Shown here: one piece after another, positions 1 through 64,000 of the stretch | Layout: the number at the start of each line of letters is the position of its first letter | How positions within the stretch are numbered: position 1 is the stretch's first letter | DNA from: Macrostomum lignano | Lineage: Eukaryota | Direction of reading: 5' to 3' | NCBI GenBank assembly: GCA_002269645.1 | Contig: NIVC01001353.1 | Coordinates: 62,001-126,000 of the forward strand | Length of the DNA stretch: 64,000 nt | Notes under the pieces: model-generated | Database searches by the model: none | The model's input: the letters and a program-made list of their open reading frames with translations, nothing else | Told to the model about the DNA's origin: nothing | Position numbers and translations under genes: made by a program

Positions 1-977
1 AAAGTTCATGTACTTTACTCAATTTTTTATTGCATTCTTTGTTGGCTCGCCACGGGGGGGCGCTGATAGAAGAAGAGTCATGTAAAAAATAAAAGTAGCA
101 CTATGTATACATAAAAGAAAAGTCATGTCGAAGTTAAAAGATTCATTTGGGAATTGCTACGATGTCAAAGCTTGGTGGAAATCGTTATAGTGCTGTGATT
201 CTTAAAGAAGGAATCACTAAAATGTCAAGGCTTAGGGGAGAAGAATTGCTGAGATTTCAAGGCTTTAGGTTGGGTTAAAGTTAGGTTTAGGTCAGGTGTG
301 GGTTGAGGGTTATATTTTAGCGGGTTTCAAGGTTAACAGAATAACAGGGGATTTTTTAGATTAGAAGGTTTATGGGGGCCATCGCTGACATGTTAAGGCT
401 TACGGGGGGAATAGCTGAGATGGCAAGGTTCACGGGGGTATAGATGAGATTTCAAGGCTAAAGTCAGAAGCTACATGTAGTTTATTGAAAACTTTTTATT
501 ACATTATTTGATGCCTCCTCTGGGGAGGGATCGCTGATAGAAAAAGCGTAATGTAAAAAATAAAAGAAGCTTCATGTCGAAGTTAAAAGACTCATTTGGG
601 AATCCCTACGATGTCGAGGCTTGCAGGGAATCGCTATAATGCTGTAGTAGTGCTATAATGACTCTTAGAGAGAATTACTGAAATTTCAATGCTTTAGGGT
701 TAGGTTAGGGTTAGGGTTAGGGTTAGGGTTAGGCTTAGGCTAGGGTTAGGGTTAGAAGGTTGACAGATATTTTTAGATTTCCAAGGCTTATTGGGGGCAT
801 TGCTGAGATGTCAAGGGGGAAGTTGATATGTTAAAGCTTGTGGGGGGGAATTACTGACATGTCGAGGCTTACAAGGTTTGACAGGAGATTTTTTAAGATT
901 TCAAGGATACATGTAGCTTATTAAAAAAACGTGTATTGCATTTCTTTGGCTCCCCAACGGGGGGCGTAGATTGCTAG
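1..977 (+). mobile_element. 3' part of non-autonomous Helitron-like unit 1 (5' end outside window)
   Basis: GC hairpin GCTCCCC-AAC-GGGGGGC at 949-965, then CTAG at 974-977: the Helitron 3' signature. Internal degenerate repeats are shared with unit 3. Confidence 0.6.
693..755 (+). repeat. Interstitial telomere-like (TTAGGG)n tract inside Helitron-like unit 1
   Basis: About 9-10 imperfect TTAGGG/TTAGGC units; weaker copies at ~265-310, ~8362-8383 and ~8608-8632. Confidence 0.8.
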
Positions 978-1659
978 TCCTATATACTAAAAATGGTCTG
1001 TCGGTATGTGCGTGTGTGTATGTGTGTGTGTGTGATCGATTTTAGCAAAAACGGCTCAACCGATTTTCTTCGAACTTGCACTGTTCGATCAGAAATTTTC
1101 CCGTGACAGTACATGCATCGTGGCTAAGAAATTGCTTGATGCTAAAGGGATTAAATATTCGAAAAACATGCTTTTTTGCAAAGGTCAAGCAGCTCTTTCG
1201 ACTTGAAATGCATTGTAAGAATGCTAGCAGAAAAACTGACTGGTTGAATTCTGATTCTGAAATAGATTGCATCACAATACACTTTATTTATCGTCTGTGT
1301 ACTGGCTGAATTTGACACTCAATTGAATTGCGTCACAGCTTTGAGTGTGAAAGCATAGCGCAGTACTGAATTTATATTACGTAACCATATTGTAAACTTT
1401 CATAGACACTGGTACTGACTTGCCTAAGAAATTGATTATGTCATAACTGCTTCGTGAGACTTTTTACTCTACCTGACTTGGTGTGAGTGTTGAATTATAT
1501 AAGTGGTACAACATCACTGATAACTTCGATGAGAGCTAGCCTAGAGCTGAACAGACCAGACTGCTAATGCAGCGACCTAGGTTCGAATCTAAGTAGTTTA
1601 AAAGTAGTAGTGTAAATTTTTTTATTAAAAGGTTTTATTAAAGGACTAAATAAAAACAC

Positions 1660-4142
1660 TTAGATTACTGCACTCGATAAGCCAAGGATTATTGCTATTA
1701 ATAAACCAAGGACTACTGCACTCGATAAACCAAGGACTATTGCTCTTGGCAAACCAAGGATTACTGCACTCAAGAAGCCAAGGATTATTGCTATTAATAA
1801 ACCAACGATTACTGCACTTGGAAAACCAAGGATTACTGCACTCGATAAACCAAGGACTATTGCTCTTGGCAAACCAAGGATTACTGCACTCAAGAAGCCA
1901 AGGATTATTGCACTTGGAAAACCAAGGATTACTGCACTCGATAAACCAAGGACTATTGCTCTTGGCAAACCAAGGATTACTGCACTCAAGAAGCCAAGGA
2001 TTATTGCTATTAATAAACCAAGGATTACTGCACTTGGAAAACCAAGGATTACTGCACTCGATAAACCAAGGACTATTGCTCTTGGCAAACCAAGGATTAC
2101 TGCACTCAAGAAGCCAAGGATTATTGCACTTGGAAAACCAAGGATTACTGCACTCGATAAACCAAGGACTATTGCACTTGATAAACCAAGGAATATTGCA
2201 CTTGATAGGCCAAGGATTACTGCACTTGATAAACCAAGGATTATTGCACTTGATAGGCCAAAGATTACTGCGCTTGATAAACCAAGGATTATTGCACTTG
2301 ATAAACCAAGGATTATTGCACTTGATAAGCCAAGGATTACTGCGCTTGATAAACCAAGGATTATTGCACTTGATAAACAAAGGATTATTGCACTTGATAA
2401 ACAAAGGATTATTGCACTTGATAAACAAAGGATTATTGCACTTGATAAACCAAGGATTATTGCACTTGATAAGCCAAGGATTATTGCACTTGATAAGCCA
2501 TGGATTATTGCACTTGATAGTAAAGAATGTTGCACTTGATAAGCCAAGGATTAATGCACTGGATTATTCAAGGATTATTGATATTAATAAACCAAGGACT
2601 ACTCCACTCGATAAACCAAGGATTATTGCTCTTAATAAACCAAGGATTACTGCACTTGGAAAACTAAGGATTACTGCACTCGATAAACCAAAGACTATTG
2701 CACTTGATAAACCAAGGATTATTGCACTTGATAGGCCAAGGATTACTGCACTTGATAAACCAAGGATTATTGCACTTGATAGGCCAAAAATTACTGCGCT
2801 TGATAAACCAAGGATTATTGCACTTGATAAACCAAGGATTATTGCACTTGATAAGCCAAGGATTATTGCACTTGATAAACCAATGATTATTGCAGTTGAT
2901 AAGCCAAGGATTATTGCATCTGATAAACCAAAGATTATTGCACTTGATAAACCAAGGATTATTGCACTTGATAAACAAAGGATTATTGCACTTGATAGGC
3001 CAAAGATTACTGCGCTTGATAAACCAAGGATTATTGCACTTGATAAACCAAGGATTATTGCACTTGATAAGCCAAGGATTATTGCACTTGATAAACCAAG
3101 GATTATTGCACTTGATAAACCAAGGATTATTGCACTTGATAAGCCAAGGATTATTGCACTTGATAAACCAATGATTATTGCAGTTGATAAGCCAAGGATT
3201 ATTGCATCTGATAAACCAAAGATTATTGCACTTGATAAACCAAGGATTATTGCACTTGATAAACAAAGGATTATTGCACTTGATAGGCCAAAGATTACTG
3301 CGCTTGATAAACCAAGGATTATTGCACTTGATAAACCAAGGATTATTGCACTTGATAAGCCAAGGATTATTGCACTTGATAAACCAAGGATTATTGCACT
3401 TGATAGGCCAAGGATTACTGCACTTGATAAACCAAGGATTATTGCACTTGATAAACCAAGGATTATTGCACTTGATAAGCCAAGGATTATTGCACTTGAT
3501 AGGCCAAGGATTACTGCGCTTGATAAACCAAGGATTATTGCACTTGATAAACCAAGGATTATTGCAGTTGATAAGCCAAGGATTATTACACTTGATAAAC
3601 CAAGGATTATTGCACTTGATAAACCAAGGATTATTGCACTTGATAGGCCAAGGATTACTGCACTTGATAAACCAAGGATTATTGCACTTGATAGGCCAAA
3701 GATTACTGCGCTTGATAAACCAAGGATTATTGCAGTTGATAAGCCAAAGATTATTGCACTTGATAAACCAAGGATTATTTCACTTGATAAACCAAGGATT
3801 ATTGCACTTGATAAACAAATATTGCACTTGATAAACCAAGGATTATTGCACCTGATAAGCCAAGGATTACTGCGCTAGATAAACCAAGGATTATTGCACT
3901 TAATAAACCAAGGATTATTGCACTTAATAAACCAAGGATTATTGCACTTGATAAACCAAGGATTATTGCACTTGATAAACAAAGGATTATTGCACTTGAT
4001 AAACCAAGGATTATTGCACTTTATAAGCCAAAGATTACTGCACTTGATAAACCAAGGATTATTGCACTTGATAAACCAAGGATTATTGCACTTGATTAAT
4101 CAAGGATTATTGCTATTAATAAACCAAGGATTATTGCACTAG
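1660..4142 (+). repeat. 24-bp minisatellite (GATAAACCAAGGATTATTGCACTT), ~100 units
   Basis: Periodicity read directly; source of the LDKPRIIA pseudo-ORF. Confidence 0.95.
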
Positions 4143-4329
4143 CTGAGAAGCTGATTACTGCGCTGTCTAAAAAAGAGATTATTGCGCTCGCTGAGACGTG
4201 GATTGTTGCACAACCTGAGAAAGCGATTATTGCATTAGCGGAAGTAACATTTGCACTAGCTACTTGCTGTCTCGTGGATGCTTGCTCTCGAGGGGGGATA
4301 CTTGCTATTTGGGAGAGGGGGTACTGGCT

Positions 4330-5080
4330 ACATGCATGGGATTCTTTCTATCCAGGGATGCTTGCTATTCAGGGATTCTTGCTATCTGCAGGATGCTTGC
4401 TATAATATCTGGGGGGTGCTTGCTATCTGCAGGATGCTTGCTATCTGGGTGGATGCTTCTATAATATCTGGGGGGTGCTTGCTATCTGCAGGATGCTTGC
4501 TATCTGGGTGGATGCTTCTATAATATCTGGGGGGTGCTTGCTATCTGCAGGATGCTTCTATAATATCTGGGGGGTGCTTGCTATCTGCAGGATGCTTCTA
4601 TAATATCTGGGGGGTGCTTGCTATCTGCAGGATGCTTCTATAATATCTGGGGGGTGCTTGCTATCTGCAGGATGCTTCTATAATATCTGGGGGGTGCTTG
4701 CTATCTGGGTGGATGCTTCTATAATATCTGGGGGTGCTTGCTATCTGCAGAATGCTTCTATAATATCTGGGGGTGCTTGCTATCTGCAGAATGCTTCTAT
4801 AATATCTGGGGGTGCTTGCTATCTGCAGAATGCTTCTATAATATCTGGGGGTGCTTGCTATCTGCAGAATGCTTCTATAATATCTGGGGGGTGCTTGCTA
4901 TCTGCAGAATGCTTCTATAATATCTGGGGGGTGCTTGCTATCTGCAGGATGCTTCTATAATATCTGGGGGTGCTTGCTATCTGCAGAATGCTTGCTATCT
5001 GGGTGGATGCTTGCTATCTGGGTGGATGCTTCTATAATATCTGGGGGGTGCTTGCTAATCTGCAGATGCTTGCTATCTGT
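4330..5080 (+). repeat. ~39-40-bp minisatellite (TGCTTGCTATCTGCAGGA-TGCTTCTATAATATCTGGGGGG)
   Basis: Direct periodicity; related to the 18-bp array at 13040-13470. Confidence 0.9.
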
Positions 5081-6570
5081 GGTGATTCTTGCTATGAGCA
5101 TTAGAGGATGCTTGCTATCTGCGATTGTTCACTTTTGGAGGGGGTTGCTTGCTGTCTTGGGAATATTTTCTATTTAGGGAAACGATATTTTGTTGACTGT
5201 TTGTTAATTTTAGAGAAAAAGTGATTTTTTAATTTTGCAAACATCTTAGTCTGTGACAATTTTACACGAATAAGGTGATTTTTAAAATGTGAAGAAGGAA
5301 TTAGTGTTTAAGAAAATGTGTTTTTTTATTGTTTTCCATGAACTATTTTTGCTCCTTTCTTATTGGGCGCCCCGAAGGGGGGCCGCACTAGATTGCTTCT
5401 AAATATACTAAATCTCTAATCTTCTAATCTAATCTTCTAATCTAAATATACTAAATCTCTAATCTAAATATACTAAATCTCTAATATTTGTATGTCCATA
5501 ACGCTCTACAGATTGCAATCTTCTAATCTATCTATCTTCTATCTTCTATCTATCTTCTAATCTAATCTAATCTTCTAAATATCTATCTTCTATCTATAAT
5601 CTATAAATATACTAAATCTCTAATATTTGTATGTCCATAACGCTCTACAGATTGCAATTCTTCACCGATTTTGATCGCGTTTTCGCCAAAAGATTCGTAA
5701 TCAGCCTGGGATTGTATGGTTAAAATTTATTGTATCTGCTTCAATGCTAAAGGGATTAAATATTCGAAAAACATGATTTTTTGCAAAGGTCAAGCAGCTC
5801 TTTCGACTTGAAATGCATGGTAAGAATGCTAGATAAAAAACTGACTGGCTGAATTCTGATCCTGATAAAGATTGCATCACAACAAGTTGAAAACACGGTG
5901 CCAAGTTGAAAGACAGAAATTGCGTAACCATATTGCTAACTTTAATTGAGACTGATGCTGACTGCCTGAGTATTTGATTATGTCATAGCTGCTTCGTGTG
6001 ACTTTCACTCCAAGAGAATTTGTGTTAGTATTCGTGTAACGTTCTAGAGATCGAACCGATTGACCAATTTTAATCGTGTTTTCGCCAAAAGATTTGTAAT
6101 TATCTGGAAGGAAGACAGTTAAAATTTATTTAATTGGCTTTAATGCTAAAGGTATTAAATATTCGAAAAACGAGTTTTCCCAATGCTTTTAATGGAAGGC
6201 CAAGCAAGGTTGAATTCTTGACTGGCTGAATTCCAATTCTAATTATAATTGCGCCACATCCAATTCTAATTATGATTGCGCCACAACTGCGTACTGCATA
6301 TTCTCGCTATAAACTGACTCTGAGCTTTTTAGGTGGAGGCAGTGTGCCAAGCATTGCGCAGGCACTCTGGAGGGAGAGCGAAATCAGCCAGTGCATTTTA
6401 AAAGTATTGAAATAAAATAATGCTCAGTGGCTGCGTGTGTACATTCTTCTGACCTTGGCTGAACGGCTCTGCCGGCACCAAACATGTGCACACTGAGCAG
6501 CCTATCACTGCTATGTATTTGACCGCAATGTCTAAGCATATATGGCTGATTTTTGCGCCCTCCATCAGTA

Positions 6571-6648
6571 GGCGGAATAGCCGCAGTGTAGGCACTAGGA
6601 CTAGGTTTAGGCTAGGCGTAAGGTCCAAGGTTCGAGTCCGCCTCGCCG
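6571..6648 (+). pseudogene. tRNA-derived / SINE-head-like segment with Pol III A and B boxes
   Basis: A-box-like TAGCCGCAGTG, exact B box GGTTCGAGTCC at 6629-6639, partial acceptor stem GGCGG/TCGCC; no intact cloverleaf. Confidence 0.4.
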
Positions 6649-8689
6649 ACGGATAATTAAAATTAAACAAGTTAATTCATTTATAGCTTGCCCCTCAACT
6701 AATTGAATCATTTTTTATTAATTAGTAAGCCACACTCAATGAAATATTTTTGCTATTCAGCACAAGTTGCTAAACAAATTGATTTTGTCAATGTTTATTT
6801 GTCAATTTGTCAATTTGAATTTGATTTGATTTCAGCCAGTGCATTTTAAAATTAGATTTGTAAAAAACTGCTTTGGCGCTACGAGCGTATTACTGCTCCA
6901 GAATTGCAGACGATGCTGCTAAATAGCTAAACTGCTAAAGTTACTGCTAAATGCTGAGCTGCGCAAAAGACTGCCGATATGTATCGTAAATTGATTAGTG
7001 AGCGGTACTAAATACTGAGCAAATTTTTAGATTATTGAAAGAATCATTGCTGAGAAGACTGAGGAGCCGGCCGAGAGGAGAACTGCAGACTGCTGAGGGG
7101 AACTACAGATTGTCAAAGGGATCATTCATGCAGACTGCAAAGGGAAAAATTGAAAAAAAAACTGCTGAGGTATTCCTCCAGACTTATGAGTGTATGGCAG
7201 AGCAAGTTGTTGAGGGGATCCGAGTAACTGCGGACTGCTGAGTGAAATATTGTAGTTTGCCGATGTCAATGAAAGTTTAGACAGCAAAGTTGGTACTCGT
7301 ACCTGCAGGCTGCTAAGAGTATGACTGCAGTCTGTTTGCGGGATTAGAAGTTGTTTGCGGGATTAGAAGTGATAGCTAATTTCAGGTTGTTGTGGGGATA
7401 ACTGCCGATTTCTGGGGGGGGGGGTTAACTTCAAAGTGCGAAGTTACTAAACTTCTAGAATAGTATAAGGCTTTTAGTAGAAGGTCAGCAGTTCGAGTCT
7501 ACATTGAAGCAGCGAATTTATCTTTGTGACAATAATTATTGTTTCCTATGGGAATTCATGCAAATTTTTAACATTTTATTTTGTACGAGCGTATATACTT
7601 TTGCTGAGGCTACGCTAAGCTTCAAGAGCAGCGCTTATCTGCTGTAAGTGCTAATTTGCAAAGGGTGTTGCTAATCTGGGTGAGCAGCGCTAATCGGGGA
7701 GAGCAGTGCTAATCTGACGCATTCAATAAAATAATAAATGTGTAAGACGATTACAAATCAAATTTAGCCTGCAAGTTGCAAAAATATTTCAAATGGTTTC
7801 GATTATTCAGAAGCAATACATGTATGGCCTTAAGCAAAGATTAGTGGCCATCTGCTCACTGATTGTGCAAAACAGTGCTGGTAAACAATTACTAAACTTC
7901 TGGTGAACCATTGCTAAACTGCTGGTGAACCATTGCTAAACTGCAGAAAGCTATAGTGAAATATTGTTTTTTTATTAAAAACTTCTTTTAAAGAGAAGAA
8001 AACGCAAAGGCAAGAAAAAACGAACAAGAATCATCATGTCAATTATAAAAGAAGCGCACTGTCGAAAGTAAAAGTCTCATTGGGAATTGCTAAGACTGCT
8101 AAGACTATTGCTACGAGCATAATGCTGGTATGGCAAATTGCTGTGATATATCAATACTCATGGGAGGATTTATAAGATCTCAAGGCACAAGGGGAATTGC
8201 TATAATTGTCATTCTGGGGAGAATTGCTTTGATTTCAAGGTTCATTTGTTCATTTGGCAAGTGCCAAGATATCAAAAGGTTAGTCACTCAATTTTCAGGC
8301 TCATGGGGAAATTACTAACATTTCCAAAGCTCATTGGGGAATTGCTGAAATTCTGCTGCAGGTTAAGGGTTAGGCTTAGGGTTCAATTATAGAGCGATAA
8401 TCGTGTCAATCATTAATGATCCATCGAGGAATTGCTAAGATTAAATGCTCTTGGGGCGAATTACTTAAATGCTTTGGCTCTACGGGGAATTACTGACAGG
8501 TCAAGGCTTCCGGTGAAATTTAGATTTAAAAGCTTATGAGGAAGTTACTTTAATGCTGAGGCTCAAGGCTCATTGTCGAAATTGCTAACATGCCAAGATT
8601 TTCTTATGGGTTAGGGTTAGATGCTTAGGGTCAGTTTTGGTTCAATCATAGATTAACCGCTGTCAACCATCAATTAAAGACTTGCTAAG

Positions 8690-9262
8690 ATATCTAAGCT
8701 CATCGGGGAATAGCTGAGTTGTCAAGGCTTATAAGGGGATTGCTGAGTTATCAAGGCTTATAAGGTGATTGCTGAATTCTTGGGAGAGGGGAGTTGGGTT
8801 GTTGGGATGTCACAGCTAATTACTGCGCTGGGAGAATTGCATAGAAGTCTAGGCTGGAGTTTAATTGCTGCGATGTCGAGGCTTAATGGGGTTATTCCTG
8901 AGATGTCAAGGCTTACTGGGGAATTGCTGAGATTTTAAGGCTTACTGGGGAAATGCTGCGATCTCAAGACTTACTGGGAAAAGTTTTGAGATCTCAGAGC
9001 TTACTGGGGGAATTGCTGATATGTCGAGGCTAACTGGGGGAATTACTGAGATGTCAAGGCTTACTGGGGGAATTGCTGAGATGTCAAGGCTTACTGGGGG
9101 AATTGCTGAGATGTCAAGGCTTACTGGGGGAATTGCTGATATGTCAAGGCTAACGGGGGGAATTGCTGAGATCTAAAGGCTTACTGGGATCTCAAGACTT
9201 ACTGGGGGAATTGCTGAGATCTTAAGGCTTACTGGGGGAATTGCTGAGATGTCAAGGCTCAT
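8690..9262 (+). repeat. 30-bp minisatellite (TTACTGGGGGAATTGCTGAGATGTCAAGGC)
   Basis: Clean units at 8895-9260, degenerate upstream and in 1-900. Confidence 0.9.
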
Positions 9263-10369
9263 GGACGATGGCTGAATTGTTGGGGGGGGGGTGTTAGGTT
9301 GTTAGGCGATTGTCAGATAGTCAGGTAGTACGGCTCAAGTAGCTCATGTAATTCAGATAATGAAAAAGTACACACAAGTGATGCTGATTTCTGCTAATAG
9401 AAAATACCAGCGCATTCATTAAAGGTTTGATCCTTTGATTTAGGCTAATATAGAGAGAGGGTCTAAGGGCGTCAGGGATTTGCATATTGAGCTCCTGCTG
9501 CGGATCAGAATATGCCCCGGCCATTGACAATATCTATCAAGAGTTTGTTCTTGAAAGGATAAGCACTATTTGCTGATTTAGAAAGGGTTTTGGGCTGATG
9601 AAGGAAACTTTTTTGGCTAATGAAAGTTTGGATTAATGGCAATTTATTTCTGCCAAAATGAGAAAAGGTAATTTTTGATTAATGGAAATCAATATTTTGG
9701 ACGATTATAGTAAAGTTACTCTTGTGCAAAAATAAAAACCAATTGATGTCATTTTCAGGGCTCCCCAGCGGGGGGCTAAATGGCTAGTCCTATATACTAA
9801 AAATGAAATGTGTGTCTCTGTGAGATAGATTTCAGAAAAAACGGCTTAACCGATTTTCTTCAAACTTGCACCATTCGATCAGAAATTTTCCTGGGACGGT
9901 ACATGCATCTTGGCTAAGAAATTGCTCAATGTTAAAGGGATTAAATATTCGAAAAACATGCTTTTTTGCAAAGGTCAAGCAGCTCTTTCGACCTGAAATG
10001 CATTGTAAGAATGCTAGAGAAAAAACTGACTGACTGAATTCTGATTCTGACAAAGATTGCATCACAACAAGTTGAAAACAGTGCCGAAGAAATGCACACA
10101 CGACTTGAATGAAATTGCGTAACCATATTGGCAACTTAAATTGAGACTGATTCTGGCTGACTGAGAAATTGATTATGTCATAACTTTTTACTCCAATTGA
10201 CTTGCTGTAAGAATTGAATTATAAGGGCCACAATTTATGTTCTCCAATTGAAAAAGATAGCCCAGATGCGAACAGACTGGAATGCTAATGTAGCGACTTG
10301 GGTTCGAATCTTAGTAGGGCAAAAAAGATTTTTTTTTATTAAAACACCTTAAAAACACAAAACTTCTAA

Positions 10370-12990
10370 ACATAAAAGAAGCGCAATGTCAAACATAGAA
10401 GAGCCACCATGTCGAACATAAAAGAGCTAACATATCGAATATTAAAGAGCCACCATGTCAAACCTAAACGAGCCACCATGTCTAATATTTAAGAGGCACC
10501 ATATAAAACATATAAGTGACTTTATGTCAAACATAAAAGAGCCACCATTTCTAACATTAAACAGCCACCATTTCGAACATTAAAGAGCCACCATGTCGAA
10601 AATAAAAGAGTCACTATTTCGAACATCAAAGAGCCACTATGTCAAACATTTAGGAGCCACTTTTTCGAACATTAAAGAGCCACCATGTCAAACATAAAAG
10701 AGCCAACATGTCAAACATAAAAGAGCCAACATGTCAAACATAAAGAGCCACCATGTCAAACATTTAAGAGCCACCATGTCAAACATATATGTGACTTTGT
10801 GTTAAACATTAAAGAGCCACCATTTCGAACATTAAAGAGCCACCATGTCAAACATGAAAGAGCTATAACATGAAGAATATTAAAGAGCCACCATGTCGAA
10901 CATAAAAGAGCTGCCATGTAAAATAACAAAGAGCTACCAAGTTAAACATAAAAGAGCCACCATGTAAAACATTAAAGAGCCACCATGTGAAACATTAAAG
11001 AGCCACATTGTCAAACCTAGAAGAGCCACCATGTCGAACATAACAGAGCTACCATGTCAAACATTAAAGAGCCACCATGTCAAACATTCAAAAGTTACAT
11101 TGTCAAACATTGAAGAGCCACTATGTCAAACATTTAGGAGCCACTTTGTCGAACATTAAAGAGCCAACATGTCAGACATTAAAAAAGCCACCGTATTAAA
11201 TAAAAAGAGTTAACATGTAGAACAAAAAAGAGCCACCATTTCGAACATAAAAGAGCCAACATGTCAAACATAAAGAGCCACCATGTCAAACATTTAAGAG
11301 CCACCATGTCAAACATATATGTGACTTTATGTCAAACATTAAAGAGCCACCATTTCGGACATAACAGAGCTACCATGTAAAACATTAAAGAGCCACCATG
11401 TCAAACATTAAAGAGCCACCATGTCGAACATAAAAGAGCCACCATGTCAAACCTAAAAGAGCCACCATGTCGAAAATAAAAGAGCCACTATTTCGAACAT
11501 TAAAGAGCCACCATTTCGAACATTAAAGAGCCACCATGTCGACCATAAAAGAGCCACTATTTCGAACATTAAATATCCACCATGTCAAACATAAAAGAGC
11601 CAACATGTCAAACATAAAAGAGCCAACATGTCAAACATAAAGAGCCACCATGTCGAAAATGAAAGAGCCACTATTTCGAACATTAAAGAGCCACCATTTC
11701 GAACATTAAAGAGCCACCATGTCGACCATAAAAGAGCCACCATGTCAAACATGAAAGAGCTATAACATGAAGAATATTAAAGAGCCACCATGTCGAAAAT
11801 TAAAGAGCCACCATGTCGAACATTTAAGAGCCACCATGTTAAACCTAAAAGAGCCACCATGTTAAACCTAAAAGAGCCACCATGTTAAACCTAAAAGAGC
11901 CACCATGTTAAACCTAAAAGAGCCACCATGTCAAACCTAAAAGAGCCACCATTTCGAACATATAAGTGACTTTATGTCAAACATTAAAGAGCCACCATGT
12001 CAAACATTAAAGAGCCACCATGTAAAACAAAAGAGCCACCATTTCGAACATTAAAGAGCCACCATGTCAAACATTTAAGAGCCACCATGTTAAACATAAA
12101 AGAGCCACTATGTTGAACATTAAACAGCCATCATGTCAAACCTAAAAGATCCACAATTTCGAACACTTAAGAGCCACAATGTAGAATATTAAAGAGCTAC
12201 CATGTCAAACATTTAAGAGCCACCATGTCAAACATTTAAGAGCCACCACGTAAAACATTAAAGAGCCACCATTTGAAACATTAAAGAGTCACCATGTCAA
12301 ACATTTAAGAGCCACCATGTCAAACATTTAAGAGCCACCATGTCAAACCTAAAAGAGCCACCATGTCAAACCTAAAAGAGCCACCATGTCGAACATAAAA
12401 GAGCCACCATGTCAAACCTAAAAGAGCCACCATGTCGAACATAAAAGAGCTATACCATAAAAAAAATTAAAGAGCCACTATCTCGAACATTAAAGAGCCA
12501 CCATGTCAAACATTTAAGAGCCACCATGTCAAACATTTAAGAGCCACCATGTCAAACCTAAAAGAGCCACCATGTCAAACCTAAAAGAGCCACCATGTCA
12601 AACCTAAAAGAGCCACCATGTCGAACATAAAAGAGCTATACCATGAAAAACATTAAAGAGCCACTTTCTCGAACATTAAGGAGCCACCATGTCAAACATT
12701 TAAAAGCCACCTTGTCAAACATTAAATAGCCACTTTGTCGAACATTAAAGAGTCACTGTGTCAAACATAAAAGAGCCACTGTTTCAAACATAAAAGAGCC
12801 ACCAGGTTAAACATTAAAGAGCCACCATGTCAAACAATAAAGAGGCACCATGTCAAACATAAAAGAGCCACCATGTCTGACATTAAAAAGCCATCGTTTC
12901 AAACATAAAACAGTTGCCATGTAGAACTTAAAACAGCCACCATGTCAAACATAAAATTTACACAATTTCAAACATAAAAGTAAGCGAATT
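10370..12990 (+). repeat. 23-bp minisatellite (AAACATTAAAGAGCCACCATGTC), ~110 units
   Basis: Direct periodicity. Confidence 0.95.
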
Positions 12991-13039
12991 TTAAAGGAGC
13001 CACTATAATGCTAAGGAAATTATCGCACTAGCTACTTAT

Positions 13040-13470
13040 TGTCTGGTGGATGCTTGCTATTTGGGGATGCTATCTATGTAGGGGATGCTTGCTATCTGGC
13101 GGATGCTTGCTATCTGGGGGATGCTTGCTATCTGGGGGATGCTTGCTATCTGGGGGTTGCTTGTAATCTGGAAGATGCCTGCTATCTGGCGGATGCTTGC
13201 TATCTGGGGGATGCTTGCTATCTGGGGGATGCTTGCTATCTGGGGGATGCTTGCTATCTGGGGGATGCTTGCTATCTGGGGGTTGCTTGTAATCTGGAAG
13301 ATGCTTGCTATCTGGCGGATGCTTGCTATCTGGAAGATGCTTGCTATCTGGCGGATGCTTGCTATCTGGGGGATGCTTGCTATCTGGGGGATGCTTGCTA
13401 TCTGGGGGATGCTTGCTATCTGGGGGTTGCTTGTAATCTGGAAGATGCTTGCTATCTGGGGGATGCTTGC
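13040..13470 (+). repeat. 18-bp minisatellite (ATGCTTGCTATCTGGGGG)
   Basis: Direct periodicity. Confidence 0.95.
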
Positions 13471-13754
13471 TGTCTTGGGATGATTTCTTTTTGCTTCCTT
13501 TGAGTATTTTGTCTGTTTTTTTTGTGAAGGCCTTTTTTGGCTATCTTTTTGTTACTTGTAGAGAACAGAGGTTCTATACAGATGTCCCCCAACGGGGGGC
13601 GAAGATTGCTAGTTAATTCTACCTGTCAAACCTTCAAGCTGGGCCCATCCTGGGCGTCCAGTCCACTGCAACGGTTGCCAAGGTGACGCGAAAACATCCG
13701 CCAAACAGGAGCCCCTCCACCCGGCCGGGAACTCAAAGCCCCATTGGCCGGCCC

Positions 13755-13800
13755 GCTCGCCCATCTCTCGCCCGCCGGGAGCTCCATAAAAGCCCCGCCT
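13755..13800 (+). promoter_or_regulatory. Candidate core promoter (TATA-like CATAAAA ~13786; reverse CCAAT at ~13743)
   Basis: About 90 bp upstream of the ATG at 13879 and conserved in the inverted copy (TTTTATG at ~26710). Confidence 0.35.
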
Positions 13801-13878
13801 CCGGCCTCGCCGGGAACTCGCGCCCCTCCAGACTCCTCAGCGACATCAGCAACCCTCCCGGCTCTCCCAGCTTCTGCA

Positions 13879-16477
13879 ATGCATTTGCCTGCACTGGTGG
13901 GTCTTCTGCTTCTTCGCGCAGTCGGTAAGTTCCTGCAGTTGTCAGGCAGAGCTCAACAACCAGTTCTGCTGTACAGCATCCCTCAGTTCTGAGCACTGCG
14001 TCTGTTTCAGCATCACTCAGTGCTGAGCACTCCGCCTGTTTCAGCATCACTCAGTACTGAGCACTCCACCTGTTTCAGCATCACTCAGTGCTGAGCACTC
14101 CGCCTGTTTCAGCATCACTCAGTGCTGAGCACTCCACCTGTTTCAGCATCACTCAGTGCTGAGCACTCCGCCTGTTTCAGCATCACTCAGTGCTGAGCAC
14201 TCCGCCTGTTTCAGCATCACTCAGTGCTGAGCACTCCGCCTGTTTCAGCATCACTCAGTGCTGAGCACTCCGCCTGTTTCAGTGGCATCAGCCTCAAGCG
14301 GCCAGGAGTTCAATTCGGTCCCCAGCCGCTCCCTGGTGCTGAACGACTCGCTCAGCGTCAGCTTGTTCAGCGAGTCCGGCATCCATTCCGATGGCGAGTG
14401 CCTGATGTGGTGCTCAGACAGAGGCTGCGCCGCTGCGGTGGTGAACATGACCAGCCGCGTCTGCCTGATGGCCGTCATCAACGATGAGTCATCGGGACAG
14501 CCGGGCCCTGACGGCAGTCACGTGACCAGGCACCTGGGCTCGCATGGTGACGCCGCGGTGACGGTGTGGACGGCGGACGACTTCGAGTCGCAGCTGCGGA
14601 GTCGGGCTTTCCAGCAGGTGTTCCGAAGTGAGTAAAGCTGACAGGTGTGAGTGAAGCTGACAGGTTTGAGTGATGCTGACAGGTGTGAGTGAAGCTGACA
14701 GGTTTGAGTGATGCTGACAGGTGTGAGTGATGCTGACAGGTGTGAGTGAAGCTGACAGGTGTGAGTGAAGCTGACAGGTGTGAGTGAAGCTGACAGGTGT
14801 GAGTGAAGCTGACAGGTGTGAGTGAAGCTGACAGGTGTGAGTGAAGCTGACAGGTGTGAGTGATGCTGACAGGTGTGAGTGAAGCTGACAGGTGTGAGTG
14901 AAGCTGACAGGTGTGAGTGATGCTGACAGGTTTGAGTGATGCTGACAGGTGTGAGTGAAGCTGACAGGTGTGAGTGAAGCTGACAGGTTTGAGTGATGCT
15001 GACAGGTGTGAGTGAAGCTGACAGGTGTGAGTGAAGCTGACAGGTGTGAGTGAAGCTGACAGGTGTGAGTGAAGCTGACAGGTGTGAGTGAAGCTGACAG
15101 GTGTGAGTGATGCTGACAGGTGTGAGTGATGCTGACAGGTATGAGTGAAGCTGACAGGTGTGAGTGATGCTGACAGGTGTGAGTGATGCTGACAGGTGTG
15201 AGTGAAGCTGACAGGTGTGAGTGATGCTGACAGGTGTGAGTGATGCTGACAGGTGTGAGTGAAGCTGACAGGTGTGAGTGAAGCTGACAGGTGTGAGTGA
15301 AGCTGACAGGTGTGAGTGAAGCTGACAGTGTGAGTGAAGCTGACAGGTGTGAGTGAAGCACATTAGTGGGTAGGGGGTTGAGTGTGGCGTGATTGGGTGC
15401 TAAAAGTGCAACGGCACCTGAGGCAGAGGCTGGCTCAGTTCGCAGAACCCGAAGCTTCGGCTCTCGCCTTTGACGCCTTCACTCCAGACAGCAGCGCAGG
15501 TCGCAGCGGCTCCGTCCAGAGCGTTGCCGTGAAGTTCGCCGGCTGCTACCGCATTGAGGCGTTCGGAGCCGCTGGGGGCAGCTCAACCAGAATTAATTCC
15601 TCCAGAGGCGCCTCTGCCGCCGGCTGCTTCAGCCTGGCCGCCGGCGCCCGGCTGGAAATTTTGGTCGGCCAGGCGGGCGGCGACTCGGCCTGCGGAGTCG
15701 GCGCTGGCGGCGGAGGCGGCAGCTTCGTGTACGTCAGCAACGGCTCGGACAGTCAGCAGTTGCTCGTGGCCGCGGGAGGTGGCGGTGGAGCCTCAAGGAT
15801 ATATGCTGGTGAGCTGATGCGAGTCCAGAAATGCGTAGAATTTTGAGTCATTTGAGCCAATCATCTTGAAGCATGCGGGCTGAGCACAGGGGATGAGAGT
15901 TGAGAATAATTAACTTCATCACAGCTTGTTGCATCGCAGATTTGAGCACAATTTCCTCTGACATTTCGCAGGCATGAATGGCAGCGGCTCTACAAGCGGC
16001 ACGAGCAGCAATCCTGGAGGCTCCAAGTACTCCGGCCCCGGTGGCGCTGGAGGACAGCCGGGCCGGGTGTCGCCCATCCGGTACACTGCACGGCCGAATG
16101 TTTCTTGCGGCGGTGCCGGCGCCGGCTGGAGCGGCTCGGCTCAGCCCAGCAGCGAGTCCTTCGTTGATCCCGGAGGTCCCGGGCTCGGCCTCGGCGACGG
16201 TTGGCTGGGCGGAGCGCGCAGCGGCTCCTGCCCGACCGGCGACGGCGGTTTCGGCGGAGGCGGCGCTGGAGGCGGCTGCTGCTTCAGGTATCCCATCGGT
16301 GCCAGCGGCGGCGGAGGCGGCTTCAGTGGAGGCGGAGCTAGCACATTTCCACGCAGCGGAGGTGGCGGCGGTGGCGGCTCCTTCTGCGGCGGCGTCGGCT
16401 GCGCCACCTCCTCTGGCGGCAACGCGGAGCGGCAGGGCCGGGTGCGGCTGAGCCGTCTGGGAGCCGCCTGTGAGTGA
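13879..16477 (+). CDS. Secreted PAN/Apple-like + ALK/LTK-type glycine-rich domain protein, copy A (~405 aa); exons 13879-13924, 14283-14627, 15488-15808, 15972-16477
   Basis: Hydrophobic leader MHLPALVGLLLLRAV. PAN-like ECLMWC..GCAAAVVN...CLM. G-rich motifs YRIEAFGAAGG, LEILVGQAGG, GGGGGSFV, LLVAAGGGGG, GDGGFGGGG, GGGGFSGG, GGGGGSF. All introns GT-AG, phase 1, frame-consistent. An in-frame alternative exon-3 acceptor lies at 15446. No TM segment or kinase domain. Confidence 0.85.
14002..14282 (+). repeat. 34-bp intronic minisatellite ending at the exon-2 acceptor (~8 units)
   Basis: Unit CATCACTCAGTGCTGAGCACTCCGCCTGTTTCAG; the last unit supplies the AG at 14281-14282. Confidence 0.95.
14628..15360 (+). 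repeat. 19-bp intronic minisatellite starting at the exon-2 donor (~38 units)
   Basis: Unit GTGAGTGAAGCTGACAGGT; the first unit is the GTGAGT donor. Confidence 0.95.
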
Positions 16478-16592
16478 GGAGCTGCTTCAGCAACATCAAA
16501 TTCAGGCAGACTCTGAAGAGCTGCTCGTTAATGAGATTTTATATCGACTTTTGATTCCCGTCTGTACGAACTTGCAACACCAGCTGATTCAG

Positions 16593-17343
16593 TGCCAACT
16601 GGCATGCCTGTGTTATTCTCTTATCAGTGTTATACTGACAACTGGCATTGCCTGTGTTATCCTCTTATCAATGTTATACTGACAACTGGCAGTGCCTGCG
16701 TTATTCTCTTATCAATGTTATATTGACAACTGGCATGCCTGTGTTATCCTCTTATCAATGTTATACTGACAACTGGCAGTGCCTGTGTTATTCTCTTATC
16801 AATATTATACTGACAACTGGCAGTGCCTGTGTTATTCTCTTATCAATATTATACTGACAACTGGCATGCCTGTGTTATTCTCTTATCAGTGTTATACTGA
16901 CAACTGGCATTGCCTGTGTTATCCTCTTATCAATGTTATACTGACAACTGGCAGTGCCTGCGTTATTCTCTTATCAATGTTATACTGACAACTGGCATGC
17001 CTGTGTTTTTCTCTTATCAGTGTTATACTGACAACTGGCAGTGCCTGTGTTATTCTCTTATCAATATTATACTGACAACTGGCAGTGCCTGTGTTATTCT
17101 CTTATCAATATTATACTGACAACTGGCACTGCCTATGTCATTCTCTTATCAATGTTATACTGACAACTGGCACTGCCTATGTCATTCTCTTATCAATATT
17201 ATACTGACAACTGGCATGCCTGTGTTATTCTCTTATCAATGTTATACTGACAACTGGCATGCCTGTGTTATTCTCTTATCAATGTTATATTGACAACTGG
17301 CATGCCTGTGTTATTCTCTTATCAATGTTATTTTGGCAACTGG
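16593..17343 (+). repeat. 43/44-bp minisatellite downstream of the copy A stop (~17 units)
   Basis: Unit ACTGACAACTGGCATGCCTGTGTTATTCTCTTATCAATGTTAT. Confidence 0.95.
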
Positions 17344-17680
17344 CTCAGCGCTATCAACCCACTGAATTGGCATTATGCTTGCTCTGCTGCTTTCTGGAGG
17401 CACCAATGTCTGCTGAGCAGAGTTATTTGACTTCGGCAAACAGGGGTCGCATGCAAAATTTTATCCTGATTTTTGCCGCCATTCGACGCCCTACTTTTTT
17501 GCGTCGTCAAACAAGGTTCGTCTCGGGTGCAAATTTATTGGCGACTGTCATTTTAGCGTCAAATTTCATTAGCAAACGGAGCTTCACTCCACTTGTTGTT
17601 TTGTTTACCCATCATACACCTGACACAGAAAACCGTCAGTGCGACTCTTGACTGCCACAAATTCACTGCCGGCGATTCAG

Positions 17681-17900
17681 GTTAGGTTTAGGTTTGTTTT
17701 AGGTTTGCTTTAGGCTTGGTTTAGGCTTGGTTTAGGTTAGGTTAAGGTTAGGTTTAGGTTTGGTTTAGGCTTGGTTTAGGTTAGGTCCACGAAAATTCAC
17801 TGCCAAACCAAACCTAAACCTAACCTAAAACTTACCTAAACCTAACTTAACCTAACCTAAATAAACCTAATCTAAACAAAACCTAAACCTAACCTAAACC
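17681..17900. repeat. Foldback of TTAGG-like repeats around a short spacer
   Basis: GGTTAGGTTT.. run at 17681-17786, spacer TCCACGAAAATTCACTGCC, complementary AAACCTAACC.. run at 17805-17900. Confidence 0.8.
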
Positions 17901-18913
17901 TTCAATACATTATTTAGAGTCCAAGCACAGCGAAGGCAGGTTGTTACGGGTGATCCCACAATCAGACCAGTTATTAAACAGCTTGTTTATGATTCAATTG
18001 GCTAATTTTGCTCAGCCGCACGGCGATCCCAGAGAAGGCCGGACCGCGGCAGCCGAAGTGCCCTACCCTACAGCGGCTTCAGGTGTACAGCCGTAGCAGA
18101 AAAAGAGTAAAAGACTCGATAGAACAAAAGGTCAAGTCAGTCGCGCAAGACAGACAGGGCGTCGGTCGGCTCGCACACAGCCAGGGCCGCGGCGGGCGCC
18201 GAACGCAGGCATCAAGGTCTCAGCTTTTGTACAACAAGGCGGACTCCATGACCACCTATAGAAGTTGCGACTCTGGGCACCGTCCGTCAAATCAGGGTCA
18301 GGGACTTCTAGTTTATACTATTCTATTTGCAGACGTCACTGGTCATGGCGGGGGCCCAGACATTCACGGCACTGCCGTTCGGAGTTGGCGGCAGTTAGGG
18401 GTGCACTTTTCCACCTGGTTCTCGTGGGTAGTCACCAACCCGTGTTGGGGATGAGGCCATCAGTGGGTCTCGGGGAGCGGAAGCTGCCGCCAGCTCGTTG
18501 TCCATGAAGCCTGGAATCCAGGTGAACTCCGGATGTTGCTGTACAGATGCAGTTGATTAAAGAGTCATTGAGGCCTCCGTCTTTGCTTTGAGGCCCGGTC
18601 ACGCCGCCGTCAGATAAGACATCACTGATGTACAGAGCCATGAATATTGGTGCACGAGTTCTGTGAGCAAAAAATTTATTCTCATTTAAAAGAGCGTTTG
18701 GAGGCGTAACCGCGCGTGAGTCCATCGGTGGTCCGGAGATGAAGCGAGTTTGGACGCTGAAGGAAATTCGTAAATATTTTAGGTCATTGAACGAGTAGAA
18801 TTCATTTGCTCCCAACACCAAAAGTTCTGTTTAGTCAGTTAATGAGGACTCATTCAGGAAAAAAGTTTCTCAGTATGCCTCCAGAGGCTTCATCTGCCTC
18901 CAGAGCGCCGACT

Positions 18914-21900
18914 TCACTTCTCTACAATGCAAAAAGTGGCAGCATGAGTGAGCGCGCCATCTTACGGATGCCTTGAACTGCGATTTGCTTACCCAAGTAG
19001 ATGACGAGCCGGTCGGCGTACTTCACGCTGGCGTCCATCTTCTCGCCCTTCTTGTCCGAGTAGTACAGCACTGGCGCCTTGCCCAACAGTCCGTTCTTAG
19101 CCCACGAGCAGTGATCCTTGTCCGTGTCGGTGATTCCCATAAAGATGACGTCGTTCGGGCAGCCTCCGTGGCTGAACGCGATGTAGAAGCTTCGCCGAAA
19201 ATCGCCCCAGCTCTCGCCGGCGATGGAGAAGCGATGGAATGTTCCCTGGCCGATCCAGTAGGGATAGGACTTGATCAGTCTGTCCTTGGAGAACCAGTTG
19301 TCCGAGGTGAGCGCCTCCGGGTTCTTGCTCACGTCGAACGTGACGCTGACGACCACCTTGTCATCTTTGCGCATCTCGGCCACGATCTTGGTGTATCCGC
19401 GGTACTTGACAATCCCCGGCAGATCGTTGAGCAGGCTGGAGCGGAACAGCGGCGGGAAACCTGAGCTGCTCGAGGCGGACGCGGCGCTGCCATCGGTCTT
19501 ATGGAATTCGGCGAACGCGTCCTTGCCGGAGTGGGCAGCGATGGTGAAGAGCAGAGCTTTGTCGGGGCCTGAAGTTCAAGGTGGAGATGATTCGGCTCTT
19601 GAAAGTCTGACACCTTCAGCTGCAATAAGCTGTTTAATTGATAAGCACTGTCCGATTCTCATTCCTAAATGCCGTTCCCATGGCGCTACAAGAGTTGCTT
19701 TAAACCAAACATTTCTTGCATACCGCCAATGCAGAAAACAAACTTTGTTCAAGACGATTGACTGTTAAAATTTTCAGACGCATTATTCTGCTGTCTAAGT
19801 GCCAATTGATAGAATGTTGAAGTTTGCAATTTTACAATAAAGTTGTATCTTAATGACTCAAAATATTTGTCACAAACCTTAGCCGAATGCTTATCACTAG
19901 TCTTCACTCTGATTTTTCAAAAAGCAGATAAAATGATGTCACTTACCGAGAATGTAAGTGAGGGATCGACTCTCTAAAATGTTTTAGATCACCAATTTTG
20001 TTTCAGTACAAAAGCAATCAGCACAAGAGATTTCAATTACAGCTCAATCGACGGTATACACAGACTTACTCAAATAGATGAAGAGCCTGTCGGCGTACTT
20101 CACGTTGCTTTCCATCTTCACGTCCTTCTTGTCCGAGTAGAACAGCACTGGCGCTTTGCCGTGCAGTCCGTTCTTCACCCATGAGCAGTGGTCCTTGTCC
20201 GAGTCGCCGAGTCCCATGAAGATGATATCGTTCGGGCAGCCTCCGTGACTGAATGCGATGTAGAAGCTTCGTCTGAACTCGCCCCAGCTCTGCCCGGCGA
20301 TGGAGAAGCGCTGGAATTTCCGTTGGTTGCTGAACTGGTAGGGATAGCTCTCCAGCAGCCGCTCGGGAGTGAACCAGTTCTCCGAGCTGATGCTGCTTGT
20401 GTTGTTCGCGACTTCGAACGTGGCGCTCGCAACCACCTGGCCGCTCTTTCGCATTTCGACCACAACCTGGCTGGATCCGAGGTCCTGAATGGCGCGCGGC
20501 ATGCTGTCGAGCAGGTAGGACCGGTAGACGGGCGGCAGGCTCTTCGGCACGGAGAAGTCCTCAGACTTGCTGCGGTACGCGCTGAGCGGATTCTGGCCCG
20601 CGTGAGCTTTGATGGTGAACAGCAGAGCTTTTCCCTGCTCTGGAAGGTGTTTGAGTTCCGCGATCCGTAATTTCTTAGAAAGCTTAGAAATCGCACTCAG
20701 CACTCGCACAGACAAAATATCACCACCTGGGCGAAAGGTAAAGAACCTTAATTTGAAGTCTAGTGAGCAGAACAGCTGTTATTCACTCCCACTCTAGTTG
20801 GGTGGGATGTTTAATTCTGCCGCATGTACTGGTAAATCAATAAATTATTTATTGCGAGTGTAGTTTTCGTAGAATTTCTATCAACTTGAGATAAGAGCTA
20901 AACAGCAAGTACTGGATGGTAATATCAACTGCAGACAGAGTGGCACAGATGTTCTACTTACCAAACATGTATGGCCGCCTGGGTTTCAGAGCTGCAATAT
21001 GTAAGTGAATTTTGCATTAATTTTAGATAAATATGCAAAGCACAGTAAATTAGGTAAAACTTCCTATCAGAATCCAGGGACTCACTCAAGTAGATGACGA
21101 ACCTATCGGCGTACTTCACGCTTTGCGAATATTTCACATTCTTCTGCTCGGAGTAGAACAGCACCGGCGGCTTGCCATCGAGTCCCTTGTACACCCAGGG
21201 GCAGCCATCGTTGGTGGAGTTGCCGATTCCCATGAAGCCGCTGTCGTTGTCGCAGCCTCCATGCTAAAACTGGTTGTAGAAGTTTCGACTCACTCCTTTG
21301 TCCCAGTTTTGTCCAACAATGGAGAACACTTCGAATTCTCCCTGCCCGATCCAGTACGGATAGGACCTGATGAGCCTGCTTTTCGAGAACCAGTTCTCCG
21401 AGTTGAGCGTCGCCAAGTCTTTGGTGGCGTTGAAGGTGGCGTTGGCGACCACAGTGTCTCCTTTGCGCATCTCGGCTACGATCTCCGAAGCGCCCATCGA
21501 CTTCACCGCCTCCGGCAGGTCGTTGAGCAGCGTGGACCGGAACAGAGTCTCGTCAGCGTAGTCCTGAGGATAGCTCTTGCGGAACTCCTCCAGGGCGTTC
21601 TTGCCGGAATGAGCATCGATGGAGAACAGCAGCACCTTTCCAGGCTCTGGAACCAAAGCGAATAATAGTATTAATATTCAGTATTTGCAGCAACGAATTT
21701 AGAAAGACCGCACTGCTATTTATTACCTTTGTCTTTCGGGAACCCGGCATCTGCAACGGGGAAATTGCAGGAGGATTTTGCATGAGGCAGCTATGATTAA
21801 TGCTTGAGTACTTGTACAAGCACCGATACGTAATTTGCCAAGCTCCAGAGTTCCACGAAGCCCTACCTGCGCCTGTTGTGAGCAGGAGAGCAAAAGCGAG

Positions 21901-21936
21901 CAGGGCGGTCCCTACCGCAGCAGTTTGGTTCGGCAT
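18914..21936 (-). CDS. Secreted protein with three tandem copies of an uncharacterised ~190-aa domain (~621 aa if intact; in-frame TAG at 21264-21266). Exons 21936-21867, 21750-21727, 21646-21086, 20991-20962, 20639-20070, 19973-19947, 19568-18993, probable 18921-18914
   Basis: Leader MPNQTAAVGTALLAFALLLTTGA. The three exons share LLF(S/T)I.AH.G, L...P, V.EMRK....V...TF, NWF...RL..SYPY, FSI.G..W, FY...HGGC.ND..FMG, C.W...GL.GK.PVL.YS, VKYADRL.IYL. All junctions GT-AG, phase 1. The last exon is tentative. Confidence 0.8.
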
Positions 21937-22040
21937 TCCTTCCGGATGCGACTTGAGTGCAGGTTGAGTCGGAACGAGCGTGGATGACGGCGGAGTTGAG
22001 ACGGTCCTCAGCGGCTCGGAGCGGCGTTTAGGGGTCCGCA

Positions 22041-22047
22041 TATATAG
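22041..22047 (-). promoter_or_regulatory. TATA box candidate for the three-domain gene
   Basis: CTATATA on the minus strand, ~105 bp upstream of the ATG at 21936, in a GC-rich context. Confidence 0.45.
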
Positions 22048-22821
22048 ACTGAGTAAGTGCCCTACTCAGCAACTTCCATGGGGTGGTGGTCAACCCCCCC
22101 CCCCCAGGTACCACCTGCCTTCATCGAACCCACAAGGCAGTGAATGCATTGAGAGACATGCAGAGCTGTAGAATTTCACTCCCAATGACTGGCATTCCAA
22201 AGACATTCGACCATTCAAAAAGTGGAAGCGGTTTGCCGTGACTCACCCTGAGAGACTTCGTTCGAGCTCGGGAGCTGCAGGCTGTCCAGTTGAGCAACTC
22301 CGACCTCCCATTGCTTGCATGCCAGCCCACTCGCAATAGCAGCACGGGTTCAACCGATAGTCCAAAAGGAGCAGCCGCGGAGCTGAACTTCTGGAATGTG
22401 TCAGGCAGGAGCAGATATTTTTTCCACCCCCATTGTCTCTTCTGCTCTCAAAAGCCGGTGAAGCTCTCGAACACACCATGCTGGTACTCGGGTGAGTTGC
22501 TGCTTCGTGACCGCTATGGGAGAGAAACCGGGATCAATAACTTTTGCGGCCATGTCTCCTGTTTAGTTCACGCTACTCCCAGAAGATCTTCAAGTCTTCA
22601 GAGAAGTACACGAGACCAACTCGTTTTAGTGGGTTCAACTTCAGTATAGAACTAGCAATTTAGCCACCCGTCGGTAGCCTGTACTATTACTCTTTCATTT
22701 CTGCCTTTGAAATTATGGCAAAATGCTTTCTCAATAGTCAGTCATGATATTTGCCTGTAAGCTAATTTAAGTTAGCCAGGTAGATATTTCGGCTTCTTTT
22801 CCGATAGAATTTGAATAATAT

Positions 22822-23035
22822 ATACCTGTTAGACAGACAGGTTTACCTGATAGACAGGCAGGTTTACCTGTTAGACAGACAGGTTTACCTGTTAGACAGG
22901 TAGGTTTACCTGTTAGACAGACAGGTTTACCTGTTAGACAGGTAGATTTACCTGTAAGACAGACAGGTTTACCTGTTAGATAGGTAGGTTTACATGTAAG
23001 ACAGGCAGATTTACCTGTTAGACAGGCAGAGTTCT
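22822..23035. repeat. 21-bp minisatellite with internal hairpin (GGTTTACCTGTTAGACAGACA)
   Basis: Direct periodicity; ACAGG-TTTA-CCTGT stem. Confidence 0.9.
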
Positions 23036-23094
23036 ACTTTGGTGTATCCTAAACTGCGCATCCATATAGCGGTACATGTCCGCTGAGAACAGAC

Positions 23095-23210
23095 TCAGAA
23101 AAAGTGCCCCAGCTGCAACGCCCGTCCGCAGTGCTGAACCAGCGATGGTTTTCACTGGCAGGCCAGGTGATTCGGGCTTGTGTTGGAGATGCGGATGCGG
23201 GTTGGAGAGG
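23095..23210 (+). mobile_element. Possible decayed RTE-clade LINE 3' fragment
   Basis: Translation LQRPSAVLNQRWFSLAGQVIRA resembles the RTE ORF2 C-terminal motif (..S..L.QRR..LAGH..R). Recognised from memory only. Confidence 0.3.
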
Positions 23211-23562
23211 ATCGAGAGTCATTTGAAAATTTGAGAAGTGATACAAAACTGGAGTTATGAAGACTTCATATTTGAAGTCATATCAAGTATTGATTTATTT
23301 TGATCAAATTACTGCATTCCTAAACAAAGTCTACACGAATAAGAAAATTCAGAAGAATAAGTCCATATTGTCTAGGTTAGGGTGGTTAGAAGCAGTTGCT
23401 CCCTGGTTTTTCAAGGTAGCGACTCCACCTCGTCCACTCTGGCCGTCGGCAGTCCCTTCAAGTCCATTGTCGGCTAAGGGCCAAACAAGACCAAGAAGAC
23501 TATTTTCACGTTTGCTTGGGTCGGTAATGAACTAAACGTATATAAACTAAATTATCATATTA

Positions 23563-26500
23563 ATAAGAGAATAACACAGGCATGCCAGTTGTCAGTATAA
23601 CACTGATAAGAGAAAAACACAGGCATGCCAGTTGTCAGTATAACACTGATAAGAGAATAACACAGGCACTGCCAGTTGTCAGTATAACATTGATAAGAGG
23701 ATAACACAGGCATGCCAGTTGTCAATATAACATTGATAAGAGAATAACACAGGCATGCCAGTTGTCAGTATAACATTGATAAGAGAATAACACAGGCATG
23801 CCAGTTGTCAGTATAACACTGATAAGAGAATAACACAGGCATGCCAGTTGGCACTGAATCAGCTGGGTGTTGCAAGTTCGCATCAGACGGGAATCAAAAG
23901 TCAATATAAAATCTCATTAACGAGCAGCTCTTCAGAGTCTGCCTGATTTTGCTGTTGCTGAAGCAGCTCGTCACTCACAGGCGGCTCCCAGACGGCTCAG
24001 CCGCACCCGGCCCTGCCGCTCCGCGTTGCCGCCAGAGGAGGTGGCGCAGCCAAAGCCGCCGCAGAAGGAGCCGCCACCGCCACCTCCGCTGCGTGGAAAT
24101 GTGCTAGCTCCGCCTCCACTGAAGCCGCCTCCGCCGCCGCCGGCACCATGGCGACGATGAACGCAGCAGCCGCCGCCAGCGCCGCCTCCGCCGAAGCCGC
24201 CGTCGCCGGTCGGGCAGGAGCCGCTGCGCGCTCCGCCCAGCCAACCGTCGCCGAGGCTGAGCCCGGGACCTCCGGGATGAAGGAAGGACTCGCTGCTGGG
24301 CTGAGCCGAGCCGCTCCAGCCGGCGCCGGCACCGCCGCAGGAATACTCCGGATAGTAAGTGTACCTGTTGGACGACACCCGGCCCGGCTGTCCGCCAGCG
24401 CCACCGGGGCCGGAGTACTTGGAGCCTCCAGGATTGCTGCTCGTGCCGCTTGTAGAGCCGCTGCCATTCATGCCTGCGAAATGTCAGAGGAAATCGCATT
24501 CAAATCTGCGATGCAACAAGCTGTGATGAAGTTAATTATTCTCAACTCTCATCCCCTGTGCTCAGCCTGCATGCTTCAAGATGATTGGCTCAAATGACTC
24601 AAACTTCTACGCATTTCTGGACTCGCATCAGCTCACCAGCATATATCCTTGAGGCTCCACCGCCACCTCCCGCGGCCACGAGCAGCTGCTGACTGTCCGA
24701 GCCGTTGCTGACGTACACGAAGCTGCCGCCTCCGCCGCCAGCGCCGGAGTCGCAGGCCGAGTCGCCGCCCGCCTGGCCGACCAAAATTTCCAGTCGGACG
24801 CCGGCGGCCAGGCTGAAGCAGCCGGCGGCAGAGGCGCCTCTGGAGGAATTAATTCTGGTTGAGCTGCCCCCAGCGGCTCCGAACGCCTCAATGCGGTAGC
24901 AGCCGGCGAACTTCACGGCAACGCTCTGGACGGAGCCGCTGCGACCTGCGCTGCTGTCTGGAGTGAAGGCGTCAAAGGCGAGAGCCGAAGCTTCGGGTTC
25001 TGCGAACTGAGCCAGCCTCTGCCTCAGGTGCCGTTGCACTTTTAGCACCCAATCACGCCACACTCAACCCCCAACCCCACTAATGTGCTTCACTCACACC
25101 TGTCAGCTTCATTCACACCTGTCAGCTTCACTCACACCTGTCAGCTTCACTCACACCTGTCAGCTTCACTCACACCTGTCAGCTTCACTCACACCTGTCA
25201 GCTTCACTCACACCTGTCAGCTTTACTCACACCTGTCAGCTTCACTCACACCTGTCAGCTTCACTCACACCTGTCAGCTTCACTCACACCTGTCAGCTTC
25301 ACTCACACATGTCAGCTTCACTCACACATGTCAGCTTCACTCACACCTGTCAGCATCACTCACACATGTCAGCTTCACTCACAACTGTCAGCTTCACTCA
25401 CACCTGTCAGCTTCACTCACACCTGTCAGCTTCACTATACACAGACAGGTGTCAGCTTCACTCACACCTGTCAGCTTCACTCACACCTGTCAGCTTCACT
25501 CACACCTGTCAGCTTCACTCACACCTGTCAGCTTCACTCACACCTGTCAGCTTCACTCACACCTGTCAGCTTCACTATACACAGACAGGTGTCAGCTTCA
25601 CTCACACCTGTCAGCTTCACTCACACCTGTCAGCTTCACTCACACCTGTCAGCTTCACTCACACCTGTCAGCTTCACTCACACCTGTCAGCTTCACTCAC
25701 ACCTGTCAGCTTCACTCACTTCGGAGCACCTGCTGGAAAGCCCGACTCCGCAGCTGCGACTCGAAGTCGTCCGCCGTCCACACCGTCACCGCGGCGTCAC
25801 CATGCGAGCCCAGGTGCCTGGTCACGTGACTGCCGTCAGGGCCCGGCTGTCCCAATGACTCATCGTTGATGACGGCCATCAGGCAGACGCGGCTGGTCAT
25901 GTTCACCACCGCAGCAGCGCAGCCTCTCCTTCGGCACCACGTCAGGCACTCGGCATCGGAGCGGAGGCCGGACTCGCTGAACAAGCTGACGCTGAGCGAG
26001 TCGTTCAGCACCAGGGAGCGGCTGGGGACCGAATTGAACTCCTGGCCGCTTGAGGCTGATGCCACTGAAACAGGCGGAGTGCTCAGCACTGAGTGATGCT
26101 GAAACAGGCGGAGTGCTCAGCACTGAGTGATGCTGAAACAGGCGGAGTGCTCAGCACTGAGTGATGCTGAAACAGGTGGAGTGCTCAGCACTGAGTGATG
26201 CTGAAACAGGTGGAGTGCTCAGCACTGAGTGATGCTGAAACAGGCGGATTGCTCAGCACTGAGTGATGCTGAAACAGGCGGAGTGCTCAGCACTGAGTGA
26301 TGCTGAAACAGGCGGAGTGCTCAGCACTAAGTGATGCTGAAACAGGCGGAGTGCTCAGCACTGAGTGATGCTGAAACAGGCGGATTGCTCAGCACTGAGT
26401 GATGCTGAAACAGGCGGAGTGCTCAGCACTGAGTGATGCTGAAACAGGCGGAGTGCTCAGCACTGAGTGATGCTGAAACAGGCGGAGTGCTCAGTACTGA

Positions 26501-26836
26501 GTGATGCTGAAACAGGCGGAGTGGTCAGTACTGAGTGATGCTGTACATCTCAGCCTGACAACTGCAGAAACTTACCGACTGCTCGAAGAAGCAGAAGGCC
26601 CATCAGTGCAGGGAAATGCATTGCAGAAGCTGGGAGAGCCGGGAGAGTTGCTGATGTCGCTGAGGAGTCTGGAGGGGCGCGAGTTCCCGGCGAGGCCGGA
26701 GGCGGGGCTTTTTATGGAGCTCCCGGCAGGCGAGAGATGGGCGAGCGTTCCGGCCAATGGGGCTTTGAGTTCCCGGCCCGTGGAGCGGCTTCTGTTTTTT
26801 TCGGCTGTTTTTGCGTCACCTTGGCAACCGCTGCAG
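23563..26836 (-). repeat. Right arm of the inverted duplication
   Basis: Contains the 43/44-bp (23563-23852), 19-bp (25086-25719) and 34-bp (26065-26543) arrays in reverse, plus gene copy B. Confidence 0.95.
23971..26621 (-). CDS. Secreted PAN/Apple-like + ALK/LTK-type glycine-rich protein, copy B (~404 aa); exons 26621-26576, 26064-25720, 24957-24637, 24473-23971
   Basis: Leader MHFPALMGLLLLRAV; same exon phases and motifs as copy A; intact ORF ending LGAACE-TGA. Confidence 0.85.
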
Positions 26837-26929
26837 CAGATTGGGTAGCTGAGTTGTGGGCTCCGTTGAGCCCACATTTGACTTTTGATATTGAAGTTCC
26901 CAAACTGGCAGACAAAGATCAGGCAAACT

Positions 26930-26988
26930 GGGGCGGGCGGAGCGGGGCGGAGCGGGGCGGAGCGGGGCGGAGCGGGGCGGAGCGGGGC
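26930..26988. promoter_or_regulatory. Tandem GC boxes (GGGGCGGAGC x5) upstream of copy B only
   Basis: A 10-bp repeat matching the Sp1-type GC box, ~310 bp upstream of the ATG and outside the duplicated arm. Confidence 0.35.
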
Positions 26989-27159
26989 AATGTGATTACA
27001 GACAGATTTCATAATCAGATTTATATTCTGTATATGCTACTGGCGCAAAGTTTCAAACAGTAGTATTTTCAAACAATAATGAGCAATAAACAAAGTCTTC
27101 ATTTTTTTCGAATGCATCAGCTCAGGTATGTACGAGCGGTTCATTGAGTACACTGCATA

Positions 27160-27375
27160 CGCGCGCAGTGTCATAAGCGCGCAGTGTCATAAGCGCGCAG
27201 CGTCATAAGCGCACAGCGTCATAAGCGCGCAGTTTCATAAGCGCGCATTTTCATAAGCGCGCATTTTCATAAGCGCGCATTTTTATAAGCGCGCATTTTC
27301 ATAAGCGCGCAGTTTCATAAGCGCGCATTTTCATAAGCGCGCAGTTTCATAAGCGCGCAGTTTCATAAGCGCGCA
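27160..27375. repeat. 16-bp minisatellite (GCGCGCAGTTTCATAA)
   Basis: Direct periodicity. Confidence 0.9.
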
Positions 27376-28399
27376 GTGCTACAAGTGCTCTATTAAAATA
27401 ATTATGTTGGTACAGTAGCACAGCAAGATACGAGCGTACTTTACATGTACTATTTTATGCTTAGGGCTACCTTGCAATGTATCTACTTCGTGTCACTTTT
27501 CACTCCCCAGCGCCCCAGTGCACTGCCTTAGACTTGCCTATCGACTTGCTGCTGCCCATTGCTGGCAACTGCTCTGACTGAAAGATTGCTACTGAAGCGT
27601 TAGTTGGACAGATAGTTAAAACTGAATTCTGAATCATTTTTTCACGGGACAGACAGGCGGCCACTTGAGCACAGATGAGTTCACAGGCTGGTGGTGGGAT
27701 GGGCTGGCAGTGAGGCAGAGTGGAGCAGCTCAGATTCCCAGACCTGCTCAGCCAATTCTGTTGAGCCCACAGCTTATTTTGCTTCAGCGGCAGAGACAGA
27801 GGAAAAGATTTGAGCAGCTCCGAACGGGTCGGGGTCGCTCTTGAAGCAGATTGAAGCAGGCTGAGCTTCATCCCTTCCTCAACCGGCCCCGCAGCTGCCA
27901 AGTGGAGGCGGTGCGGGCCGCTCGCGAGTGAGGGGGAGGCGCTGAGCAGCTGATTGCAGAGTTGCCGCGCCCAGCCCGCTGGAAGAATCCGGCCGCCTGC
28001 GGTTGCTAATGAAATTTTCACAGGCCGCCAAACCCTGCCCGGCTCGAATGTCGGCCCCCCGGGGTCTGGGGAGGCCTCCCACTCGCCCCCCCCCCGGATC
28101 CAGTCCTCGCCTTGGGCTCGCTAATCCCATTGCTGCCGCAAAATATCCGCCCTCTGCCTGCAACCCGCGGATTGTCACGTCGCCCTCAGCCACCGCCTCT
28201 TCTCTCGAGATCCTCTCTCATTCTAACAAAACATCCTCACAGGACTGGCGAACTCAAACGAACTCCCCGGTCCAAATAAGAGAGAAAAGCTGATCGAAGT
28301 CCCGGTGGACCAAAGGCGCGTTTTTACTTCTACTTTTGTTGCAGATCGTTGAGTCCAAGTTCAGTCCGTGCTGAGCTCCTGCTGAGCACAAGAAGAGTA

Positions 28400-29050
28400 G
28401 CTGAACCCAGTCTGAACCCAATCTGAAGCCAAGCTGAACCCAGTCTGAACCCAGTCTGAACCCAATCTGAAGCCAATCTGAACCCAAGCTGATCCAAATC
28501 TGAACCCAAGCTGAACCCAAGCTGAGCCCAATCTGAACCCAATCTGAACCCAAGCTGATCCAAATCTGAACCCAATCTGAATCCAATCTGAACCCAAGCT
28601 GAACCCAAGCTGAGCCCAATCTGAACCCAATCTGAACCCAAGCTGATCCAAATCTGAACCCAATCTGAATCCAATCTGAACCCAATCTGAACCCACTCTG
28701 AACCCAAGCTGATCCAAATCTGAACCCAAGCTGAGCTCAAGCTGAACCCAATCTGAACCCAATCTGAATCCAATCTGAACCCAATCTGAACCCAAGCTGA
28801 ACCCAAGCTGAGCCCAATCTGAACCCAATCTGAACCCAAGCTGATCCAAATCTGAACCCAATCTGAACCCAAGCTGAACCCAAGCTGATCCAAATCTGAA
28901 CCTAATCTGAACCAAATCTGAACCCAATCTGAACCCAAGCTGAGCCCAAGCTGAACCCAATCTGAACCCAATCTGAACCCAAGCTGAACCCAAGCTGAAC
29001 CCAAGCTGAGCCCAAGCTGAGCCCAAGCTGAGCCCAAGCTGAACCGAACC
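28400..29050. repeat. 11-bp minisatellite (CTGAACCCAAT / CTGAACCCAAG)
   Basis: Direct periodicity. Confidence 0.95.
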
Positions 29051-29917
29051 CAGTCCTCAGAATTCCATTGCGATCCACTGCTTTCATTCTGTAGAAACGA
29101 CAAACAGAAACGGAGGCTGAGACATGACAGATGAAGCACAAGTCAGCAAGGCGGATGTGAAAGCTGTTGCAGATGGACAGGCCTGTGCAGCAGTGAGGCT
29201 GAGCAGTCACGGACGGAGGACGGGGGGGGGGAACTGCGTGTGAGAAGAAAAGAGCAAAGGGGATCGAAGGACAGAAGTCGGAGCTGCCTGCTGCACTTGG
29301 AGGTTAAAAAATCATAATCAAGGATGTGTAGAAGAGAGGAAGAGATACAGAGGGCTTCAGGTACCCCCCATCCCCAGTTGGAGCAGGAAATGAAAGGCAA
29401 CACAGAGGCGGCTCGCGCCTAGCTGGCATTTTGAATTCAGTCAGCCGCCGCTCCCGTGTGCTGTACATTCGCCCCGACTGCGAATAAGGATTTCCCTTGG
29501 GACGAGGCAAGAACTCTTTGTTTTCTTCTTATGGCTTAATTTTATATTTTTGCCGCAAAAACAGGCATTGTTTTTTAAGGGCTGGGGTTTAGAGAAACAG
29601 AAAGTAGATATTAATGCCAAATATAGGGCGAATGAGAAGTTTCACTTTTACTGTACTAATAATGTACAACTAAAAATGATACACGCGGCACAGAACGAGT
29701 TAAGCTGATTTCCTGATAGCTGCTGTCCATGGCCGACTGTCTTTCACGTGAAACTCCATTTGCAAGTGCTCGGCTTAGCGTGGAGCTTTAATAGAGGGCT
29801 TTCAAATGCTTGAGCTGAGAGTGATTGGCAGCTTGACGGGGATAGCTCAGGGGACAGGGGAGGGGAGATTGGAAATGTACGGCCGGGTGGAATTTGGGGG
29901 AATCTGGCGGCATCGGC

Positions 29918-30428
29918 TATAGACAGCTGGGAGACATCGGCCATAGACAGCAGCCGAGAGACACTGGCCATAGACAGCAGCCGAGAGACACTGGCCATAG
30001 ACAGCAGCCGAGAGACATTGGCCATTGACAGCAGCCGAGAGACATTGGCCATTGACAGCAGCCGAGAGACATTGGCCGTAAACAGCGAGGAAATATCGGC
30101 CATAGACAGCAGGGAGACATCGGCCATAGACAGCGGGGAAACATCAGCCATAGACAGCAGTGGAGAGATATCGGCCATAGACAGCAGTGGAGAGACATAT
30201 CGGCCATAGACAGCAGTGGAGAGACATATCGGCCATAGACAGCAGGGAGACATCGGCCATAGACAGCGGGGAAACATCAGCCATAGACAGCAGTGGAGAG
30301 ATATCGGCCATAGACAGCAGTGGAGAGACATATCGGCCATAGACAGCAGTGGAGAGACATATCGGCCATAGACAGCAGTGGAGAGACATCGGCCATAGAC
30401 AGCAGTGGGGAGACATCAGCCATAGACA
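29918..30428. repeat. 22-27-bp variable minisatellite (ATCGGCCATAGACAGCAGTGGAGAGAC) just 3' of the 2-TM gene
   Basis: Direct periodicity; begins within ~10 bp of the stop codon at 30436. Confidence 0.9.
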
Positions 30429-30435
30429 GACAAGG

Positions 30436-31137
30436 TCAGACATCTGACTGTCTGGCGTCCCACAAGTCAAAGTCTGAGAAACTCTGCGGAAGAGCTGCGC
30501 CAAGCCGGGCTGGAATCACCAGGGCCGCCACCGGTGGCGGCTGCGGCGACTGCAGAGGCTGCTGTGGCTGTGGCGGTTGCGGCGGTTGCGGCGGTTGCGG
30601 CGGTTGCGACGGCTGCGCGGGCGAAGGCGTTGGCGCTTGGACAGCGCCGTCAGTCAGGTGCGGCGGGTCCTTGCGCGGCACGGCAATCTTGGAGAGCTGC
30701 AAGCTGCGGCGGGCCAGGGCGGCCAGCGCGTCCTGGTCGGAGCGGATGGTGTGATCCAGCCGCTGCACCTGCCGCTTGATGGAGAACTTCAGCGCGTAGT
30801 AATGCACATAGTACACCAGCAGCAGCAGGATGCCCAGCGCGATGAAGGACGAGCAGAAATAGATGGCGGGATAGTCGCCCTCCTTGAGCGACTCGATGCT
30901 GAGCAGCAGGATGAACAGGCCGAGGATGGTCATGATGATGCCCACCATGAGCTCCAGCCAGAGCGCCACGCGGCAGAAGTAGCGCCGATCGTAGCAGAGG
31001 ATCCGCTGCCTGCCGGCCGCCCTGGACGCTCGCGGAGTCCGCCGCCGGGGTGACAGCAGCCGGGCACCGGCCTCGGTGTCCTCGCTCATGCCGCAACGGA
31101 GAGCGCCGCTAGCGGCCGCGGCTGCCGCGGTCGGCAT
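30436..31137 (-). CDS. Small two-transmembrane protein with Pro/Gln-rich C-tail (233 aa; alternative Met at 31089), apparently intronless
   Basis: Two hydrophobic helices (VALWLELMVGIIMTILGLFILLLSI; AIYFCSSFIALGILLLLVYYVHYY); strong GC3 codon bias; family not recognised. Confidence 0.75.
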   Translation of the reverse strand: MPTAAAAAASGALRCGMSEDTEAGARLLSPRRRTPRASRAAGRQRILCYDRRYFCRVALWLELMVGIIMTILGLFILLLSIESLKEGDYPAIYFCSSFIALGILLLLVYYVHYYALKFSIKRQVQRLDHTIRSDQDALAALARRSLQLSKIAVPRKDPPHLTDGAVQAPTPSPAQPSQPPQPPQPPQPPQPQQPLQSPQPPPVAALVIPARLGAALPQSFSDFDLWDARQSDV

Positions 31138-31611
31138 CGGAGCGTCCGGCTGGTGAGTGGGGAATTTCGGACAGAGTCGGTGGCGGGACGGGCGGCCGCA
31201 TGGCGGTGACGGGCCAGCCGGCTGTCAGGGTGATCGGCGGTCGCTGGGTCGGCAGAACCTCTCTGCTCCCCCAGCTCGGGCGGGCGGATCCCATCTAATA
31301 TTGTCCCAATCAGGCGGCCCTCCCGGCGCCGGGAAAAGCCGGCCTCCCTTCCGGAGGGTCGCCGAGAGCGGCCGCGAGGGCTGGGGTGGTGGAGCGGGAC
31401 GAGAAGTGGAAGAAAAAGGAGAGCCGGAAAAAATTCTCTCTCGGAGCCCTTCATCACACTCAGCTCAGCCTCTCAGCGTAGCCAATGGCCCGTCTATCCC
31501 CCTGAGTGTAGCCGCGGAGCATCGAACTTGTCATCTGGATTGCCGTGGAGCTCAAACTGTACAAACTGTGGTGAAGTGTTTCCAGAGGATGCTTCAGCAA
31601 TAAGCTGTCTG

Positions 31612-32368
31612 CGCCGCCTACTCCAGATACTGCTGGTGCCGCCTACTCCAGATCCTGCTGGCGCCCCCTACTCCAGATCCTGCTGGCGCCCCCTACTCCA
31701 GATCCTGCTGGCGCCCCCTACTCCAGATACTGCTGGCGCTGCCTACTCCAGATACTGCTGGCGCCCCCTACTCCAGATACTGCTGGCGCCCCTACTCCAG
31801 ATACTGCTGGCGCCGCCTACTCCAGATACTGCTGTTATCCATGGCGCCGCCTACTCCAGATACTGCTGGCGCCGCCTACTCCAGATACTGCTGGTATTCC
31901 ATGGGGCCGCCTACTCCAGATACTGCTGGTATTCCATGGCGCCGCCTACTCCAGATACTGCTGGCGCCGCCTACTCCAGATACTGCTGGTATTCCATGGC
32001 GCCGCCTACTCCAGATACTGCTGGTATTCCATGGCGCCGCCTACTCCAGATACTGCTGGTATTCCATGGCGCCGCCTACTCCAGATACTGCTGGCGCCGC
32101 CTACTCCAGATACTGCTAGTATTCTATGGCGCCGCCTACTCCAGATACTGCTAGTATTCCATGGCGCCGCCTACTCCAGATACTGCTAGTATTCTATGGC
32201 GCCGCCTACTCCAGATACTGCTAGTATTCTATGGCGCCGCCTACTCCAGATACTGCTAGTATTCCATGACGCCGCCTACTCCAGATACTGCTGGCGCCCC
32301 CTACTCCAGATACTGCTAGTATTCCATGGCGCCGCCTACTCCAGATACTGCTAGTATTCCATGGCGCC
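31612..32368. repeat. 25/35-bp compound minisatellite (GGCGCCGCCTACTCCAGATACTGCT +/- GGTATTCCAT)
   Basis: Direct periodicity. Confidence 0.9.
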
Positions 32369-32595
32369 GCCAGGCCGGCCGGCACACCGGAAGCCGCCGC
32401 CGCCCCTCCCTCCGGGCCACTCACTTATTCACGCGCTCTCTCGCGCTGGCTCAGGCGGTTCCGCTGCAAAAGGCTTGGAGGGCTCGAGAAGTGCGGCGCC
32501 CCCACCCCCCTGGCCCGGGCGCTGCACTTCATCATCACCCACTCAGCAGGCGGAAGCTGCGCCTGTGAGCCGCGGTTCCGCAGATTTCTGCTCAG

Positions 32596-32598
<3 letters not shown>

Positions 32599-32642
<44 letters not shown>

Positions 32643-32643
32643 A

Positions 32644-32722
<79 letters not shown>

Positions 32723-33970
32723 CTCTGCTGATCTCCCGTCTCTGAGTTTTTTCGGATTCCTCTTGCCTACAGTCTCTACTCATTCTTCCTCCTCCCTGTT
32801 CGCCTCTCCCCCTCTCTTCCCGCTGCTTCTTTTCTCCCTTCGTCTCTTATCTTCTTCTCCTGGTCTATCCCTTCTTGCTCCCTCTCCCTGTCTGCCTCTC
32901 CTTCTCTCCCTGTCTGTCTCTCCTTCTCGTCCTGTCTGCCTCTCCTTCTCTCCCTGTCTGTCTCTCCTTCTCTCCCTGTCTGTTTCTCCTTCTCTCCCTG
33001 TCTGTCTCTCCTTCTCGTCCTGTCTGCCTCTCCTTCTCTCCCTGTCTGCATCTCCTTCTCTCCCTGTCTGCATCTCCTTCTCTCCCTGTCTGCCTCTCCT
33101 TCTCTCCCTGTCTGCCTCTCCTTCTCTCCCTGTCTGTCTCTCCTTCTCTCCCTGTCTGTCTCTCCTTCTCTCCCTGTCTGCCTCTCCTTCTCTCCCTGTC
33201 TGTCTCTCCTTCTCTCCCTGTCTGTCTCTCCTTCTCTCCCTGTCTGCCTCTCCTTCTCTCCCTGTCTGCATCTCCTTCTCTCCCTGTCTGTCTCTCCTTC
33301 TCTCCCTGTCTGTCTCTCCTTCTCGTCCTGTCTGCCTCTCCTTCTCTCCCTGTCTGTCTCTCGTTCTCTCCCTGTCTGTCTCTCCTTCTCTCCCTGTCTG
33401 TCTCTCCTTCTCTCCCTGTCTGTCTCTCCTTCTCTCCCTGTCTGTCTCTCCTCCTCTCCCTGTCTGTCTCTCCTTCTCTCCCTGTCTGTCTCTCCTTCTC
33501 GTCCTGTCTGCCTCTCCTTCTCTCCCTGTCTGTCTCTCCTTCTCTCCCTGTCTGCCTCTCCTTCTCTCCCTGTCTGTCTCTCCTTCTCTCCCTGTCTGCC
33601 TCTCCTTCTCTCCCTGTCTGTCTCTCCTTCTCTCCCTGTCTGTCTCTCCTTCTCTCCCTGTCTGTCTCTCCTTCTCTCCCTGTCTGTCTCTCCTCCTCTC
33701 CCTGTCTGTCTCTCCTTCTCTCCCTGTCTGTCTCTCCTTCTCTCCCTGTCTGTCTCTCCTTCTCTCCCTGTCTGTCTCTCCTCCTCTCCCTGTCTGTCTC
33801 TCCTTCTCTCCCTGTCTGTCTCTCCTTCTCGTCCTGTCTGCCTCTCCTTCTCTCCCTGTCTGTCTCTCCTTCTCGTCCTGTCTGCCTCTCCTCTCCCTGT
33901 CTGCATCTCCTTCTCTCCGTGTCTGCATCTCCTTCTCTCCCTGTCTGCCTCTCCTTCTCTTATTGTCTGC
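32599..33970. repeat. (CTGT)n microsatellite (32599-32722) and 22-bp pyrimidine minisatellite CTCTCCTTCTCTCCCTGTCTGT (32870-33970)
   Basis: Direct periodicity; extreme purine/pyrimidine strand asymmetry. Confidence 0.95.
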
Positions 33971-34591
33971 CTTTTCTTCTCCCTCTATCCTTGTATCTCA
34001 TATATTTTCCCTCATTTTCCATCTGTTCCCCACCCCTTCATCTTCATTCTTCTTCCGCCGCTCTTCAGTTTCTGAGCAGGCCGCGCAGTTCAGCGGCCAA
34101 AGGCTTCAAACCCTCGAATTAGAAATCCTGGCCCGGCTGGGGGGGGGGGGGAGGGAAACGTGCAAAGGGAGCCGGGATTGCGGATCCCGGGAAATCCCCC
34201 GACCCCCCCCCCCCTTTGGGTCAGTTGAGAGCCGGGGCGGCAGGCGGCTGGAAAAGAGAAGTCGAATCGAAAAAATCGAATCGGACGTCAAAACCCTGAA
34301 CTGTCAGCGGAGTTCGCATGCAGCTCGCTGCTCTTCCCATCCTCTGCTGCTGGCCGGGTCTCTGCTGCACTTTCTAGGGAAAAGATGGGCAGAACTTTCC
34401 TCTGAGCACTGGCAACGCATTGGGTGGGGCTTGCGGCCGGTGACGGCAACGGAAATATTGATATTCAAATTTGCTAACTTTGGCTGGTCGGACTGACGGA
34501 CTTGAAGAGTGGCGTAAAAGCCAGAAATAAGAAATTTTTTTTATCACTTCTGAAAGCTTTTGTCACCGAAACCTTGTCACCAAAGTCTTGA

Positions 34592-34922
34592 TCAGGTCAG
34601 GTCAGGTCAGGTCAGGTGAAGTCTTAGTCAGGTCAGGTCAGGTCTTGGTCAGGTCAGATTAGGTGAGGTCTTGGTCAGGTCAGGTCAGGTCTTGGTCAGG
34701 TCTTGGTCAGGTCTTGGTCAGGTCTTGGTCAGGTCTTGGTCAGGTCTTGGTCAGGTCTTGGTCAGGTCAGATTAGGTGAGGTCTTGGTCAGGTCAGGTCT
34801 TGGTCAGGTCAGGTCAGGTCTTGGTCAGGTCAGGTCAGGTCTTGGTCAGGTCTTGGTCAGGTCAGGTCAGGTCTTGGTCAGGTCTTGGTCAGGTCAGGTC
34901 AGGTATTGGTCAGGTCAGGTCA
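34592..34922. repeat. GGTCA / GGTCAGGTCTT repeat
   Basis: Direct periodicity. Confidence 0.9.
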
Positions 34923-35116
34923 TGTCTGCATCAGGCGGACAAAAAAAGGCTGCCTGAAGTTGCCGATAAAAAAATTGAGAAACAAAACCGGTGCTTCTAT
35001 GCAATTTTGTGCGTAAGTTTAGAAGCAAAAATATATTTAAAAGGCCCGCCCAGCTCATGCAGCACTCATGCATGCACTGCAGGCTCCAGGGCGCAGCTGG
35101 AGCGCGCGGAGCCGGC

Positions 35117-37811
35117 TCACAGCTGGCAGCCGACGTGCAGCACGGAGAAGGGCAGCGGAGCGGAGCCAGCAGCGCCCGCCCGCGCCACGCCGACCTGGTG
35201 GCAGGCGGCCCGGTAGAACAGCAGCTCGCCGGGCCGCAGGGGCACCGCGCGCACCCCGGCGGGACAGCCGCAGCCGGGCCGCGGGCTCAGCGTCACGACA
35301 ACCGGCTCACCGTCCAGCAAGGTCAGGTGCACGTTCTGCATCTCGCGAGGCAGGCGAAGCGGCGCCTCCCGGCCGGCCGGCCAGCCGGAGCCCAGGAAGA
35401 CCAGCTGGCGCAGCAGGCCGATCTCCATCTCCGCGGCGACGAAGGCCGGCCGCGGCACCAGGCGGCGGAGCTGGCGGACCGCCTCGACGTGCATGACGCG
35501 CCAGGCGATGGCGGCTCCGGCCGGCGGACCGGACGGATCGGCGAAAAGCTCGGACAGACCGCCGGACACAACCAGGTCAGCGTAGTCGTGGCCGTCAGCC
35601 AGCCGACTGACCCAGTTGTAGCCGGTGGACTCGATGCTGGCGCGGTGAGTCAGGTACACCTTGCGGAGCTCCGCGTAGCTGACCGCGACGCCACCGTTGG
35701 TCAGCACGAACGGCTTCGGCTGCGGCCGCGACGCCACGGTGCGGTAGTTGGCCACGGCGGCCGTCAGGTTGCGCAGCCGCGACTGCCGGACCTCGAAGCT
35801 GCACAGGCAGCAGGACTCGGCGCCTGGGGGCAGTGCAGACAGGAGGCGCTTCTGAACAGTATGATTGGCAAAGTCGACCAAATGACGATCAAAATTACAC
35901 GTCACCAACACCAAGACAGTCATCGAAATAGCAAATCATCACAATCTCGCCACTTATCATGGCACCAACAACCCGTCACCACAATGACCCGTCACCACAA
36001 TGACCCGTCACCACAATGACCCGTCACCACAATGACCCGTCACCACAATGACCCGTCACCACAATGACCCGTCACCACAATGACCCGTCACCACAATGAC
36101 CCGTCACCACAATGACCCGTCACCACAATGACCCGTCACCACAATGACCCGTCACCACAATGACCCGTCACCACAATGACCCGTCACCAAAATGACCCGT
36201 CACCACAATGACCCGTCACCACAATGACCCGTCACCACAATGACCCGTCACCACAATGACCCGTCACCACAATGACCCGTCACCAAAATGACCCGTCACC
36301 ACAATGACCCGTCACCACAATGACCCGTCACCTCAATGACCCGTCACCACAATGACCCGTCACCACAATGACCCGTCACCACAATGACCCGTCACCACAA
36401 TGACCCGTCACCACAATGACCCGTCACCACAATGACCCGTCACCACAATGACCCGTCACCACAATGACCCGTCACCACAATGACCCGTCACCACAATGAC
36501 CCGTCACCACAATGACCCGTCACCACAATGACCCGTCACCACAATGACCCGTCACCACAATGACCCGTCACCACAATGACCCGTCACCACAATGACCCGT
36601 CACCACAATGACCCGTCACCACAATGACCCGTCACCACAATGACCCGTCACCACAATGACCCGTCACCACAATGACCCGTCACCACAATGACCCGTCACC
36701 ACAATGACCCGTCACCACAATGACCCATCACCACAATGACCCGTCACCACAATGACCCGTCACCACAATGACCCGTCACCACAATGACCCGTCACCACAA
36801 TGACCCGTCACCACAATGACCCGTCACCACAATGACCCGTCACCACAATGACCCGTCACCACAATGACTCGTCACCACAATGACCCGTCACCACAATGAC
36901 CCGTCACCACAATGACCCGTCACCACAATGACCCGTCACCACAATGACCCGTCACCACAATGACCCGTCACCACAATGACCCGTCACCACAATGACCCGT
37001 CACCACAATGACCCGTCACCACAATGACCCGTCACCACAATGACCCGTCACCACAATGACCCGTCACCACAATGACCCGTCACCACAATGACCCGTCACC
37101 ACAATGACCCGTCACCACAATGACCCGTCACCACAATGACCCGTCACCACAATGACCCGTCACCACAATGACCCGTCACCACAATGACCCGTCACCACAA
37201 TGACCCGTCACCACAATGACCCGTCACCACAATGACCCGTCACCACAATGACCCGTCACCACAATGACCCGTCACCACAATGACCCGTCACCACAATGAC
37301 TCGTCACCACAATGACCCGTCACCACAATGACCCGTCACCACAATGACCCGTCACCACAATGACCCGTCACCATTGCGCACCGCTCTGGTTGGGCGCCGC
37401 GGCGCCCCAGTCAGGCAGCGGCGCGGGCAGCAGGCAGGGGGCCTCCGTGACCGCGGCATCCTGCAGGTAGCGCAGCCTGTGGAGCCCCAGCGCTACGGAG
37501 ACGCGGCGCAGGTGGAAGCTGGCGGTCAGGACGGCGTCCTCCAGGCCGCCGGTCTGTCGCAGGTGGTACCGAGCGCTGGCCACGCCGGCCACCAGCAGCG
37601 CCAGCAGGAGGCTGACGCGTAGCAGGCCAATGGCGCAGACTCGTGGCAATTCGCGCGCTCTTCTGCGCGCTTGAAACAGGCGCCAGCTGAGTCGGCGCCG
37701 GCTGAGCACGCAGGCCTCGGCGTAGGCCCACCATGCCCGATCGTCAGTGGCAGGCAGGACGTCCGGATTGTCCTTGAGCAGCTGCGAGAGCCGGCGGTCA
37801 AGCGACTCCAT
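35117..37811 (-). CDS. Type-II membrane protein with C-terminal cupin-like region, C6orf89/BRAP-like (~378 aa); exons 37811-37382 and 35823-35117
   Basis: Single N-proximal TM (IGLLRVSLLLALLVAGVASA). CCLC after a phase-1 intron (AGCG|gtgcgc ... ctgcccccag|GC). C-terminal VVVTLSPRPGCGC...VPLRPGELLFY resembles C6orf89 QLIPPFQCRRHC...IEPGDIGYV. Family assignment from memory. Confidence 0.6.
35972..37372. repeat. 16-bp intronic minisatellite (CACCACAATGACCCGT), ~87 near-perfect units
   Basis: Fills almost the whole intron, starting within ~10 nt of the donor. Confidence 0.97.
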
Positions 37812-38084
37812 GACGAGCGGCAGGTGCAATGAGCAGTTCAGCTCTTCTTTTCCTTTCTATGGGTGCTTTATAGGCGGCCTCGGCTCTCGTCTGAGTCCGG
37901 TTAAGGAGAGTTCTTATCGGATCGCCCACCTGCCTGCCGCTCTTATCTCTGGCTCACTGCCTTCCTGCTGAGCCGAATTTCCGCACTTGGCGGCTTCTGG
38001 CGCTTTCTTACCAGACTACTCACGTGAGTAGATTAGTTAGAATTATACGCTTTTTTAACTCAGGAAAACTGAGGAAGCTGAAAT

Positions 38085-39815
38085 CTAGACAGAAATGAAA
38101 TTTGAAACGCAGACTAAGAAGGAGACGGAGATTCAGATTGAGAAGGAGACTGAGATGCAGGCTGAGAAGGAGACTGAGATGCAGGCTGAGAAGGAGACTC
38201 AGATGCGGACTGTGAAGGAGACTGAGATGCAGACTAAGAAGGAGACTGAGATGCGGACTGGGAAGGAGACTCAGATTCAGACTGAGAAGAGTCTCTGCAC
38301 ATTCGTACCAGACTACTGACTGGAGTAGAGTAGTTATAAAAAGACGCGTTTTTGATGCTGAAGCAGCTAGCAGATAAAAGAGCAATTTGGCAGGCAAGTG
38401 CTGCTCAAATGCGCAATTGAAAATTGAAAAAAAAGCCCGACAATGATTATAACAAAGGCCTCAGCGAGGCTGCTTGATGTTGAGCAGCAGAGATTGGGCA
38501 ATTGCAGACTCAAACCAGAAATTCCGTCACAATGAGATTACTCGGGCTGCCATTGAAGACATCGCGTGACTCCGCGCAGCGGATCTACTTTGCGGCACGG
38601 CTGGCGGGGGAATTAGTCTGAGTAGGGGATTAGCAGGATTAGCCGGAGGTATTTGAGCATTATTGCACAAATGGCGCTGAGGAGGCTGGGGGAGTGGCTG
38701 AGTTGAACTCTTCATGTGCTCAGGGAAGGCAGCTGTCTCTCTTCCTTCCGATGCCGAAGATCCGCTTGAACAGGCGACGGGCCCGGGTTCGCCCTCCGGG
38801 GCCGCGGCAGCTGAGCTAATTCAATTATTGCCGCAGGCGGGCGGGAAGTGAAAGAAATCTGAGCGGCAGAGCGAGGGCGAGGCTGCTGAGCTGCTCAAGT
38901 GAGAAGCGGATAAGTGTAGGTGGGCTGGAGGGGGAGACGGCTAAGATGAAGATTGCAAGTAAATTGAGGCGCAGGCAGAAGCCCAGGAGGCTGAGAAAGG
39001 CATCAGGAGGGAGACTGAGAAGGAGACTAGGGAGACTGAGGAGACTAGGGAGACTGAGAAGGAGACTAGGGAGACTGAGGAGACTAGGGAGACTGAGAAG
39101 GAGACTAGGGAGACTGAGAAGGAGACTAGGGAGACTGAGAAGGAGACTAGGGAGACTGAGAAGGAGACTAGGGAGACTGAGAAGGAGACTAGGGAGACTG
39201 AGAAGGAGACTAGGGAGACTGAGAAGGAGACTAGGGAGACTGAGAAGGAGACTAGGGAGACTGAGAAGGAGACTGAGAAGGAGACTGAGAAGGAGACTAG
39301 GGAGACTGAGAAGACTAGGGAGACTGAGAAGGAGACTAGGGAGACTGAGAAGGAGACTAGGGAGACTGAGAAGGAGACTAGGGAGACTGAGAAGGAGACT
39401 AGGGAGACTGAGAAGGAGACTAGGGAGACTGAGAAGGAGACTATAGGGAGACTGAGAAGGAGACTAGGGAGACTGAGAAGGAGACTAGGGAGACTGAGAA
39501 GGAGACTATAGGGAGACTGAGAAGACTAGGGAGACTGAGAAGGAGACTAGGGAGACTGAGAAGACTAGGGAGACTGAGAAGGAGACTAGGGAGACTGAGA
39601 AGACTAGGGAGACTGAGAAGGAGACTAGGGAGACTGAGAAGGAGACTATAGGGAGACTGAGAAGACTAGGGAGACTGAGAAGGAGACTAGGGAGACTGAG
39701 AAGGAGACTAGGGAGACTGAGAAGGAGACTAGGGAGACTGAGAAGGAGACTAGGGAGACTGAGAAGGAGACTAGGGAGACTGAGAAGGAGACTGGGAAGG
39801 AGACTGAGAAGACTG
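38085..39815. repeat. 24-bp (38085-38290) and 21-bp GGAGACTAGGGAGACTGAGAA (39008-39815) purine-rich minisatellites
   Basis: Direct periodicity; both share the GAAGGAGACT core. Confidence 0.9.
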
Positions 39816-40239
39816 AGACTCTGGACTGAGCAACGGCCCCCTGCATCCGCACTTGGCACAGCAAAGCCCTGAAGCCATTGTCCCGACAAGCAGCCGGTCC
39901 CCAGGCAATCCAGCCGCCTCCCACGCACTAAAAATGCCAAGTGCGCATCGCAAGGCGGCAGGCTCTCCTGATGCAGAAAATTATTAGTGAAAAACTGAAT
40001 TCCGAGCACGGCATGATCGGATCAAGCGAGGCGGATTTGAGCAGATTTCCAAATATGAGAAGACGATTTCTGAGTAGGCTTTCGAATCCCAACTGCTCAG
40101 AATTGTCGAGCAGTTTGATGAGGCGGCAGCCAGCCTCCCATTCGCTGCAGCGGAGTCTGGGCAGGCCTCTATTTAAGCACCCGACCTCAATGTGCCGGGG
40201 AGGCTGCGCGGCGAGCCACAACAATATTCAGCGGTCAGC

Positions 40240-40389
40240 ATGAGCGGCCAGCGCCTGTTTCAGCTGCCCTCCTCAGGCCAGGCGGTCGTGTTCGCCTCCA
40301 ACATCCGCCGCAGCGTCACCGACATCGGCGACTCCGTAGTCGGCTTTCTGAATCGCATCGGCCGGGGCGACGAGTTTCCTGGGGGACTG
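40240..40389 (+). CDS. Putative first coding exon (MSGQRLFQLPSSGQAVVFASNIRRSVTDIGDSVVGFLNRIGRGDEFPGGL); may splice to 41886/41901 and/or to the PKA-R-like exon at 43074
   Basis: ATG in GC3-biased sequence; GTGAGC donor at 40390 in phase 0, immediately followed by a minisatellite. Downstream partner unresolved. Confidence 0.5.
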
Positions 40390-40402
40390 GTGAGCGGCTG
40401 GA

Positions 40403-40692
40403 ACTGGGACTTGGGGACTGGGACTTGGGGACTGGGACTTGGGGACTGGGACTTGGGGACTGGGACTTGGGGACTGGGACTTGGGGACTGGGACTTGGGG
40501 ACTGGGACTTGGGGACTGGGACTTGGGGACTGGGACTTGGGGACTGGGACTTGGGGACTGGGACTTGGGGACTGGGACTTGGGGGCTGGGACTTGGGGAC
40601 TGGGACTTGGGGACTGGGACTTGGGGACTGGGACTTGGGGACTGGGACTTGGGGGCTGGGACTTGGGGACTGGGACTTGGAGACTGGGACTC
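40403..40692 (+). repeat. 14-bp G-rich minisatellite (GGGACTTGGGGACT)
   Basis: Direct periodicity; mirrors the exon end GGGGGACTG. Confidence 0.95.
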
Positions 40693-41049
40693 GTAGTGGC
40701 ACACAAGGCCTTGAAAGTAAAATTATTAAAGATGGGGCAGGCTGCATTGCTGATTAGAGCAGAAAAGCTGCCCGCCTCATCAGCGGAGGCGAGAGTCCCG
40801 CACCGCAGCTCGTGGGTGGGCAGATAGCGACTGTATTTTTAGCCGCCTTTTTGCCTTCTTCAGTTCTTTTTTTTCAAGAAGGGAAAATAGACTTGTGATA
40901 GGCTGAAACACTGATTTAGATATTAGTCTCTTCATGAAAGTTATATGACTGTTTTGAAAGTAAAAAAATAAGCTAAATCATTTTGCTGCACTAGTACAGA
41001 TGATCCTTAAGATGCTGAGATGCTGAGCTTGATGCTCAGCTTGCTATGA

Positions 41050-41885
41050 TCGATCTGAGTTGGTCCTTCAGTAAGATTCATGACCGATCTGAGTTGGTCA
41101 TTCAGTAAAATTCATGACCGATCTGAGTTGGTCATTCAGTGAGATTCATGACCGATCTGAGTTGGTCATTCAGTAAAATTCATGACCGATCTGAGTTGGT
41201 CATTCAGTAAGATTCATGACCGATCTGAGTTGGTCATTCAGTAAGATTCATGACCGATCTCAATTGGTCATTCAGTAAGATTCATGACCGATCTGAGTTG
41301 GTCATTCAGTGAGATTCATGACCGATCTGAATTGGTCATTCAGTAAGATTCATGACCGATCTGAGTTGGTCATTCAGTAAGATTCATGACCGATCTGAGT
41401 TGGTCATTCAGTAAGATTCATGACCGATCTGAGTTGGTCATTCAGTAAGATTCATGACCGATCTGAGTTGGTCATTCAGTAAGATTCATGACCGATCTGA
41501 GTTGGTCATTCAGCAAGATTCATGACCGATCTGAGTTGGTCATTCAGTAGATTCATGACCGATCTGAGTTGGTCATTCAGTAAGATTCATGACCGATCTG
41601 AGTTGGTCATTCAGCAAGATTCATGACCGATCTGAGTTGGTCATTCAGTAGATTCATGACCGATCTGAGTTGGTCATTCAGTAAGATTCATGACCGATCT
41701 GAGTTGGTCATTCAGTAAGATTCATGACCGATCTGAGTTGGTCATTCAGTAAGATTCATGACCGATCTGAGTTGGTCATTCAGTAAGATTCATGACCGAT
41801 CTGAGTTGGTCATTCAGCAAGATTCATGACCGATCTGAGTTGGTCATTCAGTAAGATTCATGACCGATCTGAGTTGGTCATTCAG
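41050..41885 (+). repeat. 34-bp minisatellite (TAAGATTCATGACCGATCTGAGTTGGTCATTCAG), ~24 units
   Basis: Direct periodicity; the last unit ends in CATTCAG at 41885, before coding-like sequence. Confidence 0.95.
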
Positions 41886-42344
41886 AACTTTTATGAGTAG
41901 TTCGAGTCGGTGATTGAGTTGGCAGTTGAGAGCCAGCTGAACTCAGACCTGCTGACCCAATGCAACTCGCTAATCGGTGGACAAACAGCTCCAGTGCCGG
42001 GGCAGCGATGCAATCGGCACGATCAAAACTCGCTTAGCCGTAGCTCGCATAAACATTGATTTGGCGGGCAGATTAAGGACGTGGGAGGAGCGAGGTGGCT
42101 GCTCACATCCGCATGGGAAATGAGGATGAGCTTTTTTATCGGCTGTGCGGGGCTGCTCCGCTAATTGAGCTGCCTGCCAGCTTCATCAGGTACTGCGTCT
42201 GAGACCCTTCTCTGGCTACCTTAGCATCTCAGCCTCTACCTGATTACCCCTGCATCTGCTCTCCTTTCTTCCCATTCTCACTCATTCTCTCACATGGTCT
42301 TCTTCCTTTTTTACCTTTGAGATATCTCTATCTCATGCTTTCTG

Positions 42345-42482
42345 ATCCCCTCCCTTCTCCTTCCCTCCTTTCTCATTCCCTCCCTTCTCATTCCCTCCCT
42401 TCTCATTCCCTCCCTTCTCATTCCCTCCCTTCTCATTCCCTCCCTTCTCATTCCCTCCCTTCTCATTCCCTCCCTTCTCAGT
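42345..42482. repeat. 15-bp pyrimidine repeat (TTCCCTCCCTTCTCA)
   Basis: Direct periodicity. Confidence 0.9.
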
Positions 42483-43073
42483 TCCCCAACTCCCTCCTTT
42501 GCGGCCTCTCTGGCTACACTCTCCATCATCAGTCAGTCCCAGACTCTCCTGTCTTCCATCCCGTCTGCCCCCCCCCCCATTTTTTCTGTTTCCGACCAGC
42601 CTTCAAGCAGTTCCGGTTCTGCTGCAAGATATTGTTTCCCTGTCAGCAGCAGTAATCGGCTGCAACATAAAAAATATAGAAATATAACTGGGGATTCGAT
42701 TCGCTAGCACTGAAAGTTAAGCAGAAGCTGGTTGGGGTTAGCTCGCAGGTACGCAGATGGGTAATAAATCTGTGTGAGCCCTCAGACGCGGCCACAGTTG
42801 GACCAAGGGTGATGAATGGCGGAGCACCTGAGCTTTTAATTATGGTGGAAATTAAAACTTCTAGACGGAGTTAGAGGGTGTTGCTCTGAGTATACGATTG
42901 CCATTGATCGGAAACTGGAAGGCCGCAAAAGTACAGCATCTTTACACACGCACTTTTCATGGAAATATTTCGCATGGGATTTTGATAGGAGTTGGGAACT
43001 TTCTGAAAGGAAGAATTTCAAATTCAAACACTTGGGAACCCCAAAAAAAGAAGCCACCGCCCGCCTCCCGCAG

Positions 43074-45942
43074 CCGTACCACCCGAAGGCCAAAGAGGAG
43101 CGCGAGCAGCTGCGGGACAGCCTGAAGCAGGTCGCCTTCCTGCAGGACCTGGACGAGGAGGATCTGCGACGAGTGGTGGACGCCATGTTCGAGAGGCGCG
43201 TGCAGCCGAGTGAGATTGGGGTAGAGTGACAGTTTTAGAGTGACAGGGTTAGAGGGACAGGGTTAGAGGGACAGGGTTAGAGGGACAGGGTTAGAGTGAT
43301 AGGGTTAGACTGACAGAGGAGTGACAGGGTAGGAGTGACAGGGGAGGAGTGACAGGGGAGTGACAGGGACAAAATGACCAGTGGGGTTAGAGTGACAGTG
43401 GAGGAGTGACAGTGGAGGAGTCACAGAGTTAAAGTGACAGTATGGAGTGACAGGGTTGGAGTGACAGCAGACGGAGGGGCAGCCCCCAGCAGTGAAAAGA
43501 ACCGGAGAGCACTACTGGCTGGCTAGTAAAAGTGAGGCAAGGCGACGAACTGGGAATCGATCTGCTCGGTTTTGAGAAAGAAACGAGGTGGCCACTTTGA
43601 ATCCGCGACCCCCCGCCGCCCCCCCCCCCTAAACAGGCGAAATAATTGCGCTGCGGCAGCTCGAGGATCCCCAGAAGACAGTGAAATCCCAAATCTCTGG
43701 CCTCAGAAATCTCGGAAATCGATGCGGGCAGGCGGCCAGCGGGCAGGCGGGGTCACCAGGCGACCAGGGGATTAGTAGTTCGAATCCGCTTTGGAAAAGA
43801 GGGCGGCGACAGTCTCGCTCTTCTTCAGGAAAAAACTTGGATTCGAAAATCCAACACGCAGCCAGAGCTCCGGGCTCGGCTCTTTCAATAATCCCTACTA
43901 GGAATGGGGCGGGGGGGGGGGTAATTGCTGCTCATAAATTGATCAGCTCGACCAGCTCAACCACCGAATCTCAGAAAACTTGCAGCCGACTTGGGCCCGG
44001 TTTGGTGAAGATTCCAATTATCCATGATCGGAGATCTGTGTGGTTTTTACATGCCCGCATTAACTGCACATGAAACCAAAATAAACTGCACATGAAACCA
44101 ACTCAAACTGCGCATGAAACCAAAATAAACTGCACATGAAGTTAACAAATTGCACATGAAACCAACACAAACAGGACATGAAACCAACTCAAACAGCACA
44201 TGAAACCAACACAAACTGGACATGAAACCAACACAAACAGCACATGAAACCAACTCAAACAGCCAGTGCATGAAACCAACAAACTGCACATGAATCCAAC
44301 ACAAACAGCACATGAAACCAACACAAACAGCACATGAAACCAACACAAACTGCACATGAAACCAACACAAACTGGACATGAAAGCAACACAAACAGCACA
44401 TGAAACCAACACAAACAGCACATGAAACCAACACAAACAGCACATGAAACCAACACAAACAGCACATGAAAGCAACACAAACAGGACATGAAACCAACAC
44501 AAACAGCACATGAATCCAACACAAACTGCACATAAAACTCCCTCTCCTCCCCGAAACCCTTCAGACGAGATGGTCATCCGTCAGGGCGAAGACGGCGACA
44601 ATTTCTACGTGATCCGCAGCGGCTGCTACCAGGTGATCATCGAAGCCACCCAGGCTGACGGCGAGGTTCGAATTGTGCACCAGTTTAGGGACAGCGGCAG
44701 CTTCGGCGAGCTCGCCCTGCTGCACAACCAGCCCCGGTCCGCCACCGTCAAGGCGATCTCGCCAGGCGCCCTCTGGGCCATGGACAGGCGCGCTTTCCGC
44801 GCCATCGTCCTGCCGGCCGAGCAGCGGCGGAGGCGCGAATTCGCCGAACTACTGGAGGGCGCGCCGTCTCTGGCCGGCCTGATGGACGAGGAGCTTCGGC
44901 TGGCTGCTGAGGCGCTGCGACCGCGGAGCTTCGGCCACCAGCAGGTGAGGGGTCTGTGGGGTGAGGGGTCTGTGGAGTGAGGGGTCTGTGGGGTGACAGG
45001 TCTGTGGAGTGAGGGGTCTGTGGGGTGACAGGTCTGTGGAGTGAGGGGTCTGTGGGGTGAGGGGTCTGTGGAGTGAGGGGTCTGTGGGGTGAGGGGTCTG
45101 TGGGGTGACAGGTCTGTGGAGTGAGGGGTCTGTGGGGTGAGGGGTCTGTGGAGTGAGGGGTCTGTGGGGTGAGGGGTCTGTGGAGTGAGGGGTCTGTGGG
45201 GTGAGGGGTCTGTGGGGTGACAGGTCTGTGGAGTGAGGGGTCTGTGGGGTGACAGGTCTGTGGAGTGAGGGGTTAGTGGAGTGAGGGGTCTGTGGGGTGA
45301 GGGGTTTTTGGGGTGAGGGTTCTGTGGGGTGAGGGGTCTGTGGAGTGAGGGGTTTTTGGGGTGAGGCTTCTGTGGAGTGAGGGGTTAGTGGAGTGAGGGG
45401 TCTGTGGGGTGAGGGGTCTGTGGGGTGAGGGGTCTGTGGAGTGAGGGGTCTGTGGGGTGACGGGTCTGTGGGGTGAGGGGTCTGTGGGGTAGGGGGTCTG
45501 TGGAGTGAGGGGTCTGTGGAGTGAGGGGTCTGTGGATGAGGGGTCTGTGGGGTGAGGGGTCAGTGGAGTGAGGGTTCTGTAGGGCAGTACGTCCATTATT
45601 TTCGAGGTGCTGACTTCAGTTGAGCTTCAGTCAGACGCAGTGGATCCGACTCCACCACCCCAGGTGATCATAGAGGAAGGCGACGAGGCGGACGGCATGT
45701 ACTTCGTGTTGGAGGGCGAGGCGGTGGTGACCCGGTCCGGCCGCGAGGTGGCCCGGGTGCCCCGCGGCGGCTACTTCGGCGAGGCCGCGCTGCTGGAGGG
45801 TCGGCGGCGCACGGCCTCTGTGGTGGCGGCCGCGGCTGCGCCGGACGGGCGGGTGCGGACGGCCTTCCTGCCCAGGGAGGCGTTCGGCCTGTTGGCTCCC
45901 TGCCACGGACTGCTGCGGAGATCCATGGCGGCCTATGTGTAG
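43074..45942 (+). CDS. PRKAR2: cAMP-dependent protein kinase type-II regulatory subunit-like (two CNB domains); exons 43074-43209, 44565-44944, 45664-45942; 5' exon(s) uncertain
   Basis: YHPK.KEERE.L...L....F..DLD..DL..VVDAMFER; VIRQGEDGDNFYVI; GSFGELALLHNQPRSATV; LWAMDRRAFRAIV; II.EGDEADGMYFV.EG; GYFGEAALL..RRRTASV; LLAPC..LLRRSMAAY. Phases 1 and 0 are consistent. The symbol denotes family, not proven orthology. Confidence 0.85.
43225..45580 (+). repeat. Intronic minisatellites of the PKA-R-like gene: 15-bp (43225-43460), 22-bp ACATGAAACCAACACAAACAGC (44065-44532), 16-bp GTGAGGGGTCTGTGG(G/A) (44945-45580)
   Basis: Direct periodicity; the 16-bp array starts exactly at the donor GT at 44945. 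Confidence 0.95.
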
Positions 45943-46003
45943 GCGGCGGCCCGATGCCACCCCCAACCCCCCAAATAGGGCTGTGCTCCTCCAACCATAT
46001 CGA

Positions 46004-46595
46004 CTGATAGATTGATTGATTGAGCTATTGATTTATTGATTGATGGATTGATTGATTGATTAATTGATTGAGTTATGATTAATTGATTGAGCTATTGATT
46101 GATTGATTGATTGAGTTATTGATTGATTGATTAATTGATTGAGCTATTGATTGATTGATCTATTGATTGATTGATTGACTGATTGATTGATTCTCGAAGC
46201 CGATCAAATCAGCTGATGGATTTGAGCTTTCGCGCACCGGTATTGTAGATAATTCCAGATAAAGAAATTTTTTCACGATTAGCAAATCAGTGACTGTCTC
46301 ATATCGTGCAATAGGTTTTCGCGCCCAGCCGCATCATCACCCGCTGTGTCAGGGCTTCACTTAATAGATATTCAATGCAACGAGTCTGTTTAGGTTTTGC
46401 TTCTACCGTGGAATAATAAAAAATCTGCTTTGAAAAATTATTTCTGTGATCTGTCACACAGGTAGCAGACAGCAACAGGTGATCTGTCACACAGGTAGCA
46501 GACAGCATCAGGTGATCTGTCACACAGGTAGCAGACAGCATCAGGTGATCTGTCACACAGGTAGCAGACAACATCAGGTGATCTGTCACACAGGT
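46004..46595. repeat. (GATT)n microsatellite (46004-46192) and 33-bp minisatellite (46446-46595)
   Basis: Direct periodicity. Confidence 0.9.
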
Positions 46596-47699
46596 CAGCA
46601 CTTATCACCCATGACGTCAAAGCACTATAGGTACGGAAATCGAGAGCCGCTCAGCTCATGTGTTATCTGCGGCAGTCTAAAGTGCTGATTCAATCATTTC
46701 TCCTCAGAGGCAACACCGCTAGGAGCCATAAAAGAAACTGACTCACACCGGAGAGAAACGCCTCCATATTTCACCTGTCGCCTCTTTGCGCTTGGACGTG
46801 GGTCGCACCCAGAAGTCGCACTGAAAAGTGCAACTGCAGCAGCCAGAGTGAGGCTCTCTAATACCCATTGTTAACGCCTTGTTGAGCCTAAAGGGGCTTC
46901 TCAAGCCCGGATTCGCTCCGCCAGCCCAGCCCCACGAGCCCCTTGAGGCTTCATCAGTGCCGCTTGGCTTGGCACCGCCCGGCAGCAGATGGCCGCCGCT
47001 CCGACCTGCTCAGCCGTGCAGCTGCCGAAGTGATGACGAGCCGCGGCAGCTCGGCACGTGGCGATCGCAGCCGTGACGAATGGAATTAAAAATGAGAGCG
47101 GCTGCGGCTGCTGTGAGAAGCGCTGCGTGGCTCACGAGAGTTCCCCCCCCCCCTAGCCGGCCGGAGTCTCAAAGGCGGAGCCGAAGTCCCAGTGATAACG
47201 CGATTATGAATTTTTCAGTTTCTAGGGCCGCCCGAGCCTTCCCCACCCTCGCCTCGGGATGCTTCGAGCCTCTCAGTTGATCGAACGGTCCATTAGCAAC
47301 TGGCCGAATTTTTAACTCTCGCTGAGCAGTCAAACAGGACAAGAGGGAATGGGGATCGCTCGGTTTTGAAATCCCTTCTTTCTCTGCGGCTGAGGGCCGC
47401 GACGCACTTCCCTGCAGCTCTTGTGGAAAGGCGATTTCTACAGAGGGCAGGCGGGCTCGGCCTGTCAGTCCAGATTGAGGCAGGCAGCGGCCCCGTGCAC
47501 TTTTCCAGCCGCGTGTGGCAAATCCGGCCGATTTTTGCCGGTTTCCAAATCGGGAGATGCAGCCGGAATGAGCAGCTGGGGATGCCGCCAACTGCTGTGC
47601 GCACGGCTGGCGTGCATTCTGTAGGGCGCATCCGATTTTACAGACCGACTGCCTGCCCAATCATGTTGCAGGCCCGTGCTGCCCACCTGTCTGTTTGTC

Positions 47700-48790
<1,091 letters not shown>

Positions 48791-49402
48791 TATCTATGTA
48801 TATCAGGGGGTCGCAGGCCCCAAGCGGAGTGCTGGGCAAACACGGCAGCTCATAGCCAGTCCCGAACCAGAACTCGGCCTTATTAATCTCGGCGGCATCA
48901 GAAATCGGAGGTCAAGTCGCCTCAATCAAAGACAGCGGATATTTGACAGCTGAGAGGAGATTTATTGCCGCTGCTCACGTGAATGACGCAGGTTGTCGAA
49001 TAGATAAGTGTCCATACAGTGCATGCATATACAAATATACTTTGTTGTATTTAGACGAATGAGAAAAAGTCTGAACAGCGGTAGGAGAGCGAGTCAGAAC
49101 TGAGTTATAAAACTCAGAAACACGAGCACCAATGCAGCAAGCAGCCGAGCTGGGGAGAGCGCACCAATTTAAATAGGGGAAATGCGGAGAAAAAAATGAC
49201 TAAAAAATAAACTGCAAAAGAGTAAATAAAAATGCTATTTTAAATTATCAAATGTTGCTATAACAGCATTTAGCTAACCCTAGCAACCGCATAGCAACAG
49301 CATAGCAACCAAGCAGCATTGCATATTAAAACAGAACCAGCAGTGGTTTACAAATACAAAATTGCCACACTAATTAGAAACATTAAAATCTCATTCTCAG
49401 TC

Positions 49403-52400
49403 TCAGTCCTCGCCAGCAGAAGCATCGGGCACCTCAGCGCCGACGGCTTCAACCGCGGCCTCGGCGGGCGCCTTCTCCTCCGCCGGTGCCGCCGCGCCCC
49501 CCGGCATGTGGCGGTACTTGGCGCGCTGCTTGCGCCACAGCAGCATCCGGGGCTGCTGGGAGCCGCCGCCGCCACCGCCAGACACGGGGGAGGCCCCCGC
49601 CGACGAGGGCGAGCCGCCACTGCCGCCCGGGCCGCGGAGGCCGCGCAGGGAGTCGCGCAGGCGGGCCAGCGGGCTGCGACGGCTGGCTGACGAGCCTGTA
49701 GGGGGAGCCGGGTGGCGGACCTTCAGTAGCTTGGGATTCCCGGCAGGTGATAGCTGACCACCGAGGCTTGGGTTGATTGGAATCTCAGCCTGAATCTCAC
49801 CCATCCTAGCCTGAATCTTATCTATCCCAGCCACCAGCCTGAATCCTATCCATCTCAGCCTGAATCTCATTCCATTTCAGCCTGAATCCTATCCCATCCT
49901 AGCCTGAATCCTATCCCATCTCAGCCTGAATCTTATCCCATCTCAGCCTAAATCCTATCCCATCCTAGCCTGAATCATATCCCATCCTAGCCTGAATCCT
50001 ATCCCATCCTAGCCTGAATCCTATCCCATCCTAGCCTGAATCCTATCCCATCTTAGCCTGAATCCTATCCCATCTCAGCCTGAATCCTATCCCATCTTAG
50101 CCTGAATCCTATCCCATCTCAGCCTGAATCCTATCCCATCTTAGCCTGAATCCTATCCCATCTTAGCCTGAATCCTATCCCATCTTAGCCTGAATCCTAT
50201 CCCATCTCAGCCTGAATCCTATCCCATCTTAGCCTGAATCCTATCCCATCTCAGCCTGAATCCTATCCATCTCAGCCTGAATCCTATCCCATCTCAGCCT
50301 GAATCCTATCCCATCTCAGCCTGAATCCTATCCCATCTTAGCCTGAATCCTATCCCATCTTAGCCTGAATCCTATCCCATCTTAGCCTGAATCCTATCCC
50401 ATCCTAGCCTGAATCCTATCCCATCTCAGCCTAAATCTTATCCCATCTCAGCCTGAATCCTATCCATCTCAGCCTGAATCCTATCCATCTCAGCCTGAAT
50501 CCTATCCATCTCAGCCTGAATCCTATCCATCTCAGACTGAATCCTATCCATCTCAGCCTGAATCCTATCCATCTCAGCCTGAATCCTATCCCATCTCAGC
50601 CTGAATCCTATCCATCTCAGCCTGAATCCTATCCCATCTCAGCCTGAATCCTATCCTATCTCAGCCTGAATCCTATCCCATCTTAGCCTGAATCCTATCC
50701 CATCTCAGCCTGAATGATATCCATCTCAGCCTGAATCCTATCCATCTCAGCCTGAATCCTATCCCATCTCAGCCTAAATCTTATCCTATCTCAGCCTGAA
50801 TCCTATCCCATCTTAGCCTGAATCCTATCCCATCTCAGCCTGAATGATATCCATCTCAGCCTGAATCCTATCCATCTCAGCCTGAATCCTATCCATCTCA
50901 GCCTGAATCCTATCCCATCTCAGCCTGAATCCTATCCATCTCAGCCTGAATCCTATCCATCTCAGCCTGAATCCTATCCCATCTCAGCCTGAATCCTATC
51001 CCATCTTAGCCTGAATCCTATCCCATCTTAGCCTGAATCCTATCCCATCCTAGCCTGAATCCTATCCCATCTCAGCCTGAATCCTATCCCATCTCAGCCT
51101 GAATCCTATCCATCTCAGCCTGAATCCTATCCATCTCAGCCTGAATCCTATCCCAGCCTGAATCCTATCAGCCTGAATCCTATCCATCTCAGCCTGAATC
51201 CTATCCCATCTCAGCCTTCATTCATTCAATCCCAGCTCAAAGCAGCCGGTCTGCAGTTTCCTGTCTTCAAAAGCATCACTAAGGCAGTCACGGAAGCAAC
51301 AGAGTCGTTAGCAAGATCTCACAGGATTTAATCAAAAGTCTGAATTCGGAATTCTCAGGATGCAGTCTAATTTTTTGACCCGCTCTGCCAAGGTCGCGCG
51401 CAGAGCAATCCGAGCGGCGCACCACGTGACAAATATTTGAGAGTTCGGTGCCGAAAAATAGCTGGTCTATTATTAGATCACACAGTAAAGGTAGATTTTT
51501 GCAAGCCGTTTCTGCTTCAATCAAAACAGTCCCATTGTCTTTTCTGCTACAGGCAGATGCGGGGCTTGGGAACTGTTCAGCCATTTTTGGTGATTCCCAG
51601 TTACCCTTCTTTTGACAGATTAATATAAATAATTCCGTTAGAAAACTAAGTCTACTACTATGAGTAAAAACATATCAAAATAGGAAACAAATGCAGCAAT
51701 TTAAACTATAATCAGGTTTAGTTTGTTCATTTGTTAACACCTTAATTTGATCTCACACACAGCAACTCCCTGCTTCCTGCAGTTAAGGTGAGCAGTTCTG
51801 CTGCGAAATAATCAATTTTTTTTCAACTGGATGCTCTTAGGTCCGTTAAAGGTTTAAAGGATTAGGGAGTTCGACAATAGAGCCGCATAGTGCAAGGCTG
51901 AGGTCAAAGACACGGACACACTAGCACGAACATTAAGACATGAACACACTGACACGGACACACTCAGCATGGAAATTATGACATGAACACACTAGCATGG
52001 ACATTATGACATGAACACACTAGCATGGACATTATGACATGAACACACTGACACGGACAATATAAGATGAAAACACTGACACGGACATTATGAGATGAAA
52101 ACACTGACACGGACATTATGACATGAACACACTGACACGGACATTATGAGATGAACACACTGACACGGACATTATGACATGGACACACTAGCATGGACAT
52201 TATGACATGAACACACTAGCATGGACATTATGACATGAACACACTGACACGGACATTATGACATGGACACACTAGCATCGACATTATGACATGAACACAC
52301 TAGCATGGACATTATGACATGAACACACTGACACGGACATTATGACATGGACACACTAGCATCGACATTATGACATGAACACACTGACATGGACATTATG

Positions 52401-52860
52401 ACATGAACACACTGACACGGACATTATGACATGAACACACTGACACGGACATTATGACATGAACACACTGACACGGACATTATGACATGAACACACTGAC
52501 ACGGACATTATGACATGAACACACTGACACGGACATTATGACATGAACACACTGACACGGACATTATGACATGAACACACTGACACGGACATTATGACAT
52601 GAACACACTGACACGGACAGCGTCAAAAGGCTCACCCTTGCCACCGATGAGCTCAGCGCCCGACCCAGCCGTGGAGTTGGCCTGCAGATCCCCGGCCGAC
52701 AAGTTGGACAAGTCCACGCCATCAGCCGGCGGGACTCCCAGCTCATCGTCGGTGGCAGCAGCGGCAGCATCGCAGGCGTTTTGATCCTCGTTGACGGCGT
52801 CGATGCACGGAAACTCCTCGGCGACAGAGAAGGCGGCGGAGCAGTCGGAGGTCTGGTTGG
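49403..52860 (-). CDS. Last two coding exons (52860-52636, 49695-49403) of an unidentified low-complexity protein; upstream exons not located
   Basis: GC3-biased frames (NQTSDCSAAFSVAEEFPCID...; GSSASRRSPLARLRDSLR...RMLLWRKQRAKYRH...GED-TGA) joined by a phase-1 GT-AG intron (AAGG|gtgagc ... ccccctacag|GC). Confidence 0.6.
49780..52618. repeat. Intronic minisatellites: 21/22-bp CAGCCTGAATCCTATCCCATCT (49780-51215) and 28-bp GACACGGACATTATGACATGAACACACT (51910-52618)
   Basis: Direct periodicity; the 28-bp array starts ~17 nt after the donor at 52635. Confidence 0.95.
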
Positions 52861-54021
52861 CTGGCGGGGTGTCAAGGTTTTTGGGTGGGGCTTTAAATAA
52901 TAGCTGTCAATTGAGGACTGTGCTTTGTCTATCAACTGACCGAAAGTACATTTAGAACCGGCAAAAGTACACCATACATGCAGAGACTACTCTAATAGGC
53001 ACAGGGTCTCAATTTTAGTGACCTACTGTCGTCAGAGTACTAGTGATGGCTCTAAAAAGGAAATGAGCAAGCCAGAAATGGGGCTGGGGTAGCGCCAGGA
53101 AGTCGAGCGAGAAGCAAATTGGGAGTTTATGCGAGGCCGCATCCCCTTCTTCCCCTTTGCAGGTCTTCGATGCCCGGGATATTGAAGCGAGATATCAGCG
53201 ACTCCTCCCCCGGGATCCGGGAAGCGAGATGGCAGCGGAGAAGAACAGGCAATGGGAGGGGATGGTTTTTCTATTTATTTTCTATTTAAAGATCAGTAAT
53301 TTTTTTAATATTCAGTCGGGATTCGCGCGGACAAGCTGCGGCAGGTCTGGCGCAAGTGTGAAACACAAGTGCGAGCTTCATTTGCAGTCTAGTCTGCTTT
53401 TGTCTTTTTCTGCTTTTTCTCTCCGCATTGAACAGCTGTAAATGAGTCGGACAGCACTGGGGCAGTCTCGCACCGCTTCATCAATCTTCTCTGGAGAACT
53501 CATTTGGTTTGTTTATATTGTCTGCTTTCATCAATTTTCGGCATCGCTTTTATCCTTTTATTATTCATTGCCGGTCTATGCCGCCAGATTCTCTTTTGCC
53601 GTCTGCAGCCGCATTTTCTCAGACAGCAGAGTTGCCAGTCTCACAGACTGCACACGGGAGTGAAGCTACAGCGCATTCACAATTAGATGTGGCAGGCAAC
53701 GTGTGAATCACCGCCACAGACAGGCACTGCAGTGGGCCTCAGGCTCTGTCAGTACATGTGTATGCATATTGGAGGTGTTTGAGCAGTGCCAGTGAGTAAT
53801 AAACATGTCCCAGCAAAGCATTATATCCACGAAAAGGGTCACTTTTTAGTGCCAAAGAAAGCTATATAATGAAGAGGTCAGCCGAGAGGTCATGACACAA
53901 GTACGCAACCAGCCATTGTAATGGAGAAACACTTGAGAAATGGCAGGTCACTGACCTCGGCAGTTCTAGAAATCCCTTTAAGCCTTTAAGTAACCGCAAC
54001 CGCCGCTTCAGGCACGACTTT

Positions 54022-56422
54022 ACCCTCCCTGTAGGCTGTAGATCAACCGCTACCCTCCCTGTAGGCTGTAGATCAGCCGCTACCCTCCCTGTAGGCTGTA
54101 GATCAGCCGCTACCCTCCCTGTAGGCTGTAGATCAGCCGCAACCCTCCCTGTAGGCTGTAGATCAGCCGCTACCCTCCCTGTAGGCTGTAGATCAGCCAC
54201 TACCTTCCCTGTAGGCTGTAGATCAGCCACTACCTTCCCTGTAGGCTGTAGATCAGCCGCTACCTTCCCTGTAGGCTGTAGATCAGCCGCTACCCTCCCT
54301 GTAGGCTGTAGATCAGCCACTACCTTCCCTGTAGGCTGTAGATCAGCCGCTACCCTCCCTGTAGGCTGTAGACCAACCGCTACCCTCCCTGTAGGCTGTA
54401 GACCAACCGCTACCCTCCCTGTAGGCTGTAGACCAACCGCTACCCTCCCTGTAGGCTGTAGATCAGCCGCTACCTTTCCTGTAGGCTGTAGATCAGCCGC
54501 TACCCTCCCTGTAGGCTGTAGATCAGCCGCTACCTTTCCTGTAGGCTGTAGATCAGCCGCTACCTTTCCTGTAGGCTGTAGATCAGCTGCTACCCTCCCT
54601 ATAGGCTGTAGATCAGCCGCTACCTTCCCTGTAGGCTGTAGATCAGCTGCTACCCTCCCTATAGGCTGTAGATCAGCCGCTACCCTCCCTGTAGGCTGTA
54701 GATCAGCTGCTACCGCTACCCTCCCTGTAGGCTGTAGATCAGCCGCTACCTTCCCTGTAGGCTGTAGATCAGCCGCTACCCTCCCTATAGGCTGTAGATC
54801 AGCCGCTACCTTCCCTGTAGGCTGTAGATCAGCTGCTACCGCTACCCTCCCTGTAGGCTGTAGATCAGCCGCTACCCTCCCTGTAGGCTGTAGATCAGCC
54901 GCTACCCTCCCTGTAGGCTGTAGATCAGCCACTACCTTCCCTGTAGGCTGTAGATCAGCCGCTACCCTCCCTGTAGGCTGTAGACCAACCGCTACCCTCC
55001 CTGTAGGCTGTAGACCAACCGCTACCCTCCCTGTAGGCTGTAGATCAGCCGCTACCCTCCCTGTAGGCTGTAGATCAGCCACTACCTTCCCTGTAGGCTG
55101 TAGATCAGCCGCTACCCTCCCTGTAGGCTGTAGATCAGCCGCTACCCTCCCTGTAGGCTGTAGATCAGCCGCAACCCTCCCTGTAGGCTGTAGATCAGCC
55201 GCTACCCTCCCTGTAGGCTGTAGATCAGCCACTACCTTCCCTGTAGGCTGTAGATCAGCCACTACCTTCCCTGTAGGCTGTAGATCAGCCGCTACCTTCC
55301 CTGTAGGCTGTAGATCAGCCGCTACCCTCCCTGTAGGCTGTAGATCAGCCACTACCTTCCCTGTAGGCTGTAGATCAGCCGCTACCCTCCCTGTAGGCTG
55401 TAGACCAACCGCTACCCTCCCTGTAGGCTGTAGACCAACCGCTACCCTCCCTGTAGGCTGTAGACCAACCGCTACCCTCCCTGTAGGCTGTAGATCAGCC
55501 GCTACCTTTCCTGTAGGCTGTAGATCAGCCGCTACCCTCCCTGTAGGCTGTAGATCAGCCGCTACCTTTCCTGTAGGCTGTAGATCAGCCGCTACCTTTC
55601 CTGTAGGCTGTAGATCAGCTGCTACCCTCCCTATAGGCTGTAGATCAGCCGCTACCTTCCCTGTAGGCTGTAGATCAGCTGCTACCCTCCCTATAGGCTG
55701 TAGATCAGCCGCTACCTTCCCTGTAGGCTGTAGATCAGCTGCTACCGCTACCCTCCCTGTAGGCTGTAGATCAGCCGCTACCTTCCCTGTAGGCTGTAGA
55801 TCAGCCGCTACCCTCCCTACAGGCTGTAGATCAGCCGCTACCTTCCCTGTAGGCTGTAGATCAGCTGCTACCGCTACCCTCCCTGTAGGCTGTAGATCAG
55901 CCGCTACCCTCCCTGTAGGCTGTAGATCAGCCGCTACCCTCCCTGTAGGCTGTAGATCAGCCACTACCTTCCCTGTAGGCTGTAGATCAGCCGCTACCCT
56001 CCCTGTAGGCTGTAGACCAACCGCTACCCTCCCTGTAGGCTGTAGACCAACCGCTACCCTCCCTGTAGGCTGTAGATCAGCCGCTACCCTCCCTGTAGGC
56101 TGTAGATCAGCCACTACCTTCCCTGTAGGCTGTAGATCAGCCGCTACCCTCCCTGTAGGCTGTAGATCAGCCGCTACCTTTCCTGTAGGCTGTAGACCAG
56201 CCACTACCTTCCCTGTAGGCTGTAGATCAGCCGCTACCCTCCCTGTAGGCTGTAGATCAGCCGCTACCCTCCCTGTAGGCTGTATATCAGCCGCTACCCT
56301 CCCTGTAGGCTGTAGACCAACCGCTACCCTCCCTGTAGGCTGTAGACCAACCGCTACCCTCCCTGTAGGCTGTAGACCAACCGCTACCCTCCCTGTAGGC
56401 TGTAGATCAGCCGCTACCCTCC
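54022..56422. repeat. 30-bp minisatellite (CTGTAGGCTGTAGATCAGCCGCTACCCTCC), ~80 units with a 1032-bp higher-order repeat
   Basis: Direct periodicity; the rare GCAACC variant recurs at 54141 and 55173. Confidence 0.95.
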
Positions 56423-57199
56423 ATGAAGATCACTTTGACGTGTTGATAAATTGGGAAAAACTGAAACCAGCAGTTTAGCAACATCACCAAATCTGTATCG
56501 GAAGAAGTGCCCCACAAAAAATTGCATCAAAACTACGCAGCATGTTGAATAGCGGAGCCTCATCAAAATAGATGAAGCATTTTAAAGCCGGTTAAACTTT
56601 TTTCTTTTTGGTGCCAAGGCGGCAATTGCGCAAAAGAAAACAGGAATTCCCAGCGAGTTTCAGTCATAGGGAGGGAGAGAGGGGATGAGAGAGTGAGGCG
56701 TGAGAGATGCATAGAACCCTTCGAAAAGTGTTGCAGCCGTACACACACGCTCAATAAACGAGCCCAACTGGTCCCAGAGACAGTGGCGATAAGCATAAAA
56801 AAGTAAATTCCTGGATATTCAGCATTGCCCGACCAGCACAGACTTCAGAAGCTGGTACTGTGCAAAACTGGAGCGGCCAAAATGATTAATGATATAGCGC
56901 AGACAAAGACCACCCGACGGGTAATCTGCTTATAGGAACAAAGAGCAAGGCTCTCTGATTCAGACCAGCACTATATGAATACAGCCCCAACAGCAGCCGA
57001 AAGCTGCAGAGCTAAACACACTTGTTGCAAATTTGAAAAGAAGAGAAATCATCAGACTGCTTCTAAACTTTCATTCCGGCGATCAAAGAGTTTTAAGGGC
57101 CTTTTTAAACTGCACTGAAGCATGCAGATGACTGAGACGAGAGTGTAAAAATCCCAATACCTTACTTTTAAAGAGACTCAGATGGGACAGGGAGCAGAG

Positions 57200-57520
57200 C
57201 TAAGGACTTCTAGGCCTTCTACAGTCTTGAGCGGAAAGCTTTTCAAGCAAGCAGTACTCAAGTTTTTTGGATAAAAGCATAATCCAGATTCTATGTTTAA
57301 AACTCCACGACACGACACAACGCAGTAGAGATGACGCCTGAAGAAAAAGAACTATATTTAGATTATAATAACAAAGCGCATAAAGTGCGCCAGACTCACA
57401 ACTACTCATCATTAACAGTAACACGACGGATGGCCTGCATAGCCTTTGTACAGCACTAGCGATTCGTCAATGCAGATAACTTTAAAGTTATTCAACCTGT
57501 CAACGCAGTGACAACTCCAG
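57200..57520 (-). mobile_element. Decayed piggyBac-family transposase fragment
   Basis: DRLNNFKVICIDESLVLYKG matches the piggyBac catalytic-Asp motif (I.IDES...FKGR). Downstream CESG.LY and HRIW.......KL..LLEK resemble later piggyBac motifs. Disrupted by stops and rearrangement. Confidence 0.5.
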
Positions 57521-57989
57521 TACAATTTTTCAGTCAGGAGCTGTGACACTGAGTACAAACACGCCCATAGACAATATCGTAGTTGCCTGCAGCCATGGCC
57601 TGCACAGCAGGCCATCCGTCTTTAAGTGAGGAGATCAGAAGGTTTACAAAACTTAGAAAATTTTCTATGGCCTGCTATGCAGGCCACCCGTTCGCAATTG
57701 AGATGATATGTTTTCAATTCGTCAGGAAGAGGTTAATGCGTTTAGATTAAATTCAACGAGCCGAATAGGCCGCTTCTCACATCGGATGCGCAGAGACTGA
57801 CGGCCTTTGTGACAACATAATTGCATCTGTTCCTTTGAGCGCGACAAGGAAACGGGGTTGCGTGTTGTTAATGCTGCAGACATGCTCACCAACTCCGCAA
57901 CCAAGGACTTTGCTGTCACAACCTTGCCTGCATCCCTAACTAGCAGACAGGTGGAGCAAGAGGAAAAGAGTACAGGACACATTTAGCAC

Positions 57990-59235
57990 ACAAATGAGCC
58001 TCGCAGATGCAGGGGATTACTAAAGACACAAATGAGCGCCACAGGTGCAAGGTGGGGCATTAAAGATACAAATGAGCCCCGTAGGTGCAAGGTGGGGCAG
58101 TAAGGACACAAATGAGCCCCAGAGGTACAAGGTGGGGCATTAAAGATACAAATGAGCCCCGTAGGTGCAAGGTGGGGCAGCAAGGACACAAATGAGCCCC
58201 AGAGGTGCAAGGTGGGGCAGCAAGGACACAAATGAGCCCCAGAGGTGCAAGGTGGGGCAGCAAGGACACAAATGAGCCCCAGAGGTGCAAGGTGGGGCAG
58301 CAAGGACACAAATGAGCCCCGTAGGTGCAAGGTAGGGCAGCAAGGACACAAATGAGCCCCAGAGGTGCAAGGTAAAGACGTCGACTGAGTCCACAGGTGC
58401 ACTGGGTTAGGGTTAATAAGTGCAACCAGTCAGACAGCATGACTGATTGATTTCTATGCTTCACAAGACATCACTTCCATGTTGGAATTAATCATGCCAT
58501 TCGAAGCCTTAGAGGGCAAATATTTGACCGTCTTCATCTGTTTTAAGTTTTCAATAACAGCCAAACAACCAAATTATTAATATAACATGGGAAAGTCTAA
58601 TGGAGGGAAGGCAAGGTAGGCCAGGCAGAAGAGGTGGCTGGCCGCTGATTGGCCAAGAGGCCGTGCTGCAGACTGAAGACGGGGAGCCGCCTATTCTGCC
58701 TTAGTCTAAATATACATATTAAACACTTGGAGGGCATATAAAAGACTGTCTGTCTGTCTGCCTAAGTGCAACGCTAGACATAAAAATTCATATATTACTG
58801 ATATTTAGCGGCTCTGAAGACCGATCAAAAGAAGGTAAGCTAAAAGCAATTTTTTAAAGCTAAGCTATCAAGGAGAGTACACATGGGAGACAGAGGGGGG
58901 AGAGAGGGCAAACAGGGAGGGGAGGCGGAGAGAACAGGAAGGGGAGATAGGGCAGACAGTGAGGGGAGACAGGGCAGACAGTGAGGGGAGACAGGGCAGA
59001 CAGTGAGGGGAGACAGGGCAGACAGTGAGGGGAGACAGGGCAGACAGTGAGGGGAGACGGGCAGACAGTGAGGGGAGACGGGGCAGACAGGGTGGGCAGA
59101 CAGGGCAGACAGGGAGGGGAGAGGGGGGAGGGAGGAGAGAGGGAGACAGGGAAGAGAGAGAGGGGGGAGACAGGGGAGACAGAAGAGACAAGAGGGGAGA
59201 TGAAGGAAAGACGGGAGACAGGAGACAAAGGGAGA
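57990..59235. repeat. 40-bp minisatellite (57990-58375) and purine-rich GGGAGACAGGGCAGACAGTGAG repeat (58880-59235)
   Basis: Direct periodicity. Confidence 0.9.
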
Positions 59236-60297
59236 GCTTAGATTGTATAAATACTGGTAAAAATATATAAATAATAAATAAACTATCATAAACTGTCACC
59301 TTTGCGTACGTGTGTTATTTCAGAATTAGTAACCAATAGCCAGGGCTCGCCCAGCCTTAATACAGTAGTCCTCGTAAATCGCAGCTTGACAGGACAGGGG
59401 GGGGGGGTAAAAAGGAGCAAAGCAGCAGTAGATAATATCAGATTTCACAGAAACCAGCAGGCGCACTAAACTGATGTTATTAGCGTATTATAAATCAAAT
59501 GATAAATATCTCAGAACTAATTTGATGGCGTACATAGTCAGGATTTTCCTCAAGTCATAAATAAAAAATTATTGACATTTTAACGGTCGGAAAGTTGGAA
59601 GATTTCAGTTTCTCAGAAGGGCTGAGTTTTGCATAAACAGACACAAAATACTTGGGTACTTTGAAATTAAGATACTGCAGCAACAGCTGATGCTTTTAGC
59701 CAATTTTAGTAGCAAAACTGAATAACAGTATAGCATAAAGCTTGTTTCCATGCAATCTTTTTTCATAATTTGATAAACAGCTTTCTTTGCGAAAATAAAG
59801 TCAAACTGTAGCGATTGACTTGTTCAAGTAGCCATGGAAACCCAAATTGATAAGCGCGGCACAGAAACCCCGCCAAAAAAGGAACTGATCTGCGCAGTTT
59901 GACTTGGAACCCCCCCCCCCTTCCGGAGCTCGCTCGATTAACGCCCGACATTAAGAACTGACCGCGGCCTAATATAGGCAGCATTATACATGGCTAAATA
60001 AGGAACCGGTGCAATTTTCAATGACGAACTTAATGTGAATGCAAGATGAACTCAAGATATCGTCTCGGCAGTTGTAATCGCTTAATCTTGGGGGAAGCTT
60101 AAAAGACTTCTCTGATAGCCTTCGCAATACCAGTCAGATCAATCCTGAGATACCGAAATTTCAGAGTCGAAAAGTCACAGATTAGTGCCGAGTTTCTATA
60201 TCAGGGAATAAGATTTTAAAATCCAGAATCTTCAATCAGAAAGCTAGGTGTAAGATCACAGTTAAGCAGCCTTGCACCCGCAGCTCGAGCAGACTCA

Positions 60298-61863
60298 ATG
60301 CCGGCTCAATTCCTCAGCAAGCTGCATCAAACGATGCCGCAAATGCTGCTGCTAGCGCTGCTGGCAGCTTTAACAGCTGACAGCCTGACAATGCAGAGGG
60401 ACAGCAGCCAGCGCCCGGCCTCCTCTGTGATCCGCGTGAACTGCCGGCTCTACCGCCGCAGAGGCCCCATCCAGCCGGTGCTGCTGGACTGCCGGCCAGA
60501 CGCGGTCGCCGGCTACGTCGAGCGGGGCTTCGCCTTCAGGCGGCAGGCGATGCTGCTGATGCCACCAACCACCGACCAGCAGGATGACGATAGGCGGCGG
60601 CCAGTGTGGATGCTGGACGAAACAACGCTGGTCAAGACTGGCGACACCGACGTCAACATTCTGCCGAGGGAGGCGTTCGCCAGCCTGGCCGAGACGGTGA
60701 AAGAAGGACACCTACTGTCGCTGAGGCGCCTGCGGCAGCGCCGACTCGACCTATCAGCGCTGTCGAGCCTGCCGCAGCTGCGACACCTGGAAGTCGCCGA
60801 GTCGAACGCCACCTGCTTGTCGAAGGATATGTTCGACCCGGTGCCCAGGCTGGTCAGCTTGCGGCTCCAAGGAAACAGCCTGCTGTCCTGCCTGCAGCCG
60901 GACACCCTGACCGGCCTGGCCCACCTGGCCGAGCTTAGCATCCTCGGCAGTCCGCGCCTGAAGTCACTCAATGCCGTAGCCGCGGCGCCATCGCTGACAG
61001 ACCTTCAGCTGGCCGACCTTCAAGCGTCGTGGGACGGCGCCCTCTGCCAAGCCGACGGCCTTCGCCGACTCCGACTCGACCGGCTGCCGCAGAAGCAGCT
61101 GCTGTTGGCGGGGCTGGCCGGCCTGCGCAGCCTGCGAGTCGACGATCACGAAGAAGAGACGATGCTGAGTGTCATCAAGCTGGCGCCGGCAGCATGCGCC
61201 CTGTGGCCCGACGGCCGGCTGCTGCTCAACGGGATCAGCCTGGCGAACTGGACGCTCGGCCAGATGCTGCAGGACTTTGGCCAGTTTTGCGAATACGTAA
61301 TCGAAACTGAGGACTTTGCCGAGCAGGCTGAACAGCTGTGCAGCTCGGCCGCACGCCAACTCGCCGGGAATTGCTTCGCCGAGTGCAGCACGGTCGGCAA
61401 GACATCGGGATTGAAGTTGCCACCAACACTATTACCTCCCCTGCCGGTGGTGTCGTCTCTCCAGCCAGTGGCTGCAGCGGCAGCCGACACTGTCACGAAG
61501 GACCAACCAGCCTCGGTCACAGGCGTCACCCAAGTCAACAGCCACGGCGGCTGGCACGTGGACAAGCGAGGCATCCTGGGCACCGCGCTGCTCACCGCCG
61601 GCGCCTTCCTTGGAGGAGTCCTGGCCGCCGCCTACTGCTGCAGCTCCGGCCGGCTGGTCGGGCGCGGCTCCAAGCCGTCAGTGTCGGGGTCAGCCGCCAG
61701 CAGCGGTGGAGTGTCGACTGTCTGCGTCAGCGGCGGCTGCCACCTGCCCGAGCTGGAAGATGACGAGCCGATCCGGCTGATTGGCTACTCGGCCAAGTCA
61801 ACAACGTCGCTGCCTGCACTGCCGAGGCCGCCGTCCGGCGGGCCGCTGATGTGGACGGTCTAG
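60298..61863 (+). CDS. Intronless single-pass membrane protein with signal peptide and leucine-rich repeats (521 aa)
   Basis: Leader MPQMLLLALLAALTA; LRRs LPQLRHLEVAESN, VPRLVSLRLQGNSLL, LAHLAELSILGSPRL, APSLTDLQLADL; TM GILGTALLTAGAFLGGVLAAAYCC; short Ser/Gly-rich tail without TIR or kinase domain. Confidence 0.85.
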   Translation: MPAQFLSKLHQTMPQMLLLALLAALTADSLTMQRDSSQRPASSVIRVNCRLYRRRGPIQPVLLDCRPDAVAGYVERGFAFRRQAMLLMPPTTDQQDDDRRRPVWMLDETTLVKTGDTDVNILPREAFASLAETVKEGHLLSLRRLRQRRLDLSALSSLPQLRHLEVAESNATCLSKDMFDPVPRLVSLRLQGNSLLSCLQPDTLTGLAHLAELSILGSPRLKSLNAVAAAPSLTDLQLADLQASWDGALCQADGLRRLRLDRLPQKQLLLAGLAGLRSLRVDDHEEETMLSVIKLAPAACALWPDGRLLLNGISLANWTLGQMLQDFGQFCEYVIETEDFAEQAEQLCSSAARQLAGNCFAECSTVGKTSGLKLPPTLLPPLPVVSSLQPVAAAAADTVTKDQPASVTGVTQVNSHGGWHVDKRGILGTALLTAGAFLGGVLAAAYCCSSGRLVGRGSKPSVSGSAASSGGVSTVCVSGGCHLPELEDDEPIRLIGYSAKSTTSLPALPRPPSGGPLMWTV

Positions 61864-63237
61864 GCGGTGCAGCAGGTCCGCACACAGCAAGCCAGCGGCA
61901 TGAAAAGATTCTCTTGAACTCTGATAATTTTGTGCGAATCTCCCAGTTTCTTTGATTTTCGATCTGTAGCCGAAGTACCAATTCAATTCTATTGATTGCG
62001 GAGATGATTAACTGCAGGCAAAATATTCCTTATAGCCGAGCTTCTCTCAACAATCTGCACTAAGCAGAATAAATTTCTATTTCTCATCTGCCTCTTTCTG
62101 TGACAGTTTAGTTGATGTAAAATATTTTTCCCTGCAACTTCAAGTTGCATTTGAACTGCAGAACCCCCCCCCCCCTCTGAAATGTTGTACTATGCTGTCT
62201 AAGTGTTTGCTTCAATTCTGTTGCTCTCACGCGCCAGCCAGACTCTCCAAGCTGATGGGGCACCAGACTGCCTGGCTACAATGAGTTGCACGAGTGCTGG
62301 CGCACTTTCTTAGCCTCGAAAACCAGCTTTTCTGTTGCTTTTCGTCATGATTTTCCCACCATTTTTGCACAGGTTTTAAAATTAATTTGCTGAAAGAAAA
62401 ACTTTTGCTTGCCAATAATTAGGTTAAAATTGTTGCTGGGGCCCCAGCAACCAATATTAAAACACACGCAATAAAGCACTGAATCAGCTGTTTGTGCATT
62501 ACGCCTGCTAATTGCTTGATAAACCAATGCTTCGTGCGCGGTTTCTACACGGCTGCAAATGCACAGACAGGCGGCTGGGACGGCAGCGCAGTGGGCCAGA
62601 AGCTTAGTGGAGCAGAAGCGGCCTGCAGATTGAGCATCCACTCAGGAGCTTTAGTGCGAATTGTTGCAACACACGCGGAAGAAATTGAACAACGGTTTAC
62701 TGTAGAGCATTCGATTAAGAGGCTGCACTGCTCGGAAAAAAAGAAAGGTACTCAGGGGTACTCAGGATTGAGTCACCGTTATGTTGGCCTTAATTCTTCG
62801 AAAGAAGTACGAAGAACCAGTTAAAATTTCAGTACTAAGAAAATAGATTAGAAATAGCAGCCTGGGCTACTTGCATCAGTAGAGCAGTGAGCAACTAAAG
62901 AGACAATTATATATTTTATAGATTTTCTTTAAAACTTGCCGATGCTCATTCAGATCAGAGAGTGTATTTTATTGGCAGTTAAGACACCTGCGAATGCGAA
63001 TTTAAAACGTAAGAATAGAAGTACAAATTCTACTTATAGGCCATATGATATAAATGAAAGCAAAAAGGCGGTAATTAAAAAAATGCTGACCGGGTTAAAG
63101 CAGTGTAAAAAATCAAGCGACGATGCTGGAAGGCGGAATCGAATTTCATACGGAATTTTCAATGCAAATCAGACGCGAATCACTAGGGAGAGCAAAACCA
63201 ATGATTAACAGTTCGAATAGCTAGAGACTTGCGCAAA

Positions 63238-64000
63238 TCAGATCGAATAGTTCGGCCAGGCGTGTGGCGGCACGGGCGGCGGCGAGGCGGCCGCAGCCTT
63301 CAGCCAGCGCCGGACTCGGTTATTCGGCGAGTCCGCGCCTGCCGCCGTCTCGGCAGCATCGACAGCTGACGACTCCGAAGACGATTCTGAGGCGGCCGAG
63401 GCGTAGGACGAGGCGGTGTCCGAGGCTGGGTGTGGGGCGGACGGCCTGGCCGGCCGGGCCAGCCGGTCGCAGAGCTTGTCGCAAAGCAGTTCCGGCGTCA
63501 GCCAGCGCCGGGCATCGTCGCAGAGCAGGCCGCCTTCGGACAGGACGTCCAGCGTCAGACAGCAGACTTGAAGCAGGCCGAGCATGCGCTGGGCCGGCTG
63601 CCGCGGCTGCTGGACGGGGTCGGCCGGCTGCTGCCGCGCGCTGGCCCCAGAGAAGTCCAAGTCGGCGGCAGCGGCCGGCGGCGGCAATTCCTCCTCGCTG
63701 GCCGGAATGCGTAGCCGCGGCGAGGAGGCGGGCGAAAGATTCTCGGACAAGTCCGGCCGGCCCTCGCACTGCTCGTCGCTTAACGAGGGGATCAAAGCGT
63801 CGGAGGCGTCGTCAGCGGTGGCAGCGACGACAGCGGCCGGAGTGTCGACAACGGCAGCAGCGGAGGCTAACGAGGATGAGGAGCTGCCGGTGACGCCCAG
63901 ACTGAGCTTGGCATTGTTGAGCTTGTCACTCAGCCGGCCGGAGTCGCGCGAATTGGCCAGGCCGATGCTGGACGCTGTAGGCCAGTCGGACTCCGGGCCA
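63238..64000 (-). CDS. 3' coding end of an unidentified protein (frame open to window edge)
   Basis: Frame open from 63999 (GPESDWPTASSIG...) to TGA at 63238; GC3 bias; one ordered block MLGLLQVCCLTLDVLSEGGLLCDDARRWLTPELLCDKLCDRL. Confidence 0.65.
   Translation of the reverse strand, partial: GPESDWPTASSIGLANSRDSGRLSDKLNNAKLSLGVTGSSSSSLASAAAVVDTPAAVVAATADDASDALIPSLSDEQCEGRPDLSENLSPASSPRLRIPASEEELPPPAAAADLDFSGASARQQPADPVQQPRQPAQRMLGLLQVCCLTLDVLSEGGLLCDDARRWLTPELLCDKLCDRLARPARPSAPHPASDTASSYASAASESSSESSAVDAAETAAGADSPNNRVRRWLKAAAASPPPVPPHAWPNYSI

What the first reader, a model, noticed from the sequence alone, without database searches (positions are those of the whole stretch)
13666..26836. Palindromic gene pair whose coding loops are hypervariable while introns are nearly identical
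Copies A and B face each other in a ~13 kb palindrome. Intron 3 (~163 nt) differs at only ~6 positions by eye, but exon 4 has two dense non-synonymous patches: SPIRYTARPNVSC vs SSNRYTYYPEYSC, and GGCC-FRYPI-GAS vs GGCC-VHRRH-GAG. Smaller patches occur in the PAN domain (GIHSDGECLMWCSDR vs GLRSDAECLTWCRRR) and exon 3 (ACGVG vs ACDSG). Cysteines and glycine tracts are invariant. Established: the ALK/LTK glycine-rich domain is a ligand-binding module with polyglycine-II helices, and PAN domains bind proteins or glycans. Inference: a secreted, kinase-free scaffold presenting Cys-anchored variable loops, like a diversified recognition, immune or mate-recognition family. Arm-to-arm gene conversion could homogenise everything except the selected loops. 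This is the strongest candidate for an undescribed system here.
Basis: partly seen in the sequence, partly recalled or inferred. Interest (0 to 1): 0.75.

Follow-up and report, generated by a model that had tools for sequence, protein, structure and literature searches.

The report
Inverted flatworm gene pair, divergent loops
Two mirror-image copies of a secreted flatworm (Macrostomum lignano) protein, built from a PAN/apple-like domain plus an ALK/LTK-type glycine-rich domain, differ mainly in five short stretches; four lie in family-variable loops and one on one face of a helix, which suggests changing binding specificity, but two sequences cannot prove a hypervariable recognition system.

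Summary
The sequence features are real. Arms 13666-17289 (+) and 23553-26836 (-) are about 95% identical around a 6.3-kb spacer. Each carries an intact 4-exon gene (432/431 aa) encoding a signal peptide, a PAN/apple-like domain, a helix and an ALK/LTK-type TNF-like/glycine-rich (TG) domain. There is no EGF, TM or kinase.

The window is Macrostomum lignano NIVC01001353.1:62001-126000. The genes belong to a multigene family so far seen only in M. lignano and known only from automatic names.

"Introns nearly identical" is overstated. Introns and flanks differ by 3.3-5.7%, against 4.5% for the CDS. What stands out is the placement of replacements: 22 of 29 cluster (p=1e-4) in five patches. There pN=0.42, about 9x the silent background of 0.047; elsewhere omega is about 0.23. 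None hits a family-conserved column. The PAN patch lies on one helix face.

Caveats:
- The exon-3 patch is one exact 6-bp micro-inversion.
- An intron carries a similar cluster.
- Internal patch omega (about 1.45) is not significant.
- The exon-4 loops are not hot in another close M. lignano paralogue set.
- 3-D co-localisation could not be tested.

Best reading: a young inverted duplicate pair diverging at binding surfaces, partly through multi-nucleotide mutations. Arm-to-arm conversion is not demonstrated. Immune or mate-recognition roles are speculation.

The parts
13666..17289 (+). Palindrome arm A (gene A, 213 bp of upstream sequence and a 3' tandem array)
   Evidence: blastn minus-strand self hits at 91.7-95.7% identity; MAFFT arm alignment
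23553..26836 (-). Palindrome arm B (gene B), inverted copy of arm A
13879..13924 (+). Gene A exon 1: start codon and signal peptide (MHLPALVGLLLLRAV.)
   Evidence: Splice model. Searches show the only hydrophobic stretch is N-terminal (top KD window at residue 1).
14283..14627 (+). Gene A exon 2: PAN/apple-like domain (residues about 31-111) and the start of the linker helix
   Evidence: The AF2 secondary structure is b-b-a-b-b-b-b at pLDDT about 80-84. A paralogue segment within the merged model P0066 passes the Pfam PAN_1 threshold.
15407..15808 (+). Gene A exon 3: linker helix and the first half of the TNF-like/glycine-rich (TG) domain
   Evidence: phmmer to LTK 7nx0 at E=3e-5 over residues 159-229.
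15972..16477 (+). Gene A exon 4: glycine-rich lattice, last TNF-like strands and stop codon
   Evidence: Family C-termini end at the same place.
26576..26621 (-). Gene B exon 1
25720..26064 (-). Gene B exon 2 (PAN/apple-like domain)
24637..25038 (-). Gene B exon 3
23971..24473 (-). Gene B exon 4 with stop codon
14381..14431 (+). PAN patch (codons 49-65; B equivalent 25966-25916). The changes are I49L, H50R, G53A, M57T, S60R and D61R, on the helix face opposite Cys55/Cys59.
   Evidence: 11 mismatches in 51 nt. All six variable residues fall within a 120-degree arc (5 of 1716 combinations). Only 1 of 10 conserved codons carries a synonymous change.
15695..15698 (+). Exon-3 patch (G227D, V228S; B equivalent 24750-24747). 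It is an exact in-place micro-inversion, GGAGTC <-> GACTCC.
   Evidence: Inverting 4-8 bp removes all 4 mismatches; the chance of this is about 0.012. The same loop varies among close M. lignano paralogues.
16073..16105 (+). Exon-4 patch a (codons 299-309, SPIRYTARPNV vs SSNRYTYYPEY; B equivalent 24372-24340). A has an N-glycosylation sequon (N307-V-S) that B lacks.
   Evidence: 14 mismatches in 33 nt (same count in the 56-nt slices). It is an insertion relative to LTK and sits in an indel-rich family loop. pLDDT dips to 77. 2 of 6 conserved codons carry synonymous changes.
16163..16166 (+). Small exon-4 patch (V329L, D330H; B equivalent 24282-24279)
16283..16304 (+). Exon-4 patch b (codons 369-376, FRYPIGAS vs VHRRHGAG; B equivalent 24162-24141), directly after Cys367-Cys368
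   Evidence: 12 mismatches in 22 nt. A gapped alignment suggests a compensated +1/-1 frameshift plus further changes. It is an insertion relative to LTK.
15946..15950 (+). Noncoding mismatch cluster in intron 3 (4 of 5 nt; B equivalent 24499-24495)
   Evidence: It shows that clustered multi-nucleotide changes also arise outside coding loops.
13974..14282 (+). Intron-1 tandem array (34-nt unit ending in the TTTCAG acceptor; 9.1 copies). The arm B counterpart is 26065-26543 with 14.1 copies.
   Evidence: TRF; alignment
14628..15359 (+). Intron-2 tandem array (19-nt unit starting with the GTGAGT donor; 38.6 copies). The arm B counterpart is 25087-25719 with 32.6 copies.
   Evidence: TRF; alignment
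16596..17344 (+). 3' tandem array (44-nt unit, 17.2 copies) forming the inner end of arm A. The arm B counterpart is 23563-23850 with 6.7 copies.
   Evidence: TRF
17345..23552 (.). Unique spacer of the palindrome. It holds three tandem copies, on the minus strand, of an unknown exon of about 195 aa: 18982-19566, 20047-20715 and 21075-21653. The third has an in-frame stop.
   Evidence: No Pfam or PDB match. The AF2 model is unusable at pLDDT 49.

Best explanation
Genes A and B are a fairly young inverted (tail-to-tail) duplicate pair in Macrostomum lignano. They belong to a multigene family so far seen only in M. lignano, of secreted proteins with no kinase: signal peptide, PAN/apple-like domain, long helix, then an ALK/LTK-type TG domain (a TNF-like beta-sandwich bearing a polyglycine-II lattice). 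Silent divergence since the duplication is about 4.7%. The scaffold has stayed under purifying selection (omega about 0.23). Amino-acid replacement has been concentrated about 9-fold above the neutral rate in five short segments: one face of the PAN helix (opposite its cysteines), one TNF-like loop and three loops between glycine-rich runs. I read this as divergence of ligand-contact surfaces between the two copies, that is, a change of binding specificity under positive or diversifying selection. The raw material is partly multi-nucleotide mutation, with one micro-inversion shown and one compensated frameshift likely. Shown: the anatomy, the fold, family membership, the clustering of replacements, and the rate excess over silent sites. 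Inferred: secretion, surface exposure of the loops, the binding function, and positive selection rather than mere tolerance. Arm-to-arm gene conversion is not required.
For: Window positions 58298-63863 are identical to NIVC01001353.1:120298-125863 of GCA_002269645.1. The fold rests on phmmer to LTK at 3e-5, an AF2 model with mean pLDDT 82 and the GRD above 90, and Foldseek to LTK/ALK TG domains at 1e-12 to 4.5e-8. For the family, 9 of the 20 closest representatives whose source was looked up are M. lignano proteins with the same PAN+GRD order. Pfam PAN_1 and ALK_LTK_GRD pass threshold in paralogues. Selection pattern: outside the patches pN is 0.008 and pS 0.035; inside pN is 0.42. The N:S contrast between patches and rest has Fisher p=0.0014. 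Patch pN is 9.0x the silent background of 0.0465 (p=4.5e-25), and each large patch is individually significant. Replacements cluster at p=1e-4. None of 28 replaced positions is at a family-conserved column, against 118 of 374 unchanged ones, and column entropy is higher at replaced positions (p=0.004). The PAN patch has helical periodicity opposite the Cys face (p=0.003), with only 1 of 10 conserved codons changed synonymously. That argues against import from a distant paralogue. Precedent: the same TNF-like + glycine-rich fold forms the receptor-binding tip of cyanophage Pam3 gp24, described as a 'conserved glycine-rich stem and hypervariable distal tip' and as similar to C. elegans ALK 7LIR (PMC9608196). 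Phage proteins are the best structural matches, some of them named virion structural or tail-fibre proteins. gp38 adhesins alternate conserved glycine-rich motifs with hypervariable segments (PMC12032242).
Against: There are only two sequences. Omega computed inside the patches is 1.45 and not significantly above 1 (p=0.18). The patches were chosen after looking at the data. The 9x excess assumes independent point mutations, yet the exon-3 patch is a single micro-inversion and patch ex4b aligns better as a compensated frameshift. Intron 3 carries a comparable 4-of-5 cluster, and the density of clusters is similar in CDS and noncoding DNA (3.9 against 3.5 per kb). Synonymous differences at conserved codons are also raised inside the patches: 3/20 against 9/373, with 2 of 6 in patch ex4a. 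That points to a mutational, older-divergence or conversion component. In other close M. lignano paralogue sets the exon-4 loops and the PAN helix are not variable. No expression, ligand or 3-D mapping data are available.
Confidence: 0.5

Rival explanations
1. Neutral tolerance. The patches are simply the only places where the scaffold tolerates change. Complex multi-nucleotide mutations (micro-inversions, template switches, small compensating indels) occur all along the arms and survive in loops. No adaptive diversification is involved.
For: The micro-inversion fully explains the exon-3 patch. There is a noncoding cluster at 15946-15950, and cluster density is similar in CDS and noncoding DNA. 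Patch omega of 1.45 is not above 1. All changes fall at family-variable, indel-rich columns. The same loops are not recurrently variable in another close paralogue set.
Against: The coding patches are much larger than the noncoding clusters: 11-14 mismatches over 22-51 nt against 3-4 over 4-5 nt. The PAN patch consists of separate single changes spaced with helical periodicity, not one block. Exon 2 has only 1/59 four-fold sites changed. Even fully neutral point substitution at 4.7% cannot give pN of 0.29-0.53.
Confidence: 0.27
2. Conversion mosaic, which is the first reader's mechanism or a variant of it. Either the arms are old and are repeatedly homogenised by arm-to-arm gene conversion except where selection keeps the loops different, or the loop cassettes were imported from other paralogues by short conversion tracts seeded in the conserved Gly-coding DNA. 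The second variant parallels what has been proposed for phage gp38 glycine-rich motifs.
For: Silent divergence is lower in exons 2-3 (2/137) than in the rest (37/688), p=0.048. There are mismatch-free runs of 275 bp and more. Synonymous differences are raised inside the patches, especially ex4a with 2 of 6. Every GRD patch is flanked by conserved GGN-rich DNA. Glycine-rich motifs have been proposed as recombination hotspots in gp38 (PMC12032242).
Against: Arm identity is only about 95%, and the introns are as diverged as the CDS, so there is no sign of ongoing homogenisation. Tandem-array copy numbers differ strongly between the arms. No donor for any patch exists in the 64-kb window; the best exact matches of 9-14 nt are about what chance would give in 128 kb. 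The only paralogue locus available (L001) shares just two short blastn matches with the window, both in exons 2-3, and none in exon 4. The PAN patch lacks the synonymous changes expected from a diverged donor.
Confidence: 0.17
3. Assembly artefact. The inverted arrangement or the patch differences come from mis-joined haplotypes or homeologues of this hidden-polyploid genome, or from long-read consensus errors.
For: M. lignano is a hidden polyploid (PMC10468722 abstract). The region is packed with tandem arrays. No reads could be inspected.
Against: The arms are 5% diverged and separated by 6.3 kb of unique, gene-bearing spacer. That is unlike fold-back artefacts. Both ORFs are intact, all patches preserve the frame and every Cys, and consensus errors do not produce dense in-frame substitutions. 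Even if the copies were alleles or homeologues, the patch pattern would remain.
Confidence: 0.06

Closest known systems
ALK/LTK receptor tyrosine kinase ligand-binding TG supradomain (TNF-like + glycine-rich; PDB 7NX1, 7NX0, 7N00, 7LIR; Pfam PF12810)
   Same: The fold is the same: Foldseek E=1e-12, TM normalised to target 0.66, and phmmer to LTK at 3e-5. The conserved motifs match too: (G)CYRIEA-GA-GG, ILVGQ-G, GGGGGSFVY, AAGGGGG, GGFGGGG, GGGG(F/Y)SGGG.
   Different: There is no EGF-like module, transmembrane segment or kinase. The protein ends 4 residues after the last strand. An N-terminal PAN/apple-like domain takes the place of the MAM/LDLa modules. Loops ex4a and ex4b are insertions relative to LTK. 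A and B themselves do not reach any Pfam threshold.
Automatically annotated M. lignano PAN+GRD proteins (e.g. PAA78312.1 / A0A267FZB5 'Apple domain-containing protein', A0A1I8GEH1 'PE-PGRS family protein', A0A1I8GEQ5 'receptor protein-tyrosine kinase')
   Same: They come from the same genome and have the same domain order and exon structure. Identity to A is 39-56%.
   Different: A and B were not found as such in the protein collections searched. The paralogue locus L001 is single-copy with no palindrome within 10 kb and no intronic tandem arrays. Many UniProt models are truncated or fused to neighbouring genes such as IFT140, EF-hand and TPR proteins, so their names mislead. No paper on the family was found.
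Phage tail-fibre tips with a glycine-rich domain: cyanophage Pam3 gp24 (TNF-like + glycine-rich) and T-even/S16 gp38 adhesins
   Same: A conserved glycine-rich scaffold carries variable loops that set receptor specificity (PMC9608196; PMC12032242). BFVD phage proteins are the best structural matches to the model, at E=1e-15 to 1e-13 and 28-31% identity.
   Different: Those are viral, partly trimeric, and attached to fibres. Here the protein is animal, monomeric as far as known, and PAN-fused. Hypervariability is shown across many phages but only between two copies here. This is an analogy of mechanism; any homology lies deep in the GRD superfamily and is not family membership.
Large genomic palindromes maintained by arm-to-arm gene conversion (e.g. 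primate Y-chromosome ampliconic palindromes; from my own knowledge)
   Same: Inverted arms carry a gene pair around a unique spacer.
   Different: Arm identity is about 95% rather than above 99.9%. The arms are only about 3.3-3.6 kb. Evidence for conversion is marginal (p=0.048).

Membership tests
ALK/LTK-type glycine-rich (TG) domain superfamily (PF12810) | TNF-like beta-sandwich bracing a polyglycine-II lattice (the fold) | tested here: met
   In the AF2 model the GRD has pLDDT above 90. Foldseek hits LTK 7nx1 at E=1e-12 and ALK 7nx3, 7mzy and 7n00, with 7lir at 3.7e-8.
ALK/LTK-type glycine-rich (TG) domain superfamily (PF12810) | Sequence match to the Pfam model above its gathering score | tested here: inconclusive
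   A and B give no Pfam hit at E<=0.01. Paralogues do: P0223 scores 26.8 against a cutoff of 24.5 and P0066 scores 42.7, while P0001 at 23.8 falls just below. phmmer of A against the LTK chain gives 3e-5.
ALK/LTK receptor tyrosine kinases | EGF-like module, transmembrane helix and tyrosine-kinase domain after the GRD | tested here: not met
   The stop codon at 16475-16477 lies 4 residues after the last strand. Family C-termini coincide. There is no hydrophobic segment other than the signal peptide. Only two GRD copies exist in the window, and nothing kinase-like lies downstream.
PAN/apple domain (PF00024 and relatives) | Profile match | tested here: inconclusive
   A, B and P0213 give no Pfam hit. 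A homologous segment within the merged model P0066 passes PAN_1 at 23.5 against a cutoff of 21.4. UniProt names several paralogues 'Apple domain-containing'.
PAN/apple domain (PF00024 and relatives) | A beta-sheet cradling one alpha-helix that is tied to it by disulfides | tested here: inconclusive
   The AF2 secondary structure is E31-36, E39-47, H52-62, E66-70, E75-83, E95-99, E107-111 at pLDDT about 80-84 up to residue 80 and about 60 beyond. There are four Cys, two of them in the helix at i and i+4. Disulfides and fold superposition could not be checked because no coordinates are returned.
Gene-conversion-maintained palindrome | Near-identity of arms and detectable conversion tracts | tested here: not met
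   The arms are about 95% identical and the introns 3.3-5.6% diverged. Tandem-array copy numbers differ. The only signal is marginal heterogeneity of silent divergence (p=0.048).
Diversified (hypervariable-loop) recognition families | Conserved scaffold with variation confined to loops | tested here: met
   None of 28 replacements is at a conserved column, and the patches fall in indel-rich family loops.
Diversified (hypervariable-loop) recognition families | dN/dS above 1 in the loops across many members | tested here: inconclusive
   For the pair, patch pN/pS is 1.45 (p=0.18), although pN is 9x the silent background. Among close M. lignano paralogue sets only the exon-3 loop is recurrently variable. 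No DNA is available for other members except L001.
Diversified (hypervariable-loop) recognition families | Variable loops form one contiguous exposed surface | not testable with these tools
   Structure prediction returns no coordinates. The only indirect hints are that Cys310 and Cys367 co-occur only in A, B and P0213, and that both are isolated bridge residues in the DSSP string.

The most novel reading that the evidence does not exclude
The M. lignano PAN+TG family would be a germline-encoded, diversified recognition repertoire (self/non-self, microbe, sperm or partner recognition). It would use the polyglycine-II lattice as a rigid scaffold for disulfide-linked variable tip loops, making it an animal counterpart of phage tail-fibre adhesins. 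New loop variants would arise by complex local mutation, or by cassette exchange seeded in the conserved Gly-coding DNA, and would be kept apart in inverted gene pairs.
Probability: 0.12. Interest if true: 0.8.

Novelty: new variant of a known kind. Interest (0 to 1): 0.45.

Why it matters
The ALK/LTK glycine-rich fold is known in animals essentially as the cytokine-binding module of one receptor-kinase family, and in phages as a receptor-binding tip. A secreted, PAN-fused, multi-copy version in a flatworm shows that animals also deploy this scaffold as a free binding protein. Recent copies differ almost only in family-variable loops and on one face of the PAN helix. If the loop divergence proves adaptive, it gives a compact model for how specificity evolves on a polyglycine-II scaffold, and a candidate recognition family in a regeneration and sexual-conflict model organism. 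The locus is also a clean example of multi-nucleotide mutations, here an exact micro-inversion, mimicking 'dense non-synonymous patches'. That matters for dN/dS-based scans.

Tried and rejected
1. Pfam on A, B and the spacer ORFs gave no hits.
2. A word-indexed homology search with the PAN and N-terminal GRD part gave 0 hits. The three word-indexed searches were saturated by poly-Gly words. The exhaustive representative search found the family.
3. I first inferred that the window was a Macrostomum species other than M. lignano, from 82% nucleotide identity to L001. That was wrong. The LRR gene look-up shows the window is M. lignano itself, and L001 is a paralogue.
4. Look-ups by exact sequence failed. 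Both exon-4 ORFs and ORF 30436-31137 are not on record. The genome's own annotation of A and B, and further copies, could therefore not be retrieved.
5. A donor or template search for each patch version over the whole window, both strands, found only 9-14-nt matches far away, about what chance would give. This gives no support for a local template repeat, so a DGR-like or cassette mechanism within the window is rejected.
6. In-place inversion explains only the exon-3 patch. It removes at most 1-3 mismatches in the three large coding patches and 2 of 4 in the intron-3 cluster.
7. Within-cluster variable sites of M. lignano paralogues do not overlap the A/B sites overall (3 of 11, p=0.95). The exception is the exon-3 loop.
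8. The AF2 model of the spacer protein has pLDDT 49 and is unusable, so no fold search was run on it.
9. tblastn of the spacer protein against L001 found nothing, so there is no synteny with the paralogue locus.
10. Literature searches for the family (Macrostomum with glycine-rich/ALK, apple/PAN domain or PE-PGRS, and Mlig009354) found nothing relevant. One query was malformed and one was uninformative. The primary ALK structure paper tried by DOI (Li et al. 2021) is not held, so the ALK ligand-contact residues could not be mapped.

Full report
**1. What is in the sequence**

A minus-strand self-comparison shows one inverted repeat. Arm A is 13666-17289 and arm B is 23553-26836, at 91.7-95.7% identity, around a unique spacer of about 6.3 kb. 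No other copy exists in the 64-kb window.

Each arm carries an intact four-exon gene.
- Gene A (+): 13879-13924, 14283-14627, 15407-15808, 15972-16477 (432 aa).
- Gene B (-): 26621-26576, 26064-25720, 25038-24637, 24473-23971 (431 aa).
- All introns are GT..AG and phase 1.
- The genes are convergent, with their 3' ends towards the spacer.

Introns 1 and 2 and the 3' flank are filled with tandem arrays of 34-, 19- and 44-nt units. Copy numbers differ between the arms: 9.1 vs 14.1, 38.6 vs 32.6, and 17.2 vs 6.7.

**2. Where the window comes from**

The 521-aa LRR gene at 60298-61863 is an annotated gene on Macrostomum lignano contig NIVC01001353.1 (GCA_002269645.1). The fetched locus is base-for-base identical to window 58298-63863. 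The window is therefore NIVC01001353.1:62001-126000. My earlier guess of "another Macrostomum species" was wrong.

**3. What the protein is**

- The only hydrophobic segment is the N-terminal signal-like peptide.
- phmmer finds the LTK and ALK ectodomains (3e-5 to 7.5e-3).
- An AlphaFold model built on a 57-sequence alignment has mean pLDDT 82, and above 90 through the glycine-rich part.
- Foldseek places the model on the LTK/ALK TG domains (1e-12 to 4.5e-8, including C. elegans 7LIR) and on nothing else in the PDB.
- Residues 31-111 are predicted as b-b-a-b-b-b-b with two Cys in the helix. A homologous segment in the merged paralogue model P0066 passes Pfam PAN_1.
- A long helix (113-142) links the two domains.
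- The protein stops four residues after the last strand, exactly where its relatives stop. There is no EGF module, transmembrane segment or kinase.

**4. The family**

The exhaustive search of 1.84 billion representatives gave 1148 hits. Of the 20 best-scoring representatives whose source was looked up, 9 are M. lignano proteins, and only M. lignano hits also cover the PAN part. Their automatic names include 'Apple domain-containing', 'receptor protein-tyrosine kinase' and 'PE-PGRS family protein'. Others are named after fused neighbours such as Calmodulin or Kinesin light chain, because many gene models are truncated or merged.

At least a dozen lineages at 56% identity or less to A exist in this genome. 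The closest full-length paralogue, PAA78312.1 (54% identical), lies on another contig as a single gene, without a palindrome or intronic arrays. The nearest non-flatworm GRD relatives identified are choanoflagellate multi-GRD proteins. No paper on the family was found.

**5. Checking the observation**

The quoted peptides are exact, and intron 3 is 163 nt with 6 mismatches. The headline contrast does not hold.

| Region | Mismatch |
|---|---|
| 5' flank | 5.7% |
| Intron 1 | 5.6% |
| Intron 2 | 3.3% |
| Intron 3 | 3.7% |
| 3' flank | 4.1% |
| Whole CDS | 4.5% |
| Non-tandem noncoding | 5.1% |

Whole-gene dN/dS is 0.79. What is unusual is where the replacements fall.
- 22 of 29 replaced codons lie within 3 codons of another (p=1e-4). 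Synonymous changes are not clustered.
- Outside five patches (codons 49-61, 227-228, 299-309, 329-330, 369-376), pN=0.008 and pS=0.035. Inside, pN=0.42. The N:S contrast has p=0.0014.
- Against the silent background of 0.0465 (noncoding plus four-fold sites), patch pN is 9-fold higher (p=4.5e-25). Each large patch is individually significant.
- None of 28 replaced positions is at a family-conserved column, against 118 of 374 unchanged ones.
- The GRD patches coincide with the indel-rich loops of the family. Two of them are insertions relative to LTK.
- The six PAN replacements lie within a 120-degree arc of helix 52-62, opposite Cys55/Cys59 (5 of 1716 combinations).

**6. What weakens a pure selection reading**

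(a) The exon-3 patch (GV vs DS) is exactly the reverse complement in place, GGAGTC <-> GACTCC. It lies next to an upstream CGACTC that forms a hairpin in A and a direct repeat in B. It is one micro-inversion or template-switch event, not four substitutions.

(b) Patch ex4b aligns better as a +1/-1 compensated frameshift plus further changes.

(c) Intron 3 carries a 4-of-5 mismatch cluster. Clusters of 3 or more mismatches are as frequent per kb in noncoding DNA (3.5) as in the CDS (3.9), although the coding ones are larger.

(d) Synonymous differences at conserved codons are raised inside the patches (3/20 vs 9/373), mostly in patch ex4a. The PAN patch shows only 1 of 10.

(e) Omega computed within the patches is 1.45, with p=0.18.

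(f) Among other 90%-identity paralogue sets of M. lignano, the exon-3 loop is again variable: DGN/NGD/NVD/VGN, and LDY vs LSGE. The PAN helix and the exon-4 loops are not.

**7. Gene conversion**

The arms are only about 95% alike, with diverged introns and different array lengths. The only hint is lower silent divergence in exons 2-3 (2/137 vs 37/688, p=0.048). No donor for any patch exists in the window. The one paralogue locus available is too diverged to act as a donor.

**8. Mechanism and analogies**

I favour divergence of binding surfaces between two young paralogues, at confidence 0.5. The scaffold is under constraint, while the exposed helix face and the loops change about 9x faster than neutral. 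The change is partly fed by multi-nucleotide mutations.

The TG fold has a direct precedent as a scaffold for variable tips. Cyanophage Pam3 gp24 has the same TNF-like + glycine-rich architecture. [quoted passage not shown] Phage proteins, including virion and tail-fibre proteins, are the best structural matches to the model in BFVD.

The rivals are neutral tolerance plus complex mutation (0.27), a conversion mosaic (0.17) and assembly artefact (0.06).

**9. What could not be tested**

- Spatial co-localisation of the patches, because no coordinates are returned.
- Family-wide codon models, because no paralogue DNA is available beyond L001.
- Read support for the assembly.
- Expression.

A Cys310-Cys367 link between the two exon-4 loops is suggested only by two indirect observations. 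The two cysteines co-occur in A, B and P0213 alone, and both are isolated bridge residues in the model.

**10. Verdict**

This is a new variant of a known kind: a secreted PAN+TG family containing a recently duplicated, loop-diverged inverted pair. It is not yet a demonstrated hypervariable recognition system. Interest 0.45.

Noticed in passing
window 13974-14282 and 14628-15359 (arm B: 26065-26543 and 25087-25719): Exon 2, the PAN exon, is bracketed by tandem arrays built from its own splice signals. Every 34-nt intron-1 unit ends in the ..CCTGTTTCAG acceptor motif, and every 19-nt intron-2 unit begins with the GTGAGT donor. That gives dozens of potential cryptic splice sites. The paralogue gene in L001 has no such arrays.
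   Followed up: partly
window 15679-15703 (arm B 24766-24742): An exact 6-bp in-place inversion (GGAGTC/GACTCC) lies inside a coding exon. It turns an inverted repeat with the upstream CGACTC into a direct repeat and changes two residues (GV to DS). It is a textbook template-switch or micro-inversion that looks like four adjacent substitutions.
   Followed up: yes
window 18982-19566, 20047-20715, 21075-21653 (minus strand): The palindrome spacer holds three tandem paralogues (49-67% identical) of an unknown exon of about 195 aa, with motifs FYIAFSHGGCPND and VKYADR. The third copy has an in-frame stop. There is no Pfam or PDB match and no homologue in the paralogue locus L001. The AF2 model is unusable at pLDDT 49.
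   Followed up: partly
window 17670-17786 and 17805-17901: Two head-to-head arrays of degenerate telomere-like repeats (GGTTTAGGTTAGG... facing ...CCTAACCTAAACC) are separated by about 20 bp. Each follows a copy of the short motif AATTCACTGCC. This may be a fold-back element or an interstitial telomere-like relic just inside the spacer.
   Followed up: no
whole window, e.g. 1663-4140, 10368-12956, 32882-33981, 35971-37373, 47701-48801, 49782-51217, 54021-56422: The window is unusually dense in long minisatellite arrays with units of 4-44 nt and up to 274 copies. Many of them create long spurious ORFs on both strands.
   Followed up: partly
window 60298-61863 (+): A single-exon 521-aa leucine-rich-repeat protein (Pfam LRR_8) has a signal-like N-terminus and a C-terminal hydrophobic segment. 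It matches an annotated gene on NIVC01001353.1 exactly, which identified the source of the window.
   Followed up: yes
UniProt M. lignano models P0066, P0069, P0073, P0075 (not in the window): Several family members are merged with unrelated neighbours (IFT140 beta-propellers, EF-hands, TPR repeats) or truncated after exon 3. Their database names, such as 'Calmodulin', 'Kinesin light chain', 'Myosin motor domain-containing' and 'receptor protein-tyrosine kinase', do not describe them.
   Followed up: partly
gene A codon 307-309 (window 16097-16105) vs gene B: Copy A has an extra N-glycosylation sequon (N-V-S) inside patch ex4a, which B lacks (E-Y-S). B's patches are also more basic: S60R, D61R, H50R, and FRYPI changed to VHRRH.
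   Followed up: no
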